From assembly GCA_044892525.1 (NCBI GenBank), contig CM097885.1, positions 14,696,001 to 14,760,000 of the forward strand: 64,000 nt of DNA, read 5' to 3'. Origin of the DNA: Schmidtea polychroa. Lineage: Eukaryota. A program made the translations under genes and the position numbers. The notes beneath the pieces are model-generated. The model ran no database searches, had not been told where the DNA came from, and saw only the letters and a program-made list of their open reading frames with translations. Positions 1 through 64,000 of this stretch are shown in pieces (position 1 is the first letter of the stretch; each line of letters opens with the position of its first letter).

Positions 1-272
1 ATGGAATGTTCTGGGTTTTTCTAGAATTTTTACTGTTTTTACTGTCTTTAAATTATTCGAGTTTGTTTTTTGTAACTCTATGTTTCTTTGCTATTTTTGA
101 GTTAAATTTTTGCACAACTTGCATTTGTCTTATTTTATTTACTTTCTGGGTTTATATTTTTTGTTGTTTTCCTTCTTAATTAATACTGTTTACTTGGTGT
201 ATTTTCTAATATTTACTGTGCTTTTTCCAGTCACAAGTTAGTTTTGGGTTTAGAAATCAGTTCTAGCCCAAC
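1..272 (+). repeat. 3' part of an LTR-like dispersed repeat ending ...gaaatcagttctagcccaaca
   Basis: The same terminal string (tttgggtt-agaaatcagttctagcccaaca) recurs at ~47509-47539. The atggaatgttctgg motif recurs at 5170 and as reverse complement at ~47042. The CA end suggests an LTR. Confidence 0.5.
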
Positions 273-993
273 ATTATATATAAATTATTTAAATTAAAAT
301 TTGATTCGCTAATATTTAAATCAAAATCGAAATAAATGTATAAATGATGTTTCGAACAAATAATAAATTAAAACTTGATATAATCATATTTTCATTATAA
401 TAAATTTTGAAGTTGCCACTTGTAATAATTCTCCGCGGATCCGTTTTGAAAACGATATTCGCTATTAATTGAACTGATTTAGCAATGGATCGGAATTTTT
501 TAGCTTCTAACAATATTTCTTGGTAACGCATTTTTCTGTAAATTGCGTTTTTGTATGTTAAAGAAATCTTTTTTTTGCTTTGTAAATTAATTAATTATAA
601 ATTGATAGTTTTAATATAGATTATTTAATATAATGTTAGTAAATATAGATATTGATGAAATTTTTACTTAATTTCGTATCAAATGAATAAAATAAAAACA
701 CACACACATATATATATATTTAATTAGGGAATTAAAATTGGAATTTTCGAGGAAAAACTTTTTCTCCCAATTTAGAAATCCCTTACTTATACGATGTATC
801 TACAATTTATATTACATGTGACTTCAAAATCTCACTAGGAATGTTAGGGAATTTTTTTATATTTGACATCCGACTTGACCTACTTAATTTTAAAATGAGT
901 TGACCTATTTATTTTTATTTTCAATTGACCTATTTTCGTCCAGGGGGTGGCCTTTATTTAATGGGCTAATCTAATATCTCTGATTATTTTTAA

Positions 994-1226
994 CCCTTTC
1001 GCTGCGGATTGCTTCTTGAAATTCTTGAAGTATTTGTTTCACCAAATTGTTTTGGAATTCTTTTATAGGTTGTTTCGTTTTGTTTAGGTAATTATATAAT
1101 ATAGATGAATTTAAAATTGCTAAATCAAAGCAAACTATTTTGAAACAATATGCGAATATACTCGTTTTGAGCGTATGTGGCACGGTTTTTTTTTTGCGAT
1201 AATATACGTGCGGAGCAGCGAACGGG
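994..1226 (-). mobile_element. piggyBac-derived mini-element (MITE) retaining a transposase fragment
   Basis: TTAA-ccctttcgctgc ... gcagcgaacggg-TTAA (12-bp TIR with 1 mismatch, TTAA TSD). The minus strand reads FDLAILNSSILY, similar to the piggyBac C-terminal core. Confidence 0.8.
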
Positions 1227-4200
1227 TTAATAAATCAAGGTTTATGCTCATATAATTTGTTCCGGTACTAAATTTTACTGCTATTTTGTTTGGTGATAAT
1301 AAAATTAAGTTACAAGGACACATAATTCATCCTAAGGTATTTTTAGGATCTTCAATAATTACTATTTTTCTTTCATAAATATAGTTAAAACTAAATCTGG
1401 AAAAAGCATTGCAATTTTAGTATGATAATAAAATAAAACACGTTTAGACATACAAATAAACATAAGCAAAATTAAAATGATAGTTGTTATTAATAAAGTT
1501 CTATCGTAAACTGAAATCTGAAAGCAAAAATTTTCAATATCCTTAGAATGACTGAATTTTTTTTCATGTCTTACAACATCGAATTAATTACAACAATGAA
1601 AATTACTCCGGTGAGCTACGAATATTTTGTTTCTGATTTTTTATTATTTGAGTATATTTTCTCCACTTATCTGTATGTTTTAATTAGGTATGCTATTGGT
1701 TCTTTAGTTTTAAATGAACCCTCATTGATTATTTCTGTTAATTAGCTTGATAAATCTTATAGTTTTGATAATCTGACTATCAGCAATTTTTGTCATTATG
1801 AGCTTCTTCGTTTCTTTTTTGACCTTTGATATGATTTCATTATCGTATTTATTGATATTTTCTTTGGTTATGTCTGAGTTTTGAGTTTAAGGTTTGATAT
1901 TCTTCAATTTTCTTGTTTAACTTATAAATGACGATCATAAAATTTTACAAATATAATACAAAAATTTCTTACAAAAACTCATTTCAAAACATTTATAATT
2001 TATAAAATAATTTAGTATAAAGGTGGTTTATTTGAAGGTAAATATTAAAAATTGGTCTAAAATTACACTAGAAATTCCATATTCAAATATCTGCACCATA
2101 TCGCCACCAAACCATACCCAGTGCATTCCACCTAACATTTTATTCCGTCACATAAGAATGCTTTCATCCTATTTACTTGACAGTTACACTTCCATTCAGT
2201 ATCCTCGTATTTCCATCATTTGGTTTCACACTTTCACTTGGTATTTTTCGTTTAATTGTTTGATTTCTTCTCAGGTACATGATTCAAAAGTGTTTAACAT
2301 TTTCGATTTAAAAAAATATTCCATTCACACAAATTATATTACAACCACTCCTCGCGTCTGTGTGTTTGACACAGAAACCACCACAACCACGCACAAATAG
2401 CCATCTGACTGGTCGAAATAAATACTCTTGTAGAAATTGTGACCGAAATGGATTTTTTTCATCTGCCCATCAACATAGAAATTTTATTTCCATAATTTTC
2501 AAGAAAAATCATCTCTAAATATATATTAATTTAAATTTTAAATCTTTTTAAAATTTGAAACAAAATCACCCTAAAATTCTTTACAGAAGTCATTTACATT
2601 TATTTTTCGTACTTTTACTTTCTACAAAGAATTTGACCCGAAATTTGTGGCACACATTTTTAATGTTTTTTTCTTTGATCAACCATAACCTTCAACAACA
2701 AAACTACTGTTAAATTTTTTATTTTTATTTCAAATCATTTTATTCCTATCAAAAAGCAGAATTCTTGTAATTTTGTTCAACTTTCTTATTTTTTATTTGT
2801 CAGATTTATTGACTTACACCATTTCCAAATTGAATCTGCTATAATTAGACAATTTTGACGTCATATTCACGTAACAATTTTGTGGTTGTATTGAAAATAG
2901 ACAAAAAAATCAACTTTTATTTTAATATAACAAAAGGCTACTCGGGCAGAAGGGGAGATAGATTCTCAACCCTTGATGGTTCTAAAACTGTTTCTTTGAC
3001 ATCATTGAACGCTGTGTTGTGGCTCAAGCGTTAAACTTGGTTGGATTGTTGTTGTCTGATAAAGTTTGATTGTTATAATATTAGCGGAATGAGGTGTATT
3101 AAGGCTAAGGTAGTGGTAGTAGAGATGAAGGTAGTGGTAGTGATGATGGATGAAGGTAGTAGTGATGATGGGTGAAGGTAGTAGGATAAAGCACAGGCTG
3201 TATCGGTCAGATGTTGTAATATTGGATGGTAGTGGTAGCAGCAGTAGTGACAGTAATTTGAGGGTAGTAGCAGTAATGATGGTAGGTCGCAACAGTAATG
3301 ATGGGTGAAGGTATGATAGTATATTAATGATCTTTGATAACAAAGATTAAAATAATCAAACACACAACAAAAACCATTAAAAAGAACAACGGCTCAGAGA
3401 TAATACATGATGGGCCTCTTAGTTAGATTGGTTTTGGATTCAGGATGGGCTTCAGAGAGGATTCAGTTGGATTGGTTTACTTCTTATTGGTATTTACTTT
3501 AATCGGTATTTACTTCAATCGGCATTCATTCCATTTCAAAAATAAATAGCATTTATTACATTTAAAAAATAATCGGCATTTACTTTTTTTTGTTAATTTA
3601 AGTGAATCGGCCGGTAAAAGTTCAGATTTAAACAAATATATATTGACGATTTAATTTCCATTATAAAATATTTAAATACTTTAATTTAATTGTAGATAAT
3701 TAATTTTAAAAATTGTCGACTATAAATATAATCCAGTGCAAATTACAATTTAATATAAATAAGGTAAATTAAAATTTTAAATTACTATAGTTGATGATGA
3801 GCAAGAGTTTCTTCTTTTCTGAACTTTGTAGTTCAGGTTTTGGGGCATATTCTGGATCATATTTTGCTTCTGATTCCCAATCATAATAGGTTCCATAAGT
3901 ATAGATCTGGTCAGTTAGGAAAAGAATTTCTTGATAATAGAGAGCTTCAATCCTGTTGGTTTCCTGGCATAGGGTCATATTCCCATGAGATGGCTCCTCG
4001 GTCTCTAACATGCTGAAAATCGTTTATGAGGAGAAGAAGGATTGCTGCATAATCACGAGTAGGATTGGTTTGTAAGAAGATGCTGATTGAGATAATTCGG
4101 TCCTGTAGTCGCTTAGCTGTGCTGGTTGTAAAGCGTCTTCTTGCTTGGGGGATTAAGCTACCCAGGTTGTCGTATATCCACATCCCATTGTTTGAGTGGC

Positions 4201-4467
4201 CTATAATATTGAAAGGGTTATATGAATGAATATAACTTGAAGTATTTCCTATTTGTCCCATGGTTAAGATTGTATTGTGTATGGCGTGGCACACATATCG
4301 AGCAATGCTTTATTTTTAACGTTTTATTTTTAAGATATTCTTCACTGTCATTTACTTGAATGGGGTTTCTTTTATGTAATTAATAACGATATTATTCACT
4401 GTACAATTTGACTGCCTCCTAAAATATATTATAATATTTTGCGAATTAATATCTTAAATTACATAAA

Positions 4468-4683
4468 CCCTTTACAGCTATTTTTTTTTTTATTTGATGT
4501 GCACACAGTATAGGTTATGCACACTGGTACAATTGTTTTACTGTCATCTAATACAACTTTAATACGAATTCAACATTGCCAACTGTTGGAAATACATCTA
4601 GCTTCAATTCACATTAGTCGCTGCCAACATATTTAATCGTTGAAAGACAAAAATTTAATTTTGAATCCCTGGGCTGGAATGGG
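4468..4683. mobile_element. piggyBac-type MITE
   Basis: Ends ccctttacagc / gggctggaatggg resemble the TIR ccctttccagccc at 11401. Flanked by TAAA on both sides. Confidence 0.6.
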
Positions 4684-4899
4684 TAAAATTTCCATTGTTT
4701 CCTCTATTTATGCAATTATGTAGAAATCCCGAAAGTTTAATTTAAATGACTTCAAATTAAACTATATTCACAAAAAACTACACGATATATATTTAAATAA
4801 AAACATTTTTTTCTTTTTTAAACATGAATTAATTATAAATATGTCTTTTTATTAAATATGTAATTTTTTACAAAAAACTACCCATGTAAAATCACTAGA

Positions 4900-5270
4900 G
4901 TGGTAAATTCGAGATTTTGCTAGAGCAACTTAACAATAAATGGAAAAGATGTGCGGAATGAAAATGCAGAAAGGCAATTATTGTATTATATTAATGAATT
5001 GTTCTTATCCTATGTTCTTGTTTTTGGTAATGTACCCATATTTAGTTAAAAAAAGCCATGTAAATCAACAAAAGTTAGTAAAAATAAACTAATTAGTTTT
5101 AAAAATAAAAATTAGGAAAAAGAATTTAAGGAAAAAACATTAATAAATTAAAGTTAACTTTAATTTAATATGGAATGTTCTGGAATTGCGAAAATCCATC
5201 ATGGAGGTAAATTTAACAAAAAATAATTAAAGAATAAAAATTTTAAAATAAAAATAAAAATTATGGCTAC
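4900..5270 (-). repeat. inverted copy of the LTR-like repeat at ~46.9-47.5 kb
   Basis: 5170-5240 (atggaatgttctggaattgcgaaaatccatcatggaggtaaattt) is the near reverse complement of ~47000-47056. Boundaries approximate. Confidence 0.5.
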
Positions 5271-5602
5271 ATCGTTAGAACACAAAGACTATAAATTTCC
5301 CAGCTGTAATTTTAGTTTCATGAATATTGCTCCCTATTATAAATGTCTATATCTCTCACTATTTCACCGCCTAGATATAAATGCAGCCATTAAATTTGGA
5401 TGACTAGTTACCAGGGACTAAATCAATAATATCCAGCTACACTGTGTTCATTCGATTTATGAAACGAGAAGAAATAAAATATCCAATTCATCTTCATTGC
5501 ATAGTGTACTAAACCATAAAACACACGCTATCAAAATAAAAGATCGGATCGTTTGGAAGATTTATTCATATAATAGTTTGATATCTAACTTGATAAATAA
5601 CA

Positions 5603-5734
<132 letters not shown>

Positions 5735-7720
5735 TTTTTATTATATATAATAATTTTGTGTCTATTATATGCTTAACCCTTTCTCATAATTATTCATAAT
5801 AATTTAATAGTTAGCTTTCGTAACTTAGAAGTATATATGATTATGAACCTATAAATACCATACTATGACTACCTTTAATTTTATTAAACCTATTTTATGG
5901 TAATAGGTTATATGCCAAAATACATCCGTCATCTGAATGAAAGCGAGGTTAAATGATTTTATTCATAAGTATTTATACTCTCATATTAACCTTATATATT
6001 ATCTAAGGACATAAATCTATAATCTAGACTTCATAATTGTATTAATGTTCATTTACAGATCACTCCCGAGTAAAATTCGATATAGAAAATTTTATAGATC
6101 ACCTTATGTCCTAGGCGTATATACTAATAGTATTTATATATAATATTTGCTTATCAATATTACTTGTATGAATATATACTTCTTATAAAATGTATAGATA
6201 ATAATATTGTAGATTATTTATAGCTATTCATAGTAATATACTATAATATACTATTCATAATATATACTATTTACAAATTCATAACCTATAATTTTGCAAA
6301 TTAACCCCTATAATATCCTATACCTAAATATTTACATTAATATTACTTATATATACTAATTATAAAAATTTCTGAAAAAATTCATTATAATTTTATAAAT
6401 CACCCCCCATAACTACTTATGTATGATTATTCATAGTAATATTATTTATATATACTACTTATAAAATGTATAAACTATAATGTTACAATTTAACCCCTTA
6501 TAATACCCTATATAGAGATATTAATTTAATATTACCTATATATACTAATTACAAATATATATTTATAAATTTTATAAACTTTGCAATTTTATAAATCACC
6601 CCCCTTAACTACCATTTGTGCCAATAGCTTGTAAACTGGGAACTATTATAAAGCCATCCATAGGGGATCTCTTTTGGTCTAACGCGCATTCAGCGGATGA
6701 CCACCGGCGCATGGACACGGATGAATCGTTAATAGAACCGGAAATTGAAATAGGCTATGCTAAAATAGAAGTCAAGTAAGACGAACAACAATAATAATAT
6801 TACCATAATCATTGTGAAGCGGAAACTGGATCATCGGGACCAAGTTTTTGTACGAATAAACCACGACTGAAGCATAGTCAACGATCTGAGATTTACGATT
6901 GGGTTAAGAGCTTAATAAGAATATTATTATTATAGTAAAATGAAATTCGAATAATGATTCTTACTAAAAACAAAGGTTATTATAATAAAACAAAGGTTAC
7001 CATGGTTAATTTTATTAACTTCATACTGTAATCACCATTAAATATCTAATCTGTTCTACCGCTTAAATACAATTCGATTTTTAACATAGAATATGAATTG
7101 ATTCCCAATAAAAAATAGGATTCTGATAAATTCACAATTTGATTTCCAATATAAAATATGATATTGATAAAGCCTTAATTTAATGCCTAAATTCTCTACC
7201 ATTTAAGTATAATGTAAGTTAATATAAAATATGGTTTAGGTAAATTCCTGATGTGAATCCATTAAACTTTCAATTTGAGCTATAAAAGTAATCTAATTTC
7301 TAACATAAATTACGATTCGTGTAATATAATTTACCATTTGACCCCTCGTTGATGCTACTACTTAGTCGAAGCTCTAATAAGACATTGGGATTAAAAAGCA
7401 AGACTGAACTCGTCATCGCTTTTGAATTTTCTCATCCTATTTAGAAATGTCTCAATCTAGTGCAAGCAGCGAAGACGACCGACACGATGCAATGATAACA
7501 CGACTTCGTACCCGCTATATATGGTATCGAATCCATGACTGGAATCGGGGCATGGATCTCGATAACTGGGGTCCGGTAATTTGCAGTGGACCAGAACCCC
7601 ATGCACCTGCATGGGTAAAAACGGATGGGCGATAACGATGATAATATTAACGAAGTCAAAATAGTCATAGTAATAATAACGATTGCAATAAATCATAATA
7701 AAAATATCAGTAGCCATCAT

Positions 7721-9890
7721 AGTAGGGTAACATGTGGACCCGGGGACAAATAAATATGGCGTCATCGATGACGTAACAAAGAAATATTACGCCATACCCG
7801 GGGATGGTTTTTTGCTTAATGTCAAAGTCAATTTTAGGACAGTGTAAGGTCAAATTTTAAGGCCAGTTGATTTAGGACAGTTTAAGGTCAAATTCTGAGG
7901 TCAAACTGTCAAATAGTCGAAAATTCTTGAATCAGTATTAAACACAAATTATGTTTTGTGTTAATGTGTTAACATAATTATGTTGGATGGTAATAATTTT
8001 AAATTTGATTAAGATTTTAAAAATCACGGTGATAAAAAGGAAGTATATGACGAAATAAAGAATGATAATTACTAATATTTAATATTACCTAAATGTTGCT
8101 ATAAAAATCTTAAAAACATTAAATTTTAAGAACAAAATATTAAAATAACGTTAATTTGACTTCACAATCAAAAATGATTGAAAGCTTCGAATAAGTTATT
8201 TAAAATAATTAAAATTATATAAATATTTACTATTTACATATTTAAATAAATTTTATTTTTACTAAATTGAATTTAATAAATTGAATAAATAAATTAAAGA
8301 TTTCTGTTTCCTAATTTAAATTTTCATAATTTAAAAAACCAAAAAATAAAACGTTGTTAAAACGTTGACAAATATTGACAAAATCTTTTCTAAATTTTCT
8401 CAATAAAGCAAAATCCCAACATTTAATATATTTAATTAATTAAAACTGTGATCCTCGCAAGATATAATAAAGATTAGGTCTCTTTGCTAAAATGTTTTCT
8501 CTAAGTTAAGGTGGTAACTTTCTTTTTACCATCGAGGCTATTGATCAGCTATCAAAGAGTATTCAGAATTTATTTTTATCACTTTACTTGCAGACAAACT
8601 CTACCTCATTCTAAATTAAAAGATTTGGTACTGGGACGCTCATGTCTCATATACGGTACGAATTTTATTTAATTGAATTAAATTCTAAATTTTTTCTACA
8701 TGATCAAATTATTAGAGGTTCAGTGATCCTTTGATTGCAGAGGTTTTATAATTAATATCTTTGGATGGTTTGAGTTACCAAAATGATGGTATATGGTTAA
8801 TACTTAGATTGTAAGTTGTAGTTGTTGATCTCTAGGATGTCTAATTTTTTGGTGATCATTTGTGGATATTTTAATACTAAAGTAGTCAGAGATGTTCTTC
8901 CCAATATCAACACTAGGAGGACTTTAGTATGACCAGTACCCTTGCTAGCAATACCCATAGGGGAACAAAATAACTTGTCGGAGAGCTCCCAAAATATAGG
9001 TTAATATGAAAAACATTGACGATATTTGTTTCATCTCTAGTATTTTGCCTTATAAAATATTATGAGGTTAGTAGATATGCAAGAAATAGATAATCTAGCT
9101 ATATTCCATCAGATCTTGTCTTTGACTCTTCTGATTTGCCAATGAAATTGTGCCATATCCCGAAATTTGAGGCTAAAAATCCTGGATTTGCGATTAATGT
9201 TCTTTCGCATGAAGAATTTGACTTAATAAATGTTGATGATAAGGAAGTATTGAAACATCTTTTTCTAGATGTCATACATAGGTCTAAAGTTGTAGGTGGA
9301 ATTCCCATTAATTTAATGGAACAAAGAAAATGATAGAACTCACTAAAGAATTCACTGGAAGAATTCACGACTCAAACTCATTGCTACCTTTGCAAAAAGA
9401 TTATCAATATACCTGTTCAAGATCATGATCATTTTACAGGTCAATATCTCGGAGCAGCATTTCAAGATTGCAATTTGGGTAGAAGAATCACTCCGTCTTT
9501 ACCTGTTGTATTTCACAACCTCTGTGGATATGACATTCATCACATATTAAAATATGCAATTGGAAAATTTCCAGATTGGAATTTAAATGTTATTCCTCAA
9601 TCAACAGAAAAGTTTCTTATGCTTACAGCAACATCAAAAGGAAGAAGAATAAGATTCATTGATTCATTGCAATTTTTAAATAGCAGTTGGCAAATTTATC
9701 AAAAAACTTGCCAAGTCTTCCACTTACTTCAAAGTTTTTCAATAATAGGATTACCACCGATTTGGGATAGAGTTAGTCAAGAAGATTACATATATGCAAA
9801 TCTGGCAACAATACAACTGTGAGACGTTACAAGATTACATGCTAGTATATCTCAAGTTGGATGTTTTTCTATTAGCAGATATTTCACGAA
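7721..9890 (+). mobile_element. Maverick/Polinton relic: left terminus plus internally deleted pPolB fragments
   Basis: 7721 agtagggtaacatgtggacccggggacaaa matches the reverse complement of the terminus at 36663 (38 of the first 45 nt by hand count). 9000-9890 encodes pieces colinear with the PolBs (IPKFEAKNPG..HRSKVVGG, DHDHFTG, VFHNLCGYD, FIDS, YLKLDVFLLAD). Confidence 0.8.
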
Positions 9891-9933
9891 GATGGATTTG
9901 AGGCTCTGACTAGGGGATTTTGTAAGTAAATAG

Positions 9934-10163
9934 CAGGGTGCCCAAAGGCTAAAGAATGCTTGGCCAAAAATTGGCGATTATACAAAAAATGCTGACCTCA
10001 AAATTTTTTTAAATTAACGCGATTCACAAATTTATTTATATATATTAATCATTTCTTAAATTAAACTTATTTATAGAGTAAAGCAAGAACACATTAATTT
10101 TCTTAAAATTGAAAATCAATTAAAAAGAGATATGTCCAAATTCCCGCACTTTGGGCACCCCTG
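9934..10163. mobile_element. old MITE (hAT-like TIR cagggtgcccaaag)
   Basis: Inverted ends cagggtgcccaaag / ctttgggcacccctg. The TSD is not preserved. Confidence 0.45.
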
Positions 10164-10719
10164 ATCTATACAAACATATACAAAACAAATAGGATATCCT
10201 CACCATAACCCCTTATAAAATAATATATAAAATAACAGAATTTTTATTTGAAAATAATTCTTATTAATAATAATTTTTAAAAAAACATTAATACATATAC
10301 TCACATTTACTCGAACATATCCAGAAGCATATGCATCAGCATCTCAATATCGATATTATAAATTCCTTGAAAATATACGTAATTTAATAAAATAATAATA
10401 ATATAGCTTTTCGTCCAATAATATTCCTGCGCTTCAACTTTTGTATTAAATTGAAATATTTAGCAATCACTATCTAAAAAAAACATTATGATGTAACCTT
10501 TTGTCTTCGACTATAATGGTGAATCTGAATTCAATTTGCAATGCTTTTTTTAAAATACCCGTCAATTACCGTGATTTAAGATGAAATAGAAAATGAAATG
10601 AAAAACAGCTTTCTCTTTTCTGGGTATTATCAGAGAAAACCAGTTTTAATTGACAAAATAATCTCTACTTGTCACTTTTGATTTATCATTTGTCAGCAAA
10701 TGATTGTCTATTAGATTAT

Positions 10720-10900
10720 TTACAATTGCATTGAAGTGTTGGGGATTTGTTTGATTCTAAATTTGTATCTCGGTTCCCTTCTTTCTGGCCAAATATTCAC
10801 TCGGTACTTGTTCGGGTCTGCTTGTTTAGTATTTTGTAAGCTCGAAGTGTGTTGGTCCCAAATATTTCTATTTGAAATCCAAACTTGGTGGTGATTCTTA
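10720..10900 (-). pseudogene. fragment homologous to the C-terminus of the Gypsy accessory ORF at 39759-40331
   Basis: ADPNKYRVNIWPERR versus GPNRYRVNIFAERR. Confidence 0.5.
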
Positions 10901-11400
10901 TATAAATAAATCAATAAAACAAAGTCCCTTTTAGAAATTTTTATTAAAAATCAAAATTTATCTTCAATAAGAATGCAACTTTAATTCAATATAATTCAAT
11001 TCCAAAAATGTACAATATATTATGTAGATTTCTAATGCGTGTCTTATTGTGTGATATTCTAGGTTATTCACCAAATTTACTGATAGTACGACTAATGAAT
11101 TCTTCTTTTCTTTCCCCTCGTTATCCAACGTAAACATTAAACGTATAAATGTCAAATATAATAATTCTTTGAATTATCAGATTGCCTGAATGACTTTCGA
11201 GTTAGATTCATTCGTTTTTCTCTTCACAGTTATTTTATCTATACATTTTTCATCATTGAACGCCAATCTGCTTTATTATCAAATGTTTTACTAAAAGTAA
11301 TACACAAAAAAATACACATTTAGAATATACAATTTTGAATAAAGTATATTTTCGGTTTAATCCAAAAAATTATAAAATTATGCTACAATTCGAATCTTAA

Positions 11401-13100
11401 CCCTTTCCAGCCCAAATTTTTTCAAAACAAAAAAAAATATATGCAGTAAGTAGGTACCAAAACTATTTATTTTATCATAAAAATATTTTACTTCATTTTT
11501 TTGTTGCCCCCTTAGAAAAAATCAGTATGATTCCATTTGGCAACATTGGGCACATAGGTACCATACGTAAGATGGATAGATGGTAAAAATAAAATGCATT
11601 TTTCTTTGTTGTTACTAGTTTTTATTGTGATATATTTTAAAACAATTTTTTTCTTTTGCAAGACAAAGTGCAACTTTACATTTATCACATTGTGTTCTCG
11701 AGTATGATGATTTACATAATCGGCAGCGCTGTTTTTGTTCCACATGACTTGGCCAATGTCCTATGCCATCGTACTGAACATCTACAGTAGGAGTTATTGT
11801 TGTTACACGTTGTTTTTTTGGTATACTGGGAACCGTATCTGAAGGTCTTCCTCGTTTACGTTCTGTACTGCCCTCCTTATCAAATAGACCGTAACTGCAA
11901 AAATACACTTAGGAGATAAATAGCAAAACATTCAAGCATACCACCGCCATGAGCAGATACGGTCGATGTAAGTAATCAAATTTCTAAGGCCTCGGACTAG
12001 ATACGGTCTTATCGCTAAGCAGAATGAAGGTTAATTGCAACTGCATACAGTTGACGCCTCTAACTCGATTTTTGTAGTTTTGTCAGTTACGGTCTATTTG
12101 ATAAGTAGGGCAGTGTAGACTTGCCAACTAACAACAGGCCATTCGCAATTTCTGCTTGAAATTTTATAAGTGGCATATGTTTATTGCCATTCTGTTGGCA
12201 GTGTCGTCTATACAAAAGCCAAGAATTAACGATACAAATATTTATGAAGTGAAATATTATTCGTAAATAGAACCTTTTGCCCTTTATATTTATACGATAG
12301 AGTTCTACGAGCATATCGTGAAGATCGACACCTCCCATAAACATATTGTATTCTTTTACAATGGCTGGTCGTTGGATGTGTACATATTTTTTGGAAGCTA
12401 ATGACCATCTTTTGATGGTATCAAATGGTAAATGCCCTACATAGTTCGATGCCAAATGAACTGGTTTGTTATCTAGCCATTTTGTCACAGTAATGTTATT
12501 TGTAACGTCTGTTCTGAAGTCAAACGATCCTCTGCCTCGTCGTTTTAGAATGGAGTCCGCTTCTAAATCTATGCCAGGCATACGGCATGCACGCACTGTA
12601 CCAGTAGCCAAAAAACCTTTTTCATTCAGTGCAACTAATAATTTATGAGATGTGAACCAGTTGTCCATGAACACTTTGAAATTTTTATTTGGTTCTAAAT
12701 TTTCCAACAAGCGAAGAACAATGTGGCCACTTATACCCAAAGTACTCTCAGTTTTTGCGGTTCCTTTTCCAACATAAATTTCGTAGTCATATATGATACC
12801 ACTTGCCCCTGCACGGGCAAATACTTTGATGCCCCACTTGTGGGGTTTATTCCTTATATATTGTTTCAGAGAGTTTTTACCTTTGAAAGGTATCATTATT
12901 TCGTCAATTGAATTGAATTCTTCAGGTTCAATCTTACCCATATTATACTTCACCTGGTTTAGAAATGGCCTAATTTTAAACAATTTGTCGTGGGCTGGAT
13001 CGATTCTTGCAAAGACTTTGTTGTTATCATTGAAGTGTAAAAATGTTCTAAGTTTATCGAATCCTCTGGACAATCTTCGTCTCTGTGCTGTGTACATAGA
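11401..13100 (-). mobile_element. piggyBac (PGBD3-like) transposon, 5'-truncated, interrupted by a MITE
   Basis: TTAA+ccctttccagccc terminus at 11397-11413. Transposase motifs SIDEIM, KPHKWGIK, FMDNWF, MGGVD, and a C-terminal Cys-rich domain RCRLC..CDKCKVALC..CF. Confidence 0.9.
11868..12113. mobile_element. 246-bp MITE with 30-bp TIRs and 4-bp TSD (TGTA)
   Basis: ctgccctccttatcaaatagaccgtaactg ... cagttacggtctatttgataagtagggcag, with TGTA at 11864-11867 and 12114-12117. Removing it restores the piggyBac frame LLLVGKSTERKRGRPS. Confidence 0.9.
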
Positions 13101-14242
13101 TACTCTAACGAGATTCCCTGTTTTGTTACGTATTTTTTATTTTCAGCACGTCGGTTACGATATTGTGCACCAGACAGTCGTTTTCTCTTCCATGGCGATA
13201 GAAATAATGAGGAAAACTAGAAAATAAAATTTTATTATAGTTTATTATTTTTCTATAATTTTAATTCATTTTTTGTAAATAGAACTTACAAATTACATAC
13301 AAAAATATCTAAGTCAAATGATTATAAATGACTTTGTAGAAGAGTATAATTAAATATATTCAACAATTCACATTAATAATGAAAAATGAATGAAAGTTAC
13401 TTTATTCAAATTTATTAATCAAATAAAATTCAAAGATCACAAAGTTTTGATTAATTCCAAACTCACAAAATTAAACGTTTCCAGAAATTCGATAATCACA
13501 AAATATCAAGATAAACAATTCCCAAGAAAGAAAGAAACGCCCACGCAGATGCTATTGTGTGTATATGTGTGTGTCAAATGCAGGGCAAATAAACCAATAG
13601 GTTAGGAATACCAGTAGATAGCTAATAGGCCGATATTTCTATGAGGAAAGAATCAAGTCAACATCTCTGAATAGCTGTACTCAATCATTAAAATCTCTGA
13701 AATTGCTGAAAAGTTTATTTTCTGTGTAAAAATCCTACCATTGATTGTTAAGTATAGGATATACTTCCCCCATCACTTCACTATCATTATAAAAATATTT
13801 ATCTGGTTTCATATTGTTACTTTTATCTTAAGATATCAATATCTTGGACACATTTTTCCCTTTCTAGTATATAAAATTGGTTCATCATCACTATCAAAAT
13901 AAGCCATCTAAAGGGTAATGGTTGACTATAAAAAGTAATTAAATGAATTGTTATGCCACCTTACTAGATATTATGATATTTGAGAAAATTTACAAGAGCA
14001 AAAAAACTTAAATTTAATCGATTGTAACAAATTTAAAATCTTGCGATATTGGAAAAATATCGTATCTTTAGAGAATTTTCATCTTGCATTCCATTTGAGA
14101 TATCCATAGAATATATATGTGCTTGCAAATTCAGATTGATAAAGAAATTACAATAATTTTTTCTTTCGTTGACATGCACTGCCCGACACAATTCATCTTA
14201 CATTATTTGAAATCCTACATATTGCAATTTTGATAGTGTAAA

Positions 14243-15627
14243 TAGTGTTTCTGATTTCTCGACTTTTTTCATTTCTCGATAAAAGATGTTTCATATTCTG
14301 ATTCTTGAGAATTCTCGAGAAAATGAAAGGTCGAGTACAAAATACGAAAAACTCCTTATATAAAATTGTCTTATGTAGGATTGTCTTATATATAGAATTT
14401 ACTGTATTAGCACTAGTCCATTCAATGGATACGCTAAATTTTTTCTCTTTCAATTTCTTATTAAATTCTTCTTTTTTATTTTTAAAAAAATTCCATCATT
14501 AATTTCATAATATCTGTTGTGTTTTGTGGTATTTTAAAGTCTATATTGGCAAAACTTTTCCGGATAAATTCACTTTTGCTTATTGCAATAAATGAAAATC
14601 TATCTACTGCTGCCAGTTTTGACACCATTTCCGCCATTTTCTGCTCTACTAGAAACTTTAAAATATTTCCACTTTCTTTTGTTTCCTTGAAGAATCTCAA
14701 ATAATTCCATCATTAATTTCATAATATCTGTTGGGTTTTGTGGTATTTTAAAGTCTATATTGGCAAAACTTTTCCGGATAAATTCACTTTTGCTTATTGC
14801 ATTAAATGAAAATCTATCTACTGCTGCCAGTTTTGACACCATTTCCGCCATTTTCTGCTCTACTAGAAACTTTAAAATATTTCCACTTTCTTTTGTTTCC
14901 TTGAAGAATCTCATTTTCTTTGGTGCGGTTTTCGATTGTCTCTTCATCTCGTATATATTGGTGGATAGCTTCGAGATGTCGGTGAAGACCAATCGTTGCC
15001 GAACCTTTGCACATGAGATTTTTTTAACATAGAGTGCAAACTGCCAATTCCTTATTGGTTCTAGATTTCTTAAAATATATCCAACAATCTTTGTATATTT
15101 TGCTCATTTAATAAGCCTTGCTAAAAAAATAAATATATATTTAATCTGTGTTATAGCGACAAATTTAATCAATGATAATCATTGAATGATTCATGATGTA
15201 CGAACATAATCAAAACATAGCCTGATGAGAGGTTGCAAAATTTTATTGGTGAGGACACATGCACCTATCTTGTTGAAAGTCCAAGTACTACTGTTTTCCA
15301 TAGTGCAAGTACAGTGCGAAAAAGAAATTGTTATCACTTGTTTGCTCTTGACACGTGCCATGAATCGTCATAATAAATAGTGATGCATGCGTGCATTCTT
15401 TGTTTCTCACTCGCTCACTTACATGCAGACACACCAACACTTATTTGATAGCACCAGTAACGCATGTGCACTCGATGTCTTCCAATATCTGTATTCGAAG
15501 AAAATGGTATGTTTAATAGAGACGTAAAAGCCCAGACATGTCGAATTCACACGGTTAAAAAAATATAAAAAAAACATTACAATTTAAGGATTTCTCGAGA
15601 AAAAAAAGTTCTCGAGAAGAAACACTA
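14243..15627 (-). mobile_element. non-autonomous hAT element with BED finger and transposase N-terminus
   Basis: TIR tagtgtttc/gaaacacta and 8-bp TSD AGTGTAAA on both sides. Minus strand: W.YF..AVCTLC..KGSATIGLHRHLEAIH (BED finger) and FSVSIEWTS. Internal ~214-bp tandem duplication at ~14490-14912. Confidence 0.85.
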
Positions 15628-16816
15628 AGTGTAAACTAGACTTTTACTCAATATTGTTTTGTTTTTACTGACATTTTCGAATTTTCATAGCAAATGGTAA
15701 TTTTCTTTTCACCTATATATACGTCAATCGCGCTTAACTGGTTAAATAGCCTGTCAATAAAAATCAATTTTTAATTATTTAATTTTATTTTCAATATTTT
15801 TACGTATCTTTCAGTACCGCCTAGTGGTTAAACCGGGCCTGCATTTGTATGAGTCATTATGATTTATCCAACCCTCAACATCTTTTATCATTAATAATTT
15901 CGAATGCCTTAATATTTCTTTCAGATTAAAGACATTTGTGAGTGCAAGTTCGGAATTCCCTCTAGCGTATGATATTAAATAAATATTAAACAAAAATATA
16001 AATAAATAATTAAAATAAAACAAATAAATTAAAATTTCAAAATAATAACTAATTATTTATAAAATATATTAATTACCTTTAAAGGTTTTCTTTATCCTTT
16101 GGTGCAACATAAATTCACTTAATTAAGAGGCTAAAAATTTGTTTAGCAGTAGCACTAACTATTTCCCCTAAGGTATTGTTATTTACCAATAAGAATAAGA
16201 ACATCATCCGTTACAGAGAACCAAAATTCACTAAAATCAATATTTTCTACAAGTCAACAAAATATTTTTCCCATTTTCCATCAAATACATAACTAGATAT
16301 GATAATTTCTGATTGATTGATCATAATTCTTAATCAATTCAGTCAATTTTAGCAATTATAACCCGATATATCTTTCAAACTAAATCACAAATTTCAATAT
16401 ATCCTACATTAATTTTCATTTAAATTTCGAATATAACTATAATAAAAATTAACTGGCTTCCTAAGTTAAAATTTTCTATATTTAAAAGTTCATCAACGTG
16501 TAAACATTAAGGTTCATGGAAATATTCTTAGAAAATATAGTTATTAAAAATCAAATTCAATATCATTCAATACAAATCTATAAAAATAGAGCAAATTATC
16601 AAGAAATTAATTAAATTTATCTTAGAATCAACCTTAAATTTTTAAATATTCTTTCAATAAACATGAAATTCACTTCCTAAATTTACCTAACATCAACTCT
16701 AAAAAATGACAAATGAATGCACCAAAATTTGCCTAAATAAACTTTCAAATTAAATCATTAAAACTGAAGATAACTCGCTGGAATTAATCATTAAATTAAA
16801 ATTAAATAAATCAAGA

Positions 16817-17280
16817 CAGTGGTGTCGCTAGGGTTAATGTCACCCATTGCGGTAAACTCACAGTGTCACCCTTCCAGATATTGACCACAGATTTATTCTT
16901 ATTTATTCAGCATGTAACAAGTCAACAGTATCAAAATGAAAAAATAGAAGAACAAGTTAACTGAAGGTCAGCGTGCCAAGTAATAAAGAACTGTAACAAC
17001 GTTAAGTTATAGATATTAATACATTCTTTAAAATTTTCCTTTCCTGGTCTTCAGGGCTGCAAACATGTCAATCACTTCATCAAAGTCTATGTCTTTTACG
17101 GTCTCACTTTCAATTGATAATAGAGCCAGATCAAAAGTCTTGACTGTCTCATGACCAGTCCATGGCTTTGTGGAGATCAATATCAGCTGCGTTCAGGGCC
17201 TTCTAAACCTTGGTATTTCTTTTAAAAGCTCATCTTCAGATAACTCGTCATAGAAAGAGGTTAATTTGGGAACAGATACC
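16817..17280 (-). mobile_element. hAT (ZMYM1-like) transposon 3' end fragment
   Basis: Terminus cagtggtgtcgcta. The minus strand reads DLALLSIESETVKDIDFDEVIDMFAALKTRK (hAT dimerisation-region tail). Confidence 0.65.
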
Positions 17281-17345
17281 AGAATGCAAATATTCCCTCA
17301 AGAGTACCAAAAAATGTAACACATGAATCTAACTTATGGAATTTT

Positions 17346-17460
17346 ATGATACATGCACATGATATCAAACTTGGAGGCTTAGTATATCTAAATAAACCAG
17401 AACCAAAATTACGTCCTTTTCAAGGACCATATACTGTTTGTGATACAGCCGAAACGTTCA
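17346..17460 (+). pseudogene. Gypsy integrase C-terminal (GPY/F) fragment
   Basis: IKLGGLVYL..PKLRPFQGPYTV. Confidence 0.45.
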
Positions 17461-17875
17461 TTAACAACTCAAATAACATGAATAACGTCAATAGCAAGAT
17501 TTGCAACCACTCAAATAACATGAACAACAAAAACTTAAACACCAACAATGATAAAATGGTTCGAAATAATTCCAAGAAAATTAATGCAAATATATATTTT
17601 TCAGTATTTAAAGATATTTTCATTTTAATTAAATTAATATTAATTTAAATATTATATTTCATTTTAATTTATTTTACAAATTTGAATTTAAATTAATTTA
17701 CTCAAAGTAAAAATTAAAACAATTTTGAACTTATTAGATAATAATAATTTATGATTTTATTTAAATTTAATTATTTTAAATCAATTTAAATTTATCAATA
17801 AAAAAAAATTTTTTTTAATGCAATATTTTTAATTAAATTATAATGTATACCATAACATAAGAAACAAATAAAGAC

Positions 17876-18436
17876 TTATAATATATTAGTATCAATTATT
17901 TTCCATATAGGTCTGATTGTTTCTTTTCCTTCTTTAAAACCCTGAATTTGAATTTTTATCATAAAATGTGAATTTTCATTTTCTTTTTTAATATTTTCTA
18001 AAGCATAATCTTTATCACAATTCATAAATGTAAAGTTTTCATTGAATTGAATATTTTTATTGATAGCCAACAATAATTCTAAAATATTTTTTTCTATCGA
18101 TATCTCCAATTTTACCTACTTGTATATTATATAAACTCTGTTTCAAAGTTACAGGTTCCCAATAAAAAATTTAATTAATATTTGATTAAATGATATAAAT
18201 ATATTTACTTTAAATGAATAAGTTATTGGGTATTTTAAATATTCCATAGAATATTGTAGGAACTGAACAGGAGATTTTCTAATAAGATTAACTGCCGATG
18301 TTGAATTTTCCTGTAGAATTAACTTTATTATATCTGAATTTACTTGTTTCTCCATCTTTTTCACTGAACTTTCTAGAATAATGATTAAGCAATACTAGAT
18401 AATGATAATAAAATTACTTTTATATTGTTGCATCAT
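17876..18436 (-). CDS. spliced hypothetical gene, possibly a Maverick accessory gene; 3' exon structure uncertain
   Basis: ATG at 18436. A GT-AG intron at 18373-18417 (45 nt) joins in frame to ORF 18149-18364, with a further donor at 18208. The upstream TATA and CCAAT arrangement resembles the Maverick genes. Confidence 0.45.
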
Positions 18437-18664
18437 TAAATATAATAATTTCATGCACTCAGTATATATATTAATTTTAAAAATCGAGTTGACCAATTAG
18501 ATTCTTTTTAACAAATCATTTTAATTTTATTGGATGAAAGATTTTATGTGTGTGTATAGTATTTTTGATTTTTTAAATATTTATTTCTAATAATCAATTT
18601 GTGATGTTCATATATTCATTTTTATTTATAATGCAATCCTTTGATAATTTCTTTTGAAACTTAG

Positions 18665-21600
18665 GTATCTTATATCCAAAGTTTTGTAATTCTTCCTTTC
18701 ATGACAATGATTGTCATAAAACTATGGAAAAATACTATGGCCAACCCCATAACCGTGTTATTTATTTTGTTTGCCCCATTTGTAATTCCACTGAAAAATT
18801 AAATTATTCTAACTTTTATGATCAACATAAAGATCATTTAAATCGATTTAATCTTTTGTAGAAAAAACAAATTTTTAAATTACCAAATAATTTCTCAATT
18901 AATAAAAGGAAATCTGATTTGCTAATAAGTAACCCTCGTCCATCTAAAATTAAAAATTTAAATAATAATGATCAAATTATTATTCTCTCGGATTCTGAAG
19001 ACGATGATGTAGTTTTAAATAATATGGTAACTCTTCCTGATTTTGAAAATGATGTGGATATAGATTTTCTATCTGACTCTCAAAATGGAGTTGATATAAT
19101 AACTTTTTCTGACTCTGATGCCGAAATAATTAATGATAGTACGATACAATATGGTGGATCATTAGAACCGGTTGTAAATTATGATTTACGTAAATCACAT
19201 GCCATAGTTAAAATGATGGTTGAAAATTTAAATTTAAATTCTTTAACCGTACCCACGCCCTTAATTAATAAATTTAATAACGTTACCAGAGAAATGGGTT
19301 CTGTAAAGATTCAATTTTGTATAGAAGTGGAATTTGAAAAAGATGGAGAATTTCAATCTTTCGTCATTTCAAATTCTGCAAGACCCATGAGTGATACCTT
19401 TTTAGATGAAGATATTGCTATTCTCAATGAGAAAATTACTTTAATTAATGAAAAGGGAAGTAATTGGATTATTAATAAAATTAAAGAAATACATTTTGTT
19501 ATTACAAAATTTTCTCAAATAAGTAGATTGAGTGGGAGGGGTTCTCTTCCAACTCCTAAATCATTATTAAATAAACATTGCGTAATAAATATTAACAATA
19601 CGGATGATTTGTGTTTCATCTATAGCATTTTGGCTATTTTGAAATACGATGACGTTGATGGCAATCATAGAAATCGAATTAGTAATTATAATTTGTCTGA
19701 TCTAGTCTTTGATCCTTCTGACTTACCGATGCGTCTCTGTAATATACCTAAATTTGAAGATAAAAATCCAGGGCTTTCGATTAATGTTCTTGCATACGAT
19801 GAGGATGCTTTAGTGGATATTTTAAATAATTCTGAAGTATTAAAACATCCTTATGTTGACATCATACATAGATCGAAAGTTGTAGGCGGAAGACCGATTA
19901 ATTTAATTTTGTTGGAAAGCAGTGATTCTTTTCATTATATAGGAGTCACTAATCTAGATAGACTTTTAAATTGTCGTAATTCTACTGTTACTAGTACTCG
20001 AATTCAAAGTCTGTGGTGTAATCGCTGTTTAAATGGCTTTCGTACACTTGAATCTTTAGATAAACATAAAGGTTTATGTGAGAAAAATCAATTAGGAACA
20101 ACTTTATATACTTTACCATTAAATAAGAATTTATATTTTAATGATTGGTCTAAAACAGTTACTCCCCCTTTTGTGGTTTACGCTGACTTTGAGGCTATCT
20201 TACCTACTGATAATAGATACTTTCAAAGGCACTTGCCGATTTCTGCAGGTCTTTTGCTAATAAATAATTTCACAGGGACTAAATTATATAAAAGTTTTTT
20301 AGGGTTAGATTGTATTGTTAGTTTCCTTAAAGAGATTGAAAAAATTGGTATGAAAACAGTTTTACCTTATTTTTATAAAAATTCGAAAAAGAAAATTATT
20401 TTTACAGATGCTGACCTTATTTCTTTTTCTTCCGCAGTTATGTGTTATCTTTGCAAGAAAACTTTAGTAAACCCGACTAAAGATCATGATCACTTTACTG
20501 GTAAATATTTGGGAGCAGCTTGTTCAACTTGTAATAATTCTCGTCAAATAAGATATGAATTTCCAATTGTTTTCCATAACTTGCGAGGGTATGATCTTCA
20601 TCATATCCTCAAATACGGATTGAGTAGCTTTAAATCTTGGAATATTTCATGCATTCCAACGACAACTGAAAAGTTCTTAACATTATCTGTGAGAATAGGT
20701 GGTTTAAATATTAAATTTATCGATTCCTGCCCATTTATTAATAGTTCGTTAAATGACGCTGTTAAAACTCTTACTAATTTACCGATAACACGATCAGAAT
20801 TTAGGGGAACCATTGTTAATAATAAAGGAATTTTCCCATATAATTTTGCCACTAGTCTTGAAGTGCTTCGGTCAACTCCCCAATTACCGCCAATTTGGGA
20901 TGGTGTTACTGAAGACGAATATTCTATGGCTGAAATTATATGGAGGGAAACCAACTGTAATAACCTTTGTGATTATATGATGGTCTATCTAAAACTAGAT
21001 GTCTTTCTTTTAGCTGACTTTTTCCAGCAGTTTCGAAATAAATCTTTAGCTCATAATCGTCTTGAACCTTTAAACTTCTTGGGCATTCCCGGTATGTCTT
21101 GGAATTCAGCTCTGATGACTTTAGACGAACCCATCGAGTTGATTCAAGACATGGAGATGTTTAATTTCTTTGAGGGTGGTATAAGAGGGGGGTTGACATT
21201 TGTAAACAAACATTATGTTAATACAAATGAAAATACTGAACTTCTATATATCGATATTAATAATTTGTACGGCTGGGCTCTTAGCCAAAAACTACCTAGG
21301 GGTGAATTTTCTTGGGTGACGGATGAGCCTGAATTAATTAATTTATTAAAAGACTGTGAATCTATTGATCTAGATTCACTTTCATATGGGTATACTATGA
21401 AAGTGGATCTAGATATTCCAACATCTATTCACGATAAACTTAATGATTTTCCGGTTGCAGCTGAAAAAATGTGTGCTCCAGGATCTAAAGTGGAGAAGTT
21501 GATGCTTACACGTTTACCCAAGAAGAACTATGTTCTTCATTGGAAACTTCTACAACTTTATCTTTCTCTTGGAGTAAAAGTTACTCAAATTCACAGGGCT

Positions 21601-22614
21601 ATCAAATTTCATCAGTCTACTATATTCAAAAATTACATTGACACAAACACCCAACTTCGAGCTGTGTCAACAAATACTCTTGATAAAAACTATTTTAAGC
21701 TTCTTAACAATAGTTTATATGGAAAGACAGTCGAAAATTTGAAGAAACGATTGAACTTGAGATTGTGTAACTCAGCTTCTAAACTGATTACTTATTCCTC
21801 TAAACCCACATTTAAAAAGACTTATAAAATAGATCATGACTTAATAGCCGTTCTATTAAATAAGGATTCAGTGTGTTTGGATAGACCTAGTTACATTGGT
21901 CAATCTGTACTGGATCTATCCAAATTACGGTTGTATCAGTTGCAATATATTGATTTACAAAAATATCGAGATGATTTTAGCTGTGAAATCAATATTATTG
22001 CAGGTGACACTGATTCCTTCTTTTTAGAGGTTAAAGGATGCAAATTAGATGTGCTTTTACCAGCTATGGTAAGAGATAACATGCTGGATACATCGAATTA
22101 TGATTCATCTCATGAATTATATTCAAGAGCTCTTGATTCCGTCATTGGTAAATTCAAAGATGAAAATAAAGGGGGTAGATATAAGGAATGGGTGTTTTTA
22201 AGGCCTAAATGCTATAGCATTTTGGGTGATAAAGAGAGCAACAAGGCTAAGGGAATAACATTGAAGGGTACCGACTTAAAACATCAATCGTACCTTGATT
22301 GTTATCATAATAATTCGATGATTTCAGTACCACAATCTCGAATAGTAAGTAAAAATCATCAGTTATTCACAATAAAAAATATAAAATTAGCCCTAACTAA
22401 TAATGATGATAAGAGGCATTGGGTAAATAAAAATGAAAGTGTAGCATATGGTCATTATAAAATAGTTAACACGGTTATGGGTCATAGTAACAATGCTGAA
22501 GTTAGTGATCCGGGCGAAGAAAATGATCAATACGTTCAACCATATTTCCCAAATGATGATTATTGTCACCCACACTTTCCATATGAAAGGGAACATCAAT
22601 ATGTTCTTGAATAA
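18665..22614 (+). CDS. polB: protein-primed family B DNA polymerase, copy 1 (one in-frame TAG at 18859 in the N-terminal extension)
   Basis: Exo motifs YADFE, FHNLRGYD, YLKLDV. Pol motifs YIDINNLYG, KLLNNSLYGK, AGDTDS, LRPKCY. EndoVII-like CYLC..DHDHFTG..CSTC insert. The frame continues upstream of the called ORF (KFCNSSFHDNDC..CPIC) to a splice acceptor at 18664. Confidence 0.95.
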
Positions 22615-22926
22615 ATTTTGTATTGAAATAAAATTTTATTTAATATAATTATTGTTTTAGTTCTTATTTGTATCATTTATTTTACGTTGTTATTGTAAAG
22701 TATTCTTTAGACTATTTTATTGTGAAATAGTCAAAGTTTTTATTGTTGCGAATTTTTTAGTTATTAAAAGGTTTTATTATTATTATTATCTGTGTGTGAA
22801 TTATAACCGAGTGTTTATCACATTCATTGTCATCATTATAGTACTCGGGTTCAAAAATGTATGTATGACTTTTTCTTATATATGTTTATAATTCAATAAA
22901 TATATATCTATAATAAAATTATACAG

Positions 22927-23719
22927 AATTATGTAACACCATACCACCACCCCCTAGGGTACCCATACAAATATTACGTAATACTGTATATTTGGCTTGG
23001 TTTATACTCCTCACTTCTCACTACTCTATCAAAATGTATTAAATTTTTTCCATGGATATTTGGCTTGGTTTATACTCCTCACTACTCTAATGAAGTATAA
23101 TTATTACATAAGAGGTCAAAGGTCAATTATTATGTAAGGGGTCAAAGGTTAAATATGATGTAAGAGGTCAAATGTCAATTATTACATAAGGGGTCAGTTA
23201 TGACGTAAATTAAAAACCAATTATTACGTAATCAAAAATTTGATTGCGTCATTTCATATATAATTATGTAATTTTACAAAATTATGTAACACCATTCCAC
23301 TCCCTAGGGTATCCATACAAATATTACGTAATACTGTATATTTGGCTTGGTTTATACTTCTCATTACTCTATCAAAATGTATTGAATTTTTTCCAGGGAT
23401 ATTTGGCTTGGTTTATACTCCTCACTACTCTAATGAAGTATAATTATTACATAAGAGGTCAATTATTACATAAGGGGTCAAAAGTTAATTATGATATAAG
23501 AGGTTAAAGGTCAATTATTATATAATGGGGGGTCAATTATGACGTAAAATTAAAAAATCGGTTATTACGTATTTAAAAATATAATTACGTCATTTTATAT
23601 ATGATTACGTAATTTTACAAAATTATGTAACGTCATACCACCCCCCACTAGGGTACCTATGGGAATATTACGTAATACTGTATATTTCGCTTGGTTTATA
23701 CTCCTCACTTCTCACTACT
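22927..23719. repeat. internal tandem repeat (~350 bp x ~2.3) rich in AGGTCA and TTACGTAA motifs
   Basis: Units start with aattatgtaac at 22927, 23280 and 23621. Confidence 0.85.
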
Positions 23720-24059
23720 GGATTGCAATTGTTATATACCAATTTTCGTTTTCTTTGAAAGCGATTTCATCAAAGGAATCATAAAATCTTGCATATCTGT
23801 TGTTGAACCATGCATGTTGATTACAAGATAGATCCGTATTCAACCGTTTGAAAACCTCATCAATAGATTTAATATCTATCATTGAAAGCGTGCCGGATAA
23901 GAATTGAAATTTAGTTGGAATTAGCTTGATCGGTGACGCCAATTTCATATTGATTTCTTCTTTTAAAAAATACATTTTATAGTTGTGAAACATTTGAACT
24001 GGTTGTACAAGTTCTGGAACAACTTTTGGCTTTTCAGTGCTTGAAATTTTCTTTGTCAT
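23715..24059 (-). CDS. Maverick hypothetical protein (114 aa)
   Basis: Intact ATG ORF with TATAAAAA about 35 nt upstream (24093-24100, minus strand) and CCAAT at 24122. Confidence 0.6.
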   Translation of the reverse strand: MTKKISSTEKPKVVPELVQPVQMFHNYKMYFLKEEINMKLASPIKLIPTKFQFLSGTLSMIDIKSIDEVFKRLNTDLSCNQHAWFNNRYARFYDSFDEIAFKENENWYITIAIQ

Positions 24060-24252
24060 CGTGAATTATGATTAAAATGAAATGGTACAGGGTTTTTATA
24101 CCTATGACTATTGTTTATCAACCAATCAGATTGCTGTATGTCTTCGTTTAAATTGCATATCATTTGCATTAATGTTGCATTAATGTTTTTTATTATAAAT
24201 ATTACTTATATTATTACTATTTCTATTACTATTATTATTATTTCTATTTCTA

Positions 24253-24627
24253 TTATTTCGATTTACAAAAACAAAACAATTCAACATATTGTTGATAACG
24301 GAAATTGCAACAGCTACATCCGAAAATGCAAGGAGCCTCTGCTTTCATTTCTTTCATCACCCTTCCTATCTTGATATCCCATAGAAAGGTGTTTATTATA
24401 TCGAATATCCAGATTCGTGTTTGGTTGTATACCAAATCCGGAATGATAGCTGGATCTCTATCTTGTAGAATTTCATTTAATTCTGGATAATAGCATAATC
24501 TTTGCAGGATAATTGATTGATATTCATCTGTATAAATTTGAAATTAATGTAATAATAAAAATTTGAAATTACCATAATTTGCATGCTCTTTCATTGAGGT
24601 GATTGCGGAACTTTGTATGTTGTACAT
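24253..24627 (-). CDS. Maverick hypothetical Cys-rich protein, 2 exons (intron 24528-24572)
   Basis: ATG at 24627. A 45-nt GT-AG intron joins in frame: MYNIQSSAITSMKEHANY/DEYQSIILQRL...CIFGCSCCN..CFC. Confidence 0.65.
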
Positions 24628-24744
24628 TTTTGTTGAATAAATGACAACTAAACCGAAAACATTTTGTTATAAATAATCATCAGCCAATTAGATTTCGTCC
24701 AATCAGAATCATGCATTTCAATTGCATTGAATTTGCAATGATAA

Positions 24745-25209
24745 TTAATTAAGTGATAATAAAAAATCTAAAAATTCATTTCCTTCAATTATTGATTTAA
24801 TTTCAGATATGATATTATCAACTATACATTTGTAATCAATATTTTTTATTCCAAGAATTACTATCTTACCGCTAGCGAATATATTTACACACATAGGGTT
24901 ATATTTTATATATCTCAAAGCTGGAAATAATTCTGGTTCGTAAAAGCATGGTATTAATTTAGCCAATTTATTTAAATTACAAGAAAAACCTATATCGGAA
25001 GTTACGGTTATCGATTGTATTTCTAAATCATAAACATTATATTCACTAGCTTTGATTATTTCCTTACACCCCATAATTCTACATTTACCAGTTTTGAAAT
25101 ATATTATTGGATATTTTTTACTTCTATTGATGAGTTGTTGTGGTTTTCCCATTGGAAATATTATTTTTGATACATCAGCTTTTGCCCTGTAATTTATATT
25201 TGAAAGCAT
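24745..25209 (-). CDS. TATA-binding-protein-like protein (Maverick-encoded)
   Basis: Repeat 2 has YEPELFPAL and IFASGKIVILG (TBP: YEPELFPGL, IFVSGKVVLTG). Repeat 1 has NINYRA..IYFKTGKCRIMGCK (TBP: NIVSTV..IFSSGKMVCTGAK) and is shortened. Confidence 0.85.
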   Translation of the reverse strand: MLSNINYRAKADVSKIIFPMGKPQQLINRSKKYPIIYFKTGKCRIMGCKEIIKASEYNVYDLEIQSITVTSDIGFSCNLNKLAKLIPCFYEPELFPALRYIKYNPMCVNIFASGKIVILGIKNIDYKCIVDNIISEIKSIIEGNEFLDFLLSLN

Positions 25210-25315
25210 TTTAATGAAATAATTATAAAAAACTCAGTTATATATAGTTATTTTAAAAGAAGTTCATTTAAATTATCAATATAAACAATAATTATATATA
25301 GTTTAAATTTAAAAA

Positions 25316-25954
25316 ATGGAATTACGAAATGATGCAGTATACCAAATCGTTGGTCCGAGTAGTAGTGGAAAAACATTATTTGTTTGTAAATTACTAAAAT
25401 CTAATTTGTTCAAAACAAAATTCAACAATATTTATTGGCTTAGAGGCGCCGATAAAGAACATGGATTGACACAATCAAGTTTCTGTCAATTGAAAAACAT
25501 GAAAATAGTAAAGGATTTTGATAAAAACTGGTCAAATCGTTTGAAGAAAGATGATGTCATCATTATCGATGATTTGTATCAAGAAGCCAATAAAGAAAAG
25601 GATTTTAATAATTTATTCACAAAAATTAGCAGACATGTTGGTGTAACAGTTATTTTCATAACACAAAATCTATTTCATCAAGGTGGGGCACATCGAACAC
25701 GTAATTTAAATGTACAATATCTAGTTATTTTCAAGAATTCTAGAGATGCAACTGTCATTGATTTTCTTGGACGACAAGCATACCCTAATAACCGTAATTT
25801 TCTTATCAATGCATTTCAAGATGCTACGAAAATACCTCATGGGTATATATTTCTCGATTTCACACAACAATGTCCTGATGATATACGGGTAAAAACAGAT
25901 ATTTTCAACCCAAAAGGTGCCATGGTTTATAAACAAAGTTCAAAACAAATTTGA
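25316..25954 (+). CDS. FtsK/A32-like DNA packaging ATPase
   Basis: Walker A GPSSSGKT, Walker B IIIDD, and SRH..VIFITQNLF, as in Polinton ATPases. Confidence 0.92.
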   Translation: MELRNDAVYQIVGPSSSGKTLFVCKLLKSNLFKTKFNNIYWLRGADKEHGLTQSSFCQLKNMKIVKDFDKNWSNRLKKDDVIIIDDLYQEANKEKDFNNLFTKISRHVGVTVIFITQNLFHQGGAHRTRNLNVQYLVIFKNSRDATVIDFLGRQAYPNNRNFLINAFQDATKIPHGYIFLDFTQQCPDDIRVKTDIFNPKGAMVYKQSSKQI

Positions 25955-25967
25955 AAACATATAAATA

Positions 25968-26456
25968 ATGTTTTCAAAAGCAAGGATATCGAGTAAAAAA
26001 CAACCAAAAGTTCCACCAACAACTAGTTATACTCCATCTAAAGAACTTATTACAGAAAATTTTCCTGCAATGAATCTTATTTCGAAAAATCCTAAACCTA
26101 AACCTAAAACCATTAAGAAAGTAAAAGTTGTTAAAAATCATCGGAGTTTCCAATTTTTCAATACATTGTTAAAGGCACCAAGTATGAAAAGAAACAGTAT
26201 TTTGCAATCTTTTCCAAATTATGTTGTCGATGATTTACTCGATATTATACTTAAAGTAGTCAAAGGCAAGATTAAAATCAGTAAATCTAAAAAGCAATTA
26301 TTGAGTAAACATAGGAAACCTTTGCTATCATTAGTAAATAATAAAAATCGTCAACAAATGAGAAAAATTATATATAAACAACAAGGGGGATTTATCGCTG
26401 CATTGATACCTTTAGCAATATCATTATTAGGTGGAATAATAGGAAGTCGATCATAA
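25968..26456 (+). CDS. basic core protein with adenovirus pX/Mu-like C-terminus
   Basis: Lys-rich. Ends QQGG-FIAALIPLAISLLGG: an adenain-type GG cleavage site plus a hydrophobic tail like adenovirus pX. Confidence 0.7.
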   Translation: MFSKARISSKKQPKVPPTTSYTPSKELITENFPAMNLISKNPKPKPKTIKKVKVVKNHRSFQFFNTLLKAPSMKRNSILQSFPNYVVDDLLDIILKVVKGKIKISKSKKQLLSKHRKPLLSLVNNKNRQQMRKIIYKQQGGFIAALIPLAISLLGGIIGSRS

Positions 26457-26459
26457 ACA

Positions 26460-26687
26460 ATGGGTGCTAATCCTTCATTACCAGACATTAAATTTAATAT
26501 TAAATCTTCTTGTTGTAATGGAGAAGATTTGGACGAACCCCGAAGACGAAGCCGGTTTCGGTGGAGTGGCAAAATTAAACAAAAGAGTTCCGAATTCGAA
26601 AAAGGAAACCCAGAAGTGGTTATCAGACCAGCTTGCGTACAGTTTGAACAAACCAATGCAGAAACGATTCCCAACAAGAGTATATAA
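26460..26687 (+). CDS. small ORF overprinted on the integrase 5' end, with N-myristoylation motif
   Basis: MGANPS..SSCC. Starts 3 nt after the upstream stop codon. Confidence 0.45.
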   Translation: MGANPSLPDIKFNIKSSCCNGEDLDEPRRRSRFRWSGKIKQKSSEFEKGNPEVVIRPACVQFEQTNAETIPNKSI

Positions 26688-26903
26688 AACATGGAATAAA
26701 TGATTTATGGCAAATGGATTTGATGGAGATGATACCCTATTCGAAAATTAACAATGGGTATAAATATATTTTAACATGTATTGATGTATTCAGTCGGTTT
26801 GCCCGAGCAATACCCGTCAAGTCAAAATCTGCAGATGAAATGTCTAAAGCTGTTAATGATTTATTTAAAGATGGACATCCTAATAACTTGCAAACGGATT
26901 TAG

Positions 26904-26947
<44 letters not shown>

Positions 26948-27577
26948 TTAGGTAAAGAATTCTACAACAGTAAAGTCAAGCAAATCCTCAATAAATTGAA
27001 AATAAACCATTACTCAGTACATTCTCAATACAAAGCTGCTCATGTTGAAAGATTTAACCGAACATTGAGAGATAGATTAAAGAAATTATTCGTGCATCAA
27101 GGTAATAAAAAATGGGTACTGGTTTTACCAAAAATAATAACCAGTTATAATCATTCATCACATCGAGGACTGAATGGATTAAGACCGATTTATTTCACTT
27201 CAAAAACAATCTATTCTAAAAAACCTGTAAAAATTACAAAACCGAAATATAAAGTAGGTGACCATGTTAGAATTATTAAAATTAGTGCATCACCATTTAT
27301 TAAAAATTTCGATACAAATTGGAGTGATGAAGTCTTTATAATTTCAAAAATAAATACTAGCCAGAGTCCTGTAATGTATGTTATCAGTGATTATGATAAC
27401 AATATTGTACAAGGAAAATTTTATGAGCAAGAATTACAAGTTATTCCTCCTCCAAAAGTATTTAGAATTCAAAAGATATTGAAAACTAAAAAGGTCGGCA
27501 AGGATAAACAATACTATGTCAAATGGCATGGTTATCAAAACCCATCATGGATATCAGAAAAGGATCTAGTAAAGTGA
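26518..27577 (+). CDS. int: retroviral-like (rve) integrase with C-terminal chromodomain; frameshift ~26690; intron 26904-26951
   Basis: MEKIWTNP..GFGG, DLWQMDL, CIDVFSR, QTDLG/KEF, ERFNRTL, KYKVGD.VR, and chromodomain YYVKWHGY..SW. Confidence 0.92.
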
Positions 27578-28590
27578 ATTTTTATACTATTTTACCAAGC
27601 AATAGTTGCCCGCTTATTCATCCAGATAATCAAGCCAGTAAATTCATGGTCAATCTCCAGAATCCGATTTCTTTAAATGGTGACTGGGAAGTTGCACTGC
27701 AAGATTTTACATTCGTGTACAATACATTCCCATTTTATAGTCAATGTAAGATTGATTTCAAAAGGAATGCTATGAAAACATGTAGTGGTATCTTTATTAT
27801 CAGTAATTATGATAAAACATATCATATTCCGAATCAAATATTATATCCGCATTGCTCTATGTTTTACAAGGATGGATTAAATATCAGTTGTGATTTTAAA
27901 CCATTTACAATAACATTCGAATATATTGAAGATGCCAAACGATTGGGTTGCAATAAGTTGAAAAATGAAATTATGGAAACAGAATATTTATTACGCTTTA
28001 ATCTATTTGAAGCAAACAGTGTAATGAGAGAAGAAATCAAAATATCAGTGTCGTATAATAATGAAGTTGAAGAATCATTCACCTTTGCTGATGAATTATA
28101 TATTGATAAACTTGATGTGTTACTTAAATATTTAAAGTACAATTGTTCACACATATTTCAAAGTTTGGACATTGTTAAAGATTTGTTATTTACATTCAGT
28201 TTGAATGATGATATTTGCGAAGTTACATTTGATAAAAATTTGACAAATACACTTGGATTAGAGAAGCAGCAATATCGGGAAAAATCGGCTGGTATACGTA
28301 AACCAAGAATACTTGAACATCATCAACAAATGTTCATATATACTAATATTATTGAGCCTATAATTGTTGGTGATTCCAGTGTTCCTCTATTGAAATCGGT
28401 GTGGATTGGAAAATATGAACATGATGAAGTTGTCAATATAAATATAGATAATCCCATGTATTTACCAATTTCAAGCTCATGTATAAACAATATAGAAATA
28501 AATATTCGTGACGATAGTGGAAAACTTATAAACTTCCCAAAAGAATCAAAAACTCATTTGACACTGCATTTTCGTAAAGTAGTTGGCTAA
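27547..28590 (+). CDS. minor capsid protein (penton-like)
   Basis: N-terminal FYTILPSNS..N.AS.F...L..PI.L.GDWEVAL and C-terminal IYTNIIEP.IVGD..VPLL..LHF, typical of Polinton minor capsids. Confidence 0.85.
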   Translation: MDIRKGSSKVNFYTILPSNSCPLIHPDNQASKFMVNLQNPISLNGDWEVALQDFTFVYNTFPFYSQCKIDFKRNAMKTCSGIFIISNYDKTYHIPNQILYPHCSMFYKDGLNISCDFKPFTITFEYIEDAKRLGCNKLKNEIMETEYLLRFNLFEANSVMREEIKISVSYNNEVEESFTFADELYIDKLDVLLKYLKYNCSHIFQSLDIVKDLLFTFSLNDDICEVTFDKNLTNTLGLEKQQYREKSAGIRKPRILEHHQQMFIYTNIIEPIIVGDSSVPLLKSVWIGKYEHDEVVNINIDNPMYLPISSSCINNIEINIRDDSGKLINFPKESKTHLTLHFRKVVG

Positions 28591-28945
28591 TTCCGATATT
28601 ATTAGTATGTATAGTGATAGCCAATCTGGCGGTGAATTACCATATTTTATTGGTAAACAGTACGGATCAGGTTGGTTGAGAACAATTGGGAGATTTGCAC
28701 TTCCTATTCTTAAACGTATTGGTAGTTTTGGTATGAAAACTGCAAAAGATGTGATTATGAATGAACAGAAAATATTAGCATCCCTAAAAACAAATGCTTT
28801 AGCTGAGTTAGGTAAGGTTCTGCCTGGAGTTGCTGGTATGTTTCAAAAAGATGAGCCCCCAGTCCCAACTGCAAAACGTAAAGGACATGGAATATCACGT
28901 ATAAACAAACGAATGAAAGGACATGGAACTATATTTGCAAAATGA
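28583..28945 (+). CDS. pVI/cupiennin-like membrane-active virion protein precursor
   Basis: QSGG and QYGSG cleavage-like sites followed by the amphipathic WLRTIGRFALPILKRIG. Lies between the minor and major capsid genes. Confidence 0.65.
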   Translation: MANSDIISMYSDSQSGGELPYFIGKQYGSGWLRTIGRFALPILKRIGSFGMKTAKDVIMNEQKILASLKTNALAELGKVLPGVAGMFQKDEPPVPTAKRKGHGISRINKRMKGHGTIFAK

Positions 28946-30165
28946 TTTGTGGTAAATCCGAATTATGTATATTTGATAGACCGTCGCTCCAGGCTGTAAT
29001 AGAATTTGGGGCCTTTGAGGAAGTTTTTCCTATGAATTCAATTACCGATAGTAGAAATGATATCGAGTTTTATATTAATGGTTCGCAAACTGAATATTTA
29101 GATTTGAACGATACTTTATTGACTGTTCAGATCAAGGTTGTAGATAAAGATAGAAAAGTTTTAGATGCCAATGCGGATGTATTACCAAACAATTTCATGT
29201 TTCATACTCTGTTTAAAGATGCAGTGTTGGGATTTAATAATATCAAGATTGAGGGCGGAAATAATACATTCATTCACAAGGCTTTGATAGAAACTATTTT
29301 AAATTACAATTCCGATACTAAAAATACCTGTCTTACACCTATGGGTTATGCAGCAACAGATGATGAAAGAAAAAAGTGGGTTAAAGGCTCAAAATCATTC
29401 ACTATGTGCTCATCATTACAACTTGATTTTATGGATCAACCGAAATATTTGCTACCAGGAGTTAATGTACACATTAGATTGAAAAGGTCCGATTCTGCAT
29501 TATCTCTTACTAGTGCAACTGGTGCACCAATATGCCAATTAGTTGATGCAAAATTATTGGTGAGAAGAGTTCGAGTAGACCCGTCAGTATTAGCTGGTCA
29601 TCAATTGGGTCTTAATTCAAAACATGCAATTTATCCTTTAAAAACAAAGGAAATTGTACAATTTGCTATTGCTAAAGGTGCTTCATCATTCTATAAAGAA
29701 CAAATATTTGGTGACAGAAGAATGCCTAATTTTATTCTGGTAACATTTCAAAGTGAAACGCAATATAATGGATCTTATACTGCTTCCAGCTCAATTTTCA
29801 AAAATTTTGGTGTTACTTCATTGACTTTGTCGAAAAATACTTATTATAGAGAAACATATACTCAAGATTTCGAAAGCGATAATTACTGTGCGACATATAT
29901 GCAGAGTATTGTTAGAAATCTGGGTTACTTAGATAAAAACTTGAATTGTGGAATAACTCTAGAAGAATTTAAAAGCAAATATCCATTTTTCACATTTGTT
30001 TTAGCTCCGGATTTTGATTTAAATCAGAGTCAACTACCACAAAACGGGAATTTACGACTGGATATTAAGTTTGCAAAGGCCATTACTGAACCGGTACATG
30101 TTATAATATATGGAGTATTTGAAAATGAAGTTCAAATTACTGCAAATAGAACTGTGCTAGTATAA
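28942..30165 (+). CDS. major capsid protein (double jelly-roll, hexon-like)
   Basis: KSELCIF, IEF.I.G...EYLDL..T.L, HTLF, QPKYLLPGV, GNLRLDIKFA. Overlaps the upstream gene at ATGA. Confidence 0.9.
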   Translation: MICGKSELCIFDRPSLQAVIEFGAFEEVFPMNSITDSRNDIEFYINGSQTEYLDLNDTLLTVQIKVVDKDRKVLDANADVLPNNFMFHTLFKDAVLGFNNIKIEGGNNTFIHKALIETILNYNSDTKNTCLTPMGYAATDDERKKWVKGSKSFTMCSSLQLDFMDQPKYLLPGVNVHIRLKRSDSALSLTSATGAPICQLVDAKLLVRRVRVDPSVLAGHQLGLNSKHAIYPLKTKEIVQFAIAKGASSFYKEQIFGDRRMPNFILVTFQSETQYNGSYTASSSIFKNFGVTSLTLSKNTYYRETYTQDFESDNYCATYMQSIVRNLGYLDKNLNCGITLEEFKSKYPFFTFVLAPDFDLNQSQLPQNGNLRLDIKFAKAITEPVHVIIYGVFENEVQITANRTVLV

Positions 30166-30576
30166 ATGTATACAGAAACACAAAAAGTTGTCATGGAGTA
30201 AGTTTTTGATACTGTTTAATTTTATTAAAGTAGTTCTGTTCAGGTTAATCGAATTGGAAAACAAATATTAGGAAATGAATTTATAGGTGTTTTTCCTCTC
30301 GATAAAATTCCTTATTTGAGCAATAATCAAGCCATAATCGTCAATACTCATTCATCTCATCTTGGTGGAGAACATTGGATAGCTATATATGTGAAACCTA
30401 GTAATATATTCGTATTCGATCCTATGGGTTTCTATTATCCTGCTTTGTTGATATCAAAACTTCAAACAATTGGGAAACCTATTGTATATAATAAAACTAT
30501 GTTTCAAAATCCATTGACTCAAACATGTGGTCAACACTGTTTGGCATGGTTGTTGTATAAAAAATTTGATGGTTAA
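30166..30576 (+). CDS. adenain-like cysteine protease (probable 33-nt intron 30198-30230)
   Basis: FIGVFPLD, IVNT..GEHW, FDPMG, Q...TQTCGQHC catalytic motifs. The ATG directly follows the capsid stop, and splicing removes an in-frame TAA. Confidence 0.85.
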
Positions 30577-30934
30577 TAAATGTATACTGTATGATTTTTA
30601 TTTGTTGACTATTTTAATTATTTGTTAAATATTGTTAAATATTATTATTTGTTAAATATTATTATTTTATGTTTAAAATTTTATGTTTAAAAATATTATG
30701 TAATACTATTACATGTTCAGTGCATGCACAGTGCAAAGTAACAAAGCACTGAGTAATAAAGACATGTAAAGGTCATTATTTCGTCATGGTTTGTATAAAC
30801 AAACATGTATTGTCTTTTCCTATCCTATCTCTATTTTCATTGGTCGGTTAATAAAACCTGTAATATCTCTCTTATATAGTCTACACTTTCATTTTTTCAT
30901 CACTTTTAAAAATCTATTAATAATATTTAACAAC

Positions 30935-31273
30935 ATGAACAACAACAACAACAATATTCAAAGAGTTGACGGAAAGATCGTTGGAGGAATTAATGGTAAA
31001 TTTATTATTTTATTATTTTATTATTTTTAATATGATTATTAGGTACTAATCAACAAATTAAAATGAATATCGACGGACAAGCTGTAGACATGAATAGAAT
31101 AAATGGTAATAGTTTACTATTATAATCATTATTATTTTTATTATGCTTTTAGATGGAAATGTAATAAATACTTCTGCTGGTTCTGATGCTGGAAAATTTC
31201 TTTCGAAAGGACGAAAATGTAAGTATTTATTTATTGTTATAAGTTTTTGAGGTTTTTAAGTTCTTTAAACAAT

Positions 31274-31315
<42 letters not shown>

Positions 31316-31962
31316 TAAAAGAAGATTATAAAGAAACTTATGAAAAGAAGATTTATTCATGAAAAGAAGATATTTTAAAAGAAGATTTATTTATAATGAT
31401 TTTGAAAGGAATATTTATGAAAAGAAGATTTATTCATGAAAAGAAGATTTATTTATGATGATTTTGAAAAGAAGATTTATTTATTTATTTATGATGATTT
31501 TGAAAAGAAGATTTATTAAATATGATGATTTTGAACATTATAATTAATAACTTTTATATATTATTTATGAAAACGAATTAAATTATATATTTTATAATAT
31601 TTTTTATAATATTTTTTATAAGATACTATTTAAAAGACAATTTTGAATAATATCTTACGAAAAATATCTTAAACTTTAAAAATGATTATTATCTTAATAT
31701 TTTTTAAACATTTTATGATAAAAATATTTTCATAGGTTTGAAATACCAAAACTTTTGCAATAGTAAATATCATAATGACTGCGATGATATAATGGAAAGA
31801 TATTATAGTCATAAATATAACGGTGTCACCTACATCCTATGCCCTAAATGTGAGGTTATTGAAGTTATAACGTATAAGGAATTTTATAATAAGCATAGAC
31901 TCCATCTCCAACAATTTAAACCTTCTAAGAAGTCTCTTTTCTATAGCTTATATGAATCGTTT

Positions 31963-32023
<61 letters not shown>

Positions 32024-35000
32024 TCAACAGCAATAATAATAATATCAACAGCAATAATAATAATAATATCAACAACAATAATAATAATAATATCAACAGC
32101 AATAATAATATCAACAACAACAATAATAATAATATCAACAGCAATAATAATAATAATATCAACAACAATAATAATAATATCACCAACAATAATACTAACA
32201 ACACCAATAATAATGATATAAACGAAATAACTAAACTAAAAGATCAAGTAAATAAATTAAATGATCAAATAAATAATCTAATTAATATGAATAAAAGAAA
32301 AAATAATGAAAAAATAAATTCAATACCAAGTAAAAAATCTAAAGTTATTGATGTAATTACAATAAGTGATGATGAAATAATCAACATAAGTGATGATGAA
32401 ATTGATAATAGTAGTAGTAGTAGTAATATTTATTATAATAATGGTAATAATAATAATTATAATAATATTAATCAAATAGGTTATGGTGTCGTAGATGTCA
32501 CCAGTGATTTAAATAATAATCATATTATATTAAAAATGGACGTTTCGTCTTTAGATTTAAAAACGGTCTCTGTACCAGACATTTTAATAAATAAATTAAA
32601 ATTATATGTAAATAAATTAAAATTATATGTAAATAAATTAAAATCATGTAAAATTCAATTTTGTCTAAAGGTGGAATTTATAAAAGATGATGAGTTACAA
32701 TCTTTTGTAATCTCGAATTCCGCCCGAGTTTGGAGCGATACATTCATTGACGAAGGTATTGCTCGTTTAAATGAAAAAATTATTAAAATTAATGAGAAAG
32801 GTAGTAATTGGACTATCAATAAAATAGAATACATAAGCTTTGTTCTGACTAAATTTGCTGAAATAAGTCGGTTAAGTGGTAGAAGTTTTATTGAAACCCC
32901 AAAATCTTTAAGAAACTTAAGCTGTCTCGTTAATGTAGTTAATAATGACCACTTCTGTTTTTTGTATAGTTTCTTGTCAATTATTAAATATGATAGTATA
33001 AATAGGCAATATAGAAATCGCCCTAATTCATACAATCTTTCTGAAATTAAATTTGATCCTAATGATATGCCGATGAAACTATCAAATATAAGTAAATTTG
33101 AACAACAAAATCCAGGTTATAGTATAAATGTTCTTACTTATAACGAAAAGGCTTTGATTGACATTTCCGATGAAGATGCAGTTATGAAACATCCCTTTAT
33201 TGATATAATATACAGGAGTAAGATAGTAGGAGCCATACCTATCAATTTATTATTAATTGAAAAGAATGATAATTATCATTATCTTGGAATCACAGACCTA
33301 AATAGATTCCTTAATTGTAGGAATAGTTCAATCACTCCTGTTAGGATTTGTAGTCAGTGGTGCCCTAGATGTTTAAACGGTTTTAGAAATGATGACGCTT
33401 TTAATAGACATAAGGGTCTTTGCGATAAAAATCAGCTTGGTACTACCTTGTACACATTGCCTAAAAATAAATATTTAGAATTTACTGATTGGAGTAAAAC
33501 AGTCACTCCTCCCTTTGTTATTTACGCTGACTTTGAGGCTATCTTACCTAAAGACACTCGCTACTTTCAACGTCATCTGCCTATTTCTGCCGGTATGCTT
33601 TTTATTAATAATTTTACGGGCGTAAAAATTTATAAGTCGTTCACCGGTTTAGATTGTGTCGATCAATTTCTTACTGAAATTGAAATGATAGGGAAATATA
33701 TTGTAACTCCTTATTATTATAAAAATTATCAAAAGAAAATGATAATTACAGATGAGCAACAATTAATGTTTGAAAACAGCACATCATGCTATTTGTGCAA
33801 TAAGCCTTTAGTTAGTCCAGTTAGGGACCATGATCATTTTACAGGTCTATATCTCGGTGCCGCTTGTACAACTTGTAATCTGTCGAGGCAAATTAGACAT
33901 ACCCTTCCTGTAGTATTTCATAATTTAAAGGGTTATGATCTGCATCATATCTTGAAATTTGGCCTTTCAAAATATCATTCATGGAATATTAGTTGTATTC
34001 CTTTAACCAGCGAGAAATTCCTTAGTCTTTTTGCTAGGATTGACTCATTAACTGTTAAATTTATAGACTCTTATCAATTTGTCAGCGAGTCTTTAAATAA
34101 TGCTGTCAAAACTTTATCATCTTTACCCTTGACCGAATCAGAATTTCAGGGTACAATAATAACTGCAAAGGGGATTTTTCCTTATGATGCCGCAACTTCA
34201 TTAGAGGTTTTACATAACACTCGTCAGTTACCTCCTATTTGGAAAGATGTGACTCCCGCTGAATATGAGACAGCTCAGTGAATTTGGGTTGAAACTTCAT
34301 GTACTTCACTTTTCGATTACATGATGGTTTATTTAAAACTTGATGTTTTCCTTTTAGCCGATTTTTTCCAGCAATTTAGAGCTAAGTCCATTGCTCATAA
34401 TCGACTAGAGCCATTAAATTTCTTAGGGATTCCAGGTATGTTTTGGAATTCAGCCTTATTAACTTTAAACTCTCCAATTGAGCTCCTCACCGATATGGAG
34501 ATGTATAACTTTTTCGAGGGCGGTATCCGTGGCGGACTAACTTTTGTAAATAAACATTATGTAAAAACAGACCCGGATACCGCATTGCTTTACATAGATA
34601 TAAATAATTTATACGGTTGGGCTTTAAGTCAACCATTACCTTGCAGTGACTTTGAATGGGCTACTGATGATAATTTATTAAATAATATAATTGTTGAATG
34701 CACAACGGTAGATTTAGATCTGCTTGATTATGGTTATACCATAGAAGTGGATTTAGAAATACCGACGTCAATTCACGACAAACTGGACGATCTTCCCGTT
34801 GCCGCTGAAAAGATGTGTGTACCGGGTTCGAAAATAGAGAAGCTGTTGCTTACACACAGCCCCAAGAGGAACTATGTTCTTCATTGGAGGCTTCTACAAA
34901 TATTTATTAAATTAGGTGTTAAAATATCAAAAACACATAGAGCAATTAAATTTAAACAAGATAAAATTTTCAAAAATTATATTAACACAAATACGGCGTT

Positions 35001-35919
35001 ACGAGCAGCGTCGACAAATAAACTCGATTAAAATTTTTATAAATTATTAAACAACAGTCTTTATGGCAAGACTGTTGAAAATCTTAAAAAACGTATTAAT
35101 TTACGTCTGTGTAATTCTTCACAGAGATTATTAACATTCTGTTCGAAACCGACTTTTCGTAAATCCACGAAAATCGATGATGACTTGATTTCGGTTTTAT
35201 TGAGGAAGGACATAGTGTGTTTGAATAGACCTAGTTACATTGGTCAAACCGTACTTGATTTATCCAAACTCAGGATGTACCAGCTGCAGTATGAAGAGTT
35301 GCAAAAATATCGCGATGAATTCAACTGCGAAATTAATATCGTTGCTGGAGACACAGATTCCTTCTTCTTGGAAATTAAACATTGTAGTCTTGACATTCTT
35401 TTACCTGCGATGATTAGAGATCAATTATTAGATACTTCGAATTATGACCCAAATCATCCTTTATATAGTAGGAACCTTGATTCTGTCATTGGTAAATTCA
35501 AAGACGAGAATAAAGGGTTATTATATAAAGATTGGGTGTTCTTGAGACCTAAATGTTACATTTTGATGGGTGTTGAGGAAAGTATGAAGGCTAAGGGGAT
35601 AAGTATGAAAGATACTGGACTAACACATCAGTCGTATCTAGATTGTTATTTAAATGATAAAATATACACAGTCCCTCAGTTTAGAATAACGTCAAAAAAT
35701 CACCAACTTTTTAGTATTAAAAATAATAAAAGAGCCTTGACATGTAGAGATGATAAGCGAAATTGGGTGGATAAAAATCAAAGTTTGGCATATGGCCATT
35801 ATAGGGGCGGTGACACCGGTATATTTATAGATTCAACGGAAGCTATCTCAGCAGATGATACAGATGATTTCCATGATCCAGCAGATGATAATTATTTTGG
35901 ACATGATTATTTTCGATGA
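30935..35919 (+). pseudogene. polB: protein-primed family B DNA polymerase, copy 2; 4 exons; two nonsense codons (34279, 35029)
   Basis: Exons 30935-30995, 31043-31105, 31153-31218 and 31736-35919 are joined by phase-1 GT-AG introns. The ORFs at 31738, 34321 and 35185 share one frame. Same exo and pol motifs as copy 1, plus a poly-Asn tract. Confidence 0.92.
31316..31535. repeat. minisatellite (gaaaagaagatttatt) inside the long PolB2 intron
   Basis: Repeated aaagaagattt units. Confidence 0.75.
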
Positions 35920-36663
35920 TGTGTTTAAATTATTTAACAAATGTATTAGTCATATTGTCTTGAATATTTTTTAACAGTAACTTTGTGAACAATTTTTATA
36001 CATTGTGTGTAATAATAATATGTTAAAGTTTTGTTAGTTACCTTTATGACCTTTACCCAGTGTGTTAATAAATTTTAGTGTATATTTAAAGTATAATTTC
36101 TTTGTTAATGTCTTGAATATTTTTAGCAGTACATTTGTGACCTTTACCTTTGTGACCTTTACTTTTGTGAGCAGTACCCATAATAATAATAATAATAATA
36201 ATAAATTTAGAAAATGTGTGTTTTATTACATTGTTTAATAATACCCTTGCGAGTTGTTGAGCGTGACAAGTACCCTTGTGAGCAGTACCCATAAGGGGAC
36301 AGAATATTTTGTCGGATAGACTCGGAGTATATAGATTAATAATAATATATCAATAGCTATCGATGAGAACACTAACTTGTTGCGTGTGTGGACACTAATA
36401 ATATTTTTTATACCTTGTGTGTGTGACAGAATATCTTGTCTGATAGACTATATTGTGTGTAATAATAATTTTGACAACTTTTTCGTCAAAATAAGTTTTT
36501 TAAAATACTTAATATATTTAATGATTAAAATATAATAAATTTTAAAATACCGCAACGTAATATATTTTTTTAAAAATTTTTAAAAAATTAAAAAAAAATA
36601 CCCCCCTCCCCCGGGGGTATGACGTCATATGTCTTTGTTCCCGGGTCCACACAATACCCTACT

Positions 36664-38311
36664 TTTGCGCCATGGATTTTTTATGTAGATTGCCGACTAC
36701 AATTAATGGGAACAAACACATATTAGTTTTTAGCGATTACTTCACAAAATGGGCAGAGGCATTTCCAACTAAAGACGAAACAGCAGAAACAGTTGCTAAA
36801 TTACTCATAGAAAAAATCATATTTAAAATCGGTACACCGAGAAGACTATTAACTGACAAAGGGAAAAATTTTATAAGTGAGACAATTAAAAGGGTTGCCC
36901 CAATTTTCAATATGCATAAAATCAATACAGCTGGTACCACCCTCAAACCGATGGATTAGTAGAGAGGTTTAACGGGACATTATTAAGTAGATTAGCGGTT
37001 TTTGTGGGAAAAAATCAAAATGACTGGGATGAATATGTTAGTCAATGCACGTACATTCATAATATCACACCTAATGAAACTACTGGGTACTCACCATATT
37101 TCTTAATGTTTTTAAGAGAACCAGCAACACCAATCGAAACAATTTTTGAACCACGAGTATCACAATATTTAGATGCGCCAGATTATGTAACATTGATGCA
37201 AAAACGAATGCAAGAAGTGTATAAAGTAGCTAATCTAAAAGTAAAATTCAGACAAGAGCAATATAAAGCTGATTACGATAAGACATGTAAACCGCATACT
37301 TTTAAAGTGGGAGATAAGGTTAGACTTATGTCACCACAAGTAGGAAATGGAAAAACAACAAAATTAGCAAGACCATTTAAAGGTCCATACGAGGTAGTAA
37401 AAGTAGTGCACGAAAATTTACATTTACAAAGACACAAAAATGAGGACCCTATTATAGTACATGTTAACAGATGTAAACTTGCAGAAACAGAAATAACAGT
37501 AGAACCACCCCATAAATACGGTTTACGATCACAGAAAGGGTTGATGATGTCAATAATTTTTCTAACAATTATTGGACTTGTTAATTCAATCGATATTAAA
37601 TATTTAACAGAATTTATAGGAGATAAAGAGATCCTAATAAACATTTCACCATACGAAATCAATGTATTTAACTTAAATAGAATGCCAATAAGGGATTTAT
37701 ACCTAGAAACAACCAATGATACACCAATCAGACTAATGGAGAAAAGGGAAGAAAGATCCACTAATGAATTCGAAAAAGGGGATAGCGTTAAATTTATAAA
37801 CCTAAAACCCAACACAGAATACACCCTATGTGCACAATGGAACCTAGAGATGCATACATCACAAATAAAATGTAAAAAAATAACAACACTACAACTAAAA
37901 AAGCAGAAAATAACCAAACGAATTAACATAAGTACAATGCTCAAAACAACTATGTCAACTACTACCTTAAGCACAACAACTACTCAAAAAACCGTTCAAA
38001 CAATAACAAGCACAGATGTAACAACAGAGTACAGAACAAGAAAACAAGCACATATAAAATCTATAAGAGCAACACCATGGCAAATAAAGGAAAAAATAAA
38101 GTTATCAATAGCAATAGCACTAGTATACAAATCTACAAAAAATACAAGTGGAAACGGCAGCGGTATCGGCACCGACTGGTCAATAGTATACCAGGGCAGT
38201 TTCACTTGGACAGAGATATACCAGGGCAATATACAATGTCCACTTGAGTGTAATAATTTCATAAAATGGTCAATAATATTAAATAAAATCACATATATCA
38301 ATATTTATTAA
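36664..38311 (+). mobile_element. Ty3/Gypsy integrase (5'-truncated by the Maverick, frameshift ~36935) fused in frame to a signal/FN3/mucin-like extension
   Basis: AMDFL..LP, DYFTKWAEAFP, TDKGKNF, YHPQTDGLVERFN, TGYSPY, FKVGD.V, FKGPY. Then hydrophobic MMSIIFLTIIGLVNS, NLKPNTEY and a Thr-rich tract. Confidence 0.88.
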
Positions 38312-38407
38312 AAAAATGCGTATAAGGTTAAACCCACAATGCGCAATCAATATGTATATTTACATTTCCTTTTTAGAACAGAAATCAATAGAATAGCAAT
38401 ATCGACA

Positions 38408-40331
38408 ATGCAATCCAATTTCCCAAACAATCAGTTCAACAATCAACAATCAATGAAAAAATATTCATGTACAATCCATAAACATTATCATAGTTTTTAT
38501 AAGAATCTCCAAAACAAAATCAGTACAGATGGCTCACCCATAACAATTAGAAGCTTCCCAAACCAAGTCTGCATACCCAACGACATGAAAATTGAAATAG
38601 AAGAAAGAGAGATGCATTTGATCAAATTCAACGAAGCTCGAAGAGTCAAGCTAAGAGAGCTGATCGGGATATATGATCATTACCCTAATGTCGAAAATGC
38701 AGTAAGAGAGGGAAAAAGGTACCACGTCGTATCTTATTCCATATGACCAAAACAGAGGTCTCAATATGTCAGCAGAAGATTCCAATAATCACAACAAGCA
38801 ACTGTACAACGGTCATGAAGACCATCAACAACAACCGAAGCATGCCAAATGACTTCAATGAGCTGACAGTGCGAATGAACAACCTACCCTGTGTAATAGC
38901 CATCGAGGTGCTATATATCCCAACAATTCCAAACCCATTCAGAGAGCTCCAATTAATTAAATCCAACATCATAGTATATCAAGATTTCATAACAAAGAAA
39001 GTGTCATTCACACATCAAGATCTCCCCATACCCGAGAGACAACAGAAAATTGTATTCGTAGATGTCAAAGAGGTATGCGACATCAACAACAACCTCAGAC
39101 CTGTGGAGGTATGTATCCGAAATTTCCGCGGAGAGATTATATACAGAAAACAAATAACACCCCGAACAAAAGTGTGGCACTATTATCCCGAAAAAACAAA
39201 AGCAGATCGAGATTCAATCAGAGGGAACGAGGACGAATATCGAGCTTTGGTAGATATACAAGATCTACTCCTCGAAAAAATAATAGTGGGTTCGACATCA
39301 TGAGCAAGCTGAGAACTCTGACATTAGATTTATACAATATCATGGGAGTGAGGGAGATGGCAGCAGATAGATTTAAGTGCTCATTCGTAAAGAACATCGC
39401 ACCACACAAAATACGATTATCAAACCTCGCATTCCAAGTGATAGCAACCCATCAAAAATGGCGAAAGAACAAGAAAATCAATGAGATCCTGAAAAGACCA
39501 GAACCATTTTCAACAGAAGATACCACCCTCATTTTAAAGGTGATTTACCAAATTGTGGAAAAACAATGGGAAGAAGTCATACATTGGGAGATGACACAAT
39601 TTCAAAAAGACGAAAATAACCAGGGCTATCAACTCAGTGAGAGGAGAGAAACCAGTGAGGAGCCAGAATTAGACGATAAAGATATATAAATCGAGCCATC
39701 GCAAGTAGAATTAAAATTTCGAAAAGATAGAAGGCGAAGAACATGTGAAGACGAGTTAATGGACGACGATAGCGACGACGATCTTATTTTTGTGAAGCAA
39801 GAAAATAGTACAATTCAGCCTACAACTATCAAAAGAGAACCAGGGACTAGCAGTAAATTTGGAGAGATACAATGCGACCTGGATTCAGACAAAGAATATT
39901 TCTCAATAGAAGAAGAGACGGAGGACGACTATAAAATGCAAATAGAAGAAGTAGAGGTGGAATTGGGACCAGAGCCAAATATCGCGTTAGAAGAGCCGAA
40001 TTTTATAATTGAAAAGGACAAAGGTATGATCTCAGAGAAAGACATATGTCGTCATTTCGGAAGACGAATTAACGACGGAGACATACTGAATTTGGCTTTG
40101 GAAAAAGGATTTCGGAGAACAGTGATGAAAGCAAGTGATTGTGAGATCGAATTAGTAATCTGTGATAAAGGTAATGAGGACATTACCTTGACGGCCCTGG
40201 GAGGAATGTTGGATGACAGGGGTCGAAGAATTGAAAAATTCGAGTTAACAAAGTATTATCAAACAGGCCCGAATCGATACCGGGTGAATATATTCGCAGA
40301 AAGAAGACTGTTCCCAAACAATCAAGCGTGA
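38408..40331 (+). pseudogene. Gypsy accessory ORF (~640 codons, 2 frameshifts and 1 stop) with a REX4/ISG20-like DEDDh exonuclease fold
   Basis: IVFVDVKEV..VCIRNFRGEIIYRKQITP..DLLLEKIIVG/FDI..LRTLTLD..VRE..RLSNLA..STEDT aligns by eye to REX4. The ORFs at 39075 and 39759 share a frame. Splice acceptor candidate at 38376. Confidence 0.7.
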
Positions 40332-41024
40332 TTTAACAATTACTATATTGAGAGACAAATGTGATTTAATCCTTCTAACAATAATGAATCTTTGGGATTG
40401 TATATTTTATAACAATTTATATCCTCATCTTTATTTTATTGTATATGATATAAGCTGCATATTTTATTTTAGATTGTAGTAATTTATATCTTTCATTTTT
40501 TTATCTTTCTAGTATATGCTGTATAGATTCACATTTTATTTTGTATATTGTAGTAATTCATATTTTATTTTTTTACAACGTAGTAATTTATACTCTTATA
40601 TCCTTTTGTACAATATATTATAATAATTTATATTTTAATTCATTATATTTTAATTACATTTAAATAATTCACAAAAGGGAAATATAAATTCTGGGTAAAT
40701 AAAAAAACAATTTGTTGAATAAATAAGAAAAACCACAGTTGGGAAATAATCCATGTGTGGGTTCTAAATAAATAAAAACAGTTTGTTGAGTGAGCAAGAA
40801 AAGTGGTTTTAAATCCATTTAAGTGTGGGTGTTATATAAGAACAAATAAATGGAATTTTGTTCTGTGGATTAAATAAACAAAAATTCAGTATATATACTA
40901 GTTATGATGTCTTCAACTTCTAAATTCATAAAATAAATCAATAATAATTCAATAAAATATATTTTTCAAAAACACGCTAAAACGAATATTATTAAAACAA
41001 AACTTTACATAACTCTCCCCTTCT

Positions 41025-43533
41025 TTAAGGAACTGCCCATCTCTTAAGCCATTCAATTCGTCTGAGTTTCTTTGTCGTCCCGTCACTCAATTCCACCTGG
41101 TGTTCTGACAAAAACTTTGATATGACAAACGGACCTTCATACTGTAGTCCATCTTTGTCGCGATTTTGTGGTTCTTTCCGAACTAATACTTTCTCCCCCA
41201 CCGTGAAACATCGATTCGTTCTCTTCTCTGTTTCCATCTCTTTCATTCGTTTAGCTGCTTTCTCACTGTTCTCTCTTACCAATCTATGTATCTCAACTGT
41301 ATCCAATGCCGTCTGAGGCAATGTTGAATGAAGGTTAATCTTCCTCCCAAAAACAATTTCAAATGGAGAAAATCAGGATGACATCTTTACCATTCTTCTC
41401 TAATAATAAAAACCCATCTTCTAATTTTATGTTGTTATGCAAATTGAAAGGAAATTTCTTTTTATTCAAGTCATCTTTTTTCTCTTCTCCCTGTAACACT
41501 CTTGTCATGTGAATGAAATCTACATCATCTTGTTGCTTTTCTAAGAGTTTTGTCATCGACTCAGTCTTCTGTAATGAGCTGATATGTCTTACTCTGGCTT
41601 TTTCTTCTTTTGCGTCTTCATGTCTAGTCTGGCATTGTGCACATAACATCCCTTTAATCCTTGATATTCCGTCCGCATTTCCATGTTCCTCTCCTTTCCT
41701 ATATTGAAGATCGAAATCATATCCGGAAAGATTGGCTAGCCAGGTTTGAAATTGCGGGCTTATCGGTTTTTTTGTGTATCTCATGAAAACCAACGCCTTG
41801 TGATCCGTTCGTACTACAAATGACTTTCCGTATAGATATTGTTTAAAATACATTACATATTCGTGTATAGCAAGTAACTCCTTCCTAGTCACACAATAAC
41901 CTTTTTCATGCGCGGTCAAGTGTCTCGACCCATATGCAATTACCACTTCAGTACCATCTTCTTTAGCTTGACATAAAACTGCTCCGATGGCCCCAAAACT
42001 AGCGTCTGTATCCAGAATAAAGTTTCTATCCATTCTTGGGTAATCTAGAATTGGAGCTTCACACAACTTTGTTTTAAGTAATTCAAAACTATTGTTGCAA
42101 TCTTCTGACCAATTAATCTTTTTCTCGCAGCCGGACGTAGCTGCATGTAGAGGTTCCGCAATTTTCGCATAGTCTTTTATAAACTTCCTATAGTAATTGG
42201 TCATACCTAAAAAGGCTCTTAATTGTTTGGCGCATACTGGTATTTCTGCATCTTGAATCTCTTTAATCTTCTTGTCGTTCGTTTTTATCCCACTTTCACT
42301 TACAGTGTGCCTTAGGAATGTCAATTCTTCTTTATACAGATTACATTTTTCTGGGTTAATTCTCAACCCCGCTAGTTGAATTCTTCTGAATACTTCCTCT
42401 AATCGGTTATTGTGCTCCTCTTTGTCTTTTCCATAGACAAGAATGTCGTCGAGGTAGACAACAACACCCTTAAATAATATTCCATCCAACATTGAGTGCA
42501 TCATTCTTTGAAACGTCGCAGGGGCGGTTGCTAGTCCAAAAGGAAGTCGGTTAAAACAAAACTGTCCTTGCCTTGTACTGAAAGCCGTGACCTCTTGAAT
42601 TTCCTTCGCCATTCCAACTTGATAATATGCTTGACCTAGATCGATGGATGTGAAATATTTTGAATCTGCCAGACAATCCAGTAGAAATCGTGTATCTGGC
42701 ATTGGAAAAGATATCTTTTCAGTGATCGCATTCAACCCTCTATAGTCGACACACATCCGTATTGATCCATCTTTCTTAGCCACAATCACTAGTGGCGCGT
42801 TCCATGCACTTTTGCATTTTCTAATAACTCTCGCTTCTAATAAGTTTGTGACAAGTTCGTCAAGCTTTTGTTCTAAATGCATTGGTTGTCTTCTTGGCTG
42901 TAACATTACAGGCCCACCTACTATATTCATTTCATGCTGAACAACTTTCGTAAACCCGAGATCAAAAGTTGAAGCCATAAAAATACCTTTGAACTTCCGT
43001 AGCAATATGTCTAACTGTTCATTCTTCCGGTCTCCAAGCATTAATAATGCTTTCTCTTCTCGTTGTGAGTCCACATATGTCCTCCCTACTTGTGACGCTT
43101 CAATATTGTCTACCTCTACCAGTTGGATACCAAATCTCTCCATTGTATCTACACCCCCAATGAAATCTGGACGTATATCTTTGACAACTATAACATTAAT
43201 AATTCTTTTTTTCCCATTCCAATCAGCTTCTATCGTCATTGCTCCTAATGGTCTTTCCATTCCCGTCGAAAATACTCCACAAAGAGAAATTGTGCTCTGC
43301 TTCAACCTCGGTTTCCCGATCTTTGTCCAACTTTTTTCACTCATAACTGATACTGACGCTCCAGAGTCCCAAAGCATGTCAATCGTCGTCATGTTTATTA
43401 CAATCTTACTCCACTTTCTTCTGTCTGTCGTCTCATACATCTTCTGCATCATGTCTTCATTTCGCTTCTTTCTACTGATTATTGTGTCGACCCCACTGAC
43501 GAAATGAAAGCAATGGGATCGTCCTTGTTTTTT
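41025..43533 (-). CDS. pol: Pol (protease-RT-RNase H, then only the integrase C-terminus); expressed by -1 frameshift
   Basis: LWDSGA, CVDYR, LPFGL, YLDD, TDAS, ELLAI, TDH, ADGISR. The sequence jumps at ~41370 to SPFEIVFG..GPF. Confidence 0.9.
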
Positions 43534-44642
43534 GGTTTATCCATTGATTTTTTTATCGTTTCTTCGTAATTACTGTATAAATCTTCTGTGAAATCACCAT
43601 TATTTCTTTCGTGATCTTCTTCGTAAATACATGCCACTCTCTTCTGATATCCATTTCTATTTTTAAGCAAAAAACAATCTCTGAATCCATGACCTTCTTT
43701 TCCACAGATTAGGCATTTGTCTTTCATAGGACATTCAAAACGCCGGTGCCCTTTTTCTCCACAACAAAAACACTGACCTGGTGTCAGTTTCACTGGATGA
43801 GGCGAATCTCTTCCCTTGCTGTCATTAAATAACCTTCTTGCAATATCTTTAAGCGATACTGTAGGTATTCTTCTCTCTGGTTCTCCTGTCTCATATCGTC
43901 CTCTATACCGCTCATTTCCATTCTTGTCTTCATTTACAATTGGTACAAACCGACCATTACCAGGTCTATTCCTCTCATGATTAATCTCACGGTGTTCGTC
44001 GCGTTGATGTGCAGTTGTCTTCACAATTGTTCTTTGGTCTCGTCTACCCTCGAATTTTCCATTTTTCATCACTGATGCGTAAGAGTCTCTTCTTATGGCA
44101 TCAATATTGAATTTATTGTCATTCGTCATCTCGATCTTCTCCTGAATTTTTGCCATATCCCTGGCATCTTCAAAACTTGTCACTTTCCCTGATAAGAATA
44201 TTTCTTTTACTCTATCGTCTTTCGCTCTGTTTGAAATAATGTCTCGAACAATCTGTTCATCAGACATTCCAGAGCTAAATACACTTTTAACTAAACTTCT
44301 TACTCGTATTTCGAAGACTTGGAATCTTTCATCTCTCTCTTGCTGAATTTGAGCTAGTTCCACAATCTTGTTAGTAATGGTTTTCCTTACTGTAAAAGTT
44401 TCTATAAACCACTCTTTTGCCATTTCATCGGTCATTTTCGCCATTTTCGCCGCTTCCCATAACATCGATGCCGCATCTGTCAACAAAAGATCCAATGCGT
44501 CTACTAGACTTTGATCTTCTATTCTCAGCCATTCCATAATATCCTTTAGCCAAAGTTCGGCTTCAGATCCAACTTTTCCGTCAAACTTTCTTACATTAAA
44601 ATTTAGCATCTCACGTGCTTGTTTTGACAAGGAATCTAACAT
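43479..44642 (-). CDS. gag: Gag with two CCHC zinc knuckles
   Basis: CFCCGEKGHRRFEC and CLICGKEGHGFRDC. The first ATG after the PBS is at ~44642. Confidence 0.9.
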   Translation of the reverse strand: MLDSLSKQAREMLNFNVRKFDGKVGSEAELWLKDIMEWLRIEDQSLVDALDLLLTDAASMLWEAAKMAKMTDEMAKEWFIETFTVRKTITNKIVELAQIQQERDERFQVFEIRVRSLVKSVFSSGMSDEQIVRDIISNRAKDDRVKEIFLSGKVTSFEDARDMAKIQEKIEMTNDNKFNIDAIRRDSYASVMKNGKFEGRRDQRTIVKTTAHQRDEHREINHERNRPGNGRFVPIVNEDKNGNERYRGRYETGEPERRIPTVSLKDIARRLFNDSKGRDSPHPVKLTPGQCFCCGEKGHRRFECPMKDKCLICGKEGHGFRDCFLLKNRNGYQKRVACIYEEDHERNNGDFTEDLYSNYEETIKKSMDKPKNKDDPIAFISSVGSTQ

Positions 44643-45399
44643 ATTCTTAGTTCCTTTCTTTTTCCCTATCGCATTGATTTCCTTGGCGTGGTCGCCAGTT
44701 ATGATGTCTTCAACTTCTAAATTCTTAAAATAAATCAATAATAATTCAATAAAATATATTTTTCAAAAACACGCTAAAACGAATATTATTAAAACAAAAC
44801 TTTACATAACTATACTGAACCCAAAATCACAAAATTCGCCCAAAAAAATAAGCGATTAGTACTGCTTTAGAAGGTAAATCCTTACAAAGCATAAAAATCA
44901 GACAGACACTACAAAAACGTCTAAAGGTTATCACAAGCAACACAATACGCACATATAACACGCACACACAAAACACAACACACATTGTGAAGGTAAATCA
45001 GAAAGAGTTTTAAGTGAATAATTGATTATAAAAGAGTTTAGAAACGAGAGATTGATTTTGAAGTTATTCAAGCCGATAATTTGAATTGGTAAAAAATTTT
45101 ATATTAATAAATTTTAGTTACGAATTTGGCCTTTGTGTTTTCATATTTATATATTTATATAGTTATAACCAGTGCACGTTGGGTTTCAATAAATATTATT
45201 CAGACCTCAACACATATATAAGTTAATTTATTACTATATATATTGTCCTCGACAAATGTATAGTTTGAGGGGGGTACTTATGAAAAAATGTAAATTATAC
45301 TTTATAAGTTTCAAATATACGTACATAAGTTAGATTATGAATCTGGACATTTGTTTCGACGATTACGTAACTTGGGGGGGGGGGGGGGTATTTATAAAA

Positions 45400-45990
45400 T
45401 ATTTACAACTTATAGATTATATTTTTATCGCTAACGAAGTTTATATTTTATACTTTTATGACCAAATTAAGATTATAATTTATAGTCTTTCAGCTAATAT
45501 AAGTTTATAATTTATATTTTTATGAAATAAAATTTATAGTTTATGTTTTTAAAGCTAATATAATTTTATAATTTATACTTTTGAGTTTATAATTTATATT
45601 TTATGAAGTTAAGTTAAATTTATAGTTTATATTTTTAAAGCTAATATAATTTTATAATTTATACTTTTAAGTTTATAATTTATATTTGGTGAAGTTCAAT
45701 TTATAGTTTATATTTCCAAAGCTAATATAATTTTATAATTTATATTTTTATGAAGTTAAGATTATAATTTATACTTTTATAATTAACTTAGAGTTATAAT
45801 TTATAATTTTTATCGTCAATACAAATTTGTAATTTATAATTTCAAGAAATTAAATTTATAATTTATACCTTTATAACTAATCATAATTTATATTTTGAAG
45901 AAATTAAATCTATAAGTATAATTCACATTTTTATGAAATTGAGAGGATAATTTATACTTTTATGGGTTTACGATTTGTATTTTTATAGTT
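45400..45990. repeat. degenerate AT-rich minisatellite (ttataatttatattttta)
   Basis: Direct reading. The adjacent G-runs resemble the reverse of the C-runs at 6400-6610. Confidence 0.6.
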
Positions 45991-46899
45991 AGTTTAGAGT
46001 CTATTCAATTTAAAATCCAAGTCTTGCTGATACGCATGTCGAACACCTTTATGAATACTATCACTACTAAATCAATCATTTATTAAAAAATCTTTACTTT
46101 ACACTATTACTAGAAAATTTATTTAAAACATTTATAAATCTAGATTCGACAAACGTATAGGTAGAGTTGGTTCTTGATGATATTTAACCGTCTACATTAA
46201 TTGTGAATTGTAGAGTTGTGATTAATTCAGGTCTGAGATCTACTCAGTTTATTAACCTTAGTGTATTGTATTGTGATGATTTTGGATGTAGATTTTAACT
46301 ATGTAAATTATTCATGCATTGAAAGTCGGGAAGAGTGTTTGCTTTCGCGGCCCCACTGTGACCACTACGACAAACTTTACTGTTGTGTGGTAAGTCAACC
46401 CTTTACGGCTGACCTGTAATAAATAGGTAGAGTCAGACGGAGGATTTCATCGACTTAACTCCATGGCAGAACCATGAAGTGGTGCGACCTCCGAATGACC
46501 TGAACAAAAAAAAACAATAATATTGATAAGTGCGTGCCAGGCAGTGGCCTGCAATCATTGTGGGCTGTTTACTCATCGATGATAAAGTGCATAGGTGCAG
46601 GGTTGGCTGGGATCTCGCTTCAAAATCAATGATAACCGACGATCTCACTCAAACCTACATTTCTATAGTTAAAAAGAAATAATGAAAACAAGGTTTCAAT
46701 AATAATAATTTATAATTCACAATGAAATCGTCCTTACCTACAATCTCAGAAAAATCAAAACCAAAAATTTGGCATAAGAGTAAAAATATTCATTTGCATT
46801 TTTCTCCTTAAAAAGTGACGAAATGTGTTAGTTTATATAGCCTCTGTTTGACGTGTAAGTATACATGCGTGCATTGATGCAGTAAAACAAATTCAGATT

Positions 46900-47539
46900 A
46901 TTTTAATTCTCAAACATTCGATTTTTAATTTTTATCGATTTTGATGGGGATTTTTCAGTAAGAATTTTTGTTTTTATTTTTGAAATTTTATTTTCGAATT
47001 ATTTTTTATTAAATTTGCCTCCATGATGGATTTCGGCATTTCCAGAACATTCCATGCTAAATTTAATCTATTTCTTATTTTTAAATTGTTTTTTATGATT
47101 TCTTTTCTAAAATATTTATTTTTTATAAATTTTATTGGGTCGTTTGGCGGTCATGATGGATTTCGCCATTTTTATGAATTGTTCTGGATTTTTATTCAAA
47201 ATATCGATATAATTTTCTTTACGTAAGATTTTATGAAGATTTTCTTTAATTTTCTTTTTTAATTTTTACTAATCGCCTTTATTCGAATTTGTTTTTTGTT
47301 GTTTTATGTCTTTCGGTTATATTTGAGTAAGTTTTCGTGTAATACTTCTTGCTCGTGTTTTATTTTATTTTTAATTCAGATGTTTTATTTTTGGGTATAT
47401 TATCTCTCTATTATCATTGTTTACTTGGTGCTTTATATATTTTTATTTAAGTAAACTTAATGCTGGGTATACGTGTTGTGTACTGACACATTTCGTTCCA
47501 TTCCTAACTTTGGGTTCAGAAATCAGTTCTAGCCCAACA
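46900..47539 (+). repeat. LTR-like dispersed repeat ending ...ctagcccaaca
   Basis: Shares sequence with 1-272 and, inverted, with ~5170. Start approximate. Confidence 0.5.
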
Positions 47540-47606
47540 ATAATAATAAGATCTATTATACCTATGAATTCGTAAGAAATAGCATTGAAAAATCAGTGAG
47601 AGATGC

Positions 47607-47655
<49 letters not shown>

Positions 47656-47825
47656 ATTTTGTTATAATTTCATCCAATCAGGATTAGGTAGTGTTGTATT
47701 TTGTGTCTTTTCTCTATTTTATCTATTTCTTATTGTTAGTCTTCTAATTATTTTATTTGACTACTTTTATATGATTTTATTTCTCTTAAATTTATTTTGA
47801 CTTAATCCAGATTGATGCTCTATAT

Positions 47826-48797
47826 CAGGGATGGCGAACCTTTTTTTGACTGCGTGCCAATAAAAATAATTTTTATAAAATGAAAATACATGCGTGCCAA
47901 TAAAAATAATTTTTATAAAAAGAAAATACATGCGTTATGAAAAATTACATATACATTGATTTCTATAATTTCTTTACATAATTTTCAATGAGATTTTTGT
48001 TGTTGAATAGTTTTCGATAATTCACCAATATCCGGATGATAGTTTGACAATTTTAATGAAATACAAGCCTCGCCACATTCGTCGGTAAGTCTATTTCGTA
48101 AATCAGAATTTATGTTATTCATTATCGAAAATAAGCTTTCACAGCTATATGTTGATGAAAATATTGTAAGAATAGCTAAATGTCTCTGGAAGCGAACACC
48201 ATGTCTTCAACAAAATATTATTCATGTTTTCATATTCTTCTTCATTTAATCTTTTTTTTTCATTATTTTCTATTTAATGTCTCAACTCTATAAATTTCTG
48301 TTTCCAAATAGAACTTGATTGAAACTCGGCCAACTGCATTTCTAAATTCACCAACTTTAACCATTCTAACTAATCAATTTTAGTAGTTTCCAAATCGAAC
48401 TTGTCTGGATATTTAATAAAGTTAATTAACGGTGCAAATATTTTGAAATCTTCAAATCTCTTAACAAAATTGTCTTGTATGCCACTTATAACTTGGCTAT
48501 AAAAATTTACATTAATTTCAAAAACACCATGAATGGAAAATTTTTGAATATGATCTTTCAACAATGAAAAATACTTAAAGCGTTGAAATAAAATCTCCAG
48601 AAATCTGTGTAAACTCTTAATTTTGTTTTTTAAATATCATATTTTTGCATTGAATTTGAATTGAGTTCAAAATTTTTCAAAATCGAAAAAGGATTTTGTG
48701 CTAGTTAGTGTATGAAAAACGAAAGATATTATACGTGCCAACGAAAATTTATCTACGTGCCACTTTGGGCACGCGCGCCACAGGTTCGCCATCCCTG
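47826..48797 (-). mobile_element. non-autonomous hAT (Charlie/SPIN-like) element
   Basis: Perfect 15-bp TIR cagggatggcgaacc and 8-bp TSD CTCTATAT. The minus strand reads IFSSTYSCESLFSIMN..RNRLTD. Confidence 0.92.
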
Positions 48798-49069
48798 CTC
48801 TATATTTTGTGTCTTTCTCTGATTTTATTTATTTTTATTGATTATTAATTTTCTTATTGTATTTGTGTCTCTTTTTAATGTTATTTTTTAATTTAATATT
48901 TATTAATTTCATCCTTTGATTGATCTTTCAACATCCAAATCCCTAACTACGAAATTATGAGGCTCTATGCTCAAAAATATAAAAAATAAATTGACTTTGT
49001 CGAGAACACATGTTTCTCTTTTTAGCCCAACAATTATATCAATACACACGAGTTGGGTAGAGATATTTG

Positions 49070-49660
49070 TTAAGTAAGTGTACATGTTCCTTGTTAATCA
49101 GACATGAATGTTCCTTGTTAGTCGTGCATTCTTATGTCATGTGAGGATTACCTTTGTTAATCATGCACTGTGTAAGCACTGAAAAAGATATGTCTTTGTT
49201 AATTTCCCAGTTATTATCAATATTCCTGATTAAGTTTATATAAAATTAATTAAAATAAAAAAAATATAACTTAATAATTTTTTAAAACATTTACACATAA
49301 AACAGGCTAAACAGTAATGTCCACAGTAATTAGTCAATGGGTTTTGAAACATTGTTCTATTATATACAATAGGTTTTGCTATTATTTACAGTTTCAAGAT
49401 CATTAAAGCGGGATAATAGAAACCTAAAGAATCAAACACTAATATCTTACCAGGTTTCACATATATAGCAATTCAATGTTCCCCACTAAGATGAGATGAT
49501 TGAGTATTGACGATTATGGCTTGTTTATTACGCAAATATGGAATTCTATCAAGAGGAAAATCTGATTAAAATTCTTGTCCCAGTATTTCCAACTTGATAA
49601 ACATGGTAAATCATGAAGTTAATTTTGTGTGCACGTTGTTTTTTGAAGTTGTATATATCT
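49070..49660 (-). pseudogene. third Maverick relic: adenain protease pseudogene plus downstream non-coding DNA
   Basis: Reverse complement aligns with 30290-30760 (caagccataatcgtcaatactca.tcatctcatctt, tatatgtgaaacct, ttctattatcc, atgtttcaaaa.ccattgact). Confidence 0.85.
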
Positions 49661-49799
49661 ATGTATGCGCACATAGGCGTGAACAATGTCTTTTGGATTT
49701 CTTTAATGTGGAATTTTCGAGTTTTTGGAATTTAATTTTTTATTTTACATCTAGATCCTCGTGGAAAATCCTCGGTATATAGATATCTCGAACAATATC

Positions 49800-49950
49800 A
49801 ACCAAAGAAGGAAAGAAAAAATATTTCAATCAAAATCTTAGCCAATGAACACATTCAAAAATCTCAGATTTAAGGAAGCAATTCTCTTAATAAACAGATG
49901 GCCAACTATCAACACTAAAGAAGAGATCAATGAAATCATCAATTTGATTT
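49800..49950 (+). pseudogene. possible Penelope-like GIY-YIG C-terminal fragment
   Basis: SIKILANE..NLRFKEAILLINRWPTINTKEE. Confidence 0.4.
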
Positions 49951-50339
49951 GTTGTTTTTGACCTTGAGCATAGCTTTATATAAAAAAATTAAATTTAAAA
50001 TTAAAAAATAATAATTTAAAATAATATAGAAAAATAGATAAAATATAATTTTATAATATCATTAGGATTTAAAAATCAAAATAGAAACATTTTTAAAAAT
50101 AATTAAATTGCATATATAAATAGTTATTGGAAACTATATATTATAAATATTTTAAGATATAATTTAATGAAATTGATTTCTATGAGCTACTTATAAATTT
50201 AAAATTTTTTCGTAATGAGTCGTTTTGAATTTTAAAGGATATTTAATAAAAAAAAAGAAATAGGAAATAAAAGAGAAGATCAAAGAGCATTTTTGAAGAT
50301 AGATGAAGCAAAATTCCATGAAATTGACGAAAATTTTAA

Positions 50340-50340
<1 letters not shown>

Positions 50341-50413
<73 letters not shown>
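50341..50413. repeat. (ATT)n microsatellite
   Basis: Direct reading. Confidence 0.95.
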
Positions 50414-50414
<1 letters not shown>

Positions 50415-50623
50415 GAGATTTAGTAAAACAAAATCTGCTTCAACTCACTGGCAATGGTCTCCATAGAGAATAAATACAATGAATATATAATATTCATATT
50501 ATATAAGTGATATTAAAACAAAGTTGTCAGTCTGATACAATAATAACCAATGAAATATTGTTTTCAAATAATTATGAGTTGAATGAATTGTTTTATTGCA
50601 TTGCCAATTTTAAATGAGAATAA

Positions 50624-51491
50624 ATGTCAGCAAGAAATAAAGCTTCACAAAGAGATTTTAATCGACGGCGGCATATTTTGCTCACCAAGGCTTTTGATAT
50701 GGTTTTCTATCAAAAAGGCACAAATCTTTCCAAATGCCTATTGAGACAAAATCCTCGGGAAATCGAAGACAGTAAAGCGAAATTGGAGAGACTGGTTAGA
50801 AGAGAAAGATCGGCATCATCTAGCAGTTATGTGAATGAAAAATTATTCATTGAGAACCGCTGGAAAACATCTATTGAACCAAGCATATTAATGCAAAGAC
50901 CATCAACAGTAAACTCCTCAAATGTCACTATAAATCTTCCAAGGTATAGGAGACCAACAACGGCAACAATGATAGAACAACCAGTCATTGATACATTGTT
51001 GTTGGTGAGGCCTTGTATGAAATATAAATTCAACACCTGGGAATCATCTGACAGCATCAAGAAGGAACCGTCACTCAAAGAAAAGTCAGTTCATTTTGAA
51101 CCAGCAATATCTAGAGGAGGAGTCATTTCAAAAGCAGATCAAAAAGATGTTCGATTCAATAATTTATTTAATAATTTCATTAACTTTAATGAATAATAGC
51201 TTTTTCAATATTGGTACAATAGGAGAGTTTCTTCGGGTAGAGATGACGCCACTCGAGAGTCGATGCTAAAACAGAGAGCGGCATCGGCAAGTAGGATAAA
51301 TAATACTCAGTTAACTTCCTCGAGATCTGTCCCCTCCTCCTGTAATAATATAGAAATTTCCCGGTATAGATATGATCATGTTAAATGTATATATAAGTAT
51401 TTATTTCAGATCGAGATCGGTTTCATCAATTCCACCGAGGGGTCCAGAAAATATTTTTATTACTCAATTAAATCCCATGAAGATCTTATAG
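50624..51491 (+). CDS. host gene of unknown function, 3 exons (50624-51148, 51200-51363, 51410-51491)
   Basis: GT-AG introns of 51 and 46 nt keep the frame. Basic, Ser/Arg-rich protein with KSVHF (RVxF-like). Confidence 0.7.
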
Positions 51492-54400
51492 ATTCTTTTG
51501 AAACGTTTATACGTTTTCACCGTTTATTTTCGCAGATTGCCAAATATTGGCATTTGATCTATGAATATTTCTTCTTTTCTATGTTATTTTTTGTTAGTTT
51601 TGTTTCTATAATTGTTATTTTCTTATATTGTTGAATGGAAATTTTGAAGAGAAAAAACTTCAAAATTAAAAATTTAACATTTTTGTACTGGGAAGGATTT
51701 TGCGTTAATTTGTAATATTTGAAAAATACAATCCTGCGAGCGGAAAGCACACCCCGAAACTGCACTCCGAAGGTACTTATCCAAGTACAAACAGAAGTAA
51801 AAGAAATTTGTATTTTGAAGAAAAATAAAAAGTGAGTCAAAGCTCGTGCCGAAATTCAAAAAAAATCTTTTAAGTTTATTTTGAATAAATTTTCTTGATT
51901 TTGAATTTTTTTTCATAATGAGTTATTTTCTTATTTTCGTTCATTTTTCTCATAATTGTGTTGATCACATTCAATTATTTCCTTCTATTTTTTGGCTTCT
52001 GATTTTCATTTGTCTTTTCCATTCTTGTCAATTTCTAGCTTGGTCAAGCGCTCCTAGAATCCTATCAAAATCTACCCTAACTTCGTATTATTCAACCAGG
52101 AGTTGGTTTCCTAATAACCTTTATACCTCTTTACCTCTAGGGGTCTCATTAAATTTGGTTCATTTTGCATTTAAACACTTATTTTTGGAAGGATGATAAG
52201 AGATAAGAACGAATGCAAATGAAATCTTTCAAACCATAATTTTGTTCATTCTGTGTGTCACAGTGAAGGAGATTACCTTGACAAAGTAACAAATGTCGAA
52301 TTTTATAATTTAAATTTTCTCTAATGTGCTTGGAAAATAATCCAGTCGGGTTTAATTTCTTAAAAAATTAAGTCAAGAGAATAATCGAGATGGATGGTTA
52401 TCAAAAACTTACAGAACGGCTGAAAGTTAAGTGCCGTGAACTCAAAAGCACCTATTTTAAACGCAAAGAAATGTGAATGACCAAACAGGCCAACCAAGTG
52501 TTACTTAACCAGGTCGCGCGAGATCTAATTGGTTTTCGTATGTAAAAAAATCAGAAAACTAGAAACAGAAATTCACAAAATGACAAATTATCCTTAGCAA
52601 TGCCGAGAGAGCACCAAGACCTGATATTCGGAAGGTTCATCGTTGAAATGTTCATTATCCGTTCCGGTTAAATTCCCGGAATGTTCTTCATTGTTATTGT
52701 TATGGACATTTTTAATAGTTATAACTTAATAATTAAGTAGCTGATTACTTGCATTTTGTCGCGTGTTTTACGATTATAAAAAAAATATTGACAGTAATAT
52801 ATATAAAAATAATATCAAATTAGAATATATTAATCTAAACTAAAATTTGTAAACTGACAGGGAATACATATACCAAGAATGAGCCATCTTATAACTATAA
52901 GAACTACTGCCTGAGGTAGGAAATATTCAGGTAAAGTCAACACCGGTCGCTCTACCTTAGTGGGAAAAGAGAAGATGCAAGGTCGAAAAACGGAGCGTAT
53001 TTGACGGTGCTACCAAATGGAAGTTCTCATACTAGACTAAGCAAGAAACCTATTATAGTCTGTGAATCCCAGTTGACCCAGTTAGATTACTCTATACCAG
53101 TGATTCTCAGCCTTTTTTTGTTGCTGTACATTTTTAACGATTTCAAAATTTTTGGGACACACAAAATTTTCTATAAAACAAGTTGGTGTGTGCATCAGTG
53201 AATATGACTCACCATTTATGAGAAAGTGAAGTTATTTACTTCATTTATTCAATCTTATAAATGTTTTTCAAGTAAGTTTTTTAAATTTAAGTAATTTTTA
53301 AGGCTTGTATTTTGATTTTATATAATTATTAGGTCATTTTGCAGCACACTTTTAAAATTTCGCGGCTCCTAAAAGTGCCGCAGCAGTGGTTGAAAATCTT
53401 AACTCTGCTCTATAGTATTATCTTCATGTTTTAATATCTTTTTGATTTAAATTTATTATCTTAGCAATACGATTTGATGTCAATTTTATTTTGCTATTAT
53501 TTCTTTATGTCTCGTTGAGAAAGCGAGGAACGTGATGGATCGCATGAGGAATTAAAATTTAAATAAATTAATATTTATTAAAGTCTTATCCCTTTAACTC
53601 TTACTTATAACATAGAAACATTGTAAGAAATTGAACAGTAAAAAATTCTTTTTAGGAGTAGCTCAAGTACGAAGATTACGAAAACTATAAAAATTAAACA
53701 AATTACGAGTATAATTTATCATATAGTGTCAATTAATTTGCAACAACACAATATATATTTTTGATAATGAATAATTCATTGTTCACATATGCTTAGTTTC
53801 TGGGTGAGTTCATAGTATTGCTCTCTGTCCATCAGGTATTATTGGTTTCATGGGAGCTCGGACAGAGTCTGTTTCTTGCTAACTCTTTTATTTGCACTAT
53901 TCGCTGTCGCCTGTCAAGCATTTGCTCCTCTCTTTTAGACGGTTTTTTCTCATTAGCAGCAAGTGTTTTATCAACTCCAGACATCAACACTCGTTGCCTT
54001 GTAGTAATACTGACGACTTGGTCAGAGCATATGCATAAACGACATCAAAAAGATCTTCATACCTGGAAACAGAACCAAACTATTTATTTAATTCTTATAA
54101 AAAAAGTTTTTTGAAATTTTATTGATCTTATTTTAATAAAAATTATTAACGGATTTTTTTTTATTTTCAAAATATTCTTCAATTAATCCTTGAACTACTT
54201 GAGTCCCTTCAGCCGCATTATGTTCCACCCCAATAATCTATTAAATTAATAGTTAATTGAGTATTCAACATGTAACAAAAATATTTTTCAATGCAAATTT
54301 TTAAATAAAGTCAATCATATGTTTTTTATTTATTTCAAAAAATAAATCATAAAAGTTACTTTTTAATCTTTTAAATTATAATGAATAGTATCGAAAGAAT

Positions 54401-54739
54401 TCATAATTATTGTTATAAAATTTTCATGACATCACATAAATGTCATAAAAGCAGCAAAAATAATTTTTGTGTTTAAAAGTTGTTCATTTTTTATACAAAC
54501 TTTGAATTAAACTAATACAAATTTTATTATTGTAATAAAATCATTTTTTAAATAAAAACATTTAATCCAATATATTTTTTTTTTCAAAAATAAGTCACAA
54601 AATTTATATTTTAATCTTTTAAATTATTGAAGTTTTTTCAATAATGAAGATTTTATATATTGGAAAAATATTTAATTAAAATACATTTGTTATAATAATT
54701 TGTTTATATTTCAAAATACAAATTTAAAATATTATAAAA

Positions 54740-55161
54740 ATGATGACCGAAGAGAAAAGCATTGATTCACTTGTTCAATCTGTATTAAAGGATGCAGTTT
54801 CCGTTCGTGGTTTAACTTGTGGAATTCATCAAACTACAAAGGCTCTTGAAAGTCAAAAGGCTTTATTATGCATTTTAGCTAAAAATTGTGACGATGCTAA
54901 TTACACCAAGCTTATTGAAGTTCTTTGCAAAGAACACAACATCCCTCTTTTAAAAGTAAGTTAAATATTTCAAAATATAAAAATTTATGTTAAATTAAGG
55001 TTGATAGCAATAAAAAACTCGGAGAATATGCCGGTTTATGCAAACTTGACAAAGATTTAAACCCAAGAAAGACTGTTTCATGCTCTTCAGCTGTTATTTC
55101 TAACATCCCAAGTAATTGCACAAATTGGGAAGCTTTGATGTCAGAAGTAAAGAAACAATAA
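54740..55161 (+). CDS. RPS12: 40S ribosomal protein S12 (eS12), intron 54956-54999
   Basis: [56 protein letters not shown]. Confidence 0.95.
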
Positions 55162-55430
55162 TTTTATTAATAAAATTTATTTGGAGTTTATGAATGTAAT
55201 TTTAATCTAAAAAATTTGTCTTTTATAAAAACAATTAAACAATTATTATTTGTTACGTTTGTGTTAGTTCACGTAGTGTATCATTATTCTATTTGTAGAT
55301 ATTTCAATGTTTGCAGTTTATTTATAGTTTGTTCATCTAAGTAGCGCTAGTTCCTTTTTAGAATGATTCTATGATTATCCTAATATTGGACAGTTTTCAC
55401 CTTATTTAATAATATGGATTTTTTAATTTC

Positions 55431-56430
55431 ACAATATAAAGTCGTTTAATAATTTCGATTATACTTTTTTTTCAAAGTATGGCATCATTTTATAAATAAG
55501 GTTTTGTTAAATAGACCGAGGCAAAAAAAAGACAATATTTAACTGGAAATAGAAGACCTTTCAAAAAAAATTCAATACAAATTTATACTTGTAATAAATG
55601 TTTGAATATACCTGAATTTGTGACCATGTTTAAAGTGGTGCGCGACGTTTATTACTAGAGTTATAAATAATCATGCTACCACAGCTTTTTCTTTTTTTCA
55701 ACACTATTAATGGGTGTTTATAGAAAAGTTTGATGTACCGAGAAAACATAAGGCATTAAAGAGTGGTAATATTAGATTAGCTTAAAGTCTCATAAAATTA
55801 CTATAAAAACCAGGAAGATTTTCGTAAGATCAGATTGAGATACGCGCCATAAAGTTGTGGATTTGACTTCAAACGATTGCCATGGAAGTATTGCCTCGTT
55901 TTTACAGAGACCTTTCCAATGGCAAGGAACCCCTATTAATGAAAAAGTTGTGTCATTCGTGTTTCTCGACGTAAATCGAGGTATGTAATGTAATGTAACA
56001 GAAAATAACCCAGATTATTTTATAAAAGGATTTAAATTAAAAAAGAACAAATTATATTTATTTTCTAAATCAGTTACAGTTTGTAAATGGTCATCCATGT
56101 GGCCAGAAAATGTCGTTGAGAATAGTGTCGAACACAATAATGTTCAATAACGTCATATTCTCTCATTTTTTATATTGTTATTTTAAAATTTTAACAAGAT
56201 CTCCCAAATATAAAGTCGTTTAATAATTTCGGTTATACTTTTTATTCAAAGCATGGCATCATTTTATAAATAAGGTTTTGTTAAATAGACCAAGGCAAGA
56301 AAAAAGACAATATTTAACTGGAAATAGAAGACCTCTCAAAAAAAATTTAGACTTGTAATGTTTAAATATACCTGAATTTGAGACCATGTTTTAAGTGGTG
56401 CGCGACGTTTATTACTAGAGTTAAAAATAA
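55431..56430. repeat. local ~250-bp duplication (~55433-55672 and ~56207-56432)
   Basis: Shared aatataaagtcgtttaataatttcg...gtggtgcgcgacgtttattactagagtt. Confidence 0.8.
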
Positions 56431-57373
56431 TCAGAAAACCACAATGTCGTTGAGAATAGTGTCGAACACATCGGCACTGTTGCTTAGAACACGTTTGCGC
56501 CACATAAATTACAGATAGCCTTAATATTCAATAACGTCATATTTAATGTATTCTCTCATTTTTTATATTGTTATTTTAAAATTTAATTTTTGGAGGTAGG
56601 ATAACACGGAAGAACCAATAATTTCGGCAATAAACGTTTTTTTTTAAACATTTTTACATTTCTAACAGCGACGTAAATGCATACATTAGGCCCACACGGA
56701 AAACTTATTTTGAAACTCACCTGGTAGTTAAGCGAATTAGATATTGCAAAATGATTTAAACCACTTTTTAACTTTGCTACAATACAAGACACAGTGAAAA
56801 ATTATTGAAAAGTAAATTTAATTCTTTCGAAAATATTACGTGCTACAAAGGCTTGTGAAGTTGCAGTTTGAATGTCGCTGACATTTCTTTTCCAATGTGT
56901 GACTATTTCCAACTATTACATTTATCCATACTGACACAATCATAACATCGCATAGCTCAATTATATTTCGTTATTTCACGCCCAATTTCATATTGTTTAA
57001 ATAAATTGAAAAACATTTGATTTAATATTATAGGATAATAGATTTCTTTGAAAAAGCCTATGTAATCCTGTTATGATTAGATTTACAAACTTTATTTCTC
57101 ATAACGGATTTATGTAAGAGCAAAATTCTAAATTTAGAAATGACCAAAAATAATTAACAATATAAATATCATTCGACTGAATCAAGTGTCAATGAATGGT
57201 AGAGAAAAATAATTATCCTAAATATAATTGTAATTTTTTACTAGGATTATTATTATATTTTGCATGAATAATTTTAATTTTTAAATCAAAAATATTATTC
57301 TTAAAACTGTATTTACTTACATACTTATAAAAAATGTAAAAAGACTTAAAAATTCCAAAATTTATTCAAGTTA

Positions 57374-57675
57374 TTAGTTTTGCTTCTTTCTGAAAGAACA
57401 TCCTTCGGTCAATCTAGCTTTTCCACCAGTGGGCTGGCAAAGAGGTCTGGAGCATCCACTGCACATAACAACTGATTGAGCATGACTGAAAATAGTGTTA
57501 ATTTTCAGACATCCTGGGCATTTCACATCCATAAAATAGGAATTTGGTGATGGGACTAATCTCTTAAGTTTGCATTTTTGCAATTCACTCTTTTTTGATG
57601 GGTGCAAATAGTCAATAGCTAACTATAAAAATATGTAATTATTTAAAATCATTATAAAAAATTTCTTACAGGCAT
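57374..57675 (-). CDS. RPS27: 40S ribosomal protein S27 (eS27), intron 57623-57669
   Basis: [56 protein letters not shown]. Confidence 0.97.
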
Positions 57676-58959
57676 TATTATTAATCAAAATTTGTTAATA
57701 TATGTTAAATAATTTATTTAAACAAATTTATTTCAATTTATGTTAATTTAACATGATATTTTAATTTGTTCAGTTTAAAAAAGTTCGAATAATTTTTTTG
57801 AAAACCTTGTCAAAGTTTTAAATTAAATTTATTTTTAAACTTTTTTTTCAAATTTTTATAAATCATTTAAGAAATTAAAAATTAATTTTTATAAAATAAT
57901 ATATTTAAATTTAATAAATGTTCTTTGTTTCAGAATTATTTAGAAATTTTTCCATTGCATTTTCACAATATTTATGAAATGATTTTTGTTAAAAAATTTT
58001 AAATACTATTTGCAAAAATAATAATCCATTGAATTTAACTTGAAAACTCTGAGATTAATTATTTAAAATATAATTTAAATATTTATGTGTTTTGAACAAT
58101 GCTAAAATATTATAAGAACTTTTTAATGCAATTTCGTGAATATCAAAAACGTTGATATATTTACTGATTTATAGTCATCAAGCTCTTTTAATAAATACTA
58201 AAATAGATAATTAAAAAATTTATAAATGTAGAATACTAAAAATTTAATTTTGTATTTTTAAAAAGAAACAATATTAAGTATTGAAAGTAGCGGAAAATAT
58301 AAAATTTAAAATATTTAACAATAAACAATTTCATGTAATACTGTTGGGTCTAAGGGGTGTGTCATTTTTAAAATTTCCTATCACCTTCTCCTAGAGTTGC
58401 GTTGTCAATATTTTTAGTCGTTTTATTGCCTCCTGCTTAAATCACAAAAATTCCATATCTCTACAACTCTACCTGGTTTATATAGTGATTTTATGAACTG
58501 TAAAAACAGTTATATGAAACTGACTTTAAGCTAATATTGTGAATTACAAATTTATACTACTCTGGTGTGATGGTTCCTTATGGGACAGTTATTAGAATTT
58601 GATGATACGGTGATTGTTCTCTGGGTTGTACATCAAACTTCACTGAGATACACATATAATAGGGTTATTATATTTTTTAAAGAAAAGCCGTGGTAGCATG
58701 AGATGACTATTTTTTATAAAAATAGCATATATGATTTTTTAGTAATAAATATTCAAAAACGTCGCTCACCACACTTAAAATATATGATCACAAATTCAGT
58801 TATATTCAAAAATTTATTAATTACAATGTTTATAAGTCTTAATTTGTATTTAGGTTTAGGTATTTGTAATTTTTTCATTTTCCCGAAAGGTCTTCTATCA
58901 TCTTCACTGCTCTTTCAGTCACAATATTGGAACAGGGAACATCAATAACTGATTCTCCA

Positions 58960-61560
58960 TTTAACCAATGTCTACTCTAGCACGAATATAATGGCGCTGC
59001 AGTTTATTTCAGTCATAATCAATGGGGAATCCGTGAAAGCATTGATCGACTCGGGATGTTCCAAATCAGTTGTGTCAGCCAGAATTGCGAAGAAACGATT
59101 TATACAGAATGGGAGTATCATGACTGCGGATGGGTTACTAGTCAAGTTAATGCGTGATGTGAAAGTTCAGCTGATTGTTGGTGGTAGTTTTTTGAGTGTT
59201 AATTGTGTTTCGTTGATGAAACTACCACTTAATGTTGAAATGATTTTAGGAATGAACATAATAGGGATGCTGGGAGATCTTAAAATTGACAAGACGGGTG
59301 TATCTTTTCCAGGTATTGCAAACGTATCGTGCGTGGCTGAGAATCAGTTAAATGAGAATTTGCGAATTGAAGATGGTGATTTTTCGGCAGCATTCAGTGA
59401 CGGCAAGTGGACCGTGAAGTGGAAATGGAAAGCAGAACCAGCTGTACTATTGAATAGAATTTCAAATTATAAAATCAATCCAGGACTGCAGCACAAGTTT
59501 GACACGGAGGTTGAACGGTGGATTCAGGAAGGATGGCTAATTCCAACGAAAGACGTGTATGGAAAAATTCCGTTATTGGCAGTAGAGCAAGCAAACAAAG
59601 GAAAAGTTCGTCCAGTAATGGATTTTCGAGAACTAAATAAATATGTTAGTAGCCATACTGGACAAAGTGATGTATGTGGCGAATCATTAAGGCGATGGCG
59701 AATGATAGCGAACAGGTTATGTTAATTGATCTTTAAAATGATTATCTTCAGATACATGTTGATGAAGACCTATGGGAGCACCAAACGGTTAGTTACAAAG
59801 GGAACGGATACTTTCTAACGAGACTCGGTTTTGGTTTAAATGTGGCTCCGAAAATAGTGTCAACAATATTACGGAAGGTACTGAGTTTAAGAGAAGATAT
59901 CAGAAAAGCAACGGATAGTTGATGACATTATTATCAACCAGTCAAGAATAAACGTCAATGAAGTAATAGGCCATTTAGCAGCATACGGGCTAATTACAAA
60001 GCCACCGGAAGAGTTTGATGATGCAAGAGTGCTAGGTCTCCAGCTTCAAACAAGTATTAACGGTCGTACGTGGCATCGTAGAAACATTTTGCCACACAGT
60101 GCGTTTACAACTATGTCAAGAAGGGAGTTATTTTACCTCTGCGGTCAACTCGTTGGGCACTATCCCGTTGCTGGATGGTTAAGAATGGCAAGTAGCTATA
60201 TAAAACGACACAGTGCTGGAAGTAAGTGGGATGACACGATTGGAAGAATCGCGTTAAAAATGGTTAACGAAATGATGTATCGTGTGAAAGAGAGCGATTC
60301 CGTGACTGGTGAGTGACACGTAAACAAGGACGGATCTACGATTGTCTGGTGCGATGCGAGCAATCTGGCATTAAGAGTTGCGTTAGAAATGTTAGGAAAA
60401 ATCGTCGAAGATGCATCATGGATGTGGAAGAAAAACGATTTTGCTCATATAAACCTTGCAGAGTTAGACGCTGTGATAAAGGGTATTAACTTAGCCATCA
60501 GATGGAAAAGAAGCAACTTAGTTGTAGTAACAGATTCCGCTACCGCCAGGAGTTGGATAGATTCAGTTTTAACGGATACTGCCAGAATCCGAACTCATGG
60601 AATTGCTGAGATGCTAGTCCGAAGACGTCTGCAGATCATTTGTGAATTACGAAAAAGCTATGACTTAATGATCTCGGTTGAGTTTCTCCCGACAGATAAA
60701 AACAAAGCAGATGCACTCACAAGAGTCAGTAATAAAAGGCTGACATGGGTTAAATCGTGTGTCGAACCAACTGCAAGCACCGTTGCTGTTGTGAGCCAAG
60801 TGTTACGAGAAAGTCATAGAGAGCACCATTTCGGTGCCAAAAAGACGTTGTATTTTGCAAAGCAACTTTGCCCGGACGTTACACTTGAGGATGTAAAAGC
60901 TATAATTAGTGAATGTTCAGAATGTCAATTTATCGATCCGGCGCCTGTAAAATGGGAGCATAGATAGTTAAGCGTTAAGGAGACGTGGAAGAGACTGGCT
61001 ATGGATGTTACACACTATCTAAGTAAGCTTTATCTAACTATGATTGATTGTGGACCGGATCGCTTTGCTCTGTGGAGAGAAATAAGAGGTGAAAACGCGG
61101 AGACCATTACACGGAATCTTGAACAGATCTTTAGAGAACGAGGTTTTCCTGACGAGCTGTTGATTGATAATGCGACATCATTTCGGTCGACACAAATGAA
61201 AGTACTGCGTCGCAAATGGAGTGTGAAATGTGTGTTTCGATGTGCTTATCGGCCATCAGGAAACGGCATAATAGAACGGAACCATCGTACAATTAAACGC
61301 ATGGCAGCAAGAACCAACAAGGGAATATTGGAAATGGTATATTGGTATAACCTAGCACCCAATGACAAGTGCGGAACGCCGCGATCGTCATCCGTGTTTC
61401 CATATTGAGGAAAGGAGTTGGCGCTTGTTATACACGAAGAGAAGACACAGGACACGTCGTTCCAAGTTGGCGATGCAGTTTACGTTAAACCACCAAACGC
61501 GAAGTGCATATCGACATGGGGTGAAGGGATTGTGACGAAGGTAAACCGGCTGTCAACGAA
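58960..61560 (+). pseudogene. pol: decayed Ty3/Gypsy-type pol (protease, RT, RNase H, integrase)
   Basis: ALIDSGCS, VRPVMDFRELN, RLGFGLNVAP, DDII, WCDAS, INLAELDA, H..HH..C..C, MDVT, DNATSF, GNGIIERNHRT. Several stops and frameshifts; no LTR pair found. Confidence 0.88.
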
Positions 61561-62399
61561 GCGTCATTGGAGGACAACGACGATGATGGATTAACAGACG
61601 TAGATAATCCTATACTCAACTCACTGCGCCGAGATGAACGTAGAGGCAGGACGAAGATAGCAAATATTGAAAATATTTACAATGTTCTATTTGCTCTTGT
61701 TCAATGAACCGGATCGACATCAACATACAATTATTATTAACGTGAGTCAGTATGAACAGCATGATTTTGAAACCAGTTTTATCGAGAACGAAGATGAAAA
61801 TCACGCGGAGATGTAATTGCATAATTAAATTTGTTTTAATATGCAGATTTTGTGATAAAAATAGAATTAAAAAAACGTTGTGATTTCCCTGTATCAATAA
61901 AACTACATAAATTAATAAAGTTTTAAAATCAATAAAAATCTAAATAATCAATTCTTATATACAAATATCAACATCAATAGTTATTAAAATCAATAATAGT
62001 AGTAAATCAAATAAATCAATAAATAAAAAACTAAATGAATTATTTATTTACAAATATCAAGATCGTTAATAAATATAATAAATCCATAACAAAAAATAAA
62101 TACAAACATTTATTTATTTACAAATATCAAAATCAATAATAAAAATTTAATAAATCAATAATAACAAGAGATAAATACAAACATTTATTTATTTACAAAT
62201 ATCATTATCAATAAATTAATGTCAAATATAAATAATAGTAATAATAAATAACCAAATCATTAAATTATGAAGTAACAAGTAGAATAGCGGCTGAATTTTA
62301 ATTTCCCTCAGAATTATTCTGCAAATGAAAAAAAAAATTAAGAATGGAGAAAAATAAAAACTGCAATTAAATTACACCGAGATCAATTAATAATTTCCC

Positions 62400-62680
62400 T
62401 GGTGAATTGAATCTTGGGGATTCAGAATCGTAATTTTCATCGGTATCGATTTCTAACTTCTCTTTAAAAACAATATTATTATTTTTCTCGAAATAAAATT
62501 TTGAAAGGCCTTCAGATGAATCATTTACACTGCGCGGTTTTTTTACATTGTTAGACATAATCGGGGACTTATTGAACATTTCCCTCTTATTGCGATCGTC
62601 CGATAATGTTGGTTTGTCTCGTTTTTTCAGAGGTACGCTGTAATTCCTTTTCGAGTCTGTGACATTATTATTGATAACGA
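62400..62680 (-). CDS. probable exon of a host gene (Ser/Asn/Lys-rich, unknown)
   Basis: Open frame extending upstream of ORF 62367-62579, bounded by AT-rich intron-like DNA. Splice sites not confirmed. Confidence 0.35.
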
Positions 62681-63033
62681 AAAATTAAAAAAACAAAAAT
62701 AGAAAATTAACATTCATTCTTGTTGTCTATTATGAAATTGATTGTACTTTTTTCTGATGAATTCTAGAAATAAATTTCCGTAAATACAAAAATTAGGAGC
62801 TCACATAATAGAAAATTCAATATTTAAAAAAGTATCAAATATCTAAAGTTTTATTAATTTTAAAAATCAATTTTCTAAAATTAATAATCACTATACATAT
62901 ATATGTATAAAATTAATATAAATATCAATTATCTAAAACTTTATTAATTTAAAAAATCGATTTAAAAATAAAATTAATAATATCAATAATAATTAATAAA
63001 ATTAATAATAAATAAATAAATAATAATAAATAA

Positions 63034-63039
<6 letters not shown>

Positions 63040-63115
<76 letters not shown>
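63040..63115. repeat. (TA)n microsatellite
   Basis: Direct reading. Confidence 0.95.
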
Positions 63116-63118
<3 letters not shown>

Positions 63119-64000
63119 TATATAGGAAGAACAATAAACAGGCGAATAAAATTAAAATAAATATAAATTATCTAAAATTTTATTATTTAAAAAAATAGAA
63201 TTTCTTAAATTTAATTATTCCGTAATTAATCTGGAAATAATAATAACATATTATTTAAAAGTAGCATTAACAACAAAACTAATTATAATACAATTAAAAA
63301 TTATTTTAAAAAAATATCAATTATCTAAAATTTTATTAATTTCAAAAAATCGATTTTTTAAAATTTAATTAATTTAAAAAATAAATTTCTAAAATATCTA
63401 TTAAAAATAATTATATATTATTAATTTGAAAAATCTAAAGAGAAAATTTATCATTCAATACAAGAAATTTGCAAGACAAACCATTCTAATAGATATATAA
63501 GATGAGACTATTGAGACAGAAACATTTTAAAAGGCGGAACAATAAACAGAGGCGTATAAAATTAATATAAAAACCTTTTTCTGACAAATATTAAAATCAA
63601 TCATTAATTTTGATAGAATTTGTTAAATTTTTTATTTTAATCATTCTATTTTTCAGATAAATTTTTAATTGACCTTGGGATATTTCAAACTATTGAATTT
63701 CTAGATACTTAATCGTTTTCACACTTTAACCAGAATTCCACCACTTTTTTATTTACTATATTTCCTAAAAATATTTATTACTAGGTTCATATATTACAGA
63801 GAAAATTATTCTTTCATATTTTACTTAAAATGAAAGGTAACTAATGGTATGTTGAAGGATATTGACTTCCGATTAATTATGTGGTAGCCATTTAACAATT
63901 CTTCTATTTCCCCCAAAACTGACAATCATTTAGCAATATTTGATCAGCGATATCTCATATCGACTTTCGAAACCTTTCATAAAAAACGCTAGTAGCCATT

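Follow-up and report, generated by a model that had tools for sequence, protein, structure and literature searches.

The locus raises the question of why a short, almost uniform triplet repeat interrupts the active site of a transposon integrase, and whether a spliceosome would treat it as an intron. It lies in a window of 64,000 nt (the whole stretch of DNA analysed), within an element which, given its integrase, ATPase, and protease matches together with a putative capsid and polymerase, is predicted to be a Maverick/Polinton in an AT-rich eukaryote (Table 1). The adenovirus-type protease has a Pfam Peptidase_C5 match above cut-off, and the 407-aa gene is conserved in the loci L001, L002, and L005. 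The long frame behind the leader is one which, by its motifs, we take to be protein-primed polymerase-like.

Table 1. Predicted features of the element and of the insert in its integrase gene
Feature	Position in window	Strand	Remark
TBP-like gene of the same element	24745..25233	-	Pfam TBP 5e-15
A32-type packaging ATPase, open frame	25316..25954	+	Pfam Pox_A32 above cut-off
Maverick/Polinton integrase gene (rve + chromodomain), broken copy	26518..27577	+	
Frame break upstream of first catalytic Asp	26680..26703	+	relatives stay in one frame; length difference in read contigs
Junction repeat copy 1: upstream exon end + first three intron bases	26899..26906	+	
Candidate phase-1 GT-AG intron, 48 nt (3n, stop-free in frame)	26904..26951	+	inside Gly codon after second catalytic Asp
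Pure (TTA)n microsatellite, 40 nt, interior of candidate intron	26907..26946	+	
Junction repeat copy 2: last five intron bases + downstream exon start	26947..26954	+	
407-aa gene, probable major capsid protein	28942..30165	+	label from size and position; Pfam gave none
Candidate protease-gene intron after fifth coding base, 33 nt	30198..30230	+	acceptor 30233 (36 nt) also in frame
Candidate intron 1 of polymerase leader, 47 nt, phase 1, TTA-rich	30996..31042	+	
Candidate intron 2 of polymerase leader, 47 nt, phase 1, TTA-rich	31106..31152	+	
Protein-primed polymerase-like gene behind leader, two in-frame stops	31708..35919	+	Pfam: Endonuclease_7 only

As the original prediction had it, a segment with GT start and AG end separates QTDLG from KEF, and the break falls two residues past the second catalytic Asp of the integrase. 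When the frame 26648-27577 is read through the insert, QTDLG is followed by 14 Ile, one Leu, and GKEF, i.e., 16 extra residues with zero stops. Translation thus confirms the almost poly-Ile run that had been predicted beside this Asp. With the relative P0001 as query against PDB, the Asp of QTD (26897-26899) is aligned with the TD-G motif of retroviral integrases; from established knowledge of DDE integrases, we take it to be the second catalytic Asp. The exact direct repeat across both junctions, TTTAGGTA, is real and, at 8 bp, one base longer than the TTAGGTA first reported. Only the pure (TTA)n lies between its two copies, and its last two bases are in phase with the microsatellite. A flanking G/C-containing repeat of more than 3 bp was found at none of the four other (TTA/TAA)n runs (n of at least 8) within the window.

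With its GT-AG ends, T-rich acceptor, and host-like size, the insert has the features expected of a U2 intron. The other introns of the window measure 44, 47, 47, and 47 nt; of the host range of 44 to 51 nt given earlier, 44 nt (RPS12) and 47 nt (the presumed RPS27) could be measured, whereas no 51-nt host intron was found. TTA-class triplets make up 91% of the insert and 24% of the two host introns. The TRAY branch-point word is absent from the insert and from the RPS12 intron too, and the donor of the insert reads GTAT, with GTAA in seven of seven comparison introns.

The integrase copy of the window is dead, being frameshifted upstream of its catalytic core and carrying private amino-acid changes. 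Its N-terminal part (26518-26703) ends in a stop, and the catalytic core, with the DDE residues at 26717, 26897, and 27047 and Pfam matches to rve (2.3e-08) and Chromo, runs in another frame; this change near 26690 had been missed by the original prediction. Five of the 40 variants listed are nearly private to this copy, and four of them alter the amino acid. The window copy is thus a fossil whose pure repeat may be functionless. With the gene frameshifted upstream, a dependence of integrase activity on splicing becomes moot here, and for the family it would be the ordinary consequence of any intron. A 75-aa frame beginning MG (26460-26687, plus strand) overlaps the integrase start in another frame and has weak matches at the same place in L001 to L005.

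Candidate short introns are also found elsewhere in the element. The protease gene start ATG-NN-GTAAGT is common to the window, L002, and L005, at 58% amino-acid identity, and the donor position is conserved in both loci with a protease match. In-frame acceptors would give introns of 33 or 36 nt in the window and of 39 and 47 nt in L002 and L005 (intron regions 30193-30233, 5598-5641, and 5262-5313, respectively); in all three, the first Met of the unspliced protease comes after the catalytic His motif. As an example of an intron in a core gene, this candidate (33 to 47 nt) is arguably cleaner than the integrase insert. The two candidate introns of the polymerase leader consist of TTA-class triplets to 58% and 40% and have junction repeats of 4 and 1 bp. 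Since these other introns are TTA-rich without long junction repeats, TTA-richness of the insert needs no special origin. No sequence common to the introns of the window was found beyond composition, and the interior of the insert is a simple repeat, which is not what an introner would contain. As a separate observation, the leader region (30935-31218) contains three mini-exons of 61, 63, and 66 nt before the second polymerase, of which exons 1 and 2 are alike, and a third donor at 31219 opens into a repeat-expanded stretch.

At the protein level, the match to four relatives stops at this Gly, and their tails differ. P0162, which is 0.90 identical over the 67-residue core piece and has its N-terminus in frame, shows an Ile-rich tail of 17 residues straight after this Gly and then ends. 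P0123 and P0163 end in Gly-KIII and P0127 in Gly-N, with a tail free of any Ile run, so Ile-rich tails occur in three of the four interrupted relatives. Judged by the genetic code, the first codon of each of the four tails begins with A, which fits a GTA donor; the tails are translations, and the underlying DNA inserts could be too short to splice. P0123, P0163, and P0127 form a clade (support 98/97) with open upstream frames. For the interruptions in P0162 and in this clade, a single origin survives the AU test (p-AU 0.48), though the best tree has two changes and one origin appears in only 8% of bootstrap trees. This careful tree has 24 rows and excludes P0122, which is identical to P0162, while a 100-row tree is a quick version. 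P0162 and its cluster mate P0122 are the only own-family proteins that were found, and neither is contiguous at the motif. Judging from these protein sequences, the interruption is probably common to sister and cousin elements rather than private to the window.

The four come from 10 rows flagged as interrupted among the 235 relatives scored. P0122 was discarded as a case of insertion, since it shows a deletion beginning at the same Gly; P0172 and P0146 carry plain substitutions, and P0129, P0250, and P0147 end flush, perhaps because their contigs stop there. In the quick tree, P0129 is sister to an uninterrupted protein and P0250 is unrelated. Protein ends do pile up at the motif (8 of 59 versus 1.7 expected, p 0.0003, or 0.19 after merging of cluster mates and window correction), and we rejected this statistic because distant representatives also end there (10 of 83).

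Most relatives are uninterrupted. The motif is contiguous in 119 of 120 full-length relatives and in 225 of the 235 scored, 18 of the latter being at least 80% identical over the core piece. No comparable in-frame insertion in the motif was found among 400 proteins, apart from two weak alignment matches. A 35- to 95-nt gap pattern at the site, which fixes several codons and was sought in collections that interrupted relatives may fall outside, occurred once in the window and neither in viral nor in metagenome contigs. A scan for related loci confirmed none in viral contigs and returned at least 53 in metagenomes and three in genome contigs. No locus of the interrupted group was found among the 12 closest metagenome loci (of at least 53 listed) and the three genome-contig loci; the motif is uninterrupted in all nine of the closest readable metagenome loci among the matches listed and in two of the three genome-contig loci.

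Sequencing runs provide a view of further copies. The family is very abundant: on 1.4 kb, run X1 alone places 16378 contigs, and run X4 places 2859. The read comparison covered four of 24 runs and skipped the repeat, dropping there 0 gap rows, 1 joint row, and 19 loose-end rows, and therefore a depth gap at that place carries no meaning. The overlap between adjacent contigs of run X12 is 30 (two of two checked): the left contig runs 30 letters beyond the donor, and two right contigs begin 14 letters before the exon of the acceptor. Depth right of the site is 20.5, and these two right-hand contigs alone give 20.4. Without an insert, the contigs would have to overlap by 44; since the observed overlap is 30, the X12 copy has at least 14 extra bases, if the contigs are assumed to form one path. 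At four of the seven codons where P0162 differs from the window, the X12 variants give the residue of P0162. Together, P0162 and the X12 geometry indicate an insert in another copy and thus speak against the possibility, raised with the original prediction, that all other copies lack it.

Of the 40 listed differences between the X12 copy and the window, 23 are at third codon positions (p 0.001), as are 17 of the 28 downstream of the insert (p 0.003), these counts being taken from 40 of 159 rows. The bias implies that both halves of the gene diverged under coding constraint. If both copies inherited the insert, constraint on both halves would mean that splicing was required, because the tail of P0162 ends in a stop. 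The main form in X12 seems to be unspliced if X12 is RNA, a label that is a guess, and the search of sequencing runs returned no matching run on record as RNA. Transcripts retaining the segment, which would tell against an intron, are thus only weakly indicated by X12, where DNA would look the same.

We consider it more probable than any other reading, at roughly 60%, that the insert is an inherited spliceosomal intron of one Maverick lineage whose interior slipped to a perfect microsatellite in a dead copy. The Leu-Gly codons that directly follow the second catalytic Asp form an AG|GT proto-splice site, and there the intron would sit. Its removal by the spliceosome of the host would leave working copies with an ordinary integrase, whereas an unspliced message would stop inside the intron, as the stop seen in four relatives suggests. 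Introns of the element are about 47 nt long and TTA-rich, and slippage in the dead copy may have produced the perfect (TTA)n, which by chance remained 3n and stop-free. According to the accessible part of one report (PMC5014332), stop-free 3n introns are under-represented in ciliates; if this holds here, the stop-free 48 nt of the window would be a decayed state, and the relatives would keep the stop. We infer, and do not observe, that one inherited intron lies behind all the interruptions and that purity of the repeat arose secondarily. Splicing likewise is inferred, given that no spliced junction was found in a dataset in which the repeat region was skipped. The notion of an older intron homogenised into a microsatellite, one of two origins offered by the original prediction, gains indirect support from the relatives interrupted at the same Gly in a lineage with other short introns. 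We see a slim chance that the host splices the integrase intron in some cells or conditions only, with retention as the default and the repeat length tuning or abolishing splicing copy by copy while the frame is unchanged; such copies would make up a natural allelic series for the minimal sequence that a spliceosome needs.

Among the rival explanations, a recent gain of the intron appears unlikely. On this view, the 8-bp site would have been duplicated at a staggered break, or when a truncated (TAA)n-tailed retrotransposon inserted, so that the two copies provided the donor and the acceptor around a (TTA)n filler; the insert would then have become spliceable and been inherited, to degenerate later in some copies, with the P0123 clade as a parallel gain at this proto-splice site. 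The anatomy fits a target duplication plus filler, down to the microsatellite phase of the last bases of the repeat; the two origins of the best tree agree with it, and old (ATT)n filler could underlie the Ile-rich tails of three of the four relatives. As far as the accessible texts go, new introns of Daphnia carry direct repeats and include parallel gains at one site (PMC4202315), and AGGT duplication can yield a working intron (PMC3265369). However, seven ordinary introns placed at the site would give junction repeats of 6, 7, 9, 9, 6, 6, and 6 bp, two of the seven reaching at least 8 bp, so the observed length does not exceed what splice consensus provides. Because ordinary splice sites here give 6 to 9 bp, the direct repeat is no evidence, let alone proof, of duplication, and the AGGT duplication with repeat expansion offered as the other origin draws no support from it. 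The tail of P0127, free of any Ile run, and the TTA-rich leader introns with their much shorter junction repeats also count against a recent gain.

Duplication of this AGGT site would itself create GT-AG ends. These could accordingly be a by-product if the insert were an unspliced, inactivating insertion in non-autonomous copies mobilised by intact partners, which we regard as quite improbable. X12 seems to retain the insert, and the splice junction is unseen where the repeat was skipped; the window copy is dead, its polymerase has stops, and most relatives are contiguous. About 1.3% of the 8-mers of the window contain AGGT, so that such cases would arise in a repeat-rich genome. What argues otherwise is that, downstream of the insert, two copies which carry it differ preferentially at third positions, that a second, diverged clade is broken at the same residue with upstream frames open, and that no contiguous family member was found among the proteins collected. 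A microsatellite insertion private to the window copy, or an assembly error, is very improbable: the repeat is perfect, the copy is decayed, and no insert-spanning read is displayed where the repeat was skipped, but P0162 and the X12 contigs suggest that another copy has an insert there as well.

If the lineage indeed has short host-type introns in integrase, protease, and polymerase, it would depend on nuclear transcription and on the intron size of its host, and host splicing would control integration. Annotation that expects single open frames would miss such elements or call them dead. If spliced, the insert would also show how little a natural splicing substrate can contain, namely scarcely more than GT, a triplet repeat, and TTTAG. 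The P-element transposase is controlled by splicing of its third intron, and production of a transposon enzyme would likewise need host splicing here; the regulated retention of the P element, though, is not among the features seen at this locus.

The element shares with vertebrate and nematode Mavericks a retroviral-like integrase with chromodomain, an A32 ATPase, and an adenovirus-type protease, and would also share a putative polymerase and a probable capsid. In the accessible parts of the reports on these, the core genes are intronless and nematode Mavericks have introns in cargo genes only (PMC8097293; bioRxiv 10.1101/2022.07.12.499685), whereas here the integrase, the protease, and the polymerase leader have candidate short GT-AG introns. 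The portions of PMC10748475 and PMC12220804 that were available likewise contain no spliceosomal introns in core genes. Our literature search, with supplements and most subscription papers outside its scope, found neither an intron in a Maverick integrase nor a triplet-repeat intron. Ginger1 DNA transposons, in the accessible text of PMC2836005, similarly have integrase-type transposase genes with canonical GT-AG introns at conserved positions, a likeness that leaves the active-site position aside; they differ in being cut-and-paste elements without polymerase or capsid, and that text describes no microsatellite-filled intron. The Daphnia introns and those made by AGGT duplication resemble the insert, in the available passages of PMC4202315 and PMC3265369, in their AG|GT site inside a Gly codon and short direct repeat; unlike them, the window repeat stays within splice-consensus length and has a triplet-repeat filler, and the insert may be older than the new introns of Daphnia. 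Dinoflagellate introners are also spliceosomal introns inside Maverick-like elements, but they form repeated mobile families with their own sequence, whereas the insert is a simple repeat (PMC11957031, accessible part).

More distant integrases offer a related observation. In P0289, P0290, P0301, P0307, P0337, and P0383, homology is lost at or just after QTD(AG) and an unrelated long sequence follows. They resemble gene models with a donor at this place, which suggests that the QTD(AG) motif may be a general proto-splice site.

The region around the integrase module looks nested and truncated, and no long inverted pair around the module was found in 12000-42000. The stretch upstream (18862-23719) holds another polymerase-like gene, in which an in-frame stop immediately precedes the long frame. 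Behind this gene, a 343-nt tandem repeat ends in what is, by its motif, presumably a Maverick-like terminus at 23719. As this terminus adjoins the integrase module, the elements may be nested or truncated. In the polymerase downstream, the second in the window, an Asn-coding (AAT)n expansion occupies 31965-32218 of the N-terminal part, and triplet slippage is common in the element. We take the frames at 36561-39689, 41025-44762 (minus strand), 58949-61408, and 12087-13136 (minus strand) to be LTR-retrotransposon-like gag/pol frames and a piggyBac-like transposase frame; the only Pfam match among them is rve at 36561-36956. Amid this dense transposon debris, two host genes have one short intron each: RPS12 (54740-55160, plus strand), supported by PDB matches, with an intron of 44 nt at 54956-54999, and the gene at 57334-57675 (minus strand), presumably RPS27 by its motif, with an intron of 47 nt at 57623-57669 (minus strand).
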